From: Synergistales bacterium | GTDB taxonomy: Bacteria > Synergistota > Synergistia > Synergistales > 79-D21 | Length of the DNA stretch: 64,000 bases | Assembly (NCBI GenBank): GCA_036722335.1 | Contig: DAIMJI010000003.1 | Span: 3,781-67,780, forward strand | Direction of reading: 5' to 3' | In this document: positions 1-64,000 of the stretch, piece after piece | Layout: the number at the start of each line of letters is the position of its first letter | Position numbering within the stretch: the first letter of the stretch is position 1 | The notes under the pieces: generated by a model | Databases searched by the model: none | What the model was told of the DNA's origin: nothing | What the model saw: the letters and a program-made list of their open reading frames with translations, nothing else | Position numbers and translations under genes: made by a program

Positions 1-54
1 AGCCACAGAGTTCGGGCTGCTTGCCGCGCTGACTTTGAGCGTTTCCACCGCCAT
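1..54 (-). CDS. spoVS: SpoVS family protein, 5' end only (gene runs off the window start)
   Basis: The ATG at 54 on the minus strand reads MAVETLKVSAASSPNSVA. This matches the conserved SpoVS N-terminus (M-x-V-L-K-V-S-A-x-S-x-P-N-S-V-A). It lies downstream of rny-ymdB as in Bacillus. It is too short for the ORF track. Confidence 0.6.
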   Translation of the reverse strand, partial: MAVETLKVSAASSPNSVA

Positions 55-97
55 GGACCCCACACCTTTCCAGACCGAATCGTCCAAGCAGCCAAAT

Positions 98-877
98 TCA
101 CTCGAGCGGCAGGTTGATCCTTCTTATGTCCAGCGCCCTTCCCGTCTCGTCGTCGATTTCCAGTACCACCGCGTTCAGCCTCGGGCCGTCTTCGCAGACA
201 TCGAACTTTGTCGGCATCCCTGTCAGGAACCGCGGGATAACGCTTTCGGCCCGCATACCGATGACGCCGGCATGTCCGCCCGTCATTCCGCAATCCGTCA
301 GGTAGGCCGTCCCACCGGGAAGAATCGATTCGTCAGCCGTCTGGATATGCGTGTGAGTCCCGATAACGGCCGAAACTTTCCCGTCCAGGTACAGGCCTAG
401 CGCCCTCTTTTCCGATGTCGCTTCGGCATGGATGTCGACAATGACGCATTGAGGCAGTGAACGGTCTTTCAGTATCGAATCCGCCGACCTGAAAGGACAA
501 TCGATCGACGGCATGAAAACCCTTCCCTGCAGGTTCAACACGGCAATTTGCTTGCCGTCCTTTTCCAGGAGAGCCAAGCCTTGTCCCGGACAAGCCGGCG
601 GATAGTTCGCGGGCCTTATGATCCTCTTTTCGCTTCCGAGGATCTCGATGAAATCCTTCTTGTCCCAGACATGATTGCCCGAAGTCAGGCAATCGATTCC
701 GTAACCAAGCATTTCCAGGAAAACCTTCTCGGTCAGCCCAAAGCCGGCAGCCGCGTTTTCACCGTTGGCCAAAACGAAATCGAAAGGCCCGTACTCCCGC
801 CTTACGGACGGCAAAAGGCCCAGAACTACCTTTCTCCCGGTACTTCCAACGATATCCCCGATAAAGAGGATTTTCAT
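98..877 (-). CDS. ymdB: YmdB-family metallophosphoesterase (2',3'-cyclic-nucleotide phosphodiesterase)
   Basis: 259-aa ORF. The N-terminus MKILFIGDIVG...ANGENAAAGFG is typical of TIGR00282/YmdB. It sits directly downstream of rny. Confidence 0.9.
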   Translation of the reverse strand: MKILFIGDIVGSTGRKVVLGLLPSVRREYGPFDFVLANGENAAAGFGLTEKVFLEMLGYGIDCLTSGNHVWDKKDFIEILGSEKRIIRPANYPPACPGQGLALLEKDGKQIAVLNLQGRVFMPSIDCPFRSADSILKDRSLPQCVIVDIHAEATSEKRALGLYLDGKVSAVIGTHTHIQTADESILPGGTAYLTDCGMTGGHAGVIGMRAESVIPRFLTGMPTKFDVCEDGPRLNAVVLEIDDETGRALDIRRINLPLE

Positions 878-884
878 GGGTGCC

Positions 885-2414
885 CTACTTCGCGTACTCG
901 AAGGCCCGTGATTCGCGGATGACCGTCACCTTGATCTGTCCCGGGTATTTCATTTCGTTTTCTACCTTCCGGGCAATGTCGTAGGCCATCTTCTGAATTT
1001 CCCCGTCGTCCGCGATCCCAGGGTTCACCATGATCCGGACTTCACGGCCAGCCTGCATCGCGAAGGCCTTAGTCACGCCGTTGAACGTTTTCGCTATCTG
1101 CTCCAGTTTTTCCAGCCTTTTCACGTAGGCATCAAGGCTTTCCCTGCGGGCTCCGGGCCTGGCAGCGCTCACTGCATCCGCCGCCGCGACGAGGACAGCG
1201 TAAAGGGACTGGGGTTCTTCATCCTCGTGATGGGAAGCGATGGCGTTGACGATTTCCATGCTTTCCCCGTGCCGTCTCGCCAAATCCGCTCCGATCATCG
1301 CATGCGGCCCTTCGACGGCATGGTCAACTGCCTTGCCTATGTCGTGAAGCAGGCCTGCCCGGCGGGCGACAGCCTCGTCAAGCCCCAGTTCGGCCGCCAT
1401 TATTCCCGCGATATGCGCAACCTCGAGGCTGTGGGCAAGGGCGTTCTGGCCGTAGCTGTTCCTGAACCGCAACTGGCCGATGATATTGAGCAATTCCGGG
1501 TGCATATGCTTGACGCCGGCTTCCAGCAAGGCGTTCTCGCCAGCATCCAGGATCATTTCTTCCACATCCTTGCGGGCCTTGTCCACGACCTCTTCGATCC
1601 TCGCGGGGTGTATTCTCCCGTCAACAACCAGCCTTTCCAATGAAAGACGGGCGACTTCCCTGCGAACAGGGTCGAAACTGCTCAGGGCAACCGCTTCCGG
1701 TGTATCATCCACGATAAGGTCGACCCCGGTCATCGTTTCGAACGTGCGGATGTTACGGCCTTCCCTACCGATAATCCTGCCCTTCATTTCATCGGAAGGC
1801 AGGCTAACGACGCTGACGGCGATTTCAGAAGTCTGTTCCACCGCACATCTCTGGATAGCGGTTGTGATATATTCGCGGGCCTTCCGTTCCGATTCCCGCT
1901 TGGCTTTTTCCTCGAGGTCCTTGAGCCGCAGCCCGATCAGATGTCCCGCTTCCTCTTCGACTTCCTTGAGGAGGATTGCCCTGGCCTCTTCTCTCGTCAA
2001 AGCCGCGACTTCCTCCAGCCTCTCGATTTGCTGCTGCTTCAGCGCCTCTATTTCTTCTATCCGGCGTTGTGCGTCTTCCTGCTTGGCCCTCAGGTCCTCT
2101 TCCCTCTTCGAGAGGGATTCGAGCTTCCTGTCGAGATTCTCATCCTTCTGTTCGAGCCGTCGTTCCTGCCTTTGGAGTTCCGCCTTTCGCTCCCGTATTT
2201 CCCTGTCGGCTTCCTGCCTAAGGCGGCTTATCTCTTCCTTGCCCTCAGAGAGCAGTTCCTTCTTTCTCGCTTCCCCTTCGGCTATGGCGTCCTTGACCAG
2301 CTTCTGGGCTTGAGCTCCTGCCCCCTGAAGCCCTCTTTCGTCCTGGTACCTTCGCAGCAAGTATCCGATGGCAAGGCCCAAGGAGACCCCTGCCACTAGC
2401 GCAATGAATGACAT
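885..2414 (-). CDS. rny: Ribonuclease Y
   Basis: 509 aa. It has an N-terminal TM helix, a long E/K/R coiled coil, a KH domain ([15 protein letters not shown]) and an HD domain (LLHDIGKA). Confidence 0.95.
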
Positions 2415-2511
2415 GTCTCTATCACCCCTGTTTGTTTGTCAAAGTTCGGCATGCTGCCTTGTTGTCCATTATTTTTGACAGAACACCGCGTTTTCGAGGG
2501 TATTCTAGCTT

Positions 2512-2949
2512 CTATTCCTCTCCCGGACAAGACGACCGCAGCGCACCCGCGATTTCGGAGGGCCGAAACCCCCTCCGAATGAGCCTGCCGGCAATCCTTC
2601 GATCATCGATACCCGCTCTCCTCCAGTTTCCAATCATTTGAGCGAGCATGTCCGTATCGGTCCTTTCCCGTACCGCCTTCAAGACGATTTTTTCCTCTAC
2701 TCCTCTCCTGCGCAGCTCGTCACGAAGCCTCAACGGCCCCCAGCTCTCATGTCCTTCGACGAAAAGGCGGGCATACAGGTCGTCGTCGAGAAGTCCCGCA
2801 AGCGTAAGTTCACGGACAGCCGTTTCAGCCTCTTCGGTTGACATTCCTCTTGCTTCAAGCCAGTCAGTTGCCTGTTTTGCCGTTTTCGGCCATCGGCCCA
2901 GGATCGCCGAAAGCGAGTTGCGGAGGTCGCCTTTTTCTTTCTTTCCCAT
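2512..2949 (-). CDS. recX: RecX-family regulatory protein
   Basis: 145 aa with repeated helical RecX-like segments (LLDDDLYARLFVE..., LRDELRRRGVEEKIV). Confidence 0.75.
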   Translation of the reverse strand: MGKKEKGDLRNSLSAILGRWPKTAKQATDWLEARGMSTEEAETAVRELTLAGLLDDDLYARLFVEGHESWGPLRLRDELRRRGVEEKIVLKAVRERTDTDMLAQMIGNWRRAGIDDRRIAGRLIRRGFRPSEIAGALRSSCPGEE

Positions 2950-2952
2950 CTG

Positions 2953-5034
2953 TCACCCCATGACCGGGCCGACGTTCATTTCTTCCCGGCATTCATCCTC
3001 AAAGGAGAAAAAGAAGGAGGCCTTGAGCAGGGGATCGTTTTCTCCAAGCTTCCGCACTTCTTCCCTTGCCATTTCAAGCAGGTTCCTGTCCCTGCGGAGG
3101 TCTCCGACACGGAACTCAGTCACCCCGTGCTGCCGGAAACCGCATAGCGCCCCCGGCCCCCTGAACAGGAGATCCGCCTCCGCTACGGCAAGTCCGTCAT
3201 CCGTTCTAGTCATCAATTTCAACCTTTCCAGGGATTCCATGTTTCCCGGCGAGGAGAAAAGGACACATATCCCCTCACGCTCCCCCCTCCCGACACGCCC
3301 TCTCAACTGGTGCAACTGCGAGAGACCGAACCGTTCGGCATCCTCAACGATGATCATCGTGGCCCCGGGAACATCGATACCCACCTCGACAACCGTTGTA
3401 GCGACAAGGATACCCAGCTTTCCCCGTTCAAACATCTGCATCGCTTCAAGTTTTTCCGAGGAGGGCATCTGGCCGTGAACCACGCCCGCGCTTAACTCCG
3501 GCAGCGCTTCCCGGATTTCCTGGAGCCTTGAAAAAACCGATTTGCCCGTTTCAGGCCCTTGCTCCTCCAGTTGCGGGCACACCCAGAGAACCTGGCCCCC
3601 AGAGGAAACTTCCCTCCCTACACGTTCCATCAGCTTTCCCAGGTTTTCCTTTCCGAGGAGGAACGTCCTGGCCTTTTTACGTCCCGGGAGCGGCCCTTCC
3701 AATTTGGTCACGTCAAGTTCCCCGTACGCGGTAAGGGTCAAGGTGCGCGGAATGGGGGTCGCCGACATGACGAGAAGATGGGGAGCCTTGCCCTTTGCCA
3801 GAAGCGCTGCCTTCTGGGCCACTCCGAAGCGGTGCTGTTCGTCTACAATGACCAACCCGAGCCTTTTCCACCCTACCTTGGGCTGGAAAAGCGCATGTGT
3901 CCCGAAGTAAATGCCGGGCTTTCCGTTTCCGGGTGTCCCCTTGGCCTTCCAGCCTCCACTGTTCCCGTTGCTTCCTGCCAATATTCCACAGGCAATCCCT
4001 AGACCCGCCAGAAGCTCCGAGGTCCTTGTGTAATGCTGCCGCGCCAGGACTTCGGTCGGCACAAGGAAAGCAACCTGCTGCCCCGACTCGGCGGCGGCAA
4101 CAGCTGCCCCCAATGCCACGACGGTCTTTCCACTGCCCACTTCCCCGTGGAGCAGCCTGCGCATGGGGATTTCCCTTTCAAGATCACCCCATATCTCCCG
4201 AACCGCGTTCCGCTGCGACAGGGTCAGTTGGTAGGGGAGTTTTTTCACCAGGAACCGGTTCGTAAGATCCCCGCGCCTTATGATAGGGGCTTTACCCTTT
4301 TCTGCCAGTTCGCGCCGCGCCTTCTTGAACTTGACCTGCAGACAGAAAAACTCCTCGAACACGGCCCTTTTCCTTGCCGCTTTCCAGGAGTTTTCGTCCT
4401 TCGGATAATGGAGCCACTCTACCGTCTTCGCCAGGCCAACGAGCTCACAGGCAACGAGAATCCTTTCCGGAAGCGTTTCCGTCAACAGTTTACCCGCCAG
4501 GAGGGAGTCGAAAAGATCTCTTGTCAATTTCCTCAGGAACTTCTGTGTCAGCCCTTTCGACAGCGGGTACAGGGGAAGGATCCCCGCCTGCGGGCGTTCT
4601 TCGCCCAAGAGGATTTCGAGGTCCGGATTGTTCATCTTCCAGCCCTCTTGGCATTGTTCGGCTTTTCCGAAAAGGGCTACCCTGCTTCCCGGCAAAAGTC
4701 CCGGGAAACCCCCTCTCCGGTTGAACCACGAACAGGTCAGCCTTTTTCCCGCTTCCTCAATGACCGCCGTATGGATGGCTAGCCGTCCCCCTCCGGAACG
4801 CAGCGGCTTTTTCGTTGAAGCCGCATGGACAACCTTTCCGCTGACGAGGAGGTTCCTCCCCTCCACCAGGCTGCCAATCGGTGTGACATGCCGCCGGTCC
4901 TCATATTTCCTCGGCAAGTGAAGAAGGATGTCCTTGACCGTCGTCACGCCCAGGGAAGCCAGGGCCTTTTCCCTTACAGGGCCTACCCCCTTAAGGGCTC
5001 CGATCTTGGTTTCGAGCGAGAGGTTTTCCGTCAA
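2953..5034 (-). CDS. recG: ATP-dependent DNA helicase RecG
   Basis: 693 aa. It has a wedge/OB N-terminus, Walker A GEVGSGKT, DEQHRFG, and helicase C motifs (QLHQLRGRVGRG). Confidence 0.95.
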   Translation of the reverse strand: MTENLSLETKIGALKGVGPVREKALASLGVTTVKDILLHLPRKYEDRRHVTPIGSLVEGRNLLVSGKVVHAASTKKPLRSGGGRLAIHTAVIEEAGKRLTCSWFNRRGGFPGLLPGSRVALFGKAEQCQEGWKMNNPDLEILLGEERPQAGILPLYPLSKGLTQKFLRKLTRDLFDSLLAGKLLTETLPERILVACELVGLAKTVEWLHYPKDENSWKAARKRAVFEEFFCLQVKFKKARRELAEKGKAPIIRRGDLTNRFLVKKLPYQLTLSQRNAVREIWGDLEREIPMRRLLHGEVGSGKTVVALGAAVAAAESGQQVAFLVPTEVLARQHYTRTSELLAGLGIACGILAGSNGNSGGWKAKGTPGNGKPGIYFGTHALFQPKVGWKRLGLVIVDEQHRFGVAQKAALLAKGKAPHLLVMSATPIPRTLTLTAYGELDVTKLEGPLPGRKKARTFLLGKENLGKLMERVGREVSSGGQVLWVCPQLEEQGPETGKSVFSRLQEIREALPELSAGVVHGQMPSSEKLEAMQMFERGKLGILVATTVVEVGIDVPGATMIIVEDAERFGLSQLHQLRGRVGRGEREGICVLFSSPGNMESLERLKLMTRTDDGLAVAEADLLFRGPGALCGFRQHGVTEFRVGDLRRDRNLLEMAREEVRKLGENDPLLKASFFFSFEDECREEMNVGPVMG

Positions 5035-5507
5035 TGCGCCTGGGCCGTCTTTCCGCTTTCCGATACAAGCCCTATGAGGGTTTCAAATTTCGATAAGGTC
5101 CCTTTCATTTCAGCGACGAACTGCTGGCGGACCTGCATGAGCCTGGCAAGTTCCCTTTTTTGTTCATCGATTCGTCCCATTGCTTCATCGATTATGGAAC
5201 CGGCCTTGGCTTCCGCTTCTTTCAGGGTCAATTCCGCCTGCTGGGCGGCGGACCTGATTTTTTCCTCCGCGGTCTGCTGGGCGAAAAGTATCGCCTCGTT
5301 AAGCGAGTGCTTGAGTTCGCGGCATTCTTTTATCTGCTCGTCGGCCGTTTCGAGTTTCCTCTCGAGTTCCCGCATCCTTTCAACGTACCCCTGCAAATTC
5401 TCGGCCACCCTGTCGAGGAACTCGTCCACCTCTTCCGGATCGTACCCCCGGAGCGCCCTCTTGAAACCTTGCTGTTGTATGTCCAGAGGAGTCAGCAGAT
5501 CGTTCAT
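5031..5507 (-). CDS. divIVA: DivIVA domain cell-division protein
   Basis: 158 aa. The N-terminus LTPLDIQQQGFKRALRGYDPEEVDEFLD is the DivIVA signature, followed by coiled coil. It overlaps recG by 4 nt. Confidence 0.85.
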   Translation of the reverse strand: MNDLLTPLDIQQQGFKRALRGYDPEEVDEFLDRVAENLQGYVERMRELERKLETADEQIKECRELKHSLNEAILFAQQTAEEKIRSAAQQAELTLKEAEAKAGSIIDEAMGRIDEQKRELARLMQVRQQFVAEMKGTLSKFETLIGLVSESGKTAQAH

Positions 5508-5941
5508 CCTTCATCGACCTCCCCGGGTTCTTCCCGCTCTTTTTCCGTCTCATCCTTGGGCTGTTCTTCCCATGCCTCAAGCAACCTGCTGTGCGGGGTT
5601 GCCAGAAAAACTCCCGGAGCGATCCTTACAACTTTTCCCTGGGTGGAGTAAACGGCACCGCAGAGGAAATCCAGCAGTCCCTGTCCAGGCTCCAGTTCAA
5701 CGGGCCTGAGGTCGAAGATGACCATCTGCCCCATCCTCAGGGCCTCGGCCAACTCGTCCTTCCTGTCAAGAGCGGTCTGCCCGCGTACGAGAAGTATGGC
5801 CGGCTTGCCGATCGCGGGCTGGAAAACCCTTCTTTTTCTTTCTTCCCAGTCGTTCCCGCGTAGATCGACATCTTCTTCGAATTCATCGTCTTCCTCGATC
5901 AAGCCTAGAAATGCCAGGAACCTTTCCCACAAAGCGCTCAC
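5504..5941 (-). CDS. sepF: Cell division protein SepF
   Basis: 145 aa. It has an acidic N-terminus followed by a DUF552 core (VIFDLRPVE...GLLDFLCGAVYSTQGKV). It lies between yggS and divIVA as in Bacillota. Confidence 0.85.
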   Translation of the reverse strand: MSALWERFLAFLGLIEEDDEFEEDVDLRGNDWEERKRRVFQPAIGKPAILLVRGQTALDRKDELAEALRMGQMVIFDLRPVELEPGQGLLDFLCGAVYSTQGKVVRIAPGVFLATPHSRLLEAWEEQPKDETEKEREEPGEVDEG

Positions 5942-6642
5942 ACCTCCCTGTATTCCCTGGGGCCAAAAAGCGCCTGCCCCAAGCGCACGCAGGTGCTCCC
6001 CTGCTCGATAGCCAGCTCGAAATCTCCCGACATTCCCATCGATAATTCCTGCATCCTTATTCCCAAATTGCCCGACACTTTTTCAGCCAATTCCCTCAAA
6101 AGGCAAAAGGACGCGGAAATTTCCTTCTCCCCCCCATGAAGCGGGCCAACCGTCATCAGTCCCCTTACGTTCAAGCTGGGACAATCGAGGAGGACCCTTT
6201 CGACAAGCCCCTCCAGTTCCTCGGGAGCAACCCCATGCTTTGCCGCTTCCCCCGATGTATTGACTTCCACCAGGACAGGCATCACTTGTCCTTTTTCCGA
6301 GAGAATCCGCTCCAGGTCTTCCGCCAGCCCTATACGGTCAAGGGAATCGATTCCCGAAAAAAGGCCAAGCGCTTTCCTCGCCTTGTTTCTCTGCAAGTGC
6401 CCAATCAAACGCCACTCACACGCGAAATCCGGTGACCATTCCCCTATCTTGGATTCCGCCTCCTGGACCCTGTTTTCACCAAAGAGCACGATCCCTTCGC
6501 GCCAGACTTCCCTGATCTCCTCAGGATAACGCGTTTTCGTGACCGCCATCACCGAAATCTCGTCCGATTTCCTTCCGGATTTCAACGCGGCCTCCGAAAT
6601 CCGCCGGCGAATTTCCCTGACCCTTTCCGCTACAGGAATCAC
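5938..6642 (-). CDS. yggS: YggS/YlmE-family pyridoxal-phosphate homeostasis protein
   Basis: 234 aa. It has AVTKTR (the PLP lysine) and HLIGHLQRNK-like motifs. Confidence 0.9.
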   Translation of the reverse strand: MIPVAERVREIRRRISEAALKSGRKSDEISVMAVTKTRYPEEIREVWREGIVLFGENRVQEAESKIGEWSPDFACEWRLIGHLQRNKARKALGLFSGIDSLDRIGLAEDLERILSEKGQVMPVLVEVNTSGEAAKHGVAPEELEGLVERVLLDCPSLNVRGLMTVGPLHGGEKEISASFCLLRELAEKVSGNLGIRMQELSMGMSGDFELAIEQGSTCVRLGQALFGPREYREV

Positions 6643-7619
6643 CAGAGCAAAACCTTCCTTTCCTCCCCCAGGGAAGCCTGGCTCAAAACCAGGTCCCCCG
6701 CCTTCAGGCCTTCCGTCACCAGGAAACGTGACTTGGGCAAGGGCTGTCCCTTTACGCTCCTGTATTCGAGTTTCCCCGCCGAAAACGCGTAGACGCCCAT
6801 CCCACCGTCTCTCTGCATCAGGGCGCTTTCAGGAAGGACCACGCCTTTCTTTTCCCCGTGAAAAAATTCCAGTTCGAGGTTCCGTTTCGATACCATCTTC
6901 GTGGGGAAAAACGGGAGCGTAAAATAGACCTTGGCCTTCGAACCGTAATCCTGTACTGCCCTGATGCCTGCCTTTTTGGGTCTTTCCCCTCCCACCGAGA
7001 ACATGAGGAAGCCTTTGCCCACCTGCCCCCTCGTCACCGCGTCCATGCCTATGTAAGCAATCCCCCGGAGTTCTTGCGGCTGGGGGATGAGCTTTCCAAC
7101 AGGGTTACCCCGGCCTACCCCTTCGCCATCAGCCCTTAAGGAAAGCGCCCCGGATTTCGGCAGTTCGCCGTCTCCTGGCCAAACCTTAGAAAATTCCCAT
7201 TTCCCCTCCATGCCGTCAGTGCCGCAAACGAAGTAGCCTGAAAAAGGCGCCCTGACGACAGACTTCCCATTTCCCGAAAGGATCTCCGCCACGACGTCCC
7301 CTCCGGCAACCCTGACGATTTCCCTCCCCTGGGGATAATGCACGACACCTTCCACGGGAGAGGTCAAAACGGTTTCCCGCCACAGGAGGATTGTGTTTGA
7401 AAGGACCTCATCCTTGACGGTAAGCGGTTCCGCAGCTGAGAACTCGGGCCTGAACGCCCGGAAATTGACCCACCAGCCGGCATAGGATGCAACGCTCCCC
7501 AAAACGATCGCGGCAAGGAGGCCAATATAGAGCAAAGACCTTTGGCTTTTCCTGGCAGGCTTTTCCCGGTTTTCAACTTCCTCCCGCAATCGAGCTCCCC
7601 CCCACTTAACTTTATTCAC
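6639..7619 (-). CDS. Membrane-anchored hypothetical protein with a possible barrel-sandwich (HlyD-like) fold
   Basis: 326 aa with one N-terminal TM helix (LLYIGLLAAIVLGSVASYAGWW) and a beta-rich remainder. It is translationally coupled to nrdJ (8-nt overlap) and yggS (4-nt overlap). The fold guess is by eye only. Confidence 0.5.
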   Translation of the reverse strand: MNKVKWGGARLREEVENREKPARKSQRSLLYIGLLAAIVLGSVASYAGWWVNFRAFRPEFSAAEPLTVKDEVLSNTILLWRETVLTSPVEGVVHYPQGREIVRVAGGDVVAEILSGNGKSVVRAPFSGYFVCGTDGMEGKWEFSKVWPGDGELPKSGALSLRADGEGVGRGNPVGKLIPQPQELRGIAYIGMDAVTRGQVGKGFLMFSVGGERPKKAGIRAVQDYGSKAKVYFTLPFFPTKMVSKRNLELEFFHGEKKGVVLPESALMQRDGGMGVYAFSAGKLEYRSVKGQPLPKSRFLVTEGLKAGDLVLSQASLGEERKVLLW

Positions 7620-9795
7620 ATTTTGAAAAATCGCAACTCTTGCACCTGATGCAGCCTTCGCTGTGAATCAGGGGCGACCCGCAGGAGGGACACATTTCAG
7701 CCGTATCCAGGTCGACCTTGAATCCCCCTGCCCTTTCAAGCCCCCTCGCGATGGCATCCGGCAGGCTAAGGACAATCCCGTCCGCTTCCCAGACCGGCTG
7801 GCTCCCCCCGATACCCTTGAGCTGGCTGACGACCTCTTCAACGGGGACCCCGCTCCTGAGCGCCAGCGAGATCATCCGCCCAAGCGCTTCGGTGTGGGCC
7901 TGGGTATCCTTGCCGGATTTCCCGAGGGTTGCAAAAACCTCGAAAGGCCGGGAATCCATTTCATTCACCGTCAGGTAAAGATTCCCGAAACCTGTCATGA
8001 TTTTTACCGTAGTCCCCCTCAGCAGCGAGGGGCGCCGCCTGGGAAGAGTCTTCCCGTCACGGGGCTCTTCTTCCGCCTTTGCCCTGGAACCGGCATAAAG
8101 CACCTGGCTATCCTTGCACCTGTCCCTGTAAACCGTGATCCCTTTACAGCCGGATTCGTAGGCCAGCCAGAAAGCTTTTCTGACATCTTCCCTCGAGGCT
8201 TCATTTGGCAGGTTGATCGTTTTGCTCACAGCGTTGTCGGTAAAACGCTGGAATGCCGCCTGCATGGCGACGTGGGCCTCGTAAGGGATTTCGTGGGAAG
8301 TGAGGAAGACATTCCTGATATCCTCCGGAACGTCCAGCCCCTCGGCGGAACCCTTCTCGCAAATTGCCTCGATGACGCCGGGGTTCAACGTGCCTCTTTC
8401 CTCAAGCTTCCTGATCAGGATTTCGTTGACCACGGTAAGGGTGTCCGATTCGAAGGCTTTTCTCCTGTACGCAAGGGCATAGACCGGTTCAATGCCGCTG
8501 GAACAGTCGGCGAGTATGGAAAGCGTTCCCGTTGGCGCGATTGTCGTGACGGTGGCGTTCCTCATTGGCCTTCCCTGTAATGCCCAGGAACTTCCTTCCC
8601 AGCTTGGGAAGCAGCCTCTTTCACCTGCCAGTGACTCGCTCGCGGCATGTCCCCTGGCCTGTATGAAGGACATGACCTCTTCTCCCAGGCTTATCGATTC
8701 CCGGCTTCCGTAAGGTATCCCCTTTTCGAACAAGACTTCAGCCCATCCCATTATGCCCAGGCCAACCTTGCGGTTCTGTCTTGTCCTTTCGCGAATCTCG
8801 GGCAGCGGGTAATGGTTCATTTCAATGACATCGTCAAGGAAGCGCACCGCGAGGTCAACCACTTTCCCCAGTTTCTCCCAGTCGAAATTCCCGTTGCCGT
8901 CCAGGAAACGAACAAGGTTCAGGGATCCAAGGTTGCAGCTTTCGTACGGCAACAGGGGCTGCTCGCCACAAGGGTTCGTCGCTTCGATCGGTCCGAGGTG
9001 CGCCGTCGGGTTGTTTTCGTTGATCCGGTCGAGGAACACGATCCCGGGATCTCCCGAAGCCCAGGCTGAATCGACAACCAGGTCGAAGATCTCCGCAGCC
9101 CTGACCTTGGAAACGGTTTCTCCCGTTCGAGGATTCAGGAGTTCCCAGTCCGATCCCACCCTCACGGCTTCCATGAAAGCATCTTGAACGGCAACCGATA
9201 CGTTGAAATTGGCCAGTCTTCCCCTTGTCGTTTTTGCCTTGATGAATTCGATAATGTCCGGGTGTGACACTTCGAGGATGCCCATATTGGCCCCTCGTCT
9301 CGTCCCGCCCTGCTTCACGACTTCGGTGGCATCGTTGAAAAGCTCCAGGAAGGAAACCGGTCCTGACGCCACTCCGGAGGTCGACCTTACCCGGTCTCCC
9401 GCGGGCCTTATCCTCGAGAAGTTGAAACCGGTTCCCCCGCCGCTCTTGTGAACGAGAGCCGTTGCCTTGAGAGCATCGAATATCTCCTCCATGCTGTCCC
9501 CGATGGGCAGGACGAAACAGGCTGACAACTGGCCCAAGGCCGCCCCGGCATTCATAAGCGTCGGTGAATTGGGCAGGAAAAGCAGGTCCGCCATGATATC
9601 GTAGAATTCCCCGGCTCTTTCCTGGGGTTTGCCCCCCCATTTCTCCTCGGCCCGGGCGACAGAAGAAGCAACCCTCAACAGCATTTGCGAGGGGTCTTCC
9701 ACGATTTCTCCATTTTCATTCTTTTTCAGGTATCTTTTTTCAAGCACTTTTACCGCATTTTCTGAAAAACGGGGTTTTTTCTCCTTCGGGGCCAT
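7612..9795 (-). CDS. nrdJ: Adenosylcobalamin-dependent ribonucleoside-triphosphate/diphosphate reductase (class II)
   Basis: 727 aa. It shows class II RNR motifs (NPCGEQPL, TIAPTGT) and a C-terminal Cys cluster (CPSCGSPL...CIRCKSC). Confidence 0.95.
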   Translation of the reverse strand: MAPKEKKPRFSENAVKVLEKRYLKKNENGEIVEDPSQMLLRVASSVARAEEKWGGKPQERAGEFYDIMADLLFLPNSPTLMNAGAALGQLSACFVLPIGDSMEEIFDALKATALVHKSGGGTGFNFSRIRPAGDRVRSTSGVASGPVSFLELFNDATEVVKQGGTRRGANMGILEVSHPDIIEFIKAKTTRGRLANFNVSVAVQDAFMEAVRVGSDWELLNPRTGETVSKVRAAEIFDLVVDSAWASGDPGIVFLDRINENNPTAHLGPIEATNPCGEQPLLPYESCNLGSLNLVRFLDGNGNFDWEKLGKVVDLAVRFLDDVIEMNHYPLPEIRERTRQNRKVGLGIMGWAEVLFEKGIPYGSRESISLGEEVMSFIQARGHAASESLAGERGCFPSWEGSSWALQGRPMRNATVTTIAPTGTLSILADCSSGIEPVYALAYRRKAFESDTLTVVNEILIRKLEERGTLNPGVIEAICEKGSAEGLDVPEDIRNVFLTSHEIPYEAHVAMQAAFQRFTDNAVSKTINLPNEASREDVRKAFWLAYESGCKGITVYRDRCKDSQVLYAGSRAKAEEEPRDGKTLPRRRPSLLRGTTVKIMTGFGNLYLTVNEMDSRPFEVFATLGKSGKDTQAHTEALGRMISLALRSGVPVEEVVSQLKGIGGSQPVWEADGIVLSLPDAIARGLERAGGFKVDLDTAEMCPSCGSPLIHSEGCIRCKSCDFSKCE

Positions 9796-9831
9796 TCGCG
9801 TTTCCTCCTCTAAGGGACTTCATCCTTCCCA

Positions 9832-9860
9832 ATTATCGCCCTGAAGGAACCTTTAATCAA
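9832..9860 (-). promoter_or_regulatory. Candidate sigma-70 promoter of nrdJ (TTGATT-N17-GATAAT on the minus strand)
   Basis: The minus strand reads TTGATTaaaggttccttcagggcGATAAT about 35 nt upstream of the GGAGG SD and the nrdJ ATG. Confidence 0.5.
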
Positions 9861-9867
9861 GTGGACA

Positions 9868-9883
9868 TCACAAGATATGGTGG
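9868..9883 (-). promoter_or_regulatory. NrdR box (promoter-proximal)
   Basis: The plus strand reads tcacaagatatggtgg. This matches 12/16 positions of the NrdR-box palindrome acaCwAtATaTwGtgt. Confidence 0.6.
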
Positions 9884-9898
9884 TTATTCGACCCCCGC

Positions 9899-9914
9899 CC
9901 TCAATATCTTGTGT
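9899..9914 (-). promoter_or_regulatory. NrdR box (distal)
   Basis: The plus strand reads cctcaatatcttgtgt, a 13/16 match to the NrdR-box consensus. Its centre is 31 bp from the proximal box, the typical tandem spacing. Confidence 0.65.
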
Positions 9915-9921
9915 GTTATGG

Positions 9922-10560
9922 TCATAACTGGAGGATTTTCCCCAGCGAGGCAAGATCAGGAACGGTCGCCCAGGCTCCCGCCGCCATGAGATCCGTTTCA
10001 CTATGATTGCCCGAACTGATCCCGACTGCACGAACACCTGCCGCCGCAGCTGTTTTCATGTCAATATCCGTGTCCCCCGCGAAAATCGCGGAGTCTTTAT
10101 CGACCTTGAGGATTTCCAGCCCCAGAAGCAGGGAATCCGGAAAGGGTTTCGGCCTTTCCACGGATTCCAGTCCGACGATCGCCTCGAAGTATTTCTCGAG
10201 TCCAACCGCTTCCACGGACACTCTAGCAAAACGCCTGTTCGTCACGACCCCCTTCCGGATACCCTTGACGGTGAGTTTTTCAAGCAGCGGCACCGTATCC
10301 GGGAAAGGGCGCAAAGCAGCCCTTTCAAGAGGGCTGTAGTGGGTTCTATAGTGTTGCAGCCACTCGGGTCGAAAATCTCCCCATAGAGTATTCCAGGCGG
10401 CTTCTATCGGAAGGCCAATCGTCGACAGAACCTGCTCCCTTGTAACCTCTGCCAATTGCAGGTCTTTTGCCATGCCGTTCATGCAGGCGGTGATCGCGTA
10501 GCTGCTGTCTATGAGTGTCATGTCGAAATCAAAAAGAATCGCGCGAATTTCACTTGTCAT
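9922..10560 (-). CDS. HAD-superfamily hydrolase (phosphoglycolate phosphatase / PpaX-like)
   Basis: 212 aa with HAD motif I (ILFDFDMTLIDS) and motif IV (FAGDTDIDM). Confidence 0.85.
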   Translation of the reverse strand: MTSEIRAILFDFDMTLIDSSYAITACMNGMAKDLQLAEVTREQVLSTIGLPIEAAWNTLWGDFRPEWLQHYRTHYSPLERAALRPFPDTVPLLEKLTVKGIRKGVVTNRRFARVSVEAVGLEKYFEAIVGLESVERPKPFPDSLLLGLEILKVDKDSAIFAGDTDIDMKTAAAAGVRAVGISSGNHSETDLMAAGAWATVPDLASLGKILQL

Positions 10561-11759
10561 GGGACAACCTCCATCAGGAATCCTTTCAGGTAGTCGCTTT
10601 CAGGGAAATTAAGGCTTACCGGGTGATCCGGCGGCTGGTGGATTTCAGCCAGGATGCGGCCCGATTTCTTAACGTCCCGTGCTGCCGCGGCAAGAGTCTC
10701 CAGGAGGCTATCCCTCCCGAAAGCCTGGCTGCAGGAAAAGAAAAGCATGGCCCCGCCGGGAGCCAGCATCCTGAATCCGCGTACCGCCAATTCCTTGTAG
10801 CCCCTCCTGGCGCTTTCGACCTGTTTCCTGGATGGCGCAAAAGGCGGAGGGTCCATCACGATCAAGTCGAAGGAACTCCCTTTTTCACTGAGTTCTTTGA
10901 GGCGATCGAAAACATTGCACTCTTCCAGCGAAAGATTCCCTTTCCCCGCAAGGCCGTTCAGCAGCAGGTTTCTTCTCGCCATTTCGAGCGCTTCTGCCGA
11001 CTGGTCCAGCGCCAGCACATCCTTTGCGCCCCAGTTCAATGCGTGGAGGGAGAAGTTGCCTGCGTAGGAAAAGGCGTCGAGGACCCTGGCGCCGCTGCAG
11101 AATGGCCTTGTTTCCCGGGGAAACTTCCTGACATCGAGATATAGACCTGTCTTCTGGCCTCTGAGGGGGTCGACGAAACTGCGAACATCCCCCGTCAGCA
11201 CGGAAAGATCTTCCAAAGCCTCATTCCTGCCCACCAGCACCTTCTTTTCCCGAGGGATGCCTTCCGCTTCGAGGAACCTACCTTCATTCCTCAAAATGAC
11301 CGTTTCTACACCGTCTTCCTGCCTGATCAGCTCCGCAAGGGAATCAACCATCCTGTACATTCCTGCGCAGGAAGTCTGCATGACTGCCACCGGCCCGTAA
11401 CGGTCCACCACGAGTCCCGGCAAGCCGTCAGCTTCCCCGTGGATCCACCTGAAGGCATCCTCTCCCTTTTCAAGGAACCTGGACCGTGAATATTTCGCAT
11501 CCTGGATCCTTTTTTCGAAAAGTTTCCCGATATCCGGCCGTTCCGCTCCCCAGGAAAGGAGCCTCACGCAGAGGGATGCACCCGGGCTAAACAGGCCCCA
11601 TCCCAGGGTTTCTCCTCTCTTCCCTGCGACCGGGACCAATGCCCCGTTTTCCTCTTCCATGGGTAGCCGGTTGAAATCCCCCCGGAAGAGCCAGGGATGC
11701 CTGGCCTGCATCCTTTCCAGGCCCTTTTCCCCTAATGTTGCCGATGGCCGGGTTTTCAC
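10557..11759 (-). CDS. PUA-domain class I SAM-dependent rRNA (cytosine-C5) methyltransferase, RlmI-like
   Basis: 400 aa. It has a PUA-like N-terminus followed by a SAM-binding region (VLDAFSYAGNFSL, DLIVMDPPPFA). Confidence 0.8.
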   Translation of the reverse strand: MKTRPSATLGEKGLERMQARHPWLFRGDFNRLPMEEENGALVPVAGKRGETLGWGLFSPGASLCVRLLSWGAERPDIGKLFEKRIQDAKYSRSRFLEKGEDAFRWIHGEADGLPGLVVDRYGPVAVMQTSCAGMYRMVDSLAELIRQEDGVETVILRNEGRFLEAEGIPREKKVLVGRNEALEDLSVLTGDVRSFVDPLRGQKTGLYLDVRKFPRETRPFCSGARVLDAFSYAGNFSLHALNWGAKDVLALDQSAEALEMARRNLLLNGLAGKGNLSLEECNVFDRLKELSEKGSSFDLIVMDPPPFAPSRKQVESARRGYKELAVRGFRMLAPGGAMLFFSCSQAFGRDSLLETLAAAARDVKKSGRILAEIHQPPDHPVSLNFPESDYLKGFLMEVVP

Positions 11760-12733
11760 TGCCGATCCTCCGTTGTTTCGCGGGAACTTGCGACCTGGGA
11801 AAGAGGAGCCTCCCCTTTTGCGAAACGCTCCAGGTTATCTCTCACGAAGCGTGCCACTCCCTCCACTCCCTCGTCCGTCACACCTCCAATGTGCGGTGTG
11901 GCGACCACGTTATTCCGCTTGAAGAGCCGATCATCCGGATCCGGAGGCTCCACCCAGAAGACATCAAGGCCGGCTCCCGCTATTTCATCCTCCTCCAGGG
12001 CCGCTTCCAGGTCTTCTCTCCTAACCAGGCCTCCCCGCGCGACGTTGATGAGATACCCTTCGGAACCCAGTGCCTTGAGAACTCCGCGATCCACGATATT
12101 CGCCGTTTCCTCGTTGAGGGGGAGCGCCAGCACCAGGAATCGGGAACCTTCCACCGCCTTCTCGAGATCCTTTAGCGGATAGAGCGAATGGAGTCCCCAC
12201 CCTTCAAACTCCGGACGCAAGGTCCTGTTTACCCCAACGACTTCCATGCCCAGGCAGAGCAGCCTCTCGGCTATGCAATGTCCAAGGTTCCCCAGGCCGA
12301 CTACGCAGGCTCTCTTTTTCCAAAGGGCTAATCCTTTAGGTGCATGGACCCGTCCGATTTTTAGGAGGTTCTCCTGGGCCCTGGGATACCTGCGCGCAAG
12401 GAGAAGCATCAAGAGCAAGGCGGTTTCCGCCACGCTTTCCGCATTGCCGGTCCCCCGCGACGGAACGTTACAGACCTTTATGCCCCTCCTGGAGCAAGCT
12501 TCGAGGTCAATCCCCTCCACCCCGGTACCCCATTCCTGGATCAATTCAAGGGACTTCCCTTCGCGCAGCATTTCTTCCCCGATCTCTCGGGGGGCCGTCA
12601 CCAGGATTTCAGCCCAGGGCAAGGCTTCGAGGATCTCTTCATCCCGGGCGATGCGAAACTCCATATTTGAAAACAAGGGAAGGATGCTCTCCTTTACCCT
12701 TTCAAAAGCCGTTCCGCAAAAAAGGACCCTCAT
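11756..12733 (-). CDS. D-isomer-specific 2-hydroxyacid dehydrogenase family protein
   Basis: It has an NAD-binding GLGNLGHCIAERL motif and a catalytic-region PHIGG motif. I chose the start at the internal MRVLFCG, which gives an ATGA overlap with the folE2 stop. The ORF-track start at 12811 would overlap folE2 by 82 nt. Confidence 0.8.
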   Translation of the reverse strand: MRVLFCGTAFERVKESILPLFSNMEFRIARDEEILEALPWAEILVTAPREIGEEMLREGKSLELIQEWGTGVEGIDLEACSRRGIKVCNVPSRGTGNAESVAETALLLMLLLARRYPRAQENLLKIGRVHAPKGLALWKKRACVVGLGNLGHCIAERLLCLGMEVVGVNRTLRPEFEGWGLHSLYPLKDLEKAVEGSRFLVLALPLNEETANIVDRGVLKALGSEGYLINVARGGLVRREDLEAALEEDEIAGAGLDVFWVEPPDPDDRLFKRNNVVATPHIGGVTDEGVEGVARFVRDNLERFAKGEAPLSQVASSRETTEDRQ

Positions 12734-13500
12734 TTTTCCCCCTTTTCCAGGCTCGCGAACGCCTGGTGATTGTGAATGCTCTCTTCGCTGACGATCGACA
12801 CCCTGTACCACTTGACCCTGGAATCCCCATCCAGCTTCATGGATATTTCCCTGACGACATCCTCCACGAACCTCGGGTTCGAAAAAGCCATCTCGGTCAA
12901 AGCTTTTTCATCTTCCCTTTTTAGCAGGGTCAGAACGGGTGCCGAAGCTGAAGATTCGGCAACGGAAACCAATTCTTCTATCCAGACAAGCTTCTTCATC
13001 CTGACTTCGATCTCCACCCTGGCCCTCTGGTTGTGGGCCCCGTAGTCGGAAATTTCCCTCGAGCAGGGACAGAGGGTCTGGACAGGAACCCCGACCTTCA
13101 GGATGAAATCGAAGGCTTCCGCTTTGACCGCCCAAAACTCGACATCCGTCCGGCTGTAACTCTCGGAACCGCTAACAGGAGCAGACTTCCTGATGAAATA
13201 CGGAAAAGCCACCGTAATTTCCGCTTCGGGTGCGTCCAGTTGGACCTTCAGCTCGTCAACGATCTCTTCCAGATTGGAGAGGGTCATTTTCCCCCTCCTT
13301 CTTTCGAGGACCTCTATGAAGCGGCTCATGTGCGTTCCCCTGTAATCCTTTGGGAGTGAAACCGACATGCTGACTGAGGCCGTAACATGCTGAACGTTCT
13401 CATGCGGGTCCATGACGATGACAGGATAAAAAACCCCGCAGACCCCGACTCGGTCGATCGGGATGTTCCTGTTGTCCCGTTCGGACTGGACGTCCTTCAT
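12730..13500 (-). CDS. folE2: GTP cyclohydrolase IB (FolE2/MptA family)
   Basis: 256 aa. The N-terminus DNRNIPIDRVGV...YPV and the motifs GTHMSRF and CPCS are typical of DUF198/FolE2. Confidence 0.85.
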   Translation of the reverse strand: MKDVQSERDNRNIPIDRVGVCGVFYPVIVMDPHENVQHVTASVSMSVSLPKDYRGTHMSRFIEVLERRRGKMTLSNLEEIVDELKVQLDAPEAEITVAFPYFIRKSAPVSGSESYSRTDVEFWAVKAEAFDFILKVGVPVQTLCPCSREISDYGAHNQRARVEIEVRMKKLVWIEELVSVAESSASAPVLTLLKREDEKALTEMAFSNPRFVEDVVREISMKLDGDSRVKWYRVSIVSEESIHNHQAFASLEKGEK

Positions 13501-13862
13501 TGGACATCACTTCTTTCGATAATGGCCGAGGCGTCCCTTGTCTCCCAAACCTCGACTTCGGCAAGCGTGCCCGCTTTTTCAGCAATCTTGCCGTCCACGG
13601 ATTTCCAAATCCACAAGGCGATGTTTTCCGCAGTGGGCTGAGGAAGGACATCGTTCAGGTAGGCATGGTCCAGTCTCGAAAGGACCGTTTCCTCAACCAG
13701 CCTTTTCAATTCAACGAAGTCCATGACCATTCCCTCCGCGTCCCTTTTTCCCTCAACCGTGAGCGCAAAGGAATAGGTATGCCCGTGCAGCCTTTCGCAT
13801 TTCCCGTGGTAACACTCCAAGCGGTGCGCCGCATCAAAAGAAAACACCCTTTTCACTTTCAT
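13497..13862 (-). CDS. 6-pyruvoyl-tetrahydropterin synthase family protein (QueD / PTPS-type)
   Basis: 121 aa. It reads FSFDAAHRL...GKCERLHGHTY...LDHAYLND, aligns end to end with E. coli QueD, and has a 4-nt overlap with its neighbour on each side. Confidence 0.85.
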   Translation of the reverse strand: MKVKRVFSFDAAHRLECYHGKCERLHGHTYSFALTVEGKRDAEGMVMDFVELKRLVEETVLSRLDHAYLNDVLPQPTAENIALWIWKSVDGKIAEKAGTLAEVEVWETRDASAIIERSDVQ

Positions 13863-14830
13863 GCTTTTCGAACCTCCGTTTCGGCCGCCCTTACCTCGGG
13901 CTCGTTGCCATAATCGAGTACTCCTTGCGGGTAATCCTCTTCGGAGACTTTCATCCCGAGCGCCCTCTTCATCCAGGTGGCATTCCTCGCGGCATAGTCC
14001 CCGTAGCAGTTGTTGAACATGACGAAGAGTTTCTCGACCCTCGTTGAGGTTTCGAGGATCCGGTTCTTCCAGGGATGGAGTTCCTCCGGCGAATACAAGT
14101 AGCGGAATTTTTCCGAAACAGGGATATTTTTACTCTCCCAGGCGGATGAATTCCTGCCATGAAACCGGAGAACGCTCCCCCAACTCGCCGTCACCGGCCA
14201 GTCGGCAGGCACGGTCCACGAAAGCGACGGTTCGTCCACCGCAACATAGGCCATGTTCAGGTCTTTAAGCGCGGCGAGGAAAGATTCGCCTGTTTTGCCT
14301 TCGAGCCACGTCCCGTTCCTGGCTTCGACCGCGATCCTGGTCGGTCCTGCCACTTCCCTGACCCTGTGCAGGTAGTGTTCCAGGGCACGCGAAAACGCCA
14401 CGTAGGGAGGGAACTGGAACAAAAGGTAGCCCATCCTCTGTGTCGCTTGGAGCGGGGCCAGGGTTGCCGTAAACCGTTCCCAGATTTCAAGAAGGGTCGT
14501 TTTCGAAAAATCCCTCAGGGTCAGTCTTTCCTTTTCTTTCGTTTCGCGCAGTGCCCATCCCGGGAAAGCTTTCCTCGGCACCGCGTGCAGCGTGAACAGG
14601 CCAAAGACCTTCACGTTGAAAATAAAATCCCCCGAAGTCCTCGCGACCCACTTCCAGACCGCTGTCTCGTCCGGAATCGAGTAATAGGTACTGTCCACCT
14701 CAACCGTATCAAAGCGGGAAGCGTAATGTCGAAGGCGTCTCTCGGCACCCCGCGCCTCCACGGGGTACCATCCGCTTCTGACAAGGCCGCTGTCTGTCCA
14801 GGAACAGAGCCCAACCCGCAGGTTCCCCAT
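13859..14830 (-). CDS. DUF72 (UPF0759) family protein
   Basis: DUF72-like CSWTD...FYS motifs are present. The start at the internal MGNLRVGLCSW has a GGGGAGGG SD. The ORF-track start at 14860 has no SD. Confidence 0.75.
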   Translation of the reverse strand: MGNLRVGLCSWTDSGLVRSGWYPVEARGAERRLRHYASRFDTVEVDSTYYSIPDETAVWKWVARTSGDFIFNVKVFGLFTLHAVPRKAFPGWALRETKEKERLTLRDFSKTTLLEIWERFTATLAPLQATQRMGYLLFQFPPYVAFSRALEHYLHRVREVAGPTRIAVEARNGTWLEGKTGESFLAALKDLNMAYVAVDEPSLSWTVPADWPVTASWGSVLRFHGRNSSAWESKNIPVSEKFRYLYSPEELHPWKNRILETSTRVEKLFVMFNNCYGDYAARNATWMKRALGMKVSEEDYPQGVLDYGNEPEVRAAETEVRKA

Positions 14831-14951
14831 GATTCCCTCCCCGAAACGCCATTTTTCCATCTTTATTATACCGGGCCTTCCAACCCAACCTCCGCAACGA
14901 TTCCCGCGGGTCTTGTGATAGACTCCGGGAGTAGGAAAGGAGTGAAGAAGG

Positions 14952-15854
14952 TTGAATTTAAAGGGAGTCTATGCGCCAATACCCACGCCATTCGGGAAAA
15001 CAGGAGAAATCGACTGGAAGGCCCTCGAGGGAAACCTTTCCCGGTGGCTGGCTTCTCCGCTGGACGGTTTGGTTGTGGGGGGATCCAATGGGGAGTTTCC
15101 CCTGCTTTCATTCAGCGAGCGCGTGCAGCTGACGGCGAAGGTCACCAGGCAGGTTGCCGGCCAGATTCCCGTCATAACGGGTATCCATTGCCCAAGCCTG
15201 ACCGAAACGGCCGATCTATGCAAGGCGGCCGCTGATGCCGGTACCGATGCGGTGCTGGTTCTACCCCCCCATTATTACAAGGGGCAAAACTCGATTTCAA
15301 CCCTATGCTCCTATTTCTGGAAGATTGCCGATTCCTCCCCCGTTCCCGTCGTGCTTTACAACATGCCGGCGAACACGGGCTTCAACCTGACGCCGGAATG
15401 CGTCAATGCCATTTCGGCCCATCCCGGGATCATCGGGATCAAGGACACTTCCGGGGATATTGTCCAGATCGCGAGATTATGCATGGAGGCACGTGACGGG
15501 TTTTCTATTTTTGTCGGTTCTGGAGGTTTCTTCCTTGCGGGCCTGGCCGTCGGATGCACCGGTGGAACGCTTGCTGTAGCCAACGTTCTCCCGGCAGCCT
15601 GCCGCAGGCTCATGGATGCTTTCTTCGCAGGCAAACTCGATGAAGCCCGGACGATCCAGCACCGCATCCTTCTCTTGAACCATTCCGTGACGAAAGGATA
15701 CGGAATCCCCGGACTGAAGACTGCGGTTGATGCCATCGGGCTTTACGGGGGACCCTGCCGCCTTCCGCTTCCCGAACTCGGGAATGTCCAACGTGAGGAG
15801 ATCCTCGAACAGCTAACGGGAACCAGCCTGTTGGAAAAGGAGGAATGGAGATGA
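14952..15854 (+). CDS. Dihydrodipicolinate synthase / N-acetylneuraminate lyase family aldolase
   Basis: 300 aa. It reads GVYAPIPTPF...VVGGSNGEF...GIKDTSGD (Schiff-base Lys motif). It has a TTG start with an upstream AGGAAAGGAG SD. Confidence 0.8.
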   Translation: MNLKGVYAPIPTPFGKTGEIDWKALEGNLSRWLASPLDGLVVGGSNGEFPLLSFSERVQLTAKVTRQVAGQIPVITGIHCPSLTETADLCKAAADAGTDAVLVLPPHYYKGQNSISTLCSYFWKIADSSPVPVVLYNMPANTGFNLTPECVNAISAHPGIIGIKDTSGDIVQIARLCMEARDGFSIFVGSGGFFLAGLAVGCTGGTLAVANVLPAACRRLMDAFFAGKLDEARTIQHRILLLNHSVTKGYGIPGLKTAVDAIGLYGGPCRLPLPELGNVQREEILEQLTGTSLLEKEEWR

Positions 15855-16402
15855 AGGAAATCGTTGTGCTCCTTGGGAGCCCAAGACGGTCAGGAAACAG
15901 CGAAACGCTGGCGGAGGCTTTCCTGTCAGGAACAGGGCGGAGTGATGCCGTGATTCATCGCTTCCACTTGTCGGAAATGGGAATTTCCGGCTGCCTCGAC
16001 TGCAGAGGTTGCTGGTCAAAGGGGAAACCGTGCGTGCTCGAAGACAGGATGCAGGAAATTTACGAGGCCCTGCGGGTTTCCGACCTTGTCCTTTTCGTTT
16101 CCCCCCTCTACTGGTATACCTGGAGCGGCCAAATCAAGCCCGTCCTGGACCGTTTCCTTCCCTTTGCAGGTGACAAGCCGCAGTTCGACCTCAAGGGCAA
16201 GAATGCGGTCCTCGTGTCCACTGCCGGGGATACGGAACCAGGTTGCTTCGATGGGCTTCGCTTTTCATTCAGGACATCATGCGAATTGCTCGGCCTTCAA
16301 AACCGCGGGGAAATCCTTGCTCACGGAATATACAGGCGGGGCGAAATCGAAGGAACCCATTGGCTTGAAACGGCAAGAGAGACAGGGCGCAACCTTTCCT
16401 GA
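15845..16402 (+). CDS. NAD(P)H-dependent FMN reductase / iron-sulfur flavoprotein-like
   Basis: 185 aa. It has a flavodoxin-like N-terminus (VVLLGSPRRSGNSETL) and a CLDCRGC motif. It overlaps the preceding gene by 10 nt. Confidence 0.7.
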   Translation: MEMKEIVVLLGSPRRSGNSETLAEAFLSGTGRSDAVIHRFHLSEMGISGCLDCRGCWSKGKPCVLEDRMQEIYEALRVSDLVLFVSPLYWYTWSGQIKPVLDRFLPFAGDKPQFDLKGKNAVLVSTAGDTEPGCFDGLRFSFRTSCELLGLQNRGEILAHGIYRRGEIEGTHWLETARETGRNLS

Positions 16403-16422
16403 GGCGGAACCGTTTTCCGAGT

Positions 16423-16458
16423 AGAGGGCAGGCCCGTGGGCCTGCCCTCTATTTTTTA
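16423..16458 (+). terminator. Rho-independent terminator
   Basis: A perfect 13-bp GC-rich stem (agagggcaggccc / gggcctgccctct) is followed by ATTTTTTA. Confidence 0.85.
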
Positions 16459-16597
16459 TATTTAATGACATAACGTGTCTTATTTAGCCCCGTATGCACA
16501 CGCCTAACCCCTTATAAGCGTTTTTAATCAGTTTTATATTGCATAGAGGAGGTGCTTGTGGTACTTATGTATCATTCTTGACAAGGGGGGATTTTTA

Positions 16598-18712
16598 ATG
16601 ACGGAAATCAGGCCTTCAAGCCTATTCGGAGAACTCGTTTTCAACCGCAAGGCAATGCGCGAACGCCTGCCCAAAGAGGTCTTCGCCCAGCTAATGGCCT
16701 CTGTCGATACGGGGGAAAAACTTGATGCGGGCGTTGCCGATATCGTCGCGTCCGCAATGAAGGAGTGGGCCCTCTCGAAGGGAGCGACTCACTACACCCA
16801 TTGGTTCCACCCTCGAACCGAGAAAACGGCGGAAAAGCACATGGCTTTCCTGACGCTCGACATGGAAGGAACCCCTCTGGAATCTTTCACGGGCAGCGAA
16901 CTCATACAGAGTGAACCTGACGCTTCTTCACTGCCATCCGGCGGGATGCGGTCGACCTTCGAAGCCAGGGGCTATACCGCCTGGGATCCCTCAAGCCCGG
17001 CTTTCGTCGTGCAATCGGAAAAAGGCGGAACCCTATGCATCCCCTCGATATTCATTTCCTATGACGGCACTCCCCTCGACCTGAAGACCCCTCTGCTAAA
17101 ATCCCTTAACGCAATCGAAGGAAGGGCCCTACGGCTGCTTCGCCTTTTCGGTAACCGTGGGGTGCGTTGGGTCAAGGCAACAATTGGTGCCGAGCAGGAA
17201 TTTTTCCTCGTGAATGAATCGAAGGCAAGGCTAAGGCCCGACATCATTTTCTGCGGACATACGATATGCGGAGCCCAACCCCCAAAGGGACAGCAAATGG
17301 AAGATCATTATTTCGGGACGATTCACCCGAAGGTCCTGGCTTACATGGAAGACGTCGAAAAGGAGCTCTACAGGCTCGGCATCGCAGTCAAGACGCGGCA
17401 CAACGAAGTTGCGCCCTGCCAGTTCGAATTCGCGCCGGAATTTTCCGAGGCCAACCTTGCCAACGACCAGAACCAGTTGATGATGGCCGTCATGAAGCGT
17501 TTCGCCCGAAGGCATGATCTCAGGCTGATGCTCCACGAAAAGCCTTTTGCCGGTTTGAACGGGAGCGGCAAGCACACCAATTTCTCCCTGATGGACAGCG
17601 AGGGAAGGAACTTGCTGTCGCCATCAGGGACACAGAAAAAGAGTATCCAGTTTTTGACTTTCATGGGGGGATTCCTCCTCGGGCTCGCGCATTACGGCAG
17701 CCTCCTTCGTGCATCGATCGCTTCTCCGGGCAACATGTACAGGCTGGGCGGGAACGAAGCACCTCCAGCGATCATGAGCGTTTTCCTGGGAGAAGTCCTG
17801 AACCAGATCTTTGACCGCATCGAAGAAGGCCTGCCCGAATCCATACCGGCCAAGGCCTCGATTGATCTCGGCCTTACGCGCCTGCCGGACATCAAGGCGG
17901 ATAACACCGACAGGAACAGGACCGCCCCTATCGCTTTCACCGGGAACAAGTTCGAGTTCCGTGCCACAGGTGCACCCCAATCCCTCGCAGGACCGGTAAC
18001 TATGCTCATGGCCGCATGGGCCTGGGGCTTGGAAAAGATGACTGAAATGATCGAGAATCGGCTGGGCGACGGAGTGGACGTTTCGGAAGCGGCGCTCGAA
18101 GCGATCCGTCATGCCGCAATCGAAAGCCGTAACGTCCGGTTCGACGGGAACTGCTATTCGCCTGAATGGGCCCAGGAAGCGGCAAGGCGGGGCCTGCCCC
18201 TTGCCTATACGACTCCAGAGGCCCTGGCCTACTACATGGTTCCTGAAAACCGGAAGCTCCTTTCCGATCTCAAGATCATGTCAGACCGGGAAGTCTCCGC
18301 CTTTTACGAGATACAGACGGAAAGGTACCTCAAGTCCCGCGAGATAGAACTTGGCGTTCTGGAGTCGATGGTGAGGGAAGGCATACTGCCTGCCATAACC
18401 CGCCAGATTGAACTGGAGGCAAAGGCCCTTAAGGCCCTGCCTGAAGAAATTGCCTCGGGTATGCCCCTGTTCAGGGAAAGTCTTTCCAACCTGGCAGAAA
18501 TAGCGGAAAAGCTCCTCTCGGCTTGTAACCGCGCACAGGTCCTGAGGAACCGGATCTCCGCGTCCACCCTTGAGGAAGCGGCGGAAATCGTCACGACCGA
18601 AGGCCTTGCCCTGATGGAAGAGATCCGTAGCCTTTGCGACTCGGCGGAAACCAACGTAGACAAGGACTTCTGGCCCTACCCCCGATACCGTGAACTGCTT
18701 CTCATATTCTAG
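16598..18712 (+). CDS. glnN: Glutamine synthetase type III
   Basis: About 704 aa from the ATG at 16598, with an AAGGGGGG SD 7 nt upstream. GSIII-type N-terminus (FGELVFN...LPKEVF) and GS core motifs (NGSGKHTN, NEVAPCQFE) are present. Confidence 0.9.
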   Translation: MTEIRPSSLFGELVFNRKAMRERLPKEVFAQLMASVDTGEKLDAGVADIVASAMKEWALSKGATHYTHWFHPRTEKTAEKHMAFLTLDMEGTPLESFTGSELIQSEPDASSLPSGGMRSTFEARGYTAWDPSSPAFVVQSEKGGTLCIPSIFISYDGTPLDLKTPLLKSLNAIEGRALRLLRLFGNRGVRWVKATIGAEQEFFLVNESKARLRPDIIFCGHTICGAQPPKGQQMEDHYFGTIHPKVLAYMEDVEKELYRLGIAVKTRHNEVAPCQFEFAPEFSEANLANDQNQLMMAVMKRFARRHDLRLMLHEKPFAGLNGSGKHTNFSLMDSEGRNLLSPSGTQKKSIQFLTFMGGFLLGLAHYGSLLRASIASPGNMYRLGGNEAPPAIMSVFLGEVLNQIFDRIEEGLPESIPAKASIDLGLTRLPDIKADNTDRNRTAPIAFTGNKFEFRATGAPQSLAGPVTMLMAAWAWGLEKMTEMIENRLGDGVDVSEAALEAIRHAAIESRNVRFDGNCYSPEWAQEAARRGLPLAYTTPEALAYYMVPENRKLLSDLKIMSDREVSAFYEIQTERYLKSREIELGVLESMVREGILPAITRQIELEAKALKALPEEIASGMPLFRESLSNLAEIAEKLLSACNRAQVLRNRISASTLEEAAEIVTTEGLALMEEIRSLCDSAETNVDKDFWPYPRYRELLLIF

Positions 18713-18741
18713 TTCCAGGGTTTGAGGGATTCGCGACGAAA

Positions 18742-18780
18742 AAGAAGGGAGGAAGCGGCGAAAAAGCCCTTCCTCCCTTC
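18742..18780. terminator. Bidirectional terminator hairpin between convergent genes
   Basis: A 13-bp stem (agaagggaggaag / cttcctcccttct) is followed by a T-rich tract. It lies between the glnN (+) and O-antigen-ligase-like (-) gene ends. Confidence 0.6.
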
Positions 18781-18813
18781 TTTCCTGTTTGACTTCGGGG
18801 AAATCGTGACAAC

Positions 18814-20679
18814 CTACTGGCTTGCGGCAGGTTTTATCGAATAGGTCCCGGGCTTGAGGTATGAGGTGTATTCTTCCAGTTTCTTCCTGTCACCCAACCT
18901 CCCGTACCAATTGATCAAGACGTTCAGTTCCCTGGCCTGGGGCTGCCTGAGGAAGTAGGCCTCGAGCCTGGCCAGACCCTCACCCAGGGCGCGGCCGTCT
19001 TTCCTTGCCGTTGCCAGGGCCAGGTAATGTTCCGCGTAGGCGCGGTCGGTCAGGTCACGAAGCATCAGGCTCCTTGAGGCCTTCTCGAGCGTCTTCTCCT
19101 GGAACTGCGCGTCCCGGCTTCGCATCGCCAGTGCGAGGGCATGATCGGCGACGAGGCCATTCGAGAGCATGACAAGTCCTGAAAGGGCGGTCCCGAGGAC
19201 CATAAGCCCGAATCCTTTCCAGATCAGCGGACGATTGATCTCGCTCCAGGAAAACCTTTCCGGCAGGAACTCTCTCCCGAAGAACGCAAAGGCAAAGCTG
19301 ACCCACAATGCGTCCTCGATTCGGTGAAAGGGCCTTTCGCCCCAAAGAGCCACGGTCCAGACCAGCGCCAATAAGGAAGCCGACCAGAGTCCCTCAAGAG
19401 AGATCCTCCTTCCGGAGATCATCGCTTTTATCACATGCCATGCGCACCAGAATAAAATGCCAAGAAGGAAAAGTCCGCCCAGGATTCCCGTTTCACAAAA
19501 CCAGTGAAGGATTTCGCTATGTGCCCACATGGTATATTGCCACTTCAGGCCAGAACCAGGGTAACGGCGGAAGAGATCCCTTTGGGCATCAAGATAGTTC
19601 CACTTGAAATGGCCTAGGCCCACTCCGCCTACAGGGTGGCTTTTCAGCATCGTCAGGGCCGTAGCGTAGATGCTTAATCGTCCCGAATCCGCTTCCGAAA
19701 GCTCGCTCTTTTCGCCAGCGGCTCCCTTTGCGAGGCTTTCCGCCTTTTCCACCAGTGCCTGCGTACGCGAGGTGTTGAACTGGTAGGCGGCTCCCATGGC
19801 AAGTAATACAAGGAGGAGAGCAGGCGCAAGCGTTTTGAGAAACCCCTTCCCCTTCGACCGAACCCCCATCAAGGACAGGATCAATGACCCGGCCAGGAAA
19901 GCCAGCAGGCTCTGCCGGCTGGTCGTTGAAAAAAGCCCCCAGGAATTCACGGCTACGAGGCTTGAGTTCAATCCCGTGAGGAGCAGGATCCACATGTTCT
20001 TTCCCCGCTTTTCCCGCTCCTCTGCCAGCATGAGATGGAGAACGAGACCCGAAAGAAGGGCCAGGGCCACCCAAATGCCCAGCATGTTCTGCTGTCCCGT
20101 GTTACCGACATAATTCCCCGGAACGGGCAGGATGAAGGAGGGCAGGTTTGCCGAGCGTACCTGCATCTCCGCGAAAAGCGTATTCAGCGCCGCGTTCAAA
20201 CCCGCCCCGAAGAGGACGAGCATGAACATGTCCCGTCGGCGGAAGAAATTCGAGCAAATGACCATCGCGATGAACATGCCGGCAAAAAACATCCATTCCC
20301 TCGCGAAGGTCGGAACGGAGATATTCCGGATCCAGGCCGGCTGGATCGTGACGTAGAGGAGGAGGAAAAGCCACATCCAGCCTAGTGGATCGATAATGAA
20401 GCTTTTCCGACTGGCCGGGCGCAGAAGGATCATCGCTCCGGTCGCTGAAGCGAGAACCGCAATCGGGGCAAGAGCCGAGGTCCACTTCAGGATATGCAGC
20501 GACTGGAAAAAGGCCGCCCCCGGAGAAAACACCAGGTTAGGCACCACGAGCGAAAGACAGATCAGGGGATAAAACAGCCACTCGGGCAACAGGGGGGATT
20601 CCGTAGCCTCCAGCGAGGATGTTCCGTCGTCCGGGACTTTTTTCTCAAACGCAGGGCTGTTCCTGTTTTTTCTTGTCAT
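18814..20679 (-). CDS. O-antigen ligase / Wzy_C-family polytopic membrane protein with a C-terminal helical-repeat (TPR-like) domain
   Basis: 621 aa with at least 10 predicted TM helices. A Wzy_C-like loop is present (SRQSLLAFLAG...WAHSEILHWFCETGILGG). The soluble C-terminus is rich in A/L/R repeats. Confidence 0.7.
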   Translation of the reverse strand: MTRKNRNSPAFEKKVPDDGTSSLEATESPLLPEWLFYPLICLSLVVPNLVFSPGAAFFQSLHILKWTSALAPIAVLASATGAMILLRPASRKSFIIDPLGWMWLFLLLYVTIQPAWIRNISVPTFAREWMFFAGMFIAMVICSNFFRRRDMFMLVLFGAGLNAALNTLFAEMQVRSANLPSFILPVPGNYVGNTGQQNMLGIWVALALLSGLVLHLMLAEEREKRGKNMWILLLTGLNSSLVAVNSWGLFSTTSRQSLLAFLAGSLILSLMGVRSKGKGFLKTLAPALLLVLLAMGAAYQFNTSRTQALVEKAESLAKGAAGEKSELSEADSGRLSIYATALTMLKSHPVGGVGLGHFKWNYLDAQRDLFRRYPGSGLKWQYTMWAHSEILHWFCETGILGGLFLLGILFWCAWHVIKAMISGRRISLEGLWSASLLALVWTVALWGERPFHRIEDALWVSFAFAFFGREFLPERFSWSEINRPLIWKGFGLMVLGTALSGLVMLSNGLVADHALALAMRSRDAQFQEKTLEKASRSLMLRDLTDRAYAEHYLALATARKDGRALGEGLARLEAYFLRQPQARELNVLINWYGRLGDRKKLEEYTSYLKPGTYSIKPAASQ

Positions 20680-20711
20680 GTGGACTGGGTTCGCCCTCTC
20701 TCATACCCACC

Positions 20712-22058
20712 CTATGCTGGGCGGTATCTTTCGGCGTTCACGAAACGCGTGTATTCCCTCATGAAGACAAGGGAAACCGTCCCCGTCGGCCCGTTCCTGT
20801 GCTTGGCGATAATCGCCTCGGCGACATTGTCTTCCTCTTCAGGATTAGTGGCGTAGTAACCCGGGCGATACAGGAGAATGACCAGGTCCGCGTCCTGCTC
20901 GATCGCTCCGCTGTCCCTCAGGTCGGAAAGCTGGGGTCGCTTGTCCTGCCTTTGCTCCACGGCCCTTGAAAGCTGGGAAAGGGCGATGATCGGCACATCG
21001 AGTTCCCGGGCAATCCCCTTAAGGGAGCGGGATATTTCGGCCACTTCCTGCTGTTTGCTGTCCGTCGGTTTCGAAAGGTGCATGAGCTGGAGGTAGTCGA
21101 CCACAATCATCCCCACATCATTCTTTCTTGCCTTGAACCTTCGGCATCTTGCCCGCAATTCAAGGGTCGAGAGGACAGAACTGTCGTCTATGAAGATCGG
21201 GGCCTGGGAAAGCCGGCCCGCTGCGTCGGCCAGGGCTTCCCAGGCGCTCTCGTGGAAAGTCCCGGTCCGCAGGTCGTGCACGTTGACCCGGGCTTCTGAA
21301 GCAAGCATCCGCTGGGCAAGCTGCTCACCGCCCATTTCAAGGCTGAAGACGAGAACCGGGCGTTTCCTTTCGAGCGCGGCAAACTGCGCGATATTAAGGG
21401 CCAGGGCCGTTTTTCCCATTGAGGGCCTGGCCGCGATGATATTCAGGCTGCCTGGCTGGAACCCCGCGGTTAGCCGGTCGAAATCGACAAATCCCGAGGA
21501 AACGCCCGTAACGGACTCCTGCTGCTGGAAGTGTGTCTCTATCTGCTGGAAAGCGACTCCCAGTATGTCCCCGATATGGCGGAAAGATTTTTCCCCGCCA
21601 CGGCGGGCGATCTCGAACACGGAACGCTCCGCCTCGTCAAGGATATCCTCCATCTCCCGATCCTCGGCATAACCGAGCTTGACGATATCGCTCCCGACCT
21701 GGACCAGCCTCCTATGGACCGACTTGTCCCTTACAATGCGGGCATGGTATTCGACATTGGCTATCGTGGGCACCGTATCGACGAGTCCGGCGAGGAACCC
21801 CTGCCCCCCCAGGCGATCCGCAAGTTCTCGCCTCGAAATCTCTTCCCAGATCGTGAGAGGGTCTACGGGCTTGTCCTTTCGGGCCATATCCATCACGACC
21901 TCGAAGGCCAGCCGATGCTTCGTGTCGTAAAAATCTTCTCCGACGAGAGTCTCCGTCACGAGAAGAAGGGAGTCCCTATCCAGCAGGCACGCCCCGAGCA
22001 CGGCTCGTTCTGCATCCAGGCTATGGGGGGGGATCCTTTCAAAGGGACTCGTGCCCAC
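20712..22058 (-). CDS. dnaB: Replicative DNA helicase DnaB
   Basis: 448 aa. It has PPHSLDAERAVLG, Walker A ARPSMGKT, and RecA-like C-terminal motifs. Confidence 0.95.
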   Translation of the reverse strand: MGTSPFERIPPHSLDAERAVLGACLLDRDSLLLVTETLVGEDFYDTKHRLAFEVVMDMARKDKPVDPLTIWEEISRRELADRLGGQGFLAGLVDTVPTIANVEYHARIVRDKSVHRRLVQVGSDIVKLGYAEDREMEDILDEAERSVFEIARRGGEKSFRHIGDILGVAFQQIETHFQQQESVTGVSSGFVDFDRLTAGFQPGSLNIIAARPSMGKTALALNIAQFAALERKRPVLVFSLEMGGEQLAQRMLASEARVNVHDLRTGTFHESAWEALADAAGRLSQAPIFIDDSSVLSTLELRARCRRFKARKNDVGMIVVDYLQLMHLSKPTDSKQQEVAEISRSLKGIARELDVPIIALSQLSRAVEQRQDKRPQLSDLRDSGAIEQDADLVILLYRPGYYATNPEEEDNVAEAIIAKHRNGPTGTVSLVFMREYTRFVNAERYRPA

Positions 22059-22059
22059 C

Positions 22060-22506
22060 TTATTCCGCCTCCACCAAAACGCTCAGTTCCGCCTCGACGT
22101 TTGCGTAGAGCTTGACGGAAAGACCGTAACGGCCAACCTGTCGAATGGTCTCGGAGACTCGGATATCCTTCTTGTCCACCTTCACGTGAAGCTGTTCCGC
22201 TACCGCCTGGGCAATCATAGCGGTCGTGACGCTGCCGAAGAGCTTGCCTGATTCGCCGGCGCTAGCCTTCAGGGACACCTGCTTCCCCTGTATGGCACGC
22301 CTGGTTTCCTGGGCGGCCTTCTCTGCCTTGTCAGCCTTTTGGGCCAAGTCTTTCTTCCTCGTTTCCCATTCCTTCTTCCGTCCCTCGGTCGCTTCTTCGG
22401 CCAAGCCTCTCGGAATCAGGAAATTCCTCGCGTAGCCGTCGGATACGTCCAGCAGTTCACCCTTTTTTCCTATCTTGCTGACGTCTTCTTTTAGGATGAC
22501 CTTCAT
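22060..22506 (-). CDS. rplI: 50S ribosomal protein L9
   Basis: 148 aa from [32 protein letters not shown]. The ORF-track entry (to 22908) is a spurious upstream extension. Confidence 0.95.
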
Positions 22507-22511
22507 TTCGT

Positions 22512-23468
22512 TCACCTCCAAAGGCGAGTTCGCAAATCCCACCAAATATCGACAAGTCCAACGATGATCAAAAAGTATGAAAGGATGGGGACAAGGGCAG
22601 CCACGAAAATTATAAGGCCTCTCGCGAGCTTGCCGGAAAAACGGGTTCGTCCAAGAAGGGCCCAGGCGACAGAAACGCCCTGGATCATGAATAGGAGGGA
22701 GACCAAAAGCCGAAGGTTGATCCCTATTTTCGACAGGGTCGCACCCCATGCCGAACTTCCTCCCATCAACGGTAATAAGGCAGAGGCCAGCAGGGCCCAG
22801 AAGATGTTCCGGGGAAAACGCCATTCCCCGAAGGGCGGAAGGGGAGGCAGGACTCCGCGGCCTAGCCTCACCAGGATCAGTCTGCTTACAACGTAACTGA
22901 GCAGGCAATCGATCGCCGAAGCGATCGAAAGCAACGCGGGGAAAACCTGGGGAAGTACCTTAAGGGTCGCCTCAAACTGCTTTTTCATTGCCGAGAGTGA
23001 CTCCGCGGGAATCAACCCGGTTTTTGAGTAGATAGACATGACTCTTTCGAGAACCGCCTCGAAGTCGCCTGTCTCGAGAGAAAAGGGGTTCACTCCGGTG
23101 AGGCGGCTCACGATGACCATGAGAATAAGTTTGCTTGCAAGGGAAACGAGTATCCCGTAAAGGACGATTTCGACAGCATTGTCCCGGCGCCTTCCGAGTG
23201 CACCAAGGCCAACGCCGAGTATCGCGAACCCGAACAGGAAGAACGTGCCCCCTACCAACCCAAGGACGATCGAAATGATGATTGTCGCAACAATCGACCC
23301 CAGGGCGGCCCTTTTCAGGCTATGCCGAAGCCCCAGCACGACAAGGGGGGCCGGGCAAAGGAACGTGAAGGCGATTCCGAGGACAGGGATCGTGTTGCTC
23401 GCCATAAAGAGGACAACAGCCAGGGCGACAAGCAGGGAAGATTCGACTAGCGCCTTAGTTCGGGTCAT
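22512..23468 (-). CDS. DUF2232 (YybS-like) integral membrane protein
   Basis: 318 aa and polytopic. It is placed directly upstream of rplI-dnaB, like Bacillus yybS. Confidence 0.65.
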
Positions 23469-23484
23469 GAGGGCCTCCGCTTCT

Positions 23485-23521
23485 AAAAAAGGGGGGAGGA
23501 GCCAGCAAGGCGCCCCTCCCC
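23485..23521 (-). terminator. Candidate terminator after rpsR
   Basis: The minus-strand RNA GGGGAGG...CCUCCCC is followed by UUUUUU. Confidence 0.5.
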
Positions 23522-23550
23522 TTCTTGACCATCCAGCCTTCCCGACGCGC

Positions 23551-23784
23551 CTAGTCGGCGGAAAAAGGAAGGAGAGCCATGATCCGGGCGCATTTGATTG
23601 CCCGGGTCAGCTGCCTCTGGTGTTTCGCGCAATTTCCCGTAACGCGCCGCGGGACGATCTTTCCCCTCTCGGTAATGAAGCGCCGCAGCCTCTCGATATC
23701 CTTCGGGTCGACGTAATCGATCTTATCCGAGCAGAACTGGCAGACCTTCGGCCGACGCCTAGTCCGCTTCCTGGTGAAAGCCAT
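23551..23784 (-). CDS. rpsR: 30S ribosomal protein S18
   Basis: It reads [18 protein letters not shown]...[17 protein letters not shown]. An AAGGAGG SD lies upstream of the ATG at 23784. Confidence 0.95.
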
Positions 23785-23825
23785 CTGTTCGTTGCCTCCT
23801 TTTTTTCTGTCGTGCAAGAGGCGGT

Positions 23826-24311
23826 TCAGAAGGGAATATCGGCGTCATCTTCGCCGGATTCCACTTCGGAGATATCCATGGGAAATTCTTCGAAGGCCTT
23901 TTCGTCCCTCAGGCTTGATACCTGGCCATTGGGCCTGAAGGCTGGAGCAGGCGAAGTTTCCTCCTCGCGTCTTCCTCCAAGGAAAACAACTCCCTGGGAA
24001 ACGACCTCGGTAACGTAACGCTTTTCGCCTTCCTTCGTTTCGTAGCTGCGGACCTGCAGCCGTCCTTCAACCAGCACGGGGCGTCCTTTTCTGAGATAAC
24101 GTTCGCAGTTTTCCGCATCGCTACCCCATACGACCACCGGGATGAAATCGGTCTGGTCAACAACCTCTCCGCTTTTTCCCTTGTACTGTCTCCCGACCGC
24201 AACCGTCAATTTCGCCACGGCCTGCTTCGATGCCGTATAACGAATCTCGGGGTCCCGCGCCAGATTACCCATGATGACAACCTTGTTGAAACCTCTTGCC
24301 AACACGTCCAC
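23826..24311 (-). CDS. ssb: Single-stranded DNA-binding protein
   Basis: 161 aa. It has an OB fold ([18 protein letters not shown]) and an acidic tail ending DDADIPF. Confidence 0.95.
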
Positions 24312-24319
24312 CGTCCTTC

Positions 24320-24601
24320 CTATTCGTCTAGACGGATGACCATGTGCCGCAGGACCTGGGGACGAAGCTTGAGCACCCGGTCAAGTTCAACGACCTGGGC
24401 GGGATCAATCTTCATGTTGAAGACGGCGTAGAAGCCTTCCTGTTCCTTTTCAACAAGATAGGCCAGCCTCCTCTTTCCCCAGACATCGACCTTGGCCACT
24501 TCACCCCCGAGGGACGCGACAAGCGCCTGGAGTTCCTCGAGAAGGGTCTTATGATCCTCCACGTCAGCTCTGAGCAGAAGCATCATATCGTAAGGTCGCA
24601 C
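24320..24601 (-). CDS. rpsF: 30S ribosomal protein S6
   Basis: 93 aa from the GTG at 24601 (VRPYDMMLLLRADV...), with a GGGAGGAGG SD upstream. The ORF-track start at 24658 is an extension. Confidence 0.9.
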   Translation of the reverse strand: MRPYDMMLLLRADVEDHKTLLEELQALVASLGGEVAKVDVWGKRRLAYLVEKEQEGFYAVFNMKIDPAQVVELDRVLKLRPQVLRHMVIRLDE

Positions 24602-24629
24602 CTGGATCACCTCCTCCCTTTGGACTATG

Positions 24630-24649
24630 GCCCCTCCCGGCGGAGGGGC
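24630..24649 (-). promoter_or_regulatory. rpsF 5'-leader hairpin (candidate S6:S18 autoregulatory element)
   Basis: A perfect 8-bp GC stem (GCCCCUCC-GCCG-GGAGGGGC) lies in the 5' UTR between the promoter and the SD. Confidence 0.45.
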
Positions 24650-24666
24650 AGGGAACACGAGGGAAA

Positions 24667-24695
24667 ATTATACCTTATGGGTGCTGCCGCGACAA
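24667..24695 (-). promoter_or_regulatory. Candidate sigma-70 promoter of rpsF-ssb-rpsR (TTGTCG-N17-TATAAT)
   Basis: The minus strand has a perfect TATAAT at 24672..24667. The -35-like TTGTCG lies 17 nt upstream, inside the end of the FtsB-like gene. Confidence 0.55.
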
Positions 24696-24980
24696 CTGGT
24701 CTTCCGACTCGATCTCGATCCGATAGATCTTCTCGCCCGGCAGGGCAAGGTTAAAATCCTGCCTGGCCCTCCTGGCTATCCCTTCCGGTGTCTGCAGGAA
24801 CCTCAATTGGGCCTGCAATTCCTGGATTGTCCGGCTCAAACGGACCAACTCTTCCATTCGCTGGTCAACCAGGGTTTTCAGGCGGCTGGCCCGTCTCAAC
24901 TCGATGAAGGTTCCCGTCCCGATGATGGCGAGCAGGACACCGACCACGGCCATGACCATGACCCAGCGCAGCCTGACCAA
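24675..24980 (-). CDS. Septum formation initiator family protein (FtsB/DivIC-like)
   Basis: 101 aa. It has one TM helix followed by coiled coil, then IARRARQDFNLALPGEKIYRIE, which is typical of DivIC/FtsB. Confidence 0.7.
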   Translation of the reverse strand: MVRLRWVMVMAVVGVLLAIIGTGTFIELRRASRLKTLVDQRMEELVRLSRTIQELQAQLRFLQTPEGIARRARQDFNLALPGEKIYRIEIESEDQLSRQHP

Positions 24981-24986
24981 AAGAGG

Positions 24987-26648
24987 CTACATCCTTTCCG
25001 GTGCCTTGACCCTGAGGATCCCGAGGGCATTCGTAAGGGCCACCCGGGTCGCCTCCACAAGGCAGAGCCTCGCCTTCGACAAGTTGTCGTCCACCCCGAG
25101 AACACGGTGGGCATTGTAGAACGCGTGAAATTCGGATGCGAGGTCATAAGCGAAAAACGCGATCCTGTGCGCCGCCAATTCGGAGGCAGCTTTCTCCACC
25201 TCTTCCGGGAAACGGGCAATACGCTTGGCAAGAGCCTTTTCTTCCGGTTCCACCAGAAGGTTGACATCGACCGAGGCAGGATCCGGAATCTTGACCTCCC
25301 TGGCAGCCGCTTCCCGAAGGATGCTTTGTATCCGGGCGTGAGCGTACTGGACGTAAAAAACGGGGTTGTCCGTGGATGCCTTTTTCGCCAGTTCGAGGTC
25401 GAAATCCAGGTGACTGTCACAACGCCTCATGGCGAACAGGAAACGGGCAGCATCTATTCCAACCTCGTCGAGAACCTCCCTGAGGGTGACGAATTCGCCC
25501 GAGCGGGTCGACATCGAAACCTGGTGCCCGCCCCTGAGGAGGTTGACGAACTGGATAAGAAGGATCTGCAGCGCTTCCCTGTCTTTCCCCAGGGCTTCAA
25601 CGGCTGCTTTCATCCGCGGGACATAGCCATGGTGATCCGCGCCCCATACATCGATCACCAGGTCGAACCCCCGGTCGAACTTTTCCTTGTGATAAGCGAC
25701 GTCCGAAGCGAAATAGGTCGTGACGCCGTTGCTCCTTACAAGGACCCTGTCCTTATCGTCACCAAAAGCCGTCGTCCTGAACCAGAGAGCTCCGTCCTTG
25801 TCGTAGGCGTGCCCTCTCTCCTTAAGGAAATCCAGTGCGGTTCCCACAAGTTTCTTCTCGTAAAGGGATTTTTCCGAAAACCAGACATCGAAGCTGACTC
25901 CAAAAAGAGAAAGATCCTGCTTGATCCCTTCCAGGATCGTGTCCGCCGCGTGTAACTGGAATACCGGGAAACTCTCCTCCAGGGGGAGATCAAGGTATTG
26001 TTTCCCGTCCCTTTCGATTATTTCTCTTGCCAGGTCGTAAATGTAATCCCCTTTATAGCCGTTTTCCGGGAACGGGGCTTTATCTTCGGCCCCCAGTATT
26101 TCAAAATACCGGGCCTGGGTCGATTGGCCCAGGAGGTTCATCTGCAGTCCCGCGTCGTTGATGTAATACTCCCTTTCGACATCCCAGCCGGCATACTCGA
26201 GAAGGCTGGCGGTCATGTCCCCAACCGCGGCCCCACGTCCATGACCCACATGCAGGGGGCCTGTCGGGTTGGCGCTTACGAACTCGACCTGCACTTTCCT
26301 GCCTTTCCCCTGGTCCGACCTTCCAAACTTTTCCCGTTCAGTCACTGCCGCTTCCAGCACATCGCTAACCCAAAGGTTTGTCACGAAAAAATTGATGAAA
26401 CCCGGCCCGGCCACCTCGATCTTTTCCAGGTGCGGATCCTTCCCGATCCTGGAAACGATTTCTTCAGCCAGTTCCCTTGGCTTGGCCTTGAGCGGTTTCG
26501 CCAGAAGCATCGCGATGTTGCTCGCCCAGTCGCCCTGTCCTTCATGCCGCGGCCTTTCAAGCAGGACCTCCGGCACTTCCCCGGGATTGAGCCCCTTCGC
26601 CATCGCCGCTTCTTTTGCGGCGCTTTCCAGGAGGTCCTTAAGGAACAT
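24987..26648 (-). CDS. argS: Arginine--tRNA ligase
   Basis: It has class I aaRS motifs (SANPTGPLHVGH, MSTRSGE) and a DALR anticodon-binding C-terminus. The ATG at 26648 has a GAAGGAAG SD. An alternative start lies at 26672. Confidence 0.95.
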   Translation of the reverse strand: MFLKDLLESAAKEAAMAKGLNPGEVPEVLLERPRHEGQGDWASNIAMLLAKPLKAKPRELAEEIVSRIGKDPHLEKIEVAGPGFINFFVTNLWVSDVLEAAVTEREKFGRSDQGKGRKVQVEFVSANPTGPLHVGHGRGAAVGDMTASLLEYAGWDVEREYYINDAGLQMNLLGQSTQARYFEILGAEDKAPFPENGYKGDYIYDLAREIIERDGKQYLDLPLEESFPVFQLHAADTILEGIKQDLSLFGVSFDVWFSEKSLYEKKLVGTALDFLKERGHAYDKDGALWFRTTAFGDDKDRVLVRSNGVTTYFASDVAYHKEKFDRGFDLVIDVWGADHHGYVPRMKAAVEALGKDREALQILLIQFVNLLRGGHQVSMSTRSGEFVTLREVLDEVGIDAARFLFAMRRCDSHLDFDLELAKKASTDNPVFYVQYAHARIQSILREAAAREVKIPDPASVDVNLLVEPEEKALAKRIARFPEEVEKAASELAAHRIAFFAYDLASEFHAFYNAHRVLGVDDNLSKARLCLVEATRVALTNALGILRVKAPERM

Positions 26649-26678
26649 TGAGACTTCCTTCATCCTCACCATCTCCCA

Positions 26679-28565
26679 TCAACGCTTTCGCAGCGGTATC
26701 GTATTTGCCCCCCATCGCATCACCGACGGGATGATTTCCTCGAGGGACGCCATTCCATTCTTATCAGGACTCAAGGCCGTTACGGAGAAGGTCTGGCTGG
26801 CTTCGATAACCCCTTTTCCCTCCCTGTTCCTGAATGTTTCCTCCAGCTTGGCCACCCCCCCGTCCTTTCCCCTCAGGACCGGGGCCTCAAGAAGGCGGTA
26901 GCCTGGCGGAAGCTTGAGGGAAAACTCTTGTCTTATCGAAAAGGGGAACCTGAAGGAGGGCGCCCCGTTCGCTTCCAGGATCTCCTTTAGGCCTGGCAAT
27001 TCCACTGCCGGGAACCTTACGAGAAGGTCTTTCTGCGATGATATCCCGAGCAAACCGCTCACGGGAAGAGCGATCTTTACCCCACCGCCGGATTCCGACA
27101 GCTCCGGCGTTCCCATCCCGGAGAGAAACGGCGTGGACGCAAGCATGGTTCTTGCAAGTCCTTCCGCCCTTTCCGGGCTTAAGTCCGCCGATGAACGGAC
27201 TAGGGTTTCCCACCCTCCCCTTAGAAGTATCGAAAGCTTCCCTGAAACGAACCCCGTATCGTCAACACCGAGTTCCCAGCTAACGGAAAAACGGTTGGCC
27301 GAAGGGGAGCCCGCGGGAATCTTCTTCGTCTGCAAGACCTCCCCCTCCAGGCGGTAAAGGGTCGCACCAATCAGGACGGATGGTGTCCTTGACGGTTCAA
27401 CTGCCGAGCCCAGGACGAAAAGGAAGGGTTTACCCCCCTGTGGGGATGCCTCGATGACCGGGTATGCCCAGAGAGAATTTCCCGCAGGCATGTTCCCCCC
27501 CACGGGAACGGAAGGCAACCACCATACCTCAGCCTTCCACCCCAGGGACTTCAGCCCCGAATAGGCGATCAGGATGGATTCCCAGTCTGTCCAGGGGCCA
27601 TTGCGAAAACCGGGGTCCTTCGCCTCCCGGACCCAGTTCCCCGGTAAAGCGAAGTCTCCCGACTTATCCTTATTCAAGCGTTCCAGCAGGCGCATGCCTG
27701 ATTTCACCGGGTCCCTTCCGGACAAAAGCGGACCCAGCGCCTCAGGCAGGGGCAAAGGCCTTCGCGCCAACTCGCGCAGGCCTTCCAGCGAGGGCTTGAG
27801 TCCCTCTTTCAGGCTAAAGGCGAGTACGGATACCCCTTCATCCAGGAGCAGGAGGTTTCCTTTCCCCGGAATGTTCTTCGCTGACCAGACATACCTGTCA
27901 ACCGCCGCGTCCTTACGGATCTCAGGCTGGCCAATTCCGCTTCCCGCCCACTTCAGTCCCGCTCCGCGAGGGGTTTCGACCTCCACGCGGAATTCCCACT
28001 GAGGCAATTCCAGCCTGACCTGGATCTGGTCATCGAGGTCAAATCTCCTGGGAAATTGCTCTACTGTCTCGACCAGCAGCATGGAATCCTTTTCGACTTC
28101 AGGGATCCTTACGGAATCACCCGGGACCCCTTCGCCGGATATCGGAACGACTTCCAGGGAGCGCGAAGAGCCTGCACCGGGCATAGAGAAAAGCTTGGCG
28201 CTGACAATGGACGATTTTCCTCCGTCAGGGGCAGGCAACTTCCAGTTCTCCCAGCCCGCAGGCATGCGCCCCCTGTAGGTGACGAGCCATAGCGTGTGTT
28301 TTTCCATGCTCCCGTCGGCAAGCAGGCGAACCGTCAACTGTCTCGACAAAACAAGGGCATTCTGCCCCGGGTAGGAAGACAGGGTCGGTGCTTCCTCCAG
28401 GAGGCGCTCGATTTCCTGCCGAGTTGCCCGTGCATCCTTACCGGTGGCCGCTGCGGCTGATCGCAGGGGGGACAGGAAGAAACAGACCAAAGCGACCAGG
28501 GAGAGAAAGGTGACGACCTGTTTGACGGTCTTCTCGACGGGAAGGAAACCTACCGACTGTTTCAA
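26679..28565 (-). CDS. Large secreted/membrane-anchored hypothetical protein
   Basis: About 628 aa. I propose a TTG start at 28565 (GGAGAG SD, 5 nt after the secA stop). The ORF-track start at 28688 would overlap secA by 119 nt. There is an N-terminal hydrophobic segment (VVTFLSLVALVCFFLSPL). I recognise no catalytic motif. Confidence 0.55.
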   Translation of the reverse strand: MKQSVGFLPVEKTVKQVVTFLSLVALVCFFLSPLRSAAAATGKDARATRQEIERLLEEAPTLSSYPGQNALVLSRQLTVRLLADGSMEKHTLWLVTYRGRMPAGWENWKLPAPDGGKSSIVSAKLFSMPGAGSSRSLEVVPISGEGVPGDSVRIPEVEKDSMLLVETVEQFPRRFDLDDQIQVRLELPQWEFRVEVETPRGAGLKWAGSGIGQPEIRKDAAVDRYVWSAKNIPGKGNLLLLDEGVSVLAFSLKEGLKPSLEGLRELARRPLPLPEALGPLLSGRDPVKSGMRLLERLNKDKSGDFALPGNWVREAKDPGFRNGPWTDWESILIAYSGLKSLGWKAEVWWLPSVPVGGNMPAGNSLWAYPVIEASPQGGKPFLFVLGSAVEPSRTPSVLIGATLYRLEGEVLQTKKIPAGSPSANRFSVSWELGVDDTGFVSGKLSILLRGGWETLVRSSADLSPERAEGLARTMLASTPFLSGMGTPELSESGGGVKIALPVSGLLGISSQKDLLVRFPAVELPGLKEILEANGAPSFRFPFSIRQEFSLKLPPGYRLLEAPVLRGKDGGVAKLEETFRNREGKGVIEASQTFSVTALSPDKNGMASLEEIIPSVMRWGANTIPLRKR

Positions 28566-28569
28566 GAAA

Positions 28570-31248
28570 TCACTCTCCTCGACCGCAACAATGTTTGTAC
28601 TTTTTGCCGCTCCCGCAGGGACAAGGATCGTTCCTGCCGATTTTCGGGCCGCGCCTGACGGGTTCAACCCGGTCAGGCCTCTCTCCATTTGCGCTTTCAG
28701 GACGGCCTTCGGGAGCTGCAGGCAGGAGCAGCGCTTCTCGGCTCTCCCTTAGCGATCTCCTGGCAGGCCCGCTTTCCTCCGGAACGACGGATATCCTGAA
28801 TGCGGTTTCGGCAACAGCGGTCCGGACCCTATCCAGCATTTCCTGGAAAAGGTTAAATGACTCGAACTGGTACTCGAGCAAGGGATCCTTTTGCCCGATT
28901 GCCCTCAAGCCGATACCGGACCGGAGTTCATCCATGGCTAGAAGATGTTCCTTCCAGTGACTATCCAGGACATGAAGCGTGATGAACCTCGCCACTTCGG
29001 CCGCCATGCCTTCACCGATCGAAGCGACGCGAGAATCGAAATGTGCCCCCACCTTCTGCAGAATGGGCTCGATGTCCCTTTCACGTTCTCCGCAGTCGCC
29101 GGCGATCGTGATTTCTTCGTCGTAACCTTTCCCGAAAACACTCCTGAAGCGAAGCTGGGCACCCTTGACATCCGGCTCTTCGCCACTGGGGAAAGACTGG
29201 TCCATGATTGCCCTGGCGACGTCGAGGACCATTTCCCTCGTTCCGGGGAGAATATCCGGGTCCTTGAGGATCCTTGCCCTTTCGGTGTATACGGCTTCTC
29301 TCTGCTGGTTCATGACATTGTCGTACATCAGGAGCTGTTTCCTGATGTCGAAATGCATCTGCTCGACCTTTTTCTGGGCGTTTTCGATCGCTTTCGTCAA
29401 AAGGGAGTGCTCTATCGCTTCCCCTTCCTCCATGCCCAGCTTGCCCATCAGGCCCTGTACCCTCTCAGAACCGAAAAGCCTGAGCAGGTCATCCTCCAGA
29501 GAGAGGAAGAAACGGCTGCCGCCCGGGTCGCCCTGCCTTCCGGACCTGCCCATGAGCTGGTTGTCGATCCGACGGGCTTCGTGCCTTTCGGTGCCAATGA
29601 TGTGCAGGCCTCCGAGCGCCACGACCTTTTCGTGTTCCGCTTCGCATTCCTTCCTGACTTTTTCGAGGATACCCGCATAAGCCTCCCGGGCCCTGGACTC
29701 TTCGATCTCCGTCCTCCGCAATTCCTCGCGGGCCAGCGCTTCCGGGTTTCCTCCCAGAAGGATGTCCGTTCCTCGCCCAGCCATGTTCGTCGCTACCGTC
29801 ACAGCCGCAAGGCGTCCGGCCTGTGAGACGATTTCCGCTTCCCTCTCGTGGTATTTCGCGTTAAGCACCTGGTGAGGAACTTTCCGTGCTTTCAGAAGCC
29901 GGCTGACCATCTCGGAATTTTCGATCGAAGTTGTACCGACAAGGACAGGCTGCCCTTTCCCATAGCATTCGACAACCTCGTCAGCGACCGCGTTGAACTT
30001 TTCCCTTCTGGTCCTGAAAATCACGTCGGGATAATCCTTCCGGATCATGGGCCTGTGGGTCGGGAGCTGGATCACTTCCAGGCCGTAGATCTCCTTGAAC
30101 TCCTCTGATTCCGTCCAGGCCGTGCCGGTCATGCCTGCCAGCTTCCTGTACATGCGGAAATAGTTCTGCAGGGTGATCGTGGCCAGGGTCTGGTTCTCGC
30201 TCCCCACCTTGACACGTTCCTTTGCCTCGATCGCCTGGTGCAGGCCCTCCGAATAGCGCCTGCCGAACATCAGGCGGCCTGTGAACTCGTCTACGATGAC
30301 GATATCCCCGTCCTTGTTGACGTAGTGAATGTCCCTCTGGAAAAGGTGGTGGGCTTTCAGCGCCTGGACAATCTTGTGGGCCAGGTCGGCGTGACGGGCC
30401 TCAGAGAAAAGTTCCGGGGTCTTCGTCATCTCTTCGCACCGGGTGATGCCGCCCTCGGTCAGCACCACGTTTCTTTCTTTTTCGTCGACCTCGAAATCCT
30501 CGCCTTTTCGAAGCCTCATGGCAATCGAATTGGCCGTCAGGTAGGGTTCAACCGATTCTTCCGAAGGCCCGGAAATGATCAGCGGGGTCCGTGCCTCGTC
30601 GATCAGGATAGAGTCGACCTCGTCCACGATGCAGAAGGAATGTTCACGCTGTACCTGCTGGTTTGCCGAGGTGGCCATGTTGTCCCTAAGGTAGTCGAAA
30701 CCGAACTCGCTGTTTGTCCCGTAAGTGATGTCCGCCTGGTAGGCCCGGACCCTTTCTTCCTGCGGCATGAAGGCGTAGATCACACCGACGGAAAGGCCCA
30801 GGAAGCGGTAAATCTTTCCCATCCATTCCGCATCACGGCGCGCAAGGTAATCGTTGACCGTGACGACGTGGACGCCTTCCCCCTTCAAGGCGTTCAGGAT
30901 GACCGCCAGAGTGGCGACAAGGGTCTTTCCCTCCCCTGTCTTCATTTCCGCGATCTTGCCCTCGTGTAAGGCCATTCCTCCCATAAGCTGCACGTCGAAG
31001 TGCCGAAGCCCAAGCTGTCGGCGGGAAACTTCCCTTACGACGGCAAAGACTTCTTCAAGGAGGTCATCGAGGCTTTCTCCCTCTTCAAGTCTTTCCCTGA
31101 ACTTTTCAACAGAAAGGGCAAGCGATGCGTCATCCATTGATAACACCTGTTCTTCCAGCGCATTGATGCGTTCCGACCTCTCCTTGTACCTCTTGATCGC
31201 CCTGTCGTTGGGGTCAAGCCCCAGGGCCTTTATGAACGATTCGAACAT
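28570..31248 (-). CDS. secA: Preprotein translocase ATPase SecA
   Basis: 892 aa from MFESFIKALG. It has the DEAD-like motor (MKTGEGKTL, DEVDSILIDEARTPLIISG) and a C-terminal zinc finger (CPCGSGKKYKHCCG). Confidence 0.95.
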   Translation of the reverse strand: MFESFIKALGLDPNDRAIKRYKERSERINALEEQVLSMDDASLALSVEKFRERLEEGESLDDLLEEVFAVVREVSRRQLGLRHFDVQLMGGMALHEGKIAEMKTGEGKTLVATLAVILNALKGEGVHVVTVNDYLARRDAEWMGKIYRFLGLSVGVIYAFMPQEERVRAYQADITYGTNSEFGFDYLRDNMATSANQQVQREHSFCIVDEVDSILIDEARTPLIISGPSEESVEPYLTANSIAMRLRKGEDFEVDEKERNVVLTEGGITRCEEMTKTPELFSEARHADLAHKIVQALKAHHLFQRDIHYVNKDGDIVIVDEFTGRLMFGRRYSEGLHQAIEAKERVKVGSENQTLATITLQNYFRMYRKLAGMTGTAWTESEEFKEIYGLEVIQLPTHRPMIRKDYPDVIFRTRREKFNAVADEVVECYGKGQPVLVGTTSIENSEMVSRLLKARKVPHQVLNAKYHEREAEIVSQAGRLAAVTVATNMAGRGTDILLGGNPEALAREELRRTEIEESRAREAYAGILEKVRKECEAEHEKVVALGGLHIIGTERHEARRIDNQLMGRSGRQGDPGGSRFFLSLEDDLLRLFGSERVQGLMGKLGMEEGEAIEHSLLTKAIENAQKKVEQMHFDIRKQLLMYDNVMNQQREAVYTERARILKDPDILPGTREMVLDVARAIMDQSFPSGEEPDVKGAQLRFRSVFGKGYDEEITIAGDCGERERDIEPILQKVGAHFDSRVASIGEGMAAEVARFITLHVLDSHWKEHLLAMDELRSGIGLRAIGQKDPLLEYQFESFNLFQEMLDRVRTAVAETAFRISVVPEESGPARRSLRESREALLLPAAPEGRPESANGERPDRVEPVRRGPKIGRNDPCPCGSGKKYKHCCGRGE

Positions 31249-31331
31249 CCTAACAACTCCCACTCGTCATTTGCCGGGAAAGCTTCCCCCGGCGGAACGA
31301 CTCATTATAGGCTTTTCCCCGAAAAGGCGTC

Positions 31332-31367
31332 AAAAAGGGGAGAGGCAAAGATTCTCGCCTCTCCCCC
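31332..31367 (-). terminator. Rho-independent terminator after the tryptophanase-family gene
   Basis: The minus-strand stem GGGGAGAGGC / GCCUCUCCCC is followed by UUUUU. Confidence 0.8.
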
Positions 31368-31399
31368 GGTTTGCGTGATCTTAACCCTGTTTGCCCGGT

Positions 31400-32794
31400 T
31401 TACAGGGAAACCGGCCGAAGCCTTGCAAGGAAGTGATGTAATCCCTTCACGGGCGGTGCGTAATCGACGACAAGTCCATACCTGATGGATTCACGCCTCT
31501 TGTAGACGTCGACGATCGACTGCGCCACGTACTCCATGTGGCTGTTCGTGTAGGTCCTGCGGTTGATTGCAATCCTGTAAAGTTCCAGCTTCGGCATGAT
31601 CAGTTCCCCGGTCTTTTCGTCCTCTGTGGCGAATGCCAAGGCTCCAAGGCCGATGCCTCGTATGGCACCCTCCCGGTAGATTTCGATGGAAAGAACGTCA
31701 GCCGGGTACATTTTCTGCGGAATCTGGGGCAGGAAGGCTTTCGCATCGATAAAGATCGCATGCCCGCCAGCCGGCTTGACGAAGGGAACTCCACCCTCTT
31801 CCAGAAGGTCCCCGAGGTATTTGACCTGGGCTATCCGGTGGGCCATGTACTGCTCGTCCACCATTTCCCTAAGTCCCACGGAAAGGGCTTCGAGATCCCT
31901 GCCCGCAAGTCCGCCGTAAGTCGCGAATCCTTCGAACAGGATAACCCTCGGCAGCAGGCGGTGGTACATCTCTTCCGTGCGGCAGCAGATCATTCCACCG
32001 ATGTTGACTAGGGGATCCTTCTTTGCTGAGCAGGTAATTCCGTCCGCGCAATCCATGGTGGCCTTGAGAATTTCCGCGACCGTCATCGTCTTGCAGGCTT
32101 CCTCCCTGGCCTTGATGAAGAATGCGTTTTCAGCCATCCGGGCTGCATCAAGGAAAAGGAGGATCCCATGCTTTTTCGCGACCGCCGAGACGGCCCTGAG
32201 GTTTTCCAGGCTGACGGGTTGGCCGCCACCGGAGTTGTTCGTGACAGTGACCATGATAAGGGGGATGCGATCCTTTCCGTAGGTTCGGATCGCTTCTTCG
32301 AGCTTGGCCACATCCACGTTTCCCTTGAAGGGATGCTGAAGTTCCGGCTGGTAGGCCTCATCGATCACGCAATCGACCGGTTCGGCGCCAACATTGAAGA
32401 TGTGCCCCCTGGTCGTGTCAAAGGGCATGTTGAAGGGGATCCTGTCTCCCGCCTTGGCCAGTGAACCGAAAAGGACGTTCTCGGTGGCTCTTCCCTGGTG
32501 ACAGGGAATGACAAAATCGAAACCAAGAATTTCCTTGACGGAGTCCTTCAGGGCATAGTAGCTGTCCGCCCCGGCGTAGGCTTCGTCCCCCCTCATCAGG
32601 GCAGCCCATTGGTACTTGCTCATTGCTCCTGTTCCCGAGTCCGTCAGGAGGTCGATGTAGATATCGGCGGACTTGAGACCGAACATGTTAAAATGGCCTG
32701 CCTCCAACGCCATTTCCCTCTGGGCCTTGTCGGGTACGGTTACGGGTTCCACCATCTTGATGCGGAAAGGTTCGGGCATGATCCTCTCTACCAT
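31400..32794 (-). CDS. Beta-eliminating lyase: tryptophanase / tyrosine phenol-lyase family (PLP-dependent)
   Basis: 464 aa. It reads EPFRIKMVEP...DIYIDLLTDSGTGAMS...SAKKD (PLP Lys). It is collinear with TnaA/TPL, and I cannot assign substrate by eye. Confidence 0.9.
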   Translation of the reverse strand: MVERIMPEPFRIKMVEPVTVPDKAQREMALEAGHFNMFGLKSADIYIDLLTDSGTGAMSKYQWAALMRGDEAYAGADSYYALKDSVKEILGFDFVIPCHQGRATENVLFGSLAKAGDRIPFNMPFDTTRGHIFNVGAEPVDCVIDEAYQPELQHPFKGNVDVAKLEEAIRTYGKDRIPLIMVTVTNNSGGGQPVSLENLRAVSAVAKKHGILLFLDAARMAENAFFIKAREEACKTMTVAEILKATMDCADGITCSAKKDPLVNIGGMICCRTEEMYHRLLPRVILFEGFATYGGLAGRDLEALSVGLREMVDEQYMAHRIAQVKYLGDLLEEGGVPFVKPAGGHAIFIDAKAFLPQIPQKMYPADVLSIEIYREGAIRGIGLGALAFATEDEKTGELIMPKLELYRIAINRRTYTNSHMEYVAQSIVDVYKRRESIRYGLVVDYAPPVKGLHHFLARLRPVSL

Positions 32795-32951
32795 TGAACT
32801 GTCCCTCCATGCGCTCTCTTCTTCTTCTCGGCTTGGGGACTCGTCTGGTTTGAAAAGCCTTTCCTCGTCTGGTCGTATTATATATCAGAACGGGGGTCCG
32901 CCGTTTGTCAACCTTATCGTGTAAACGTATCCTTTTACGGGAGAGATCCTT

Positions 32952-34109
32952 TTGAAAATGCCTTCCTTTTTAGGACAATTCCCCCGAGATTTCAATCTTT
33001 GCCTGGCGGCTTCCTTTTCCGCCTATTCCTGTATTTCCGTGTTCTTCCTTTTCCCCCTCGTATTGGACCTCAAGGGATACACCCCAATGGCAATCGGGGC
33101 AGCCTGGATCATCTTCGAATTCGTCCTCCTCGGGACCCGCGGCTGGGTAAACAGCTGGCTCACGAACCATGGATCCCGCCTGGGGATGGTCTTGGGCTCA
33201 CTTTCGCTTGCCGCTGGCGTGGCCGTCCTTTCTGCAGACCAACATTACGGCATGGTTCTTATCGGCCGCTCTTTGATGGGCTGCGGATGGGGCCTGTTTT
33301 ACATTGCCAACACGCTCCACCAGGTCCGTGTACTTCCAGCCCCGCTGCTCGGAAGGGGGTTCGGGCTCGCTGGCCTGGCACCTCTCCTGCCCCAGCTTGG
33401 ACTCATCCCCCTGGCAGAGTGGATGGTACGGCATGGAAATCCGGGATTCATCTATGCCTTGTCCATTTCGGGATGCCTGTTGGCGACCGCTTTTTCATGG
33501 AGCCTTTCACCTTGTAAAAGCCATTCGGAAGCTCACGTTTCCCTCCGGAAATGCCTTCGTGAAAGCTGGTCAAACCCTTCGCTCAGGGCTCTCCTGCTGT
33601 CCGGCAGCCTATTTGCGCTCGCTGCGGCGGGCATCATGCCATACGTCGCGAACGCGGCGATGGAGTGGGGAATCGCGGGAAGCGGTTTCCTATGGTCTGA
33701 AGCTCTTTCGGCATTCGCGACGCGGCTGGTTTTTGGGGGGTGGGTTGACCGCTACGGGAAAAAGCTCCTTTTCCCTTCTTTCGGCTTTATCGCCCTTGGG
33801 ACGGTGATTTCCATGCTGGGCGGAACAACCGCTGCCTTCCTTGCTGGGGGTATTCTCTACGGCGTAGGGATGGGAATGGTCTACCCTCTTCTCTATTCCC
33901 TCGTTTCAAGATCCGGGAACGAAGATTCGAGAACCGCCCTTTTCACTCTTTTCGGGACTTTCATCGACCTGCTCTGGGCAATAGCCCCGCTGGCTGCCGC
34001 TGCCTCCGCCCAGTTCCTGGGCTTCGGAACGGTCCTGCGGGGCATGTCCATCCTCATCGCGGCAATCGTGCTTTTCATGCGTGCCAGGGTCTGGCCCTGG
34101 CTTGATTAG
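32952..34109 (+). CDS. MFS transporter
   Basis: 385 aa with about 12 TM helices and a glycine-rich MFS-like pattern. Either the TTG at 32952 or the ATG at 32958 could be the start. Confidence 0.75.
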   Translation: MKMPSFLGQFPRDFNLCLAASFSAYSCISVFFLFPLVLDLKGYTPMAIGAAWIIFEFVLLGTRGWVNSWLTNHGSRLGMVLGSLSLAAGVAVLSADQHYGMVLIGRSLMGCGWGLFYIANTLHQVRVLPAPLLGRGFGLAGLAPLLPQLGLIPLAEWMVRHGNPGFIYALSISGCLLATAFSWSLSPCKSHSEAHVSLRKCLRESWSNPSLRALLLSGSLFALAAAGIMPYVANAAMEWGIAGSGFLWSEALSAFATRLVFGGWVDRYGKKLLFPSFGFIALGTVISMLGGTTAAFLAGGILYGVGMGMVYPLLYSLVSRSGNEDSRTALFTLFGTFIDLLWAIAPLAAAASAQFLGFGTVLRGMSILIAAIVLFMRARVWPWLD

Positions 34110-34123
34110 TTCCTTTTCTTGCT

Positions 34124-35344
34124 TCAGTCGGGATCGACCACGCCTCCAAAGACAAGGGCCTCGTTGAGCATGTGCTCGATCACCGCGTATTCATTCGGCA
34201 TATGAGCCGTATCGGCTTCCTGTGCCCAGACGACGGCAGGGATCCCGGCCATCCGGAAATGTGCGGCACAGGTCCCTCCCCCTACACCCCCTATCCTCGG
34301 TTCAAAACCGTAGACTTCCTTGACGCTTTCCCTCAGTCTGTCTACGACAGGCGAATCGGCAGGGGTGACGGGAGCGGAGACTGCCCGCTGTATATTCTCG
34401 CTGGAGATCGCGACCCCGGTTTTCCTTTCCAGGGACCTCCCTACCTCCCAAATGACCGCTTCCACCGCCTCGAGAGGAGCCTCCGGAAGGACACGGCAGT
34501 CGAAAGCAAGAACTTCCTTTCCGGGAATGGTGTTGATGTTCGCCACGTTCGCGAAGCGCCTGGTCGGTTCAAAAGTCGAGCACGGGGGCTCGAAGAGCTC
34601 GTTCCTCTCAGGGAAAGCCTTGTGAAGCGCCGCATCGAGTTCGACCGAAAAAAGGTTTGCGGCCCTGCAAGCGTTGTTTCCCAGGTCAGGCCGGCTCGCG
34701 TGTACCTGTTTCCCCTCAATGGTGAATTGGATCCATAGGACGGACTTTTCCGCCACTTCTATGAAATCGCCTTTCTCGTTTCCGCCATCCGGAACGATGA
34801 CAAGGTCATCTTCCCTGAAAAGGCCCTTTTTTAGCAGGTGGCTGATGCCATAAGCGCTTCCGAGTTCCTCGTCCGCCACAAAGGCAAGGCCGATCTCGTT
34901 TTCCGGGACGATTCCGAGCTGGACGTAGGCAGCCGCGGCGTACAGGCTCGCGATCAATTCCTGGCCGTTGTCGTTGCTCCCCCGCCCGTAGACTCGGCCG
35001 TCATTGACCACGGGCAGGAAGGGATCGGTTTCCCAGAGGGACCGCTCGCCTTCGGGCACAACGTCCATGTGGGAAACGAACCACGTTCTCGCCGCTGTTC
35101 TCCCCGGTATGCGCACGACCAGGTTGGGCCGGATTCCGCCAGCTGCCCCCGGGTCCTCCGCGTCATACCTTTCCGGTTCAGGCAGGCCGAGCCGCTGGAC
35201 CAATCCTGCCAGCCACTCGGCTTTTTCCAGCTCGCCCGTTCCCCCGTCACGGGGGCTCACGGCCGGAATCCTGACCAACTCACAGAGCGATTCGACCATT
35301 TCCCCTTCATGTTGTCGAATCCACGCTTCCACTGCCTTGTTCAT
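34124..35344 (-). CDS. M20-family metallopeptidase (ArgE/DapE/acylase-like)
   Basis: The start is MNKAVEAWIRQHEGEMVESLCELVRIPAVSP, with an AAAGGAGG SD. M20 motifs SHMDVVP and GRGSNDNG are present. Confidence 0.85.
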   Translation of the reverse strand: MNKAVEAWIRQHEGEMVESLCELVRIPAVSPRDGGTGELEKAEWLAGLVQRLGLPEPERYDAEDPGAAGGIRPNLVVRIPGRTAARTWFVSHMDVVPEGERSLWETDPFLPVVNDGRVYGRGSNDNGQELIASLYAAAAYVQLGIVPENEIGLAFVADEELGSAYGISHLLKKGLFREDDLVIVPDGGNEKGDFIEVAEKSVLWIQFTIEGKQVHASRPDLGNNACRAANLFSVELDAALHKAFPERNELFEPPCSTFEPTRRFANVANINTIPGKEVLAFDCRVLPEAPLEAVEAVIWEVGRSLERKTGVAISSENIQRAVSAPVTPADSPVVDRLRESVKEVYGFEPRIGGVGGGTCAAHFRMAGIPAVVWAQEADTAHMPNEYAVIEHMLNEALVFGGVVDPD

Positions 35345-35367
35345 TTCGGGGCCTCCTTTTCCATCCC

Positions 35368-35913
35368 TTACGGTTTCTGTGCCGGGGGAGCGCTTAAAAG
35401 GTTCCACCCCTTCATGAGGTAATCCATGCCCGACCACACGGTCAACAGCAGTGCAATCCACATCGCAAAAATGGCAAGAGGCACATTGAAGATCATCATC
35501 ACAATCGCGATGATCTGCGAAACCGTCTTCGCTTTACCACCCCTTGAAGCGGCGAGCACAACTCCCTCCGCCGCCGCGATCATCCTAAGCCCGGTTACGA
35601 CGAACTCGCGGGCCAGGATGATGACAACGATCCAGGCGGAAATCCTCTGGAGTTCAACAAGGCCGACCAAGGCCGCAGTAATGAGGATCTTGTCCGCCAG
35701 GGGATCGATGAACTTGCCCAGGTTCGTGACGATGCCACGTTTCCTTGCAATGTACCCATCCGCTGTATCGGTCAAGGCGGCCAGGATGAAAACGCCGCCC
35801 GCGATAAGGTCGCCCCATTCGATCCTAAGGGTCAGGAACAGGACGACCAGCGGTGCAAGAAAAACTCGAGACAGGCTCAACATGTTAGGCAGATTGAAGG
35901 CCGTCGCGCCCAT
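35368..35913 (-). CDS. pgsA: CDP-diacylglycerol--glycerol-3-phosphate 3-phosphatidyltransferase
   Basis: The start is MGATAFNLPNMLSLSR, with a GGAGGG SD. The CDP-alcohol phosphatidyltransferase motif DTADGYIARK...G...DPLADK is present. Confidence 0.9.
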   Translation of the reverse strand: MGATAFNLPNMLSLSRVFLAPLVVLFLTLRIEWGDLIAGGVFILAALTDTADGYIARKRGIVTNLGKFIDPLADKILITAALVGLVELQRISAWIVVIILAREFVVTGLRMIAAAEGVVLAASRGGKAKTVSQIIAIVMMIFNVPLAIFAMWIALLLTVWSGMDYLMKGWNLLSAPPAQKP

Positions 35914-35958
35914 TGTTTTCCCTCCGAATTCAGTCGACGTGCTTCCCATGAGATTATC

Positions 35959-36003
35959 ACACAAGAAGTGGGCCGGCGGTAAAAAAGCCGGCCCACTTCT
36001 TGT
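35959..36003. terminator. Perfect 18-bp stem hairpin between livF and pgsA
   Basis: The stem is cacaagaagtgggccggc-ggtaaaaaa-gccggcccacttcttgtg. The T-tract follows it only on the plus strand, whereas both flanking genes are on the minus strand. Confidence 0.4.
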
Positions 36004-36026
36004 GTTTTTCCTTTCCCGGGAAAACG

Positions 36027-36731
36027 CTAGCCCCCGAGGTAGGCTTCCTTGACCTTCGGATCTTCGATTAACGCTTCCCCAGTACCCTCCAGGACGATCT
36101 CCCCGACTTCCAGGACGTAGGCGTAATGGGCAACCTTCAAAGCCGCAAACGCGTTTTGTTCGACGAGAAGGACCGTCTTGCCTTCCGCGTTTATCGTCTT
36201 GATGATTTCGAAAACTTCCTTGACGAGCAGGGGAGCAAGGCCGAGTGAGGGTTCGTCCAGCATGAGCAGTTTAGGCCGGCACATAAGCGCCCTTCCGAGA
36301 GCCAGCATTTGCTGCTCTCCTCCGGAAAGAGTGCCTCCCTTCTGCCATGTTCTCTCCTTGAGTCTCGGAAAAAGCTCGAAGACCCAATCCAGGTCCTTGG
36401 CGATCCCGTCGGAATCGTTCCTTATGTAGGCCCCCAGCATCAGGTTTTCCATGACGGTCAGGTGCGGAAGAATCCGCCGACCTTCTGGGCACATCGCGAT
36501 GCCCATTCCAACGAGTGCCTCGGGAGTCTTCCCAAGGATATTCTGTCCTTCGAAGAGGATCTTCCCTTTCTTGTTCTTGACAAGCCCTGAAATCGAGCGC
36601 AGGGTACTGCTCTTTCCCGCCCCGTTCGCTCCGATCAATGTCACGATCTGTCCATCGGCGACCTCAAGCGACAACCCCTTCAGTGCGTGGATGCCCCCGT
36701 AATAAACGTGAAGGTCCTCGATCTTAAGCAT
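36027..36731 (-). CDS. livF: Branched-chain amino acid ABC transporter ATP-binding protein LivF
   Basis: 234 aa. It has Walker A GANGAGKS, the signature LSGGEQQML, and Walker B LLMLDEPS. Confidence 0.9.
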   Translation of the reverse strand: MLKIEDLHVYYGGIHALKGLSLEVADGQIVTLIGANGAGKSSTLRSISGLVKNKKGKILFEGQNILGKTPEALVGMGIAMCPEGRRILPHLTVMENLMLGAYIRNDSDGIAKDLDWVFELFPRLKERTWQKGGTLSGGEQQMLALGRALMCRPKLLMLDEPSLGLAPLLVKEVFEIIKTINAEGKTVLLVEQNAFAALKVAHYAYVLEVGEIVLEGTGEALIEDPKVKEAYLGG

Positions 36732-37512
36732 TTTGAGTCGCCTCCTCCCCCAGGTAGGCTTCGATCACCTTGGGGTTTGACCTGATCTGTTCCGGGTTGC
36801 CTTCTGCGATGAGAATTCCGTAATCGAGGACCCAGATATGCTCGCAGACCCCCATGACAACCTTCATGTCATGCTCGATGAGGAGAATCGTGAGGTTGAA
36901 GTCGGTCCTGATTCTCTTGATGAACTCCATCAATTCCTGGGATTCCTGAGGATTCATCCCTGCCGCAGGCTCATCGAGAAGGAGGAACCTGGGGCGGGTC
37001 GCAAGAGCGCGGGCGATCTCAAGCCGCCTTTGGGCCCCGTAGGGGAGGGAGTTCGAGGTTTCACCCGCCAGCTTGTCCAGGCCGACAGAAGCGAGCAGTT
37101 CCATTGCTTCATCCCTCAGTTGCTGCTCTTCCCTCGTGCACGAGGGAATCATCAGGGGAGCCATCCACCACGGGCTTTTCTGCCTGACGAACCCGCCGAT
37201 CATGACGTTCTGCAGCACGGTCTCGTTGTAGAAAAGGCGGATATTCTGGAAGGTCCTCGCAATTCCCGCCTCACAGACCTTGTGCGGGGGAAGCCCCGTG
37301 ATGGGCCTGCCCTCCAGGAAAACCTCGCCTTTGGTCGGCTTGTAAAAACCGGTAATGATGTTGAAGCAGGTCGTCTTTCCGGCTCCGTTGGGCCCAATCA
37401 GCCCGACAATGCTTCCCTCCGGGACCTGTATGTTGAAATTGTTGACCGCGGTAAGGCCCCCGAAGCGGATCATCACGTCGCGAGTTTCAAGCACGAAGGA
37501 TTTTTCGCTCAT
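36724..37512 (-). CDS. livG: Branched-chain amino acid ABC transporter ATP-binding protein LivG
   Basis: 262 aa. It has GPNGAGKTT, LPYGAQRRLEIARAL and LLLDEPAAG motifs. Confidence 0.9.
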   Translation of the reverse strand: MSEKSFVLETRDVMIRFGGLTAVNNFNIQVPEGSIVGLIGPNGAGKTTCFNIITGFYKPTKGEVFLEGRPITGLPPHKVCEAGIARTFQNIRLFYNETVLQNVMIGGFVRQKSPWWMAPLMIPSCTREEQQLRDEAMELLASVGLDKLAGETSNSLPYGAQRRLEIARALATRPRFLLLDEPAAGMNPQESQELMEFIKRIRTDFNLTILLIEHDMKVVMGVCEHIWVLDYGILIAEGNPEQIRSNPKVIEAYLGEEATQNA

Positions 37513-38561
37513 CGGGCCTCACCCCCACGGGCGAAACGCCTTGTTATGGCATCCCAGCTCAATTCCCGCATCCCCATGATCCCTTCACGCCTGAACAGGA
37601 TGATGAGGATCAGAAGCAACGAGAAAATAACCATCCGCATACCCGGAATGCCTTCCAGGTGGAAAGAACCGATATCGATCGGGTTTTCGACGAACCTCAG
37701 CCATTCCAGCAGGATCGTGATGACCGCACTGCCGAGGATACTCCCCGTAAGCGACCCAAGCCCTCCAGCCACGACGATCATCAGGACATTGAAGGTCAGC
37801 AGGAAGCTGAACATCTTGGGGTCGATCGTGGTGATCAGGCTGGCCATGAGAGCCCCGCCCACTCCTGCGAAAAAGGCCCCGACGGAAAAGGAGATGACCC
37901 GGTACTTGAACGTGTTGATCCCCATGGCCCGCGCGGCAACTTCGTCATCGCGGATGGCCTTGAGGACATTCCCGAAATTGCTGTTGACGAGGCGCACCAT
38001 GAAAAAGAGGGTCAACAGGCACCATCCGTAGTTCCACCAGATGTTCGCGTAATCGGGTATCCCCTTGAGCCCGAGGGCTCCGTTCGTGATAGGCGTGATG
38101 TTGGTGAAAACCACCCTGATGATTTCCGCGAAACCAAGGGTCGCAATCCCCAGGTAATCACCCCCAAGGCGAAGGACGGGGATGGCGATAATCAACCCCA
38201 GGATTGCGGCTGCGACGCCCCCTGCAAGAACCGATACGAAAAAGGGAGCCTGCATCACGGAGAAAGGCCAGATCAGCGGCTGAATGATATAGATCATTTC
38301 TTTCTGGACCGGAGGCAGGATCAGGAGGGAAGATACATAGGCGCCAATGGCCATGAATCCCGCGTGTCCCAGCGAAAACATCCCCGTGAAACCGTAGATG
38401 AGGTTTAGGCTGAGTGCAAGGATAGAGTTGATCGCGATGAGGTTCAGGACCTGTATCTTGTAGTTGTCCAAGTGCCCGTTGGCCCACCATAGAAAAACCA
38501 GGAGTATCCCCACCGCGGCCAGCGACGGCAGCAGGTAGCGGGGTTTTTCGTTCGTCTTCAT
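37509..38561 (-). CDS. livM: Branched-chain amino acid ABC transporter permease LivM
   Basis: 350 aa, polytopic, LivM-like (GFTGMFSLGHAGFMAIGAY). Confidence 0.9.
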   Translation of the reverse strand: MKTNEKPRYLLPSLAAVGILLVFLWWANGHLDNYKIQVLNLIAINSILALSLNLIYGFTGMFSLGHAGFMAIGAYVSSLLILPPVQKEMIYIIQPLIWPFSVMQAPFFVSVLAGGVAAAILGLIIAIPVLRLGGDYLGIATLGFAEIIRVVFTNITPITNGALGLKGIPDYANIWWNYGWCLLTLFFMVRLVNSNFGNVLKAIRDDEVAARAMGINTFKYRVISFSVGAFFAGVGGALMASLITTIDPKMFSFLLTFNVLMIVVAGGLGSLTGSILGSAVITILLEWLRFVENPIDIGSFHLEGIPGMRMVIFSLLLILIILFRREGIMGMRELSWDAITRRFARGGEAR

Positions 38562-39451
38562 ACCTTCTCCTCCAGTTTTTCACCCATGAGCCCGGTTGGT
38601 TTCATGAGAAGGATAACGATGAGCAAGACAAATGCGAAGGCATCCCGATAGCCTGATAGGGCGGGGAAAAAGGCAACGGCCATGATTTCGATGAGCCCGA
38701 GCAGCATCCCGCCGATCATCGCGCCCTGGATCGAGCCGATCCCTCCGAGGACGGCTGCGATGAAGGCCTTGAATCCAGGGAACACTCCCATGAAGGGATG
38801 GATCTGCGGGTACCTCAGGGCCCACATGATCCCCGATGCGGCGGCAAGCGCCGATCCGAGACCGAACGTCAGAGCGATGATCTTGTCGACAGAAACCCCC
38901 ATGAGGCGCGTCGTCTCGATATCCTTCGAAATGGAACGCATGGCCAGCCCGGGCTTGGTCTTGTAAACGATCCAAAGCAGCCCGGCGACCAGGGCAAAAG
39001 CGATTGCCGGGACGATGAGCGCGAGAGGCAGGATTCGTATGTTGCCGAACGTTATGACTTCCACGAGCCAGTCGGGCCTGTAAACCGGCTTGGGTAGCCC
39101 GGTAAAAACGACAAGTCCCAGGTTTTCTATGAAAAATGAGACGCCGATGGCGCTTATGAGAGCCGAGATGCGCGGCGCGTCCCGTAAAGGGCGATAGGCG
39201 ATCCGGTCAATGACGATCCCGCAAACAGCAGAGAGGGCCACCGCGAGGACCACCGCGACCGCCCAGGGGAGCTTGGTCAGCGTGACACCGAAAAACACGA
39301 AATACGCGCCCAGCATGAAGATGTCGCCGTGAGCGAAGTTGATCAGCCTCAGGATACCGTAGACCATCGTATAGCCGATTGCTATCAGGCCGTAAAGGCT
39401 TCCCAGGGTCAGGGCGTTAAAAAGGTGCTGCACAAACATTTCTAAACTCAT
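38558..39451 (-). CDS. livH: Branched-chain amino acid ABC transporter permease LivH
   Basis: 297 aa, LivH-like (INFAHGDIFMLGAY). Confidence 0.9.
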   Translation of the reverse strand: MSLEMFVQHLFNALTLGSLYGLIAIGYTMVYGILRLINFAHGDIFMLGAYFVFFGVTLTKLPWAVAVVLAVALSAVCGIVIDRIAYRPLRDAPRISALISAIGVSFFIENLGLVVFTGLPKPVYRPDWLVEVITFGNIRILPLALIVPAIAFALVAGLLWIVYKTKPGLAMRSISKDIETTRLMGVSVDKIIALTFGLGSALAAASGIMWALRYPQIHPFMGVFPGFKAFIAAVLGGIGSIQGAMIGGMLLGLIEIMAVAFFPALSGYRDAFAFVLLIVILLMKPTGLMGEKLEEKV

Positions 39452-39529
39452 GGGGAACCCCCTTGGTAATCAAGAAAGGGAGGAGGTTGCCCCCCTCCCT
39501 ACCCTCGCACTATTTTCTTTCTCGAAATT

Positions 39530-40663
39530 CTACAGTTTCGGCTGGATGACGTCGACGAACACGCGCTGTCCGTTCTGGATCATCATGATCCCGACGGGCT
39601 TCTCGGCATCGTGGGTCGCGTTCATCGTCGTGCTCCCGGTGACGCCGGGGAAGTTCTTTGTGGCTTCAAGCTGGTCCCTGATCAACTTCGGCTCAGCCTT
39701 GCCCGCCCGCTTGATGGCGTCGAGGATCAGCATGTAGGAGTCATAGCCGAGGGCCGCGTTGACGTTGGGATCCTTGCCGGGGAACGCTTTCTTCCAGTTT
39801 TCGGTGAACTTCTTGGCAATCGGGCTCATGCCCTTCATCGTCGGGTCATACGGGAATGTCGTGTAGGCAAATCCTTCGACAGCCTTGCCGCCGATCTTGA
39901 CGATCTCCGGGTTGTCCATGGCGTCTCCGCCCATGATCTTGAACTTCCCGCCAAGTTCGCCGACTTGCTTCATGATGATGGCGCCTTCAGCGAAGTAGGA
40001 AGGGATGAAGAGGACATCGGGCTTCTTGCTGATGATCTCCGTCAGCTGGGCCGTGAAGTCCTGGTCACCTGAGTTGTAGTTCAGCTTCGCAACGATCTTG
40101 CCGCCCATCTTGGTGAAGGACTTCTCGAAGAACGTCGCCAAACCGACGCTGTAGTCCTGGGAGACGTCGATCAGGATAGCGGCGTTCTTTGCCTTCATCT
40201 TCTGGAACGCGTAAGTTGCTGCGCCGGCTCCCTGGAAGGGGTCGATGAAGCAGGTGCGGAAGATGTACTTCTTGCCCTGGGTCACGAGGGGGTTCGTGCA
40301 GGAAGTTCCAAGCTGGGGGATTCCGGCCTTTTCCGAAATCTCTCCGCCCGCCATCGCGAGTGAGGAACCGTAGGTTCCGATGATCGCGACGACTTTCTCC
40401 TTTTCTATCAGGCGCTTGACCGCATTGGCAGCCTCAACCTTGTCGGACTTGTTGTCCACGACGATCAGCTCGACGTTCTTGCCCAGGACTTTCGGGGCTT
40501 CCTTGTAAGCCATCTTGACGCCGTCGAGCTCGAGCTGGCCTCCGAAACCCATCTGACCGGTCAGCGGAAGGAAAACGCCGATTTTCACCGTGTCAGCTGC
40601 AAAAGCACTTGCCGCGAGGACCAGAACCAGTGCGATAGCCAGACCCACTTTCCCAAACTTCAT
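39530..40663 (-). CDS. Branched-chain amino acid ABC transporter substrate-binding protein (LivJ/K-like)
   Basis: It starts at MKFGKVGLAIALVLVLAASAFA (signal peptide) with a GGAGGAGGGG SD. It has the periplasmic-binding type I fold pattern. Confidence 0.9.
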   Translation of the reverse strand: MKFGKVGLAIALVLVLAASAFAADTVKIGVFLPLTGQMGFGGQLELDGVKMAYKEAPKVLGKNVELIVVDNKSDKVEAANAVKRLIEKEKVVAIIGTYGSSLAMAGGEISEKAGIPQLGTSCTNPLVTQGKKYIFRTCFIDPFQGAGAATYAFQKMKAKNAAILIDVSQDYSVGLATFFEKSFTKMGGKIVAKLNYNSGDQDFTAQLTEIISKKPDVLFIPSYFAEGAIIMKQVGELGGKFKIMGGDAMDNPEIVKIGGKAVEGFAYTTFPYDPTMKGMSPIAKKFTENWKKAFPGKDPNVNAALGYDSYMLILDAIKRAGKAEPKLIRDQLEATKNFPGVTGSTTMNATHDAEKPVGIMMIQNGQRVFVDVIQPKL

Positions 40664-40766
40664 TCGAGTACCCCTCCTCCACAAAGGTTTAATCCATACC
40701 CCACAAGCTTAAGAAGAATTCTACACGATGAGCGGCATGATTCATAGGGGGAATTACGTATTGCCC

Positions 40767-41954
40767 CTAGGCCTCGATCACTCCCATTTCACGCCCAACA
40801 CTGGCGAAAACGCCCGCTGCCATCTCCAGATCGGACGGTTCGTGTGCGGCGGAAACCATCACACGAATCCGGGCGGTACCCTTGGGCACCGTCGGGAAGG
40901 CGATGGCCTGGGCGAAAATCCCCTCCTCGAAAAGCCTCGCGCTGAATGCCTTCGCCACGGGAGCCTCCCCGAGGATGACAGGCGTGATCGGTGTTTCACT
41001 ATGGCCTATATCGAACCCGTGTTTCTTCATCAATTCCTTGAAGAGTTTCCCGTTCGACCAGAGTTTCTTGACGAGTTCATCGCTTTGCCCAAGAATTTCA
41101 ACCGCCGCAAGGTTTGCGGCCACATCCGGAACGGTCAGCGCACTGCTGAAGAGATTCGGGCGGGCTTTCTGCCGCAAGTAATCGATCGTTTCGGCCGTTC
41201 CGGAAATGAAACCGCCGACTACGCCGAATGCCTTTGAAAGTGTACCCACTTCAAGGTCAACCCTGCCATGCAGCCCGAAGTGATCCACGATACCCCTTCC
41301 ACCCCTTCCCAGGACACCTTCCCCGTGGGCGTCGTCAACCATGATCATCGCCCCGTATGCCTCGGCGGCTTCCACCAGTTCGGGAAGAGGGGCGATGTCT
41401 CCGTCCATCGAAAAGACCCCGTCCGAAATGACCAGCTTTCGGCACTTTTCATCTTTCCGGCTTTCAAGGACTTCCCTGAGGCCGGACGGGCTGTTGTGTG
41501 GATAGCGCAGGATCGATGCGCCGCTTAGCCTGCAGGCGTCGATGATCGAAGCGTGGTTGAGCTCGTCGCTGAAAACGAGGTCACCCTTGCCTACCATTGG
41601 GGGAACCGCCGAGAGGTTCGCGCAGAACCCTGACTGGACGACGATTGCCGCCTCGGTTCCCTTGAACTCGGCGAGCTTCCTCTCCAGCTCGACGTGCAGG
41701 CTTAGCGTTCCTGCGATTGTCCTGACCGCGCCAGGCCCAACCCCGAATGCGTCGATCATGGCCCGCGCCCGCTCGCATATCCGCTCGTCACTACACAACC
41801 CCAGGTAGTTGTTGGAGCAGAGGTTCAGCCTTCTGCGTCCCTCGATCGTGACCCAGGGGCCCTGGGCGCTTTCGATCGTACGGATGTTCGTGTATAACCC
41901 CTCAGCCTTCAGCCTGGCCAGTTCCTCCGTGATGAACTTCTTTTCTACGGACAC
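40767..41954 (-). CDS. kbl: Glycine C-acetyltransferase (2-amino-3-ketobutyrate CoA ligase)
   Basis: 395 aa, alpha-oxoamine synthase family (NNYLGL, DDAHGEG, GTLSKA with the PLP Lys). The N-terminus is Kbl-like. Confidence 0.8.
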
Positions 41955-42003
41955 GGCCCATCCCCTCCTTCAAGGTGGTATTCCAATTCGGGATATGACG
42001 ATT

Positions 42004-42693
42004 CTAGCCCCTTACCCTCACACCTTCCAGAACGGCGGCAATGCTTTCCCGGGAAGGCGCGGGGATTTCGCGCAGCACAGGATCCAAGGCGTTTGCCGGC
42101 TGGAAAAGCTGGACGACCCAACGGGCGTCGTTCCCAAGCTGCTCCCGTATTTTCTTAAGGTCCTCGACTGTCATCAGCCCGGGGACAAAGGTCGTCCTAA
42201 GTTCGAGGGATTCTCCCAGGGGACGGAGCAATTCTAGGGATTTACGCACCTTCTCCGTATCGACGGGCACCCCCGCCAACTCCCCGTATTTTTCCCAGGG
42301 AGCCTTTACGTCCATGGCAACCGCCCGTACCAGTCCGAGTGACAGAAGGGTTTCTAGGGCTTCGGGGCAGGAACCGTTCGTATCCAGCTTGACCGGAAGC
42401 CGGGCTTCGTCCCGGAACCAGGAAAGCATTCCGGGCAACCCGGGATAAAGCGTGGGTTCACCTCCGCTCACCACCACGCCGTCCAGGAACATTCGCCTCT
42501 TCTCCACATCCGCCAGGACAGGAAGGGGATCAAGCCCCTCTGCCATTCCCGTGACGAGCGGGGCATTATGGCAAAAGGGGCACCTGAAATTGCAGCCTTT
42601 GACGAAAACAACGGCGGTTACCCGTCCCTGCCAGTCAAGGAAAGAGGTGGGCAGGTAACCGCCGATCAAGGGAAGGTCAGGAATCGGACGCAA
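42004..42693 (-). CDS. nrdG: Anaerobic ribonucleoside-triphosphate reductase activating protein (radical SAM)
   Basis: 229 aa. It has the CNFRCPFCHN radical-SAM cluster motif and overlaps nrdD by 17 nt. Confidence 0.9.
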   Translation of the reverse strand: MRPIPDLPLIGGYLPTSFLDWQGRVTAVVFVKGCNFRCPFCHNAPLVTGMAEGLDPLPVLADVEKRRMFLDGVVVSGGEPTLYPGLPGMLSWFRDEARLPVKLDTNGSCPEALETLLSLGLVRAVAMDVKAPWEKYGELAGVPVDTEKVRKSLELLRPLGESLELRTTFVPGLMTVEDLKKIREQLGNDARWVVQLFQPANALDPVLREIPAPSRESIAAVLEGVRVRG

Positions 42694-44806
42694 CGGGTAT
42701 GGCCACCTTTGTCCTGTCCCTCAGTTCGGCCCTCTTTCCCGCGTTCCAGGACGAAGTTCGGGTGAAGTAACCGGTGATCCGTGTAATACCGTCCACGTTC
42801 GCGCTCTCGCATGCAGGGCATGTCTCCTTGAGCCCCCTGACAACCTTTCCGCAGTCATTACAAACAGTGAATTCAGGGCTGAAAGCCACCTGCGCGTTCT
42901 CGGAGTGAAGGAAAATCTTCCGCACGAAGGAAGCCAGGGCTTTGGGATCCGGTTTGTGCTCTCCCAGCCAGACGTGAGTGATCGCCCCCGCCTTGATCAT
43001 GGGGTGGAAACGGCCTTCCTCGAGGACCTTTTCTATCGGGTCCATCGAAACGTCGTAGGCGAAATGGCTGCTGTTCGTGTAATAAATCTCGCCTTTTTCA
43101 CGGTTGCCCCTGATCAACTTGCCCGCCTGGTCCGGGAAATACCTCATGTCAAGCTTTGCCATCCGGTACGCCGTGCTCTCCGCCGGTGTCTGCTCCAGGA
43201 CGATCTTCAGGCCATAGCGGCTTGAAAGTTCCTCGCATTTCAGTTCCATGAACTTGATCACCGCGAGGGAAAATTCCATCGCTTTCGGGTCCTGGTGGAG
43301 CTCGTGACCCGTCATGGCCTGGGCGAACTCGTTCAAGCCGAGGATTCCCACAAGGTGGCTGGCCTTCTTCATCCGGATGTAGTTCTCGCCGTCATGGTCC
43401 ACGCAAAGGGTATTGAGCGGCCCCTTCTTCCCCAGGGAAAGGATCTCCTCAAGGAAGCGCCTCTTCTCGAGGTGCGCACGGCCGGCCAATTCCATCTCGT
43501 GGTCGAGAAGCTCGAACATGAGGTCGGGGTCGGCTCCGCTCCTGTATGCAAGCCTTGGGAGGTTGATCGTCACGTTCTGAAGGGCACAATAACGCATCTT
43601 CCAGGGCATGTGAGCTTCCTCGAGGTCCTCGGGGGTCAGCTCGAAACTGAGGCGGCAGCACTCGGAAAGTTTCGCCACTCCGCCCCGGTCGAACACGAAG
43701 TAGGTGTTGCCCTTTTCCGACGCGACGAGGCAGGCCAGTTCCAGCATTTCTTCCCATCCAGGCTCCTTGAAGAAGTCGTCCGTGATGTGCAGGAGCGGCT
43801 TCGGGAAGAAAAAGGGCTGCCCCCTGCTGTCTCCTTCCAGGTACACTTCCATCAGGGCCTTGAGGAACCGCTTCGACTCGGGAGCGTATTCGGCATAGGT
43901 CTTTCCCGTCGTCACACCACCAGGACCGATCGCGGGCACATCCCGGAAATGTTTCGGGATTTCGAAATAAAGGTTCACATCCGTAAAAGCGACCTGGCCC
44001 CCACGGCCGCCGGCAAGCTGGTTGAACTCGAAGACCAGCATTTGTGCCAGCTGTTTCAGCCTTGCGTCCGACTCTCCCTCTATGTAGGGGGCGAAGAACA
44101 CATTGACCGCATCCCACCCGATCGCCCCCGCGAAATTGTTCTGGAGGACCGAGGTCATTTTCAGCACATGGGCCAGGAGGACATCCGCGTGCTTCGCGGG
44201 CGCCGAAATGCTGGTTATGCAGGGAAAGTTCAGGCCGTACTTTTCCACGTAGGCCATGCTCTGGCCGGAACAGTAGGGCCGGTTGACCATCCCGAGGTCA
44301 TGGAGATGTAGGTCGCCGGAAAGGTGCGCCTCAGCGATATCCGGGGAAAACACCTTCGTCAGGGCGTACTCCTTCAGGACCATCTCGGCTATGGACAGGT
44401 TGATCGATTCCGGGTTGTGCGTCGTGTTGCTGTTTTCATGGTTGGGCGACAGCATCATGGATTCCAGGTCGAAGAGCGGAATACCTATGCGGCTGTGATC
44501 CTTCAGCTTGGCATCAAGCCCCCTCTGGAAGAGCTTGACGTTCACCATCTCCCGGATGAGGGTCGTCGTGACTTGCTCCCGGTTGCACCGGATAAGGTCT
44601 TCTTCCACCTCGGCCGCAATCTCTCCGGCCATCTGGGGCTCAACCCCGGCCTCCAGGATCAGGGCCTTCTGGATTCTTTCGGCCTTCCAGGGGGAGCGTT
44701 CCTCCTGCGCAAGCGCATCGACCATGAGAAGCAGGTCCGTGGATTCGGTCCTCCCTCCAAAGAGCTGCATCTGGCGCCCGGCAAGTAATTCGGCGTTATC
44801 GGCCAT
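42677..44806 (-). CDS. nrdD: Anaerobic ribonucleoside-triphosphate reductase (class III, glycyl radical)
   Basis: About 709 aa. It has an ATP-cone N-terminus, a Zn site (CNDCG...CPAC) and a C-terminal glycyl-radical region (ITRITGYF). The most likely start is the ATG at 44806, which overlaps the nrdR 3' end. An alternative ATG lies at 44815. Confidence 0.95.
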   Translation of the reverse strand: MADNAELLAGRQMQLFGGRTESTDLLLMVDALAQEERSPWKAERIQKALILEAGVEPQMAGEIAAEVEEDLIRCNREQVTTTLIREMVNVKLFQRGLDAKLKDHSRIGIPLFDLESMMLSPNHENSNTTHNPESINLSIAEMVLKEYALTKVFSPDIAEAHLSGDLHLHDLGMVNRPYCSGQSMAYVEKYGLNFPCITSISAPAKHADVLLAHVLKMTSVLQNNFAGAIGWDAVNVFFAPYIEGESDARLKQLAQMLVFEFNQLAGGRGGQVAFTDVNLYFEIPKHFRDVPAIGPGGVTTGKTYAEYAPESKRFLKALMEVYLEGDSRGQPFFFPKPLLHITDDFFKEPGWEEMLELACLVASEKGNTYFVFDRGGVAKLSECCRLSFELTPEDLEEAHMPWKMRYCALQNVTINLPRLAYRSGADPDLMFELLDHEMELAGRAHLEKRRFLEEILSLGKKGPLNTLCVDHDGENYIRMKKASHLVGILGLNEFAQAMTGHELHQDPKAMEFSLAVIKFMELKCEELSSRYGLKIVLEQTPAESTAYRMAKLDMRYFPDQAGKLIRGNREKGEIYYTNSSHFAYDVSMDPIEKVLEEGRFHPMIKAGAITHVWLGEHKPDPKALASFVRKIFLHSENAQVAFSPEFTVCNDCGKVVRGLKETCPACESANVDGITRITGYFTRTSSWNAGKRAELRDRTKVAIPVASDS

Positions 44807-45272
44807 TTTTTTCATCCCTTTCTTCCAGGAGTTTTGATATTTCCTTCGTGAAGCCGGAAAGGTCCGTGAATTCCCTGTAGACGGACGCAAAGCGGACATA
44901 GGCAACCTGGTGGAGCGACCGCAGTTTTTCCATCGCCAGTTCCCCTACGCGGATACTCGAGACTTCGCCCTGTCCTGAACCGCGGAGGGAATCCTCGATT
45001 TCAGCGACGGCCTCTTCTATCTTTTCCAGGGGGACCGGGAGCTTTTCGCAGGATTTTGCCATTCCCTTGAGGAGTTTTTCCCTGTCAAAGGCTTCTCTTC
45101 TCCCGTCCTTTTTCACGACCCACAGGAAAGTCCTTTGTTCCAGGCGTTCGTATGTCGTAAAACGAGAGCCGCACAAGGCACACTCGCGCCTTCGCCTGAC
45201 GATCCTGTCCTCGTCAGCCGTTCGGGTTTCTATTACACGAGTATCTGCAGCTCCACAAATAGGGCATCTCAT
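44796..45272 (-). CDS. nrdR: Transcriptional repressor NrdR
   Basis: 158 aa. It has a zinc ribbon (MRCPICGAADTRVIETR...CALCGSRFTTYE) followed by an ATP-cone. Confidence 0.95.
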   Translation of the reverse strand: MRCPICGAADTRVIETRTADEDRIVRRRRECALCGSRFTTYERLEQRTFLWVVKKDGRREAFDREKLLKGMAKSCEKLPVPLEKIEEAVAEIEDSLRGSGQGEVSSIRVGELAMEKLRSLHQVAYVRFASVYREFTDLSGFTKEISKLLEERDEKNGR

Positions 45273-45280
45273 TAACCCAC

Positions 45281-45308
45281 CCCCTATATATGGTGCTTCC
45301 CTATTATA
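45281..45308 (-). promoter_or_regulatory. Candidate nrdR-nrdDG promoter -10 (TATAAT) with an adjacent single NrdR-like box
   Basis: The minus strand reads gatTATAATagggaagCACCATATATAGGGGGtgggttaATG. The box at 45281..45296 matches 12/16 positions of the NrdR consensus and lies between the -10 and the SD. Confidence 0.45.
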
Positions 45309-45400
45309 ATCTGCTTAGATTTTTCCGATTGGGTCTCAGGGTTGGAGTTTCTATCGAGAAATGGGACTTCTGAACCTTGAAGGGGCTTTCCGTAATATGC

Positions 45401-45425
45401 GGGGGATGCCTTGAGGGCATCCCCC
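45401..45425 (-). terminator. GC-rich hairpin downstream of the yqeY-like gene
   Basis: A 10-bp stem (gggggatgcc / ggcatccccc) with a 5-nt loop. There is no clear U-tract on the minus strand. Confidence 0.35.
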
Positions 45426-45443
45426 GGGTTAATCTCTTTTAGG

Positions 45444-45911
45444 CTAAGACTGAGCCGTTCCTTCCTGGAGCACTTCGGTCACGGCAGCTTTCACGCGGTT
45501 CCCTTCTGCCCGGCCCTTGACCCTGGGCATGAGGAACCCCATCACTTTTCCCATGTCGCGAGGGCTTTTGGCACCCGATTCCAGAGCGGCCTGCCGCGCG
45601 AGGGAAAGAAGTTCCGCATCGCCCAGCTGTTCAGGCATGTAGCCTTCCAGTATCGCGGCTTCCGCCAGTTCCTGATCCGCCCGGTCGGCGACCCCATGGC
45701 TCCGGTACTGCTCACTCGCTTCACGACGCTGCTTGATCAGCCTTTGCACAACAGCAAGGACTTCGTCATCCGACAAATCATTGCCCTTGCCCTTCTCGAC
45801 CTGGGCCACCTGCAAGGCCGCCTTCAGCATCCGGAGCGTCCCGAGACGCATCTCGTCGCGTTCCTTCATCGAGCGAACAAGGTCTTCCTGGATACGCTTG
45901 ACCAGGTCCAC
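45444..45911 (-). CDS. yqeY: GatB/YqeY domain-containing protein
   Basis: 155 aa from the GTG at 45911 (GGGGGAGG SD). It reads VDLVKRIQEDLVRSMKERDEMRLGTLRMLKAAL..., the YqeY signature. The ORF-track extension to 46073 reads across rpsU in another frame. Confidence 0.85.
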   Translation of the reverse strand: MDLVKRIQEDLVRSMKERDEMRLGTLRMLKAALQVAQVEKGKGNDLSDDEVLAVVQRLIKQRREASEQYRSHGVADRADQELAEAAILEGYMPEQLGDAELLSLARQAALESGAKSPRDMGKVMGFLMPRVKGRAEGNRVKAAVTEVLQEGTAQS

Positions 45912-45927
45912 CGTCAGGCCTCCCCCA

Positions 45928-46107
45928 CTAGGAGCGCTTGCGTTTCTTCGCCGCAGCCGCCCTCTTGAGTTTCTTCGCCTCACTCGGCTTCTGGTAGTGC
46001 TCATGGCGTCTCGCCTCACGCAGAACCCCCACTTTGGAGACTTCGCGCTTGAAACGCCGCAAGGCATCCTCAATCGATTCGTTGTCCTTGCGAACGACAG
46101 TCGTCAT
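45928..46107 (-). CDS. rpsU: 30S ribosomal protein S21
   Basis: It is not in the ORF track (59 aa). My translation is [59 protein letters not shown]. An AGGGGGG SD is present. rpsU-yqeY is a conserved gene pair. Confidence 0.9.
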
Positions 46108-46137
46108 CCCGAATCCCCCCTTTCATGCCACCCACGC

Positions 46138-46512
46138 TCATCCCGGTGGCCAGCGGAACGATCGTCCCGCCAACAGGTGCACGTGAAGGTGGGGGATAGT
46201 CTGCCCCGCCCGCGGCCCATTGTTCACCACGAGGCGGTATCCCTCGTCTTCCAATCCGAGATCTCCCGCAAGTTTCTTCGCCACGGCCATCAGCTTCCCC
46301 CAAAGCGCGTCGTCATCGACAGCCGAAGCTGAAGGGACATGGGCCTTGGGAACGATCAGGACATGAGTCGGAGCCTGAGGGAGGATATCCCTGAAAGCCA
46401 GGGTCTCGGAATCCTCGTAGAGAATCGCCGCTTTCCTGCTGCCCTCGACGATCTCGCAGAAGACGCAGCTTACCGGCAAGGCATTCACCCCGTCCGTGCA
46501 GGATGGAGCCAT
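46138..46512 (-). CDS. HIT-family (histidine triad) nucleotide hydrolase
   Basis: It has CVFCEIV...APTHVLIVPK...HLHVHLL (the HxHxHxx motif). The start is uncertain: ATG at 46512 or TTG at 46539. Confidence 0.85.
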   Translation of the reverse strand: MAPSCTDGVNALPVSCVFCEIVEGSRKAAILYEDSETLAFRDILPQAPTHVLIVPKAHVPSASAVDDDALWGKLMAVAKKLAGDLGLEDEGYRLVVNNGPRAGQTIPHLHVHLLAGRSFRWPPG

Positions 46513-46566
46513 TTTATCCCAGCTTGCGGGATGGAACAATAGCCTGCGGCCCCAACGGGGAAAATT

Positions 46567-47868
46567 TCACCCTTGAAATTCCCCGTTTTCGAAACGGCTC
46601 ACCAGGACATGTTTCACTTTTCCCGCGACGCCCTCACCTTTCCAGCGGACAGAGAGGAAATGGGGTGTCAGCCCTTTCAGTTCGTCTTTTCGCCTGTTTT
46701 CGACCAGGACGGGAACCTCCGAACCAAGGAATTTCATCGCGAAACGCGACAGGAGTCCGTCCCCCAGGGTAATCCCCTCTTCGCAACGGGCCTTTTTTAC
46801 CGATTCCGGAACCTGTCCTTCCAGTGAGGCCGCCAGCGTCTTGGGCCTGGCGGAATAGGGAAACACGTGAAGCTTGCCAAACCCGAGATTTTTCACAAGG
46901 CTTAGTGTGTTCCGGAACGCCTTGTCCGATTCCCCGGGGAAGCCGATCATCAGGTCAGTGGAAAAGTGAACGTCTTCGGACCACAGGCTTCTCACTCTCT
47001 CGATTATCCTGGCGAAACCCCCGGAATCGTAACCTCTCCTCATCGCCATCAGCACTCCGTCATCCCCGCTTTGCAGCGGAACATGCAGGTGAGGACAGAA
47101 TGAGGGAATTCCCGCGAGGGCCTTAACGAGCCCTTCGTCCAAGGCAAAGGGCTCGATTGACCCGAAACGGATTCTCTCGATTCCCTCGACTTTCGAGATC
47201 GCCTCGACCAGCCTTGCAAGAGACCAACCGTCCTGTCCTCCGTATAGGCCCAGATGCACCCCCGTCAGAACGATTTCATGACAGCCGGAAATCGCAACCC
47301 TTCGCGCTTCATCAAGGATATCCCCGGGGTCACGGCTGACCGGTTTTCCCCTGACATAGGGGACGATACAGTATGAGCAAAAATGGTCACACCCGTCCTG
47401 GACTTTCAGGAAGGCGCGCGTATGGAGGACCGGCCTGTCAAGCTGCAGCCCGTCCCAGGCTTCCTGGGGAGGCGAAGGCAAACGACTGACAAGAGGGACA
47501 GGCCCGCCTGCCCTTCCCTGAAGGAGGAACTCTGCGGTATCCGGCACGGACCACTTCAGCCGGTTGCCAACCACCGCGTCCAGGCCAAGATGGCGGGCTT
47601 CAGAAGGGTCCACCTCCTGGGCCCAGCAGCCTGTGGCGATGATTACCCCTCCAGGGTTCTCGCGCCTTAGCCTTCGGACCTGCTGCCTGCATTTCCTGTC
47701 TGCTTCCGACGTGACCGTGCATGAAAGCAGGACGGCGACATCCCAGTCCCCCGCGGATGGAACCGCTCCCCTCAGGATCAATTGCGAGGCGATGGCCTCC
47801 GCTTCGTACTGGTTGGTCCTGCAGCCCAGGACCCTAATCCGGAACCTTTTGCCCGCTAACGTTCCCAC
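46567..47868 (-). CDS. mtaB: tRNA threonylcarbamoyladenosine methylthiotransferase MtaB (radical SAM, MiaB family)
   Basis: It has a UPF0004 N-terminal domain (LGCRTNQYE), a radical SAM motif (CDHFCSYCIVP) and a TRAM C-terminus. I chose the GTG at 47868 because it has a GGGAGGG SD. Confidence 0.85.
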   Translation of the reverse strand: MGTLAGKRFRIRVLGCRTNQYEAEAIASQLILRGAVPSAGDWDVAVLLSCTVTSEADRKCRQQVRRLRRENPGGVIIATGCWAQEVDPSEARHLGLDAVVGNRLKWSVPDTAEFLLQGRAGGPVPLVSRLPSPPQEAWDGLQLDRPVLHTRAFLKVQDGCDHFCSYCIVPYVRGKPVSRDPGDILDEARRVAISGCHEIVLTGVHLGLYGGQDGWSLARLVEAISKVEGIERIRFGSIEPFALDEGLVKALAGIPSFCPHLHVPLQSGDDGVLMAMRRGYDSGGFARIIERVRSLWSEDVHFSTDLMIGFPGESDKAFRNTLSLVKNLGFGKLHVFPYSARPKTLAASLEGQVPESVKKARCEEGITLGDGLLSRFAMKFLGSEVPVLVENRRKDELKGLTPHFLSVRWKGEGVAGKVKHVLVSRFENGEFQG

Positions 47869-48592
47869 ACGCCTGTCCCTCCCAGGCCAGAACAAGATAC
47901 GAGCAGGCCACTACCGCGGCCGTAAAAGCCTTCAAGACATTTTGTCCCAGGCTGACCGCGGTAAACCCGCTTTCCTTGAGGGCCATGATTTCCTTCTCGT
48001 CCCAGTCTCCCTCGGGACCAATGGCCACAACAGCTTCCGGGGCACAGGGAACCTTTGCGAGAGGTACCGTCGCTTCTTCAAGAATCCCCGCAACCTTTAG
48101 GGGGGGAAGGTCCCTTGCAAGGGCTTTCTCCAGAGGGACCGGGAATTCCAGGTCCGGTATTGAGGCGGCCCCGCATTGGAGAGTGGCTTCTTCCAGGATC
48201 CTCCGCCACCGGGCAACCCTTCTCGCCTTCTCCTCACCCTGCAGCCGCAGAACCGAGCGGTTCGCCTCGACCGGGAGTATGGTCGAAACGCCGACTTCCG
48301 TCACGCCGCGAAGCAGAAGTTCGAAATCCCCTCCCTTGAGAAGCGATGCCAAAAGCGTAATGCGCGGCAGCCCTTTCCCTGCGGGTACAGAGGAAATCCG
48401 CCTTGCGCGAAGGCCTTCTTCCGTCCCTTCAAGCCTCAGCCTCAGTTTTTCTCCCTCGAGGAGTCCTTCGACCTCTTCCCGGGCCGAGACCCTGAGGACC
48501 TTGACGAGGTGATGGGCCTGGCCCTTGTCTACACTCCAGAGGCCTTCCCCGATATTCTTGCACTTTTCAAGGCGCAACCTGGGCGGAGACAC
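47834..48592 (-). CDS. rsmE: 16S rRNA (uracil1498-N3)-methyltransferase RsmE
   Basis: It has a PUA-like N-terminus (HHLVKVLRV) and a SPOUT C-terminus (IGPEGDW...E). The start is uncertain: GTG at 48592 or TTG at 48577. Both overlap the prmA 3' end. Confidence 0.75.
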   Translation of the reverse strand: MSPPRLRLEKCKNIGEGLWSVDKGQAHHLVKVLRVSAREEVEGLLEGEKLRLRLEGTEEGLRARRISSVPAGKGLPRITLLASLLKGGDFELLLRGVTEVGVSTILPVEANRSVLRLQGEEKARRVARWRRILEEATLQCGAASIPDLEFPVPLEKALARDLPPLKVAGILEEATVPLAKVPCAPEAVVAIGPEGDWDEKEIMALKESGFTAVSLGQNVLKAFTAAVVACSYLVLAWEGQACGNVSGQKVPD

Positions 48593-49505
48593 CCCACCAG
48601 TCTCCCTTCTCAAGCTCGGAAAGGATCTTGAGCCCGTTTTCCTCCAGTGCTTCAAGGAAGAGTTCCCTTTCTTTCCTGACAAGCCCCGAGAAGATCGCGA
48701 CGCCTTGCGGCTTCAGGACCGCTTTCACCGAGGGGAGCAAGACCAGCAGGGGCTCAATGACGATGTTGGCCGTCAATAGGTCGACCTTGTGATCGAAACG
48801 ATTGAGCAAATCTCCTTGCTCGATGTTGATGACGCCGTCCGGGATGCCGTTCAGGGCACAGTTTTCGGACGCTTCGGCCAGGACGGCGGGGTCGATGTCC
48901 CTTGCCCAGACCCGCTCTGCTCCCATCTTGACCGCCCCAATCGCAAGGATCGCGGAACCGGTTCCGATATCGGCGGTTATCATTCCCGGCCGCATGATGC
49001 CTTCCATGAGTTCGAGAACGATTTGCGTCGTTTCGTGATATCCGGTGCCGAAGGCACTTCCGGGGTAGATGTATAGAACGGTTTTGTCCGTCTGCACGGA
49101 ATCCTTGTGCCATGGCGCCATCACGACGAGGTTTCGGCCTACTTCCAAGGGAGGAAAAGCCTCTTTCCAGGTCGTATGCCAGGCCCTGTTCTCTATCTTT
49201 CCCATGTCACGAACTGCGATCTCAGGCCACGGCGACAGGACTTCCCCGACTCTTTCAAGCCAGAACCCGAGATCGAAATGACTCCGGTAATACGCCCGTA
49301 TTCCGACCCGCCCGTTTCCCTCGATAACCTCGGAACCGATGCTTCCGGAAAGATCCGCGAGGGAAGCCAGCGCTTCTTCGTTTCCGCTTTTCGTCTCCAG
49401 GGTTATGTACCACCAGAACGATTCCTTTTCCCCCACAGGATCCACCTCCGAATAACCGGGGAGGGAGGCCAAAGCCTCCCTCCCCGAGTGTCGCATCATA
49501 ACCAT
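48567..49505 (-). CDS. prmA: Ribosomal protein L11 methyltransferase PrmA
   Basis: 312 aa. It has a PrmA core (AFGTGYHETT, DIGTGSAILAI) and lies downstream of dnaJ as in Bacillus. Confidence 0.85.
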   Translation of the reverse strand: MVMMRHSGREALASLPGYSEVDPVGEKESFWWYITLETKSGNEEALASLADLSGSIGSEVIEGNGRVGIRAYYRSHFDLGFWLERVGEVLSPWPEIAVRDMGKIENRAWHTTWKEAFPPLEVGRNLVVMAPWHKDSVQTDKTVLYIYPGSAFGTGYHETTQIVLELMEGIMRPGMITADIGTGSAILAIGAVKMGAERVWARDIDPAVLAEASENCALNGIPDGVINIEQGDLLNRFDHKVDLLTANIVIEPLLVLLPSVKAVLKPQGVAIFSGLVRKERELFLEALEENGLKILSELEKGDWWGVSAQVAP

Positions 49506-49535
49506 CCTACCACGAAAGCCCCGCTTAAGGCAGCC

Positions 49536-50660
49536 TCAGGACAGCCACGTCTTCAGCCTGTCCAGTATACCGGCAGTCTGGACCGGGGTTCCCATCTCCG
49601 AGGCAAGCTCCTCGACAAGGCTCCTGGCCTTGTCCGAGAGGTTCCTGGGAACATCGACATCGATATGGACAACAAGGTCTCCCCGGTTCCCCCCCCTGAG
49701 GCGGGGCATTCCCTTTCCCTTCAGGCGGAACGTGTCCCCCGGCCTCGTTCCCCCCGGCAAATCCTTCTTTTCGGAACCATCCAGGGTCGGTACATCCACC
49801 TGGCAGCCAAGCACAGCCTGGGGAAACGAAATGACCGCTTGCGTATGGAGGTCATTGCCGTCCCTTATGAAGAGTTCGTCAGCCTCGACCTCGAGGTGCA
49901 CATAAAGATCCCCCGGCGGTCCCCCGTTTTGTCCGGCCTCGCCGCCCCCATTGACGCGCAGCCTCACGCCGGTGTCTACACCCGCCGGGATCCGCACTTC
50001 AATTTCCCGCTTAACCCTTTTCTGTCCTTCCCCCCGGCATTCCTGGCAGGGGCTATTGATGACATTCCCGGTCCCACGGCACCTTGCGCACGGCACCACT
50101 GTCACGAACTGGCCAAAGGGGGTCCTGGCGGCCTGTTCGACCTGGCCCCTGCCGCCGCAGTCCCGGCATTGCTCAACTGTGGTCCCCGGTTGCGCCCCCG
50201 TGCCGCCGCAGTTTTCGCAACGTTCCCTCCTGTTCACCGTCACCGTCCTGGAAACTCCCGCGGCCGCCTCGCGAAGGGTCACCGACAAGGAAGCTTCGAT
50301 GTCGTTTCCCTGCCTCGGCGCATTTGGCCGTGCCCGTGTTCCCCCTCCCATGAAGGTTTCGAAGATGTCGCCGAAAATATCTCCAAAGGGATCCTGGCCT
50401 GTGAAGGGTCCGTAGCCTCCGCTCCCGTTTCCCACCGTCCCGAAACGGTCGTACTGGGCTCTCTTTTCCGCATCCCCGAGAATCGCATAGGCCTCGTTCA
50501 CAAGCTTGAAGTGCTCTTCGGCCTCCGGGTTTCCCTGATTGGCATCGGGATGGTACTTGCGGGCAAGCTTCCTGTAGCTCTTCTTGATTTCCTCCTGGGA
50601 AGAACCGGGAGAAACTTCCAGAAGACGATAATAGCCCTTCGGATCATCCACCGCAGGCAA
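49536..50660 (-). CDS. dnaJ: Molecular chaperone DnaJ
   Basis: 374 aa. It has a J domain (YYRLLEV...YHPD), a G/F region, and four CxxCxGxG zinc-finger repeats. Confidence 0.95.
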   Translation of the reverse strand: MPAVDDPKGYYRLLEVSPGSSQEEIKKSYRKLARKYHPDANQGNPEAEEHFKLVNEAYAILGDAEKRAQYDRFGTVGNGSGGYGPFTGQDPFGDIFGDIFETFMGGGTRARPNAPRQGNDIEASLSVTLREAAAGVSRTVTVNRRERCENCGGTGAQPGTTVEQCRDCGGRGQVEQAARTPFGQFVTVVPCARCRGTGNVINSPCQECRGEGQKRVKREIEVRIPAGVDTGVRLRVNGGGEAGQNGGPPGDLYVHLEVEADELFIRDGNDLHTQAVISFPQAVLGCQVDVPTLDGSEKKDLPGGTRPGDTFRLKGKGMPRLRGGNRGDLVVHIDVDVPRNLSDKARSLVEELASEMGTPVQTAGILDRLKTWLS

Positions 50661-50692
50661 AGCTTTCCCTCCCTTGTTTCCTTCCCCTGGGC

Positions 50693-51259
50693 TCAGGATT
50701 CATAGCGACCGACCTGCACCTTTGACGGGCGGACGATCCTGTCCCCCAGGCGATATCCCTTCTCCAGGACCCCAAGGACCTTCCCGTCTTCCTCGGGTCC
50801 CTGGACCGGGGACACCAGTATCGCCTCATGGACCTCCGGGTTGAAAGATTCCCCAAGGGCCGATATTTCTTCCAGGCCCAGCGTTTGCAGCGCGGAAAAG
50901 AACTGGGCCCGAACCATCCTGACGCCTTCCAGCAGGGCTGCACCCTCCGGCTTTTCGGCTGAAAGGATCGCCCTGTCAAGGTTATCGAGTACCGGGATCA
51001 GGTTGATGACCGCACTTTCCGCCGCAAGGACCTTCATTCGGGCTGAATCCCGTTCGACCCTGGCCCGGTAGTTCATGAAGTCAGCCTTGATCCTCAGCCC
51101 TTCCTGTTTTAGGGCATCGGCCATGGTTTCCGCCGCCTTGAGCTTTTCTTCCAATTCCGCCTTCTCAACCGCGAGCGCTTCGGGATTCAAGGCATCCGGC
51201 CTTTCTTCAGTCGAGTCCTGGCTTTCATGCGAACCCTTTCTGCAATGTTTTTCAACCAT
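50693..51259 (-). CDS. grpE: Nucleotide exchange factor GrpE
   Basis: 188 aa from MVEKHC, with an AAGGAGG SD 7 nt upstream. GrpE core motifs ADFMNYRARVERD and PVLDNLDRA are present. Confidence 0.9.
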   Translation of the reverse strand: MVEKHCRKGSHESQDSTEERPDALNPEALAVEKAELEEKLKAAETMADALKQEGLRIKADFMNYRARVERDSARMKVLAAESAVINLIPVLDNLDRAILSAEKPEGAALLEGVRMVRAQFFSALQTLGLEEISALGESFNPEVHEAILVSPVQGPEEDGKVLGVLEKGYRLGDRIVRPSKVQVGRYES

Positions 51260-51284
51260 TGAAAATCCTCCTTGGACGATCCGT

Positions 51285-52295
51285 TCAATCTTTTCCCGAA
51301 AGCCCGTCCCAGACTGTTTCAAGCGCGGTGATGGCCCTTTCGTAATCCATGCGGACCGGGCCGATCAGGCCAAGAACGGTACGGGTCCCCTTCTCGGTCG
51401 AGGTCGAAAAAAGCGCTGAAAAAGCCCCCAGTTCGTAATCGGGATCTTCATTCCCTATCACGACGTTCAATCCATCCTTTGCAGAGTAACGGCGCACCAG
51501 CCTTGAAAGCGCGTCTTCTTCCTCGAGCAGGCAAAGAACGGCCTGCAGGCGCCCTATGTCCTGGAAATCCGGGAGGCCGAGGATGTGATGGACTCCGGTC
51601 GTAAAAAACCTGAAATGCTCGGTTGACATCAGGCTGTCGATCTCGGACAACGCCATTCTGCAACTTTCGGACAGTTCCGTCAGTTCCTTGAGCAGGAAAG
51701 ACCTCAGCCCTCCCCGGACCTCGTCCCAAGGGCGTCCCGAAGCGACCGTATTGATTCGTCTCGCGATCTCGTCCAGTATTTCCCTGTTCATCTCGCAGGG
51801 AAATGCCAGCAATTTCTGGTGGATAAGGCGGCCCTGGAGGACAACCAGCAGCAATGCGTGGTTGTGATCGATCATGACAAACTCGACCCGCTCGAAACGG
51901 ACCTGGGCCATCGGCGCCGAAGCCGCAAGGGCGACTGTCTGGGTCGCACGGCTCAGCAACTGTGAAGAATAGGCAAGAGCCTGCTCGAAATCAGCCCTCT
52001 GCCTCTTCAATTCCAACACCCTGTTGGCAAGTTCAGGGGGTTTCTCCCTCTTGCATTCCAGGATGGAATCGACATAGACCCTGAAAGCCCTGCTTGTGGG
52101 AACGCGACCCGCGGAGGTGTGGGGTTGGGTGATATAGCCCATTTCTTCAAGATCGGCCATTTCGTTCCGGATCGTCGCAGCGCTGACCTTCGTCAGGTAT
52201 TTTTTGGAAATCACGCGGGACCCGACGGGTTCTCCCGTGTGGATATACTCGAACACGATAGCCAGGACAACTTCGTATTGGCGCTCGGTAAGCAT
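51285..52295 (-). CDS. hrcA: Heat-inducible transcription repressor HrcA
   Basis: 336 aa from MLTERQYEVVLAIVFEYIHTGEPVGSR, with an AGGAGG SD. Confidence 0.95.
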   Translation of the reverse strand: MLTERQYEVVLAIVFEYIHTGEPVGSRVISKKYLTKVSAATIRNEMADLEEMGYITQPHTSAGRVPTSRAFRVYVDSILECKREKPPELANRVLELKRQRADFEQALAYSSQLLSRATQTVALAASAPMAQVRFERVEFVMIDHNHALLLVVLQGRLIHQKLLAFPCEMNREILDEIARRINTVASGRPWDEVRGGLRSFLLKELTELSESCRMALSEIDSLMSTEHFRFFTTGVHHILGLPDFQDIGRLQAVLCLLEEEDALSRLVRRYSAKDGLNVVIGNEDPDYELGAFSALFSTSTEKGTRTVLGLIGPVRMDYERAITALETVWDGLSGKD

Positions 52296-52319
52296 GAAAT
52301 TCAACCTCCTGCCTGGAAA

Positions 52320-52346
52320 TTGGCACTCTCCACATTCGAGTGCCAA
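52320..52346. promoter_or_regulatory. CIRCE operator (HrcA binding site)
   Basis: TTGGCACTC-N9-GAGTGCCAA is a perfect inverted repeat. It differs from the consensus TTAGCACTC-N9-GAGTGCTAA by one compensated position and lies 25 nt upstream of the hrcA ATG. Confidence 0.9.
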
Positions 52347-52362
52347 CTCCCACTCGTCCGGT

Positions 52363-52391
52363 AGGTTAGCAGTCACACTGCCCATTGTCAA
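52363..52391 (-). promoter_or_regulatory. Candidate sigma-70 promoter of the hrcA operon (TTGACA-N17-TAACCT)
   Basis: The minus strand has a perfect -35 TTGACA, a 17-nt spacer and a TAACCT -10, immediately upstream of CIRCE. Confidence 0.55.
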
Positions 52392-52467
52392 CACAGGTCA
52401 AAGGAGTCTCCCCGAGGATCATTACAATAGTGTAGGATAGCATTTTCCAATTTGAGGAGGAAGAGAC

Positions 52468-53115
52468 TTGGCCCAGCAAGGAATCCGTACGACGATCGTC
52501 ATCATCAGGCACGGGGAATGCGCAGGCAACCGCGAGGGACTCTTCCGGGGTCGCTGCGATTTCCCCCTGAATGAAACCGGGATAAGGCAGGCCGAAGCAC
52601 TGGCCCATGAATTGAGGGATACCGGGATCACCCGCATCTTCTCCAGCCCCCTGCTGCGTGCGACAGAAACAGCCGGAAAGATAGCGGAAACATGCGGCAT
52701 CGAATGGGAAACCCGCAGCGGTTTCAACAATATCGCACTTGGACAGTGGGAAGGGCGCCCCAAAAAAGAGGTGGAGGAAGATTTCCCCGAAGAGTGGCGA
52801 CTCTGGATCGAGCATCCCGACCGCCTCCACATCCCTGGGGGAGAATCCCTGTCCGATGTCCAAAGAAGAGCGTTTTCCAACTTGGAGCACCTTGTCCATA
52901 CCTTTACGGGGGAAACATTCGCCGTCGTTTCGCACAGGGCCGTCATAAAACCGTTACTGGCCGCATGTCTCGGCATGACCGAGCCTTCTTTCTGGAAACT
53001 TCACGTGGACACCGCCTCCTACTCTCTTCTCGTGCACGAGGAAAAGCGCGGTTATTGCCTGACCCTGCTGAACCAGGTGCGCCACTTGTCGGAAATGACG
53101 AGTGAATGGGTGTAA
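52468..53115 (+). CDS. Histidine phosphatase family protein (phosphoglycerate mutase / CobC-like)
   Basis: 215 aa. It has the RHGE motif (IIRHGECAGN) and a downstream SHRAV His motif. The start is a TTG with a GAGGAGG SD. Confidence 0.8.
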   Translation: MAQQGIRTTIVIIRHGECAGNREGLFRGRCDFPLNETGIRQAEALAHELRDTGITRIFSSPLLRATETAGKIAETCGIEWETRSGFNNIALGQWEGRPKKEVEEDFPEEWRLWIEHPDRLHIPGGESLSDVQRRAFSNLEHLVHTFTGETFAVVSHRAVIKPLLAACLGMTEPSFWKLHVDTASYSLLVHEEKRGYCLTLLNQVRHLSEMTSEWV

Positions 53116-53209
53116 AAAGGAAAGGCTGCCTTGCTTGACCCGATTCACCTCAGGCGATAACATCATTGGTCGGCACCATCGCTAATTTATTTTTATAACA
53201 AGAGGTCTT

Positions 53210-54421
53210 ATGAAACTTTTATTGCTCGAAAATCTCGACGAAAAGTCCTTGCTTTCCGAAATCGACCGTATCGGTGCAGACCGCAGGAGTTTCCCGTTTT
53301 TTTTCCGTAAACGGGAGATCCTTCTCCTTTCCGCGAAAGGCCTTGATGTGAGGGCCGCGAATGCCCTCAAGCAGGAGATGCTTTCGAGGGGAGGGGACAT
53401 CATCGTCCACAAGAGGACCATAGACTGCGGCGTTAAAGAAACCGATGCCCTCTTGATGGCAACCCAGGGACAGTTTTCCCGACTCCTCGAGAAACTGGGC
53501 TCAATGCCGTACTGGGGGCTGCAGGAATTCAGGGAAGCACTAGCCCGGGCATTGCGCAACGCTTCCAGGAAGGCATGGAACATCCGCCTTCCCAGAGGTC
53601 GGTCCCTGAAACTGAATGACACGACCAAGATCATGGGAATCGTCAACCTCACTGAGGATTCGTTTTATGAAGGCAGCCGAAAACCTGATGTTCGGGATGC
53701 GGTTTCGAGGGCTCTTTCCTTCTTCGGGGAAGGAGCCGACATTGTCGATATCGGTGGTGAATCCACCCGCCCCGGGGCCGTGGAGATCGCCCCTTCCCAG
53801 GAAGCGTCCCGGATCGTCCCCGTCATCTCCGAAATTCGCAAGTCAAACCCTGACTGCATCATTTCAGTGGACACGAGGAAATCATCTGTCGCCCGAAAGG
53901 CTGTTGAAGCGGGAGCGGATATCGTCAACGACGTTTCGGGCCTGAGGTATGACCCCGATATGGCAAAAACCGTAGCCGAGCTTGGAGTTCCCCTCGTCCT
54001 TATGCACAGTAGGAAAACCCCTGAAAAAATGCAGGAATCTCCAACTTATGGCGATGTTGTCTTCGAGGTTTGCGAAGAAATGGATCAATCCATGCGAATC
54101 GCCGAGGAAGCCGGGATCGGCAGGGAAGCGATCATACTCGATCCAGGCCTCGGTTTTGCCAAGGAAACGGACCATAACCTGAGCCTGATGAAACATCTAT
54201 GTGCATTCCGGACCATGGGTCGACCGCTTTTGGTTGGACACTCCCGAAAAAGCACGATCGGCAGGGTCCTTTCCCTTCAGTCTCCAGCGGACCGTCTTGA
54301 AGGAACCCTTGCCATCACGGCGATCTGCGCGTGGCAGGGGATTTCCGTCGTCCGAGTCCACGACGTGAGAGAAAACTACCGGGCCGTAAGGATGATACGA
54401 GCCATAAAGGACGCGAAATGA
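53210..54421 (+). CDS. folP: Dihydropteroate synthase with an extra N-terminal domain of about 130 aa
   Basis: 403 aa. The pterin-binding DHPS core begins at about residue 135 (IMGIVNLTEDSFYEGS...DIVDIGGESTRPG...ISVDT...NDVSG...GHSRKS). Confidence 0.9.
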   Translation: MKLLLLENLDEKSLLSEIDRIGADRRSFPFFFRKREILLLSAKGLDVRAANALKQEMLSRGGDIIVHKRTIDCGVKETDALLMATQGQFSRLLEKLGSMPYWGLQEFREALARALRNASRKAWNIRLPRGRSLKLNDTTKIMGIVNLTEDSFYEGSRKPDVRDAVSRALSFFGEGADIVDIGGESTRPGAVEIAPSQEASRIVPVISEIRKSNPDCIISVDTRKSSVARKAVEAGADIVNDVSGLRYDPDMAKTVAELGVPLVLMHSRKTPEKMQESPTYGDVVFEVCEEMDQSMRIAEEAGIGREAIILDPGLGFAKETDHNLSLMKHLCAFRTMGRPLLVGHSRKSTIGRVLSLQSPADRLEGTLAITAICAWQGISVVRVHDVRENYRAVRMIRAIKDAK

Positions 54422-54924
54422 AGGCCTCCGCCAGGATAAAAGCGGCGATAGGCCTCGGCAGCAATTTGGGGGACCGACTGGGAAACCTTCGCCAGGCGCT
54501 GGCTTTTCTTTCGGAATCCGGGGTCTCTATCCTCGAAAGAAGCCATGTCTATGAAACACCGCCCTATGGAAAGACCGACCAGCCTCTTTTCCTGAACGCC
54601 ACGGTCATCGTCGAGCATGAGGGCGACGCTTTATCCCTTCTTGCGCTGCTGAAGGGAATAGAAAAGAGGATAGGAAGGCAGGACAGGGGACATTGGGGAC
54701 CAAGGGAAATTGACTTGGACTTGCTCATGATCCCCGGTTTCACTTACAGGGATGAAAACCTCGAAGTCCCTCATCCGGGAATAGCCGACAGGGCTTTTGT
54801 GCTCGTACCGCTTGCGGAAATCGCTCCCCATTGGGTCCATCCGGTTATCGGACTGGAGGTCGCGGAACTAGCCGGCAGGTTTAAGGCAGAAGCCCTTTCC
54901 TTTTGCCGTATCGCGCTCCTTTGA
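54418..54924 (+). CDS. folK: 2-amino-4-hydroxy-6-hydroxymethyldihydropteridine diphosphokinase
   Basis: 168 aa from MKASARIKAAIGLGSNLGD. The HPPK motifs GPREIDLDLL and PHP are present. It has an ATGA overlap with the folP stop. Confidence 0.9.
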   Translation: MKASARIKAAIGLGSNLGDRLGNLRQALAFLSESGVSILERSHVYETPPYGKTDQPLFLNATVIVEHEGDALSLLALLKGIEKRIGRQDRGHWGPREIDLDLLMIPGFTYRDENLEVPHPGIADRAFVLVPLAEIAPHWVHPVIGLEVAELAGRFKAEALSFCRIALL

Positions 54925-54952
54925 AACGTACCAATCGACTGGAGGTAAAGCC

Positions 54953-55693
54953 TTGAAAACAAGACCCCTGTTGTTCTTCATCGCCTGCGCCGTTTCCTTC
55001 ACGTGGGGAGTGCCTTCAGCCCTTGCAAGCACCCGCGTCCTTTCAGTCCCTGGGCAACCCGTTTTCCTTGTTCTCAAGGAGGAATCCGGAGCCGTCACCC
55101 AGGCGATCCTGAGAACACCCAGCGGGTTGCAGCCGGTCACCGAAATCGTGGGACTCTCTTTCTCCGGAGAAAACCTGACGTCGCAGCAGGTTGATCGCGA
55201 CGGAAAACCGGATTTGCTCTGGAAACTGACCTTTCTTGAAAAGGATGACAAATCCCAGGGCACCGTCCTCTGGGTCTCCGTCATCACCAGGAAACCGCGC
55301 CTATGGCTTGCAGCCAGCCCAGTCGGGGAAACTCTCTGGGACGCGATCCGCCCGAAACTGACCGTTCCCCGCGGAACCCTGCTCTATGTCTCTCCAACAC
55401 TACCCCAGTTTTTCAACCTGCCCCAGTACCAGGGAAAGGATATCCTGACTTATGTCTACTGTATCGTCCTTAGCGATGCCGGGCCAGGAATTGGCGTTGT
55501 GCCGGATGTTTACAAGCAGCTCCTGAGAATCGTCCAAACCGTCAGGGAACACGAAATCGACCTGGGCAGGAAAAAAGCCTATGAAGCATTGGAAGCCGAT
55601 TTCAAGTCCCTTTCCGAGGGAGGAAAACCTTCCACGGGAGCGATTCTCGGCTTGGGTTTCAGGAAAATCGCGGAAATCACCTGGCAACCCTAG
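54953..55693 (+). CDS. Secreted hypothetical protein
   Basis: 246 aa. The start is a TTG with a GGAGG SD. The signal peptide is MKTRPLLFFIACAVSFTWGVPSALAS. I recognise no motif. Confidence 0.55.
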   Translation: MKTRPLLFFIACAVSFTWGVPSALASTRVLSVPGQPVFLVLKEESGAVTQAILRTPSGLQPVTEIVGLSFSGENLTSQQVDRDGKPDLLWKLTFLEKDDKSQGTVLWVSVITRKPRLWLAASPVGETLWDAIRPKLTVPRGTLLYVSPTLPQFFNLPQYQGKDILTYVYCIVLSDAGPGIGVVPDVYKQLLRIVQTVREHEIDLGRKKAYEALEADFKSLSEGGKPSTGAILGLGFRKIAEITWQP

Positions 55694-55707
55694 GCAAGCC
55701 AGAAGCC

Positions 55708-55745
55708 AATAAGGAGCGGGGTGCCTTCGCACCCCGCCCCTTATT
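55708..55745. terminator. Bidirectional terminator hairpin between convergent genes
   Basis: A 17-bp stem with one mismatch (aataaggagcggggtgc-cttc-gcaccccgccccttatt). Confidence 0.7.
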
Positions 55746-55757
55746 GCTTTCCCGACG

Positions 55758-56105
55758 CTAGAGCGTGAATGTTTTCTTCAAGCTCCCGAAGATGTTGCAG
55801 TCCGCCTCGACCTGTATCGTCTGTCCCTTCTGCAGCCCTTCCACGGGTATTTCAACATCCAGCCCGGTCTTGTCCGTTTGTGTTCCGAAGCTCTTTTCGG
55901 CAAGCTGCTGGCCGTCCTTGAATATGACAACCCTGTTTATGAAATGTTTTGCAGGATCGTTTACGGTATGAGAAACCTGCACCCTGATCTTCCCTTCGGG
56001 CATCAGGGAAACGATTAGTGACCCGGGGGGATGGGCAAGTGCCTTCCCTGTCGTCAGGACGAGGAAAAATCCCACACCGATAAGCCACCAGGCAACCTTT
56101 TTCAT
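55758..56105 (-). CDS. Small secreted beta-sandwich protein with superoxide-reductase/SoxZ-like motifs
   Basis: 115 aa from MKKVAWWLIGVGFFLVLTTGKALA|HPPG, with a GAGGAGG SD 9 nt upstream. The mature part carries H...SHTVNDPAKHFI...DCNIFGSL. The resemblance was judged by eye only. Confidence 0.6.
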   Translation of the reverse strand: MKKVAWWLIGVGFFLVLTTGKALAHPPGSLIVSLMPEGKIRVQVSHTVNDPAKHFINRVVIFKDGQQLAEKSFGTQTDKTGLDVEIPVEGLQKGQTIQVEADCNIFGSLKKTFTL

Positions 56106-56130
56106 TCTTGTCGGCCTCCTCTCACGCAAC

Positions 56131-56610
56131 CTACGTCAATTCTCCCTTTCTGGCTTTCCCAAGTGTTTCCAGCACCTCATCGGCATGACCCTTCACTTTG
56201 ACCGAAGGCCAGGCCCATCTTACCATCCCTTCGGGGTCGATAAGGAAAGTCGACCTGACGATCCCCTCGTATTCCTTTCCGTACATCTTTTTGCTGCCCC
56301 AGGCCCCATAAGCTTTTATCGCCTGGTGATCGGGATCGCTCAGCAGCAAGAGCCCCAGGTTGGCCTTCCTTGCGAAGTTTTCGTGCGATTTTACCGAATC
56401 TGCGCTAACCCCTGCCACGACCGCTTCTTGCGACTCTATTTCGGGCAACCTGTCCGAAAAAGCCTTCGCTTCCTCGGTTCACCCACTTGTTCCGTCCTTG
56501 GGATAAAAAAACAGGATAAGCCATTTCCCGCGGAAGTCCGAAAGGGAAAACCGTTTATTGCCCAGTCCCTCTAGATCAAATTCGGCAGCCCGGTCCCCTT
56601 TTCCCAGCAT
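56131..56610 (-). CDS. Selenocysteine-containing peroxiredoxin (BCP/PrxQ type; TGA at 56479..56481 decoded as Sec)
   Basis: The ORF track shows only 56131..56448. The same frame continues upstream through a single TGA: MLGKGDRAAEFDLEGLGNKRFSLSDFRGKWLILFFYPKDGTSG[TGA]TEEAKAFSDRLPEIESQ... The TGA aligns with the peroxidatic Cys of BCP (FYPKAMTPGCT). The ATG at 56610 has a GGGAG SD (alternative ATG at 56619). A hairpin follows the TGA. Confidence 0.8.
56430..56469 (-). promoter_or_regulatory. Candidate bacterial SECIS stem-loop
   Basis: It starts 9 nt after the UGA: GCGA-AGG-CU-U-UUUCGG-A-C-AGGUU-G-C-CCGAAA-U-AG-AG-UCGC. This gives about 13 bp in three helical segments and an apical loop containing GGU about 31 nt from the UGA. 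Confidence 0.6.
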
Positions 56611-56640
56611 CTGTCTCATCTCCCTTTTCCCAAGGCTGTT

Positions 56641-57234
56641 TCATTCCAGGTGCCGGTCGGATGTCGATTGGATGCCCGTGTTCTTCGAGTCCTCAACACA
56701 TAGCGCCTTGCCTTGCAGGTCTACCATACACTGCTTCGCCGGGACATTTCCCTCGACATCGCTGGCGTGGAGTTCCTTGATAAAATCGACGATTTCCTTC
56801 AGGTCGGGAACCTTTGACAAGGGGTAGGTCTTGACGAAGAGTACGACCCCATGTTCGTTTAGCAGGACGTTCGCGCGTTCTGAGAAGCCTTCCTTCCTCC
56901 TGAAAAGCCCCATGTCGGCCGCCACTTTACCGTGAGGCCAGAAGTCGGACAGGATCCGCAGCCTTTCGAGCCCGAGGTCGTTTGCCCATGCCGCCTTGCT
57001 TGGTACTGAATCGACACTTATCCCAACCGGTACCGTGTTTAACCCGTAAAAGACATCCATGTCCCGTTCCAGGCACCGCATCTGGTCGGCGCAAACGGGC
57101 GTCCACGCCAGAGGGTGGAACGAAAGTAGGACCCTTTTCCCCTTTTGGTCCGAGAGTTTCCAGTCGTTCTTGTCCTGGTCCTGGAGGGAGAAATCCTCCG
57201 GGATGTCTCCCAGGTTGAGCTTACTGGCTTCCAT
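56641..57234 (-). CDS. Peroxiredoxin (AhpC/TSA family, Cys-type) with a C-terminal extension
   Basis: 197 aa from MEASKLNLGD, with an AAGGAGGG SD. The catalytic motif is FHPLAWTPVC. An extra tail of about 45 aa contains two Cys. Confidence 0.85.
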   Translation of the reverse strand: MEASKLNLGDIPEDFSLQDQDKNDWKLSDQKGKRVLLSFHPLAWTPVCADQMRCLERDMDVFYGLNTVPVGISVDSVPSKAAWANDLGLERLRILSDFWPHGKVAADMGLFRRKEGFSERANVLLNEHGVVLFVKTYPLSKVPDLKEIVDFIKELHASDVEGNVPAKQCMVDLQGKALCVEDSKNTGIQSTSDRHLE

Positions 57235-57260
57235 GGCATGTCCCTCCTTTTGCGTAGGCC

Positions 57261-58127
57261 TCATTTGAGGGTTTCAATGAAGCCTGCGATCCTATCGAAC
57301 GGTGGCGTCCTCTCCCAAAGGGCTTCCTTCGTGTCGCGGTAGGCTCCTAGTTGCTCTTCGAAAGTCCTGCGGTCCGTCGGTTCCCTGTAAATGATTCCCA
57401 GAGGGTAAGGCGGTCCGGAGAGAGCCAGTTCCATCGCCTTTTTCCTGTCGCCTTCCTCCGGCCTGGAGCGTTCAACAAAAACGGTGTTTTCCCTGAACCA
57501 CTTGTAGGTGTTAACCTTGTTGAAGGAAACACAGGGCTGGAAGATATCCACCAGCGCGTATCCCTTGTGTGAGATGGCTTCCATGATGATCTTCCGCGTC
57601 ATATCCGGCTCCCCGGAAAAGGTCCTCGCCACGAAAGTCGCTCCCTGGGAAATCGCGAGAGCGATAGGATTCAGGGGTTCCGAGAAAACCCCTTCCACCT
57701 GCACGGGGGTTTTCAAGCCGACCGGGCTAGTTGGCGAAGCCTGCCCCTTGGTTAGACCATAAACCATGTTGTTGTGAACGAGGTTCGTCAGGTCGGGGTT
57801 CCGGCGTATCGCGTGCAGGAGGTGGTTTCCCCCTTCACCGTACATGTCCCCGTCCCCCCCTATCGCGATAACCGTAAGGCCCGGGTTCGCGGCTTTGACC
57901 CCTGTCGCCACGGGCAAAGCCCTTCCGTGCAGCCCCTGGATGATATGGCCTTTCATGAAATGAGGGGTCTTCGCCGCCTGGCCTATCCCCGAAACGAGGA
58001 CTACATCCCGCGGAGTGAGCCCCAACTCTGCAAGGGCTTCCTTCAGGGCCGACAGTATCTGGAAGTTCCCGCACCCCGGGCACCATGACAAGTCGATATG
58101 TTCCAAATCATAATCCCGTGCGTTCAT
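57261..58127 (-). CDS. korB: 2-oxoacid:ferredoxin oxidoreductase beta subunit (TPP-binding)
   Basis: 288 aa from MNARDYDLEHIDLSWCPGCGNF, with a GDGD TPP motif. It has an ATGA overlap with the korA stop. The ORF-track start at 58427 is an extension. Confidence 0.9.
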   Translation of the reverse strand: MNARDYDLEHIDLSWCPGCGNFQILSALKEALAELGLTPRDVVLVSGIGQAAKTPHFMKGHIIQGLHGRALPVATGVKAANPGLTVIAIGGDGDMYGEGGNHLLHAIRRNPDLTNLVHNNMVYGLTKGQASPTSPVGLKTPVQVEGVFSEPLNPIALAISQGATFVARTFSGEPDMTRKIIMEAISHKGYALVDIFQPCVSFNKVNTYKWFRENTVFVERSRPEEGDRKKAMELALSGPPYPLGIIYREPTDRRTFEEQLGAYRDTKEALWERTPPFDRIAGFIETLK

Positions 58128-59842
58128 TGGGCCACGCCTCCTGCAAGAAGTCCGTCGAGCCCTGCGGTCACTTCCTCGACCGAAAACTGGTGTCCCTTGA
58201 AGTTTAGCAAGAGATGATCCGCCTTCCTTCCCGTAGACAGCCTGAGAAGACGAGCCAGTTGCCCCGTCGAGTTCCCCTCCACGACGACCACTTTCCCGGC
58301 TTTGGCCAACAGGGAATGGGTCATGGGATGAAGGGGAAAGACCTGCCTGAAATGGACAAGCGCGATATCTCCCTTCCCGAGATTGGCGATCGCTTCCTTG
58401 ACGATGGGGCCAGTCGAACCCCAGCAAAAAACAACCGGGTTGCCAACCGGTTCTCCAAGGACTGTCGGAGGAACCGCAACCTCCTCCAGGAGCCTCAGCT
58501 TTGACAGTCTTTTCAACTGCATCTTCTCGCGCATTTCAAAATCCTCTTCGATATGCCCGCTTTCGTCATGTTCGTGGCTGTCTATTCGGACAAGCCCTGT
58601 ACCGTATCCGAAAATTCCGCGCGGGGAAACCCCGTTCTCCGACAGCCTGTATCGAAGGTAATCCGACCCGGTTTCAACGAAATGATGCTTAAACCCTTCC
58701 GGTGCGACCGGCAGTTCCTCTTCTTCAAAAATGCTGTCCAGCAGGTATTCATCCGTCAGCAGGAAAACGGGCACCTGGAACCGGTCTGCCCAGTCGAATG
58801 CCAGCCTGGAAAGCTCGAAGGCTTCTTTAGCGTTCCCGGGAGAAAGAATCACTCGCGGGAATTCACCATGCCCCGCGTAAAGGGCCAGTTCGAGGTCTGC
58901 CTGCTCGGTACGCGTCGCCATTCCGGTCGCCGGACCCGGTCTTTGCCCGAGGTGAATCACCAGGGGAATCTCGGTGACTGCCGAAAGGCTTATTCCCTCC
59001 TCCATGAGGGCAAATCCTCCCCCGGATGTCGTCGCCATGGCCCTCGCACCGGCGGCCCAAGCTCCCAAAGCCATGTTCACCGCCGAAATTTCGTCTTCGA
59101 CCTGTTCCACCGCAATCCCGAACCGGGAGGCGTTCTGAGCCATGAAAGCCAGCACCCCCGACCCCGGGGACATGGGATACGCCGTCACGAAGTTGCATCC
59201 TCCCGCAAGGGCTCCCAGAGAGACCGCCTTGTGCCCATCCATTATCACCGGCCTTCGGCCAGGTTCCTTCACGGGCATCCCCAGCCGGACAAGGCCCTTT
59301 TCAATAAATTGGCCTCCCTCAAGGTACCCTCTTTCCGCGGAGAGAAGATTCCGTTCAAGAATGTCCGCCTTTGCTCCAAAGCGGTCCCTGATCAACTCTT
59401 CGAGCAGGGAGTAGTGAACTCCAAGGAGGGCACAAACCAACCCCGCCGCGACGCTGTTGGCTGTTACCGGGCCCCCCGCTTGCCTTGCGATTTCAAGAAA
59501 GGGGGCATTCACAAAACGGCAGGGGTGCCCTTCAAATTCATCTCTTAGCTCTTCCCTGTCACCCAGGACGAACGTATCCGCACCCAGCCTCTTCCAAATG
59601 TTCCTCCTTAGCCCGCCGTTCAAGGGAACGAGGAGGTCTATCCTGTCAACGAAGGCTTCGACGCGTTTATCCGCGATCCTGATCTCCGTGGAATTGCTTC
59701 CACCCCTGACCCTGGACATCGATTCCTTTGTCGCGAAAACGTGGAAACCCGAACGCCCCAAAGCCTTGACTAGCAAGCTTTCAACCGTCTGTACCCCTTG
59801 CCCGGCCGCTCCGCAAAGCACGATGGAAAGTTCACTGCTCAT
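58124..59842 (-). CDS. korA: 2-oxoacid:ferredoxin oxidoreductase alpha subunit (gamma-alpha fusion type)
   Basis: 572 aa. The N-terminus is a gamma-like domain (IVLCGAAGQGVQT) followed by the alpha domain (AYPMSPGS). There is no delta/ferredoxin subunit gene adjacent. Confidence 0.9.
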   Translation of the reverse strand: MSSELSIVLCGAAGQGVQTVESLLVKALGRSGFHVFATKESMSRVRGGSNSTEIRIADKRVEAFVDRIDLLVPLNGGLRRNIWKRLGADTFVLGDREELRDEFEGHPCRFVNAPFLEIARQAGGPVTANSVAAGLVCALLGVHYSLLEELIRDRFGAKADILERNLLSAERGYLEGGQFIEKGLVRLGMPVKEPGRRPVIMDGHKAVSLGALAGGCNFVTAYPMSPGSGVLAFMAQNASRFGIAVEQVEDEISAVNMALGAWAAGARAMATTSGGGFALMEEGISLSAVTEIPLVIHLGQRPGPATGMATRTEQADLELALYAGHGEFPRVILSPGNAKEAFELSRLAFDWADRFQVPVFLLTDEYLLDSIFEEEELPVAPEGFKHHFVETGSDYLRYRLSENGVSPRGIFGYGTGLVRIDSHEHDESGHIEEDFEMREKMQLKRLSKLRLLEEVAVPPTVLGEPVGNPVVFCWGSTGPIVKEAIANLGKGDIALVHFRQVFPLHPMTHSLLAKAGKVVVVEGNSTGQLARLLRLSTGRKADHLLLNFKGHQFSVEEVTAGLDGLLAGGVAQ

Positions 59843-59881
59843 GCAACCACCCCCAGGGACGATAGGCCCTTCTTCCTCTTC

Positions 59882-60067
59882 TCATTGTGCCGGGTAATCG
59901 ATGCTCTCCAGTTTCACCCTCGCCTCGGCCTCGCGTTCGGACTCGACGGAAACGGTTTTTGCGGCGAGGTCGACTTCGCAGTCGATACCGATTTCCCCAA
60001 GCGCTTCCCTGATTCTTCCCACGCAGTGCCCACATGACATATCAGGAACGGAAAGGACCACTTTCAT
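59882..60067 (-). CDS. Heavy-metal-associated (HMA) domain metallochaperone, CopZ-like
   Basis: 61 aa from the ATG at 60067, with a GGAGG SD 9 nt upstream. The motif is MSCGHC. Confidence 0.8.
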   Translation of the reverse strand: MKVVLSVPDMSCGHCVGRIREALGEIGIDCEVDLAAKTVSVESEREAEARVKLESIDYPAQ

Positions 60068-60089
60068 CCACTTCACCTCCTCGCCCTAA

Positions 60090-60118
60090 TTGTTACATTA
60101 TACCGTTTCCTGTATATT
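60090..60118 (+). promoter_or_regulatory. Candidate sigma-70 promoter (TTGTTA-N17-TATATT) for the thioredoxin-like/CcdA genes
   Basis: It lies in the AT-rich divergent intergenic region. A perfect minus-strand TATAAT (60097..60102) for the HMA/kor operon overlaps it. Confidence 0.5.
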
Positions 60119-60179
60119 TATTACTATGAATCGCATGGCATGACTGACAAATTACGCACTACGGAAAGGGGAAGGTTGA

Positions 60180-60644
60180 TTGAAGAAAATGCTTGGCTGG
60201 GGACTCCTGGGGTTCGCCCTTTTTTCGCTCCTGTACGCAGGCTGGCTCACCTTTTCGAACTCGAACGAAAAGACGGGCACAGGCACCCAAACAGTCCCTG
60301 ATGGGACCGTGGTCGTCTATTTCATCCATGGAAGGGCGAAATGCCCTACCTGTGACCTCATCCTTGCCCATACCCGCAAAACCCTGGAAACGACTTTCGC
60401 CGAAGAAACCAGGACCGGCCGGCTGGTCTTGGTTCAGGTTGACGTGGAAAAACCCGGGAACGAGCATTTCATGGAAGATTTCAACCTTTTTACGACCTCT
60501 GTCGTCCTTTACGCCAAAAAGAGGGATGGAGAACCCTTCTGGAGAAACCTCGACAAGGCCTGGGAATTGGCCGAAGACGAAGATGCCTACAAAGCCTACT
60601 TTTCCGATTCGCTTCGTCTCTTCCTTGAGGAGGCGGGCGCTTGA
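60180..60644 (+). CDS. Membrane-anchored thioredoxin-fold protein (CPxC)
   Basis: 154 aa. It has an N-terminal TM/signal anchor and then VVVYFIHGRAKCPTCD, a Trx-like active-site context. It overlaps the next gene by 4 nt. Confidence 0.7.
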   Translation: MKKMLGWGLLGFALFSLLYAGWLTFSNSNEKTGTGTQTVPDGTVVVYFIHGRAKCPTCDLILAHTRKTLETTFAEETRTGRLVLVQVDVEKPGNEHFMEDFNLFTTSVVLYAKKRDGEPFWRNLDKAWELAEDEDAYKAYFSDSLRLFLEEAGA

Positions 60645-61321
60645 GCCATATTTTAATCGCCGTTTCAGCCTTCTGGCTGGGCATCCTGACGAGCCTGAGC
60701 CCGTGTACGGTCGCTACAAACCTCGCGGCCTTTTCTTACCTTGTCCAAACCTTTCCCGATTCGGGAAATTTGTTCAGGGCATCCCTTCTTTACTCTCTCG
60801 GAAGGATGGCCGTCTATATTGCCCTGGGTTACGGACTGACAGCGGGTTTCTTGTCAATACCCAACGTTTCTTCGGTCCTTATGCGGGACTTCAACCGTTT
60901 TCTCGGCCCGGTTCTCGTCATAATCGGCGTTTTCGTCCTTGATTGGGTTCGTTTGCCTATAAAAACCCCATCCTTCTTTCGTGCCCATATTTTTTTCGGG
61001 CGGCGGGCTATCCATCATTTTTTAATGGGCTCGGTTTTCGCACTCGCTTTCTGCCCGGTGGCGGCCGCCCTTTTCTTCGGGGCACTGGTGCCTCTATCCA
61101 TCGAAAGCCGTTCCCCCTTGCTGCTTCCCGCCCTTTACGGTGTCGGCACGGGGCTTCCCGTCATCGGGCTTGTGTTTTCCCTGAGAGTCGGTTCTCTTGC
61201 CTTCAAGAACCGCCTTTTCGTTCTTTCACGCGTTGAAGGATTTTTACGTTCCTTTACCGGTGGAATTTTCGTCCTCGTCGGGCTTTACCTGATCCTGAGC
61301 GTGCTTTTTCCCATTTTCTAG
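60641..61321 (+). CDS. CcdA/DsbD-family transmembrane thiol-disulfide electron transporter
   Basis: 226 aa with about 6 TM helices. Conserved Cys residues lie in TM1 (LSPCTVATN) and TM4 (AFCPVAAA). Confidence 0.8.
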   Translation: MSHILIAVSAFWLGILTSLSPCTVATNLAAFSYLVQTFPDSGNLFRASLLYSLGRMAVYIALGYGLTAGFLSIPNVSSVLMRDFNRFLGPVLVIIGVFVLDWVRLPIKTPSFFRAHIFFGRRAIHHFLMGSVFALAFCPVAAALFFGALVPLSIESRSPLLLPALYGVGTGLPVIGLVFSLRVGSLAFKNRLFVLSRVEGFLRSFTGGIFVLVGLYLILSVLFPIF

Positions 61322-61405
61322 GCAACCTTCGCGCTTCCCCCGACTGCGATCCTGACTGTATAATGCTTTCGAACGATTACGGGATGAACATGGAGAAGGA
61401 GGTAG

Positions 61406-61585
61406 ATGGGTATGCTCAAGTTCCGTTGTCTCAACTGCAACCATGAATTCGAGCTGGAAGAGAAACCTGCGGCGCTTAAATGCCCCAAGTGCCTAAGCCG
61501 TTTTGTTCAACTGCTCGAAGGGAAACCCTTAAAGGGAAAGTCCTGGGGATCGAAAAGCTTCAGCGTTCCGGGGTACAAGAAGTAA
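61406..61585 (+). CDS. Small zinc-ribbon protein (FmdB-like CxxC...CxxC)
   Basis: It is not in the ORF track (59 aa). My translation is MGMLKFRCLNCNHEFELEEKPAALKCPKCLSRFVQLLEGKPLKGKSWGSKSFSVPGYKK. A GGAGAAGGAGG SD is present, and a terminator follows. Confidence 0.65.
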   Translation: MGMLKFRCLNCNHEFELEEKPAALKCPKCLSRFVQLLEGKPLKGKSWGSKSFSVPGYKK

Positions 61586-61601
61586 CTTCGAAAGAAAAGA
61601 A

Positions 61602-61632
61602 AGCCGGGAAGGGACAAAGTCCCTTCCCGGCT
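61602..61632. terminator. Bidirectional rho-independent terminator
   Basis: A perfect 14-bp stem (agccgggaagggac-aaa-gtcccttcccggct) lies between the convergent zinc-ribbon (+) and cstA (-) genes. Confidence 0.8.
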
Positions 61633-61652
61633 TTGCGTTTTACGCCCGGGGT

Positions 61653-63260
61653 CTAGGCTTTCTTTATCGCGCCCCAGGCTTCCTTGACAAGCATGATGGC
61701 TAGCAGAAGCAGGACGACCGAGATGCCGGAAAGGAACAGGTTGCTCATGTTGTCCTTGATGAGGAGGAAAAGGGCGGCGATCGTCGTCACTAGCATGAAC
61801 ACCATCGGGATCATGACGAAGTTCGCGCTCTTCTTCAAACCCTTGATGATCCACACGCCGATGGCGAGGAGGGCAAGGGCGGCAACCAGCTGGTTGGAAG
61901 CCCCGAAAACGGGCCAGATCAGCTGCCAGGCGGGTTTTCCGCCGGTCTTCATGAAGACCAGCCCGCAGGCAACAGCCACACCGATCGCAGTCGCCGTGTA
62001 ACGGTCAACCTTCATGTCGGTGAACTCCTGAAGCTGGTAGCGCGCCAGACGGGTCGCCGTGTCAAGCGAGGTCAGGATGAAGGAGTTCAGGGCAAGGAGG
62101 CCGAGGGATGTCCCGACCTTTTCCGGGATGCCGATGAGCGCGGCGAATTTTCCCAGGCCGGCTCCGTAGGTAACGGTAGGGCCGCCCTTCAGGATCGTTC
62201 CCGCGATCATGACCGTACCGATGGCGATAACGGCGACCAGGCCTTCAATAAGCATGGCGCCATAACCGACACCGATCGCATCCGTTTCCTTGCGCAGCTG
62301 CTTTGCGGTCGTTCCGCTCCCCACCAGGGAGTGGAAGCCCGAGATTGCGCCGCAGGCGACGATGACGAAAAGGAGAGGCCAGATCGGCTCGCCCTTGGGG
62401 CCGGTGAAGCCCTTGAATGCCGGAAGAGCGACTTCGAAGGTCTTGGCCCCGAAAATCATGCCCACCGCTCCGATGAAAACGGAGAAGTAGAGGAGGTAGG
62501 AGGCCAGGTAGTCGCGCGGCTGAAGGAGAAGCCAGACCGGGAGCACCGATGCCGCGAAGATGTAGACGACGAGCACCCAACGCCAGGTCGTGTTGGGGAA
62601 ACTGAAAGACTGCTGGACCCACTCCGCGGAGCTCCCGTAGAAAACGGCGCCGATAACGATCGGAACCATGACGAGGGTCATGACAAGGAGAGAGACGCCC
62701 TTGCGGTAGATCAGGACGCCGAAGACCAGGGCCATGCCGATGTAGAGCAGTCCGGAAAAGGCAACCGCCGGGTCGGCGGCGAAGGTGTTGGCGGCCAGTT
62801 CCAGGAATACCGCGATAACGAGGGTAAGGGCAAGCCATGTGAAGGTAAGGAAGATTTTCTTTGCCCTATGGCCAATCCAGTGGTCGACGACCTCCCCGAC
62901 GGAAAGCCCTTTGTGGCGGATCGAGGCCACGAGCGCTCCGGCATCGTGGACGCCGCCAAGGAAGGCGGACCCGATCAGGCACCAGATGTAGGCCGGGAGC
63001 CAGCCGAACATCGAAGCGGCGGCAATAGGCCCGACGATCGGGCCCGCACCCGCGATAGACGCGAAGTGGTGGCCCAGGAGCACTGCCGGGTGGGTGGGAA
63101 CATAATCCATACCGTCGAAATAAACCTTAGCGGGCGTTTCGTTCTTGTCATCGAGGCCGTAGAGGTTCTTCTGGAATTTCCCATAAATCATGAAGGCCGC
63201 TACAAAAAAGACTACGGCAATGACAAACAGCGTTGTTAACATCCCTTGATTCACCTCCAT
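61653..63260 (-). CDS. cstA: Carbon starvation protein A (CstA-family peptide/pyruvate transporter)
   Basis: 535 aa and polytopic. CstA-type motifs are present (GHHFASIAGAGPIVGP, GGVHD). Confidence 0.9.
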   Translation of the reverse strand: MEVNQGMLTTLFVIAVVFFVAAFMIYGKFQKNLYGLDDKNETPAKVYFDGMDYVPTHPAVLLGHHFASIAGAGPIVGPIAAASMFGWLPAYIWCLIGSAFLGGVHDAGALVASIRHKGLSVGEVVDHWIGHRAKKIFLTFTWLALTLVIAVFLELAANTFAADPAVAFSGLLYIGMALVFGVLIYRKGVSLLVMTLVMVPIVIGAVFYGSSAEWVQQSFSFPNTTWRWVLVVYIFAASVLPVWLLLQPRDYLASYLLYFSVFIGAVGMIFGAKTFEVALPAFKGFTGPKGEPIWPLLFVIVACGAISGFHSLVGSGTTAKQLRKETDAIGVGYGAMLIEGLVAVIAIGTVMIAGTILKGGPTVTYGAGLGKFAALIGIPEKVGTSLGLLALNSFILTSLDTATRLARYQLQEFTDMKVDRYTATAIGVAVACGLVFMKTGGKPAWQLIWPVFGASNQLVAALALLAIGVWIIKGLKKSANFVMIPMVFMLVTTIAALFLLIKDNMSNLFLSGISVVLLLLAIMLVKEAWGAIKKA

Positions 63261-63293
63261 AAAGATATTTTTTGGTCAAACCAACCCACAGTT

Positions 63294-63758
63294 TCAGGAA
63301 TCCTGTCGGGCATCACCTCCCGGTTCCTTCTCCTCTTTTCGTTTTCCTGCGTACTCGAGCCCCATCGCCGCCCAATGGGCCAAGTCCTTGAATCGTTTGT
63401 GGGGCTCATCGCCTATACGGAAAGCATAAACCTCTACCCAGCCTCTGTAACCCCAAAGAAAGGTTTTCTGGCGATGCTTTTCCCAGGTTTTATCACCAAG
63501 GAGGAGGATCCGGTGGCTCATGACCTCCTCTTCGCCTTTCCATAGGCGGAATATCTCCTCCGCGCTCTTTTCGTCTTCGTGGTCCCACACGATGTAATCG
63601 TCCGCGTAATACCTTGCGACTTCCCCCAACATTGCCCCTTTCCTGAACGTAACCCTCCGGTAGACTCCCTGAAGGCCGTTCCAGGACCAAGGTTTGAAAC
63701 CTATTTCTTCCCAGTAATCCTCAATTTCTGAAAGGGATCCGTATTTCCCTGGGTTCAC
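63294..63758 (-). CDS. Trp-rich cytoplasmic hypothetical protein
   Basis: 154 aa. It has a GTG start with a GGAGG SD and its own promoter, and it lies 33 nt upstream of cstA. It has no TM segment and no motif I recognise. Confidence 0.55.
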   Translation of the reverse strand: MNPGKYGSLSEIEDYWEEIGFKPWSWNGLQGVYRRVTFRKGAMLGEVARYYADDYIVWDHEDEKSAEEIFRLWKGEEEVMSHRILLLGDKTWEKHRQKTFLWGYRGWVEVYAFRIGDEPHKRFKDLAHWAAMGLEYAGKRKEEKEPGGDARQDS

Positions 63759-63796
63759 CCGATTTTCCTCCGTTTCGGTACGGACTAAACTAAAAA

Positions 63797-63825
63797 ATGA
63801 TACAACTCCTGACCCAAATTGTCAG
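63797..63825 (-). promoter_or_regulatory. Candidate sigma-70 promoter (CTGACA-N17-TATCAT)
   Basis: The minus strand reads gCTGACAatttgggtcaggagttgTATCAT in an AT-rich intergenic region upstream of the 63758 gene. Confidence 0.55.
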
Positions 63826-63857
63826 CCAATTCACCGAATAAAATATATCGCATACAA

Positions 63858-63893
63858 GAAAAAAAAGATACCGGGCTTAAAGCCCGGTATCTT
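63858..63893 (-). terminator. Rho-independent terminator of the partial upstream gene
   Basis: A perfect palindrome (aagataccgggctt|aagcccggtatctt) is followed on the minus strand by U8. Confidence 0.85.
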
Positions 63894-63913
63894 AAGGGGA
63901 CAGGCCGTTCCGG

Positions 63914-64000
63914 TTAAAAGGCGTGGAAACCCTGAATATGCTCGCGCATATCCTCGTAGTTCTTGCGAGCGGTTCCCATATGCCCCTCTTCCATTTCTTT
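63914..64000 (-). CDS. 3' end of an unidentified gene (runs off the window end)
   Basis: The open frame ends ...KEMEEGHMGTARKNYEDMREHIQGFHAF-TAA and is followed by a strong terminator. It is too short to identify. Confidence 0.4.
   Translation of the reverse strand, partial: KEMEEGHMGTARKNYEDMREHIQGFHAF

Follow-up and report, generated by a model that had tools for sequence, protein, structure and literature searches.

A UGA codon at the peroxidatic position of a split BCP/PrxQ-type peroxiredoxin gene in a Synergistales bacterium is probably read as selenocysteine

Can a peroxiredoxin (Prx) gene that is cut in two by an in-frame TGA still encode a whole enzyme? The question is raised by a locus in a Synergistales bacterium, within a 64,000-nt stretch of contig DAIMJI010000003.1 (hereafter, the window, meaning the whole stretch that was analyzed). 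A mechanical list of open reading frames (ORFs) gives two same-frame pieces at this locus, 56131..56448 (−, 105 aa, opening with TTG) and 56479..56619 (−, 46 aa, opening with ATG). A first-pass annotation had taken the 105-aa piece to be the only listed fragment of a longer Prx, and we found that the 46-aa piece lies upstream of it in frame, with one TGA between them. Translation of 56619..56131 (−) gave 162 codons interrupted by one stop, in the context ...FFYPKDGTSG*TEEAKAF..., and the frame is closed by TAG at 56133..56131 (−). The internal stop reads TGA (56481..56479, −) and alone interrupts the 162-codon read, so that, as had been claimed, no frameshift is needed to join the halves. We propose that 56610..56131 (−) encodes a 159-aa BCP/PrxQ-type Prx whose peroxidatic residue is selenocysteine (Sec), placed at UGA 56481..56479 through the usual bacterial pathway, a reading to which we give a probability of roughly 0.9.

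Where does translation begin? A Shine-Dalgarno (SD)-like AAGGGAG can be read at 56620..56626 (−), with a 9-nt spacer to the ATG at 56610. An alternative ATG at 56619, upstream of this one, directly abuts AAGGGAG and would yield a product of 162 aa. In the public gene calls, the 43-aa N-terminal piece starts at ATG 56610. On the basis of the SD spacing of this ATG and the start chosen by the callers, we take the product to be 159 aa long, residue 44 being Sec, and the complete coding sequence to be 56131..56610 (−), an assignment that draws on translation, Pfam, and orthologues. The SD-preceded start and the joined length of 159 aa given in the first-pass annotation are both borne out. It had also foreseen that automated callers would treat the gene as truncated or as a pseudogene. 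Pieces of 43 aa and 105 aa were indeed what the callers reported in every public assembly examined, and at least 22 recorded contigs contain the 105-aa fragment.

To which protein family do the joined halves belong? Pfam AhpC-TSA (PF00578) matched across the TGA, over residues 8 to 135 of the 162-codon read (E = 4.6e-37; 127 bits against a cutoff of 26). The TGA column corresponded to the invariant Cys of GCT in 20 of the 20 full-length homologues aligned, so the Cys/Sec pairing that had been suggested for this column is seen in every one. The hallmark residues P40, T44, and R122 (162-codon numbering), the last within VRSTF, were invariant in the 21-sequence alignment. In the same numbering, the P-x3-T-x2-C/U motif is present as P40-K-D-G-T44-S-G-U47 (PKDGTSGU), with the TGA at its peroxidatic position. 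Among solved structures, the best PDB relatives were BCPs (E = 1e-36), and the GCT Cys of Xanthomonas BCP aligned with the TGA. These matches uphold the initial assignment of a BCP/PrxQ-type Prx with TGA at the peroxidatic Cys. When U was replaced by C for scoring, the best NCBIfam models were PrxQ and Bcp, and neither equivalog cutoff was reached (149.4 bits versus 260 for PrxQ NF053650; 128.4 bits versus 140 for Bcp PRK09437). Judged by profile scores, the predicted protein is BCP-like, yet an equivalog of neither curated model.

The best overall sequence relatives are Cys-type BCP/PrxQ proteins (E. coli Bcp, PRK09437; Xanthomonas campestris BCP, PDB 3gkk/5iph), and the best metagenomic Cys homologues reach up to 61% identity. 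The window Prx shares with the Cys-type proteins the active-site Thr and Arg and the length, and it differs in the predicted Sec for Cys at the peroxidatic position (Cp) and in having no resolving Cys at +5 or in alpha-3. Translation gives Lys at position +5 from the TGA, the BCP resolving-Cys position, just as the first reading had it, and the alpha-3 position reads NF-A-RK in the window Prx versus NF-C-AK in X. campestris BCP. Beyond that claim, the Cys count of the whole product is zero. Because the protein is without any Cys, an external thiol would have to recycle the Sec, which agrees with the one-Sec (1-Sec) mechanism that had been implied from the Lys.

We then asked about the TGA itself. 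A sequencing or assembly error, with TGC or TGT as the true codon, draws only on the prior that MAG-derived sequence can hold errors. Ten contigs, assembled independently in different studies and by different pipelines (NCBI, ENA, and Logan), carry the gene with the same TGA at 99.8 to 100% identity, and the error reading, which the first-pass annotation had itself raised, is refuted. Alternatively, a TGC/TGT-to-TGA nonsense mutation might have inactivated a Cys-Prx and left the ORF pieces as decaying remnants. Such a pseudogene would match the two fragments in the gene calls; a change from TGY to TGA takes one base, and since an intact second Prx adjoins, the loss might be tolerated. Against this, seven orthologues keep the TGA at 65 to 68% amino acid identity, with synonymous sites saturated. 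Two of them are Synergistota MAGs, the closest TGA-bearing genes among the motif matches listed (L099, 68%; L109, 66%), and five more are metagenomic (L130 to L134, 65 to 67%); the next-best relatives are Cys forms. At this codon, the metagenomic relatives examined have either TGA or TGY, and close orthologues conserve the Cys/Sec column on which the first reading had been staked. In comparisons with five clade orthologues, pN was 0.19 to 0.25 versus a saturated pS of 0.55 to 0.81 on both sides of the TGA, which indicates that both halves are kept as protein with the TGA unchanged. The Prx frame has no other stops or frameshifts.

The same codon is also conserved far beyond this clade. Scanning species-representative genomes with the degenerate motif YPKDxTxG-TGA-TxEA gave at least 119 genomes with a strict match, a number that is a lower bound. 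Among the motif matches listed, at least 80 codons were open after the TGA in 116 of 120 instances, and the hosts included Geobacter, Syntrophobacter, Binatia, Gemmatimonadaceae, Acidobacteriota, Dehalococcoidia, Eremiobacterota, and several Bacillota. It is vanishingly improbable that a stray stop fell by chance on exactly the Cp column and then persisted in more than 119 species. With selection on both halves and these long open frames beyond the TGA, conservation effectively refutes the pseudogene.

Might the two pieces be made as separate polypeptides, of 43 aa and 105 aa, the second from the internal TTG, that assemble as a split Prx without the catalytic residue? The TTG at 56448 does open the 105-aa ORF. 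However, it is not conserved as a start, being ATG (Met) in L099 and L109 but CTG in L134, and no SD precedes it. Furthermore, ten codons separate the TGA from the TTG, and their protein sequence is conserved; we also know of no functional Prx that lacks a peroxidatic Cys or Sec. We consider separate expression of the halves very improbable. Nor is TGA a reassigned codon, because it ends 26 of the window's 43 family-supported genes, the Prx gene immediately upstream among them; the first-pass annotation was right that TGA is otherwise a true stop in this genome.

If a whole Prx is made across the UGA, is Sec the residue that is inserted? The codon could instead be decoded by near-cognate readthrough (Trp, Cys, or Arg) or by a local recoding unrelated to SelB, with a non-Sec or low-yield product. 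The Sec machinery was not found close by, which leaves some room for such decoding. Across the 64-kb window and a further ∼10 kb of flanking sequence, family searches and a tRNA search detected none of selA, selB, selC, and selD, ARAGORN found no tRNA genes and no tRNA-Sec in the window and flanks, and NCBIfam annotation of ∼50 window ORFs, examined for selA, selB, and selD, showed housekeeping genes only. Two longer public contigs overlap window positions 1..10877 at 99.9% identity and run 9.9 kb past the left edge, where they carry grdX, trx, grdE, grdA, and grdB. In-frame TGAs interrupt grdA (ECFV-TGA-TAAGAMD) and grdB (TST-TGA-GTCTRCGA), which sit 7.7 to 9.1 kb past the window edge and are both split by callers. 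These contexts are the classical motifs of the glycine-reductase selenoproteins. Since two such genes, each with a UGA, share a contig with the Prx gene, a genome without selABCD is unlikely, and decoding of the Prx UGA as another amino acid is correspondingly disfavored. A peroxiredoxin requires Cys or Sec at the peroxidatic position; with Trp, Arg, or Gly there, catalysis would be lost, which is at odds with the conserved active-site residues. The phylum also speaks for Sec. Its use was reported in 13 of 14 sequenced Synergistetes (PMC5029168), and Synergistetes are described as selenoprotein-rich (PMC5029168, PMC9312934, PMC13188914).

Two further searches concerned other Sec-related genes at the locus. 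One AIRS/AIRS_C gene, which lies just beyond the window, was considered as a SelD cut at a Sec codon and was rejected, as its C-terminal PRIC and hypC-hypD neighbors identify it as HypE. A scan of the window for other single-TGA read-through frames returned 117 candidates, nearly all of them adjacent or overlapping genes or antisense frames, and none besides the Prx lay in a redox-motif context.

Does the mRNA hold a SECIS downstream of the UGA, as had been proposed for 56400..56500? With the U of UGA counted as nt 1, two hairpins are predicted in this region, and they compete for nt 25 to 28. The first, H1 (56454..56477, −; nt 5 to 28), begins 1 nt past the TGA, has a 10-bp stem, a GAAG loop, and an MFE of −18.1 kcal/mol, and dominates the full-length fold of the window sequence (P = 0.99). 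The second, H2 (56441..56457, −; nt 25 to 41), has a 7-bp stem and an apical triloop GGU (56450..56448), can extend to nt 18 to 50 (56464..56432), and has a probability of 0.01 in the free-RNA fold of the window sequence. Comparison of eight clade sequences revealed that the upper 5 bp of H1 (56472..56459) were 100% paired, with one AU/GC swap, and that its lower stem was broken in four to five of the eight orthologues. For H2, 98.2% of the cells were paired in these sequences, with GGA, GUU, or GUC as the triloop of the orthologues; pair 29-37 is AU in four of the eight, GC in three, and an A·C mismatch in the window. The bSECIS consensus calls for a small apical loop with G and then G/U in its first two positions, 16 to 37 nt from the UGA (PMC13188914). 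The H2 loop, 28 nt from the UGA, fits this consensus; the H1 loop, at only 11 nt, falls outside the range, and on this count and for its broken lower stem, H1 was downgraded as a SECIS.

When the UGA is in the A site, the first 13 to 15 nt are expected to be buried in the ribosome. Upon removal of nt 1 to 13 (to 15) from the fold, H2 formed in all clade members, the window included, with P of ∼1, and the extended window hairpin (nt 18 to 50) reached −10.6 kcal/mol. Because H2 forms once the nucleotides expected to be buried are removed, these models favor it as the best SECIS candidate and the likelier SelB site, with H1 as a competing or auxiliary structure. The region singled out for a SECIS by the first reading therefore stands, and within it, the comparative data favor H2 (56457..56441) over the stronger H1 that abuts the TGA.

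How strong is the signal for structure after this codon? In a synonymous-codon permutation, the window region after the UGA gave z = −1.9 (p = 0.04), and clade members L130 to L134 gave z of about −3. The same permutation gave a mean z of −1.18 for 116 Sec genes among the motif matches listed, with 31% at p ≤ 0.05, and a mean z of −0.42 for 57 Cys homologues, with 11% at p ≤ 0.05. The structure signal is much stronger in TGA than in Cys forms and modest for the window sequence alone. The dinucleotide-shuffle z of the window hairpin was only about −1.5, and the covariation comes from eight sequences, four of them closely related, with weak shuffle controls (43/500 for H2 alone; 6/500 for the two-hairpin model). 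The SECIS geometry of the organism's own glycine-reductase genes did not discriminate between H1 and H2: the grdB TGA is followed by a clean stem of 7 bp whose GGA loop occupies nt 22 to 24, no simple hairpin follows the grdA TGA, and neither z was significant. A gathering scan of the whole window against Rfam returned no match, which says little because we know of no bacterial SECIS model there. Decoding of the UGA as a residue other than Sec can thus point to an H2 that is imperfect in the window and to the permissiveness of bacterial SECIS prediction. However, the excess of structure in TGA over Cys forms counts against it, as do the active site, grdA and grdB, and the phylum, and we regard it as highly unlikely. 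Insertion of Sec remains our preferred reading.

How does this gene relate to known selenoproteins? The bacterial selenoprotein family "Prx, PF00578, TxxU" is well established (PMC13188914, PMC1794560, PMC5029168). Zhang et al. (2006) described 12 Prx members and five Cys-to-Sec conversions (PMC1794560), and Peng et al. (2016) described 91 Prx genes in 78 organisms, which placed Prx seventh among bacterial selenoprotein families (PMC5029168). Given this rank and the 119 or more species-representative genomes that match the TGA motif, the first-pass annotation was mistaken in calling Sec-containing Prx a rare family. The Prx (TxxU) family, found for example in Geobacter metallireducens (WP_011365628.1), Syntrophobacter, Syntrophus, and Anaeromyxobacter, is the right comparator for the window Prx, with which it shares the Pfam domain, the PxxxTxxU motif, the peroxidatic UGA, and the BCP size of ∼150 to 160 aa. 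MAGs of Geobacter and Syntrophobacter are among the motif matches listed. The example that had been named instead, PrxU of Eubacterium (Peptoclostridium) acidaminophilum (Söhling et al. 2001, as cited in PMC13188914), is the wrong comparator. PrxU resembles the window Prx in having Sec at the peroxidatic position, and its host is an amino-acid-fermenting anaerobe with glycine reductase selenoproteins, but it belongs to another Prx subfamily: its model NF040737 (peroxi_PrxU) has 233 positions versus 159 aa here and scored 53.2 bits, short of the cutoff of 270. The Prx-like thiol:disulfide oxidoreductase selenoproteins (PF00578, UxxC/UxxU) share the AhpC/TSA fold and come from anaerobes of the same kinds (PMC13188914). 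Their redox motif is a thioredoxin-like UxxC, whereas the window Prx has the peroxidatic TxxU. A literature search on selenocysteine together with bacterioferritin comigratory found nothing relevant.

Within the Sec-BCPs, the Synergistota clade stands somewhat apart. The window Prx has only 46 to 54% identity with the other Sec-BCPs examined, below its best Cys homologues (61%), and this greater closeness to Cys homologues is consistent with independent, repeated Cys-to-Sec switches. Among the matches listed, most other Sec-BCPs have a hairpin at nt 12 to 33 with a GUU loop at nt 21 to 23, whereas the corresponding G-U/G-G triloop of the Synergistota clade lies ∼11 nt further downstream, with an extra hairpin before it. 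The clade is also Cys-free, whereas Sec-BCP relatives among the matches listed carry Cys at +5 in 50 of 115 cases. A 1-Sec design is nonetheless not unusual, since 30 of 115 Sec-BCPs among these matches were Cys-free.

The genes around the Sec-Prx are conserved as well. The string runs HMA, 2-oxoacid:ferredoxin oxidoreductase (OFOR) alpha, OFOR beta, Cys-Prx, Sec-Prx, and a 115-aa protein, and the whole order is common to L099 and L109, a synteny that places the window in Synergistota. OFOR alpha (58124..59842, −; NCBIfam TIGR03710, 566 bits) and OFOR beta (57261..58127, −; TIGR02177, 339 bits) were both assigned above cutoff and by synteny. Together (57261..59842, −) they head the same-strand gene string that contains the Sec-Prx. 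The upstream Cys-Prx (56641..57234, −; 197 aa) has the motif PLAWTPVCADQMRC, with Cys-x4-Cys, and matches Pfam AhpC-TSA at E = 1.7e-24; it is syntenic in L099 and L109 at 71 to 74% identity, and its TGA stop is 31 nt ahead of ATG 56610. The downstream 115-aa protein (55758..56105, −) has an N-terminal signal-peptide-like segment and is syntenic in the same two MAGs. Its match to the superoxide-reductase (SOR; desulfoferrodoxin) domain PF01880 (E = 0.011; 16.7 bits, below the 22.2 cutoff) suggests a weak resemblance. Cys-Prx, Sec-Prx, and an SOR-like protein behind OFOR genes suggest an oxidative-stress module in an anaerobe.

From sequence, we infer a route that runs from Sec insertion and a SelB-binding hairpin to a reductant and a physiological role. 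A hairpin of the mRNA immediately 3' of the UGA, likeliest H2, would recruit SelB with its Sec-tRNA(Sec). As the UGA enters the A site, the 5' arm of H1 would lie within the mRNA channel of the ribosome, so that H1 would be melted and H2 freed. By Prx chemistry, the selenolate would attack the peroxide and become a selenenic acid, which would depend on an external thiol for its recycling, with thioredoxin, glutaredoxin, and perhaps the neighboring Cys-Prx as candidates. On the simplest reading of the conserved Synergistota string with OFOR, Cys-Prx, Sec-Prx, and the SOR-like protein, the enzyme would serve in oxidative-stress protection in an anaerobe.

A more elaborate version of this route can be imagined, in which recoding and catalysis in the Synergistota clade are both nonstandard. 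A conserved "decoy" hairpin at the UGA would be melted by the ribosome to free a downstream SECIS with a GGU/GUU loop, a switch with two states by which Sec insertion could be tuned, and the Cys-free 1-Sec Prx would be resolved by the co-transcribed Cys-x4-Cys Prx, in a hetero-Prx Se-S relay that guards the oxygen-sensitive OFOR of the same operon. We consider this version unlikely and prefer insertion of Sec by the standard route.

The window gene is an unannotated member of an already known, widespread selenoprotein family, and the result is an annotation fix rather than a discovery. It opens no new question: Sec-Prx has been known since 2001 and ranks high among bacterial selenoproteins in frequency, and the Synergistota were already recognized as rich in Sec. 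The fix matters in that every public copy examined is split into 43 aa and 105 aa, so that the peroxide-defense repertoire and the selenoproteome are under-counted, and the same misannotation touches well over a hundred species. Of minor interest are the SECIS-like hairpin of the clade, placed unlike that of other Sec-BCPs, as would be consistent with repeated independent Cys-to-Sec conversions, and the trio of Cys-Prx, Sec-Prx, and SOR-like genes that is conserved behind the OFOR operon.

The selenocysteine-containing peroxiredoxin (Sec-Prx) is not the only gene with a Sec codon on this contig. On L210, a public contig that is the same as that of the window and runs past its left edge, a glycine reductase cluster (grdX-trx-grdE-grdA-grdB, L210:16372-20229) lies 5.5 to 9.4 kb beyond window position 1. 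Both grdA and grdB carry a Sec codon as an in-frame TGA (L210 18547-18549 and 19966-19968, respectively), and each appears as two pieces in the gene-caller output. Just past the same edge are the hydrogenase maturation genes hypC-hypD-hypE (L210:11135-13432, minus strand). The AIRS-domain gene of this group was considered as SelD and ruled out, as its C-terminal PRIC identifies it as HypE.

What are the immediate neighbors of the Sec-Prx? Directly upstream is a second peroxiredoxin of 197 amino acids (56641-57234, minus strand), with the motif PLAWTPVC-ADQM-RC (Cys-x4-Cys) and a C-terminal extension of ∼50 amino acids that contains two further Cys. This protein could be a partner of the Cys-free Sec-Prx or a peroxidase parallel to it. 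On the other side, a 115-amino-acid protein with a hydrophobic, signal-like N-terminal segment (55758-56105, minus strand) gave a subthreshold hit for PF01880, the desulfoferrodoxin (superoxide reductase) domain (E = 0.011). Compared with the superoxide reductase active-site motif CN[IL]HG, which holds the last His ligand, its CNIFG appears to keep C-N-I and to replace that His with Phe. This protein is also conserved beside the Sec-Prx orthologues of two Synergistota metagenome-assembled genomes (L099 and L109). Farther upstream, beyond the 2-oxoacid:ferredoxin oxidoreductase genes, a gene for a small heavy-metal-associated (HMA, CxxC) protein is followed by a divergently oriented ORF for a 154-amino-acid membrane-anchored product and by a gene for a DsbD_2-family protein (59882-61321 for all three). 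Together, these three genes suggest that the peroxiredoxin operon is set in a thiol/metal redox neighborhood.

Among the Sec-BCP matches listed (L011 to L129), at least two hairpin classes were found. Counting the U of UGA as nt 1, the stem in most of them spans nt 12-33, and the loop, GUU or AGUUYC, lies at nt 20-25. In a minority, including L015, L053, L073, L084, L098, L102, and the Synergistota clade, the stem comes earlier and the loop falls at nt 15-18. This division fits a SECIS that arose independently more than once. One Binatia metagenome-assembled genome carries two Sec-BCP paralogues within 8 kb (L054:3066-3106 and 7153-7193). In a metagenomic relative (L153:1630), Ala replaces the otherwise invariant Thr after the TGA (G-U-AKEA), and excess structure downstream of the TGA is absent (z = +0.38); this could be a pseudogene or a gene with its SECIS arranged differently.

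Elsewhere in the window, three long ORFs of 718 (16556-18712, plus strand), 621 (18814-20679, minus strand), and 669 (26679-28688, minus strand) amino acids matched none of the NCBIfam models at cutoffs of E ≤ 1e-20 to 1e-25. Two ribonucleotide reductase types are encoded: the B12-dependent class II enzyme NrdJ (7612-9795, minus strand) and the anaerobic class III enzyme with its activase, NrdD/NrdG (42004-44905, minus strand).
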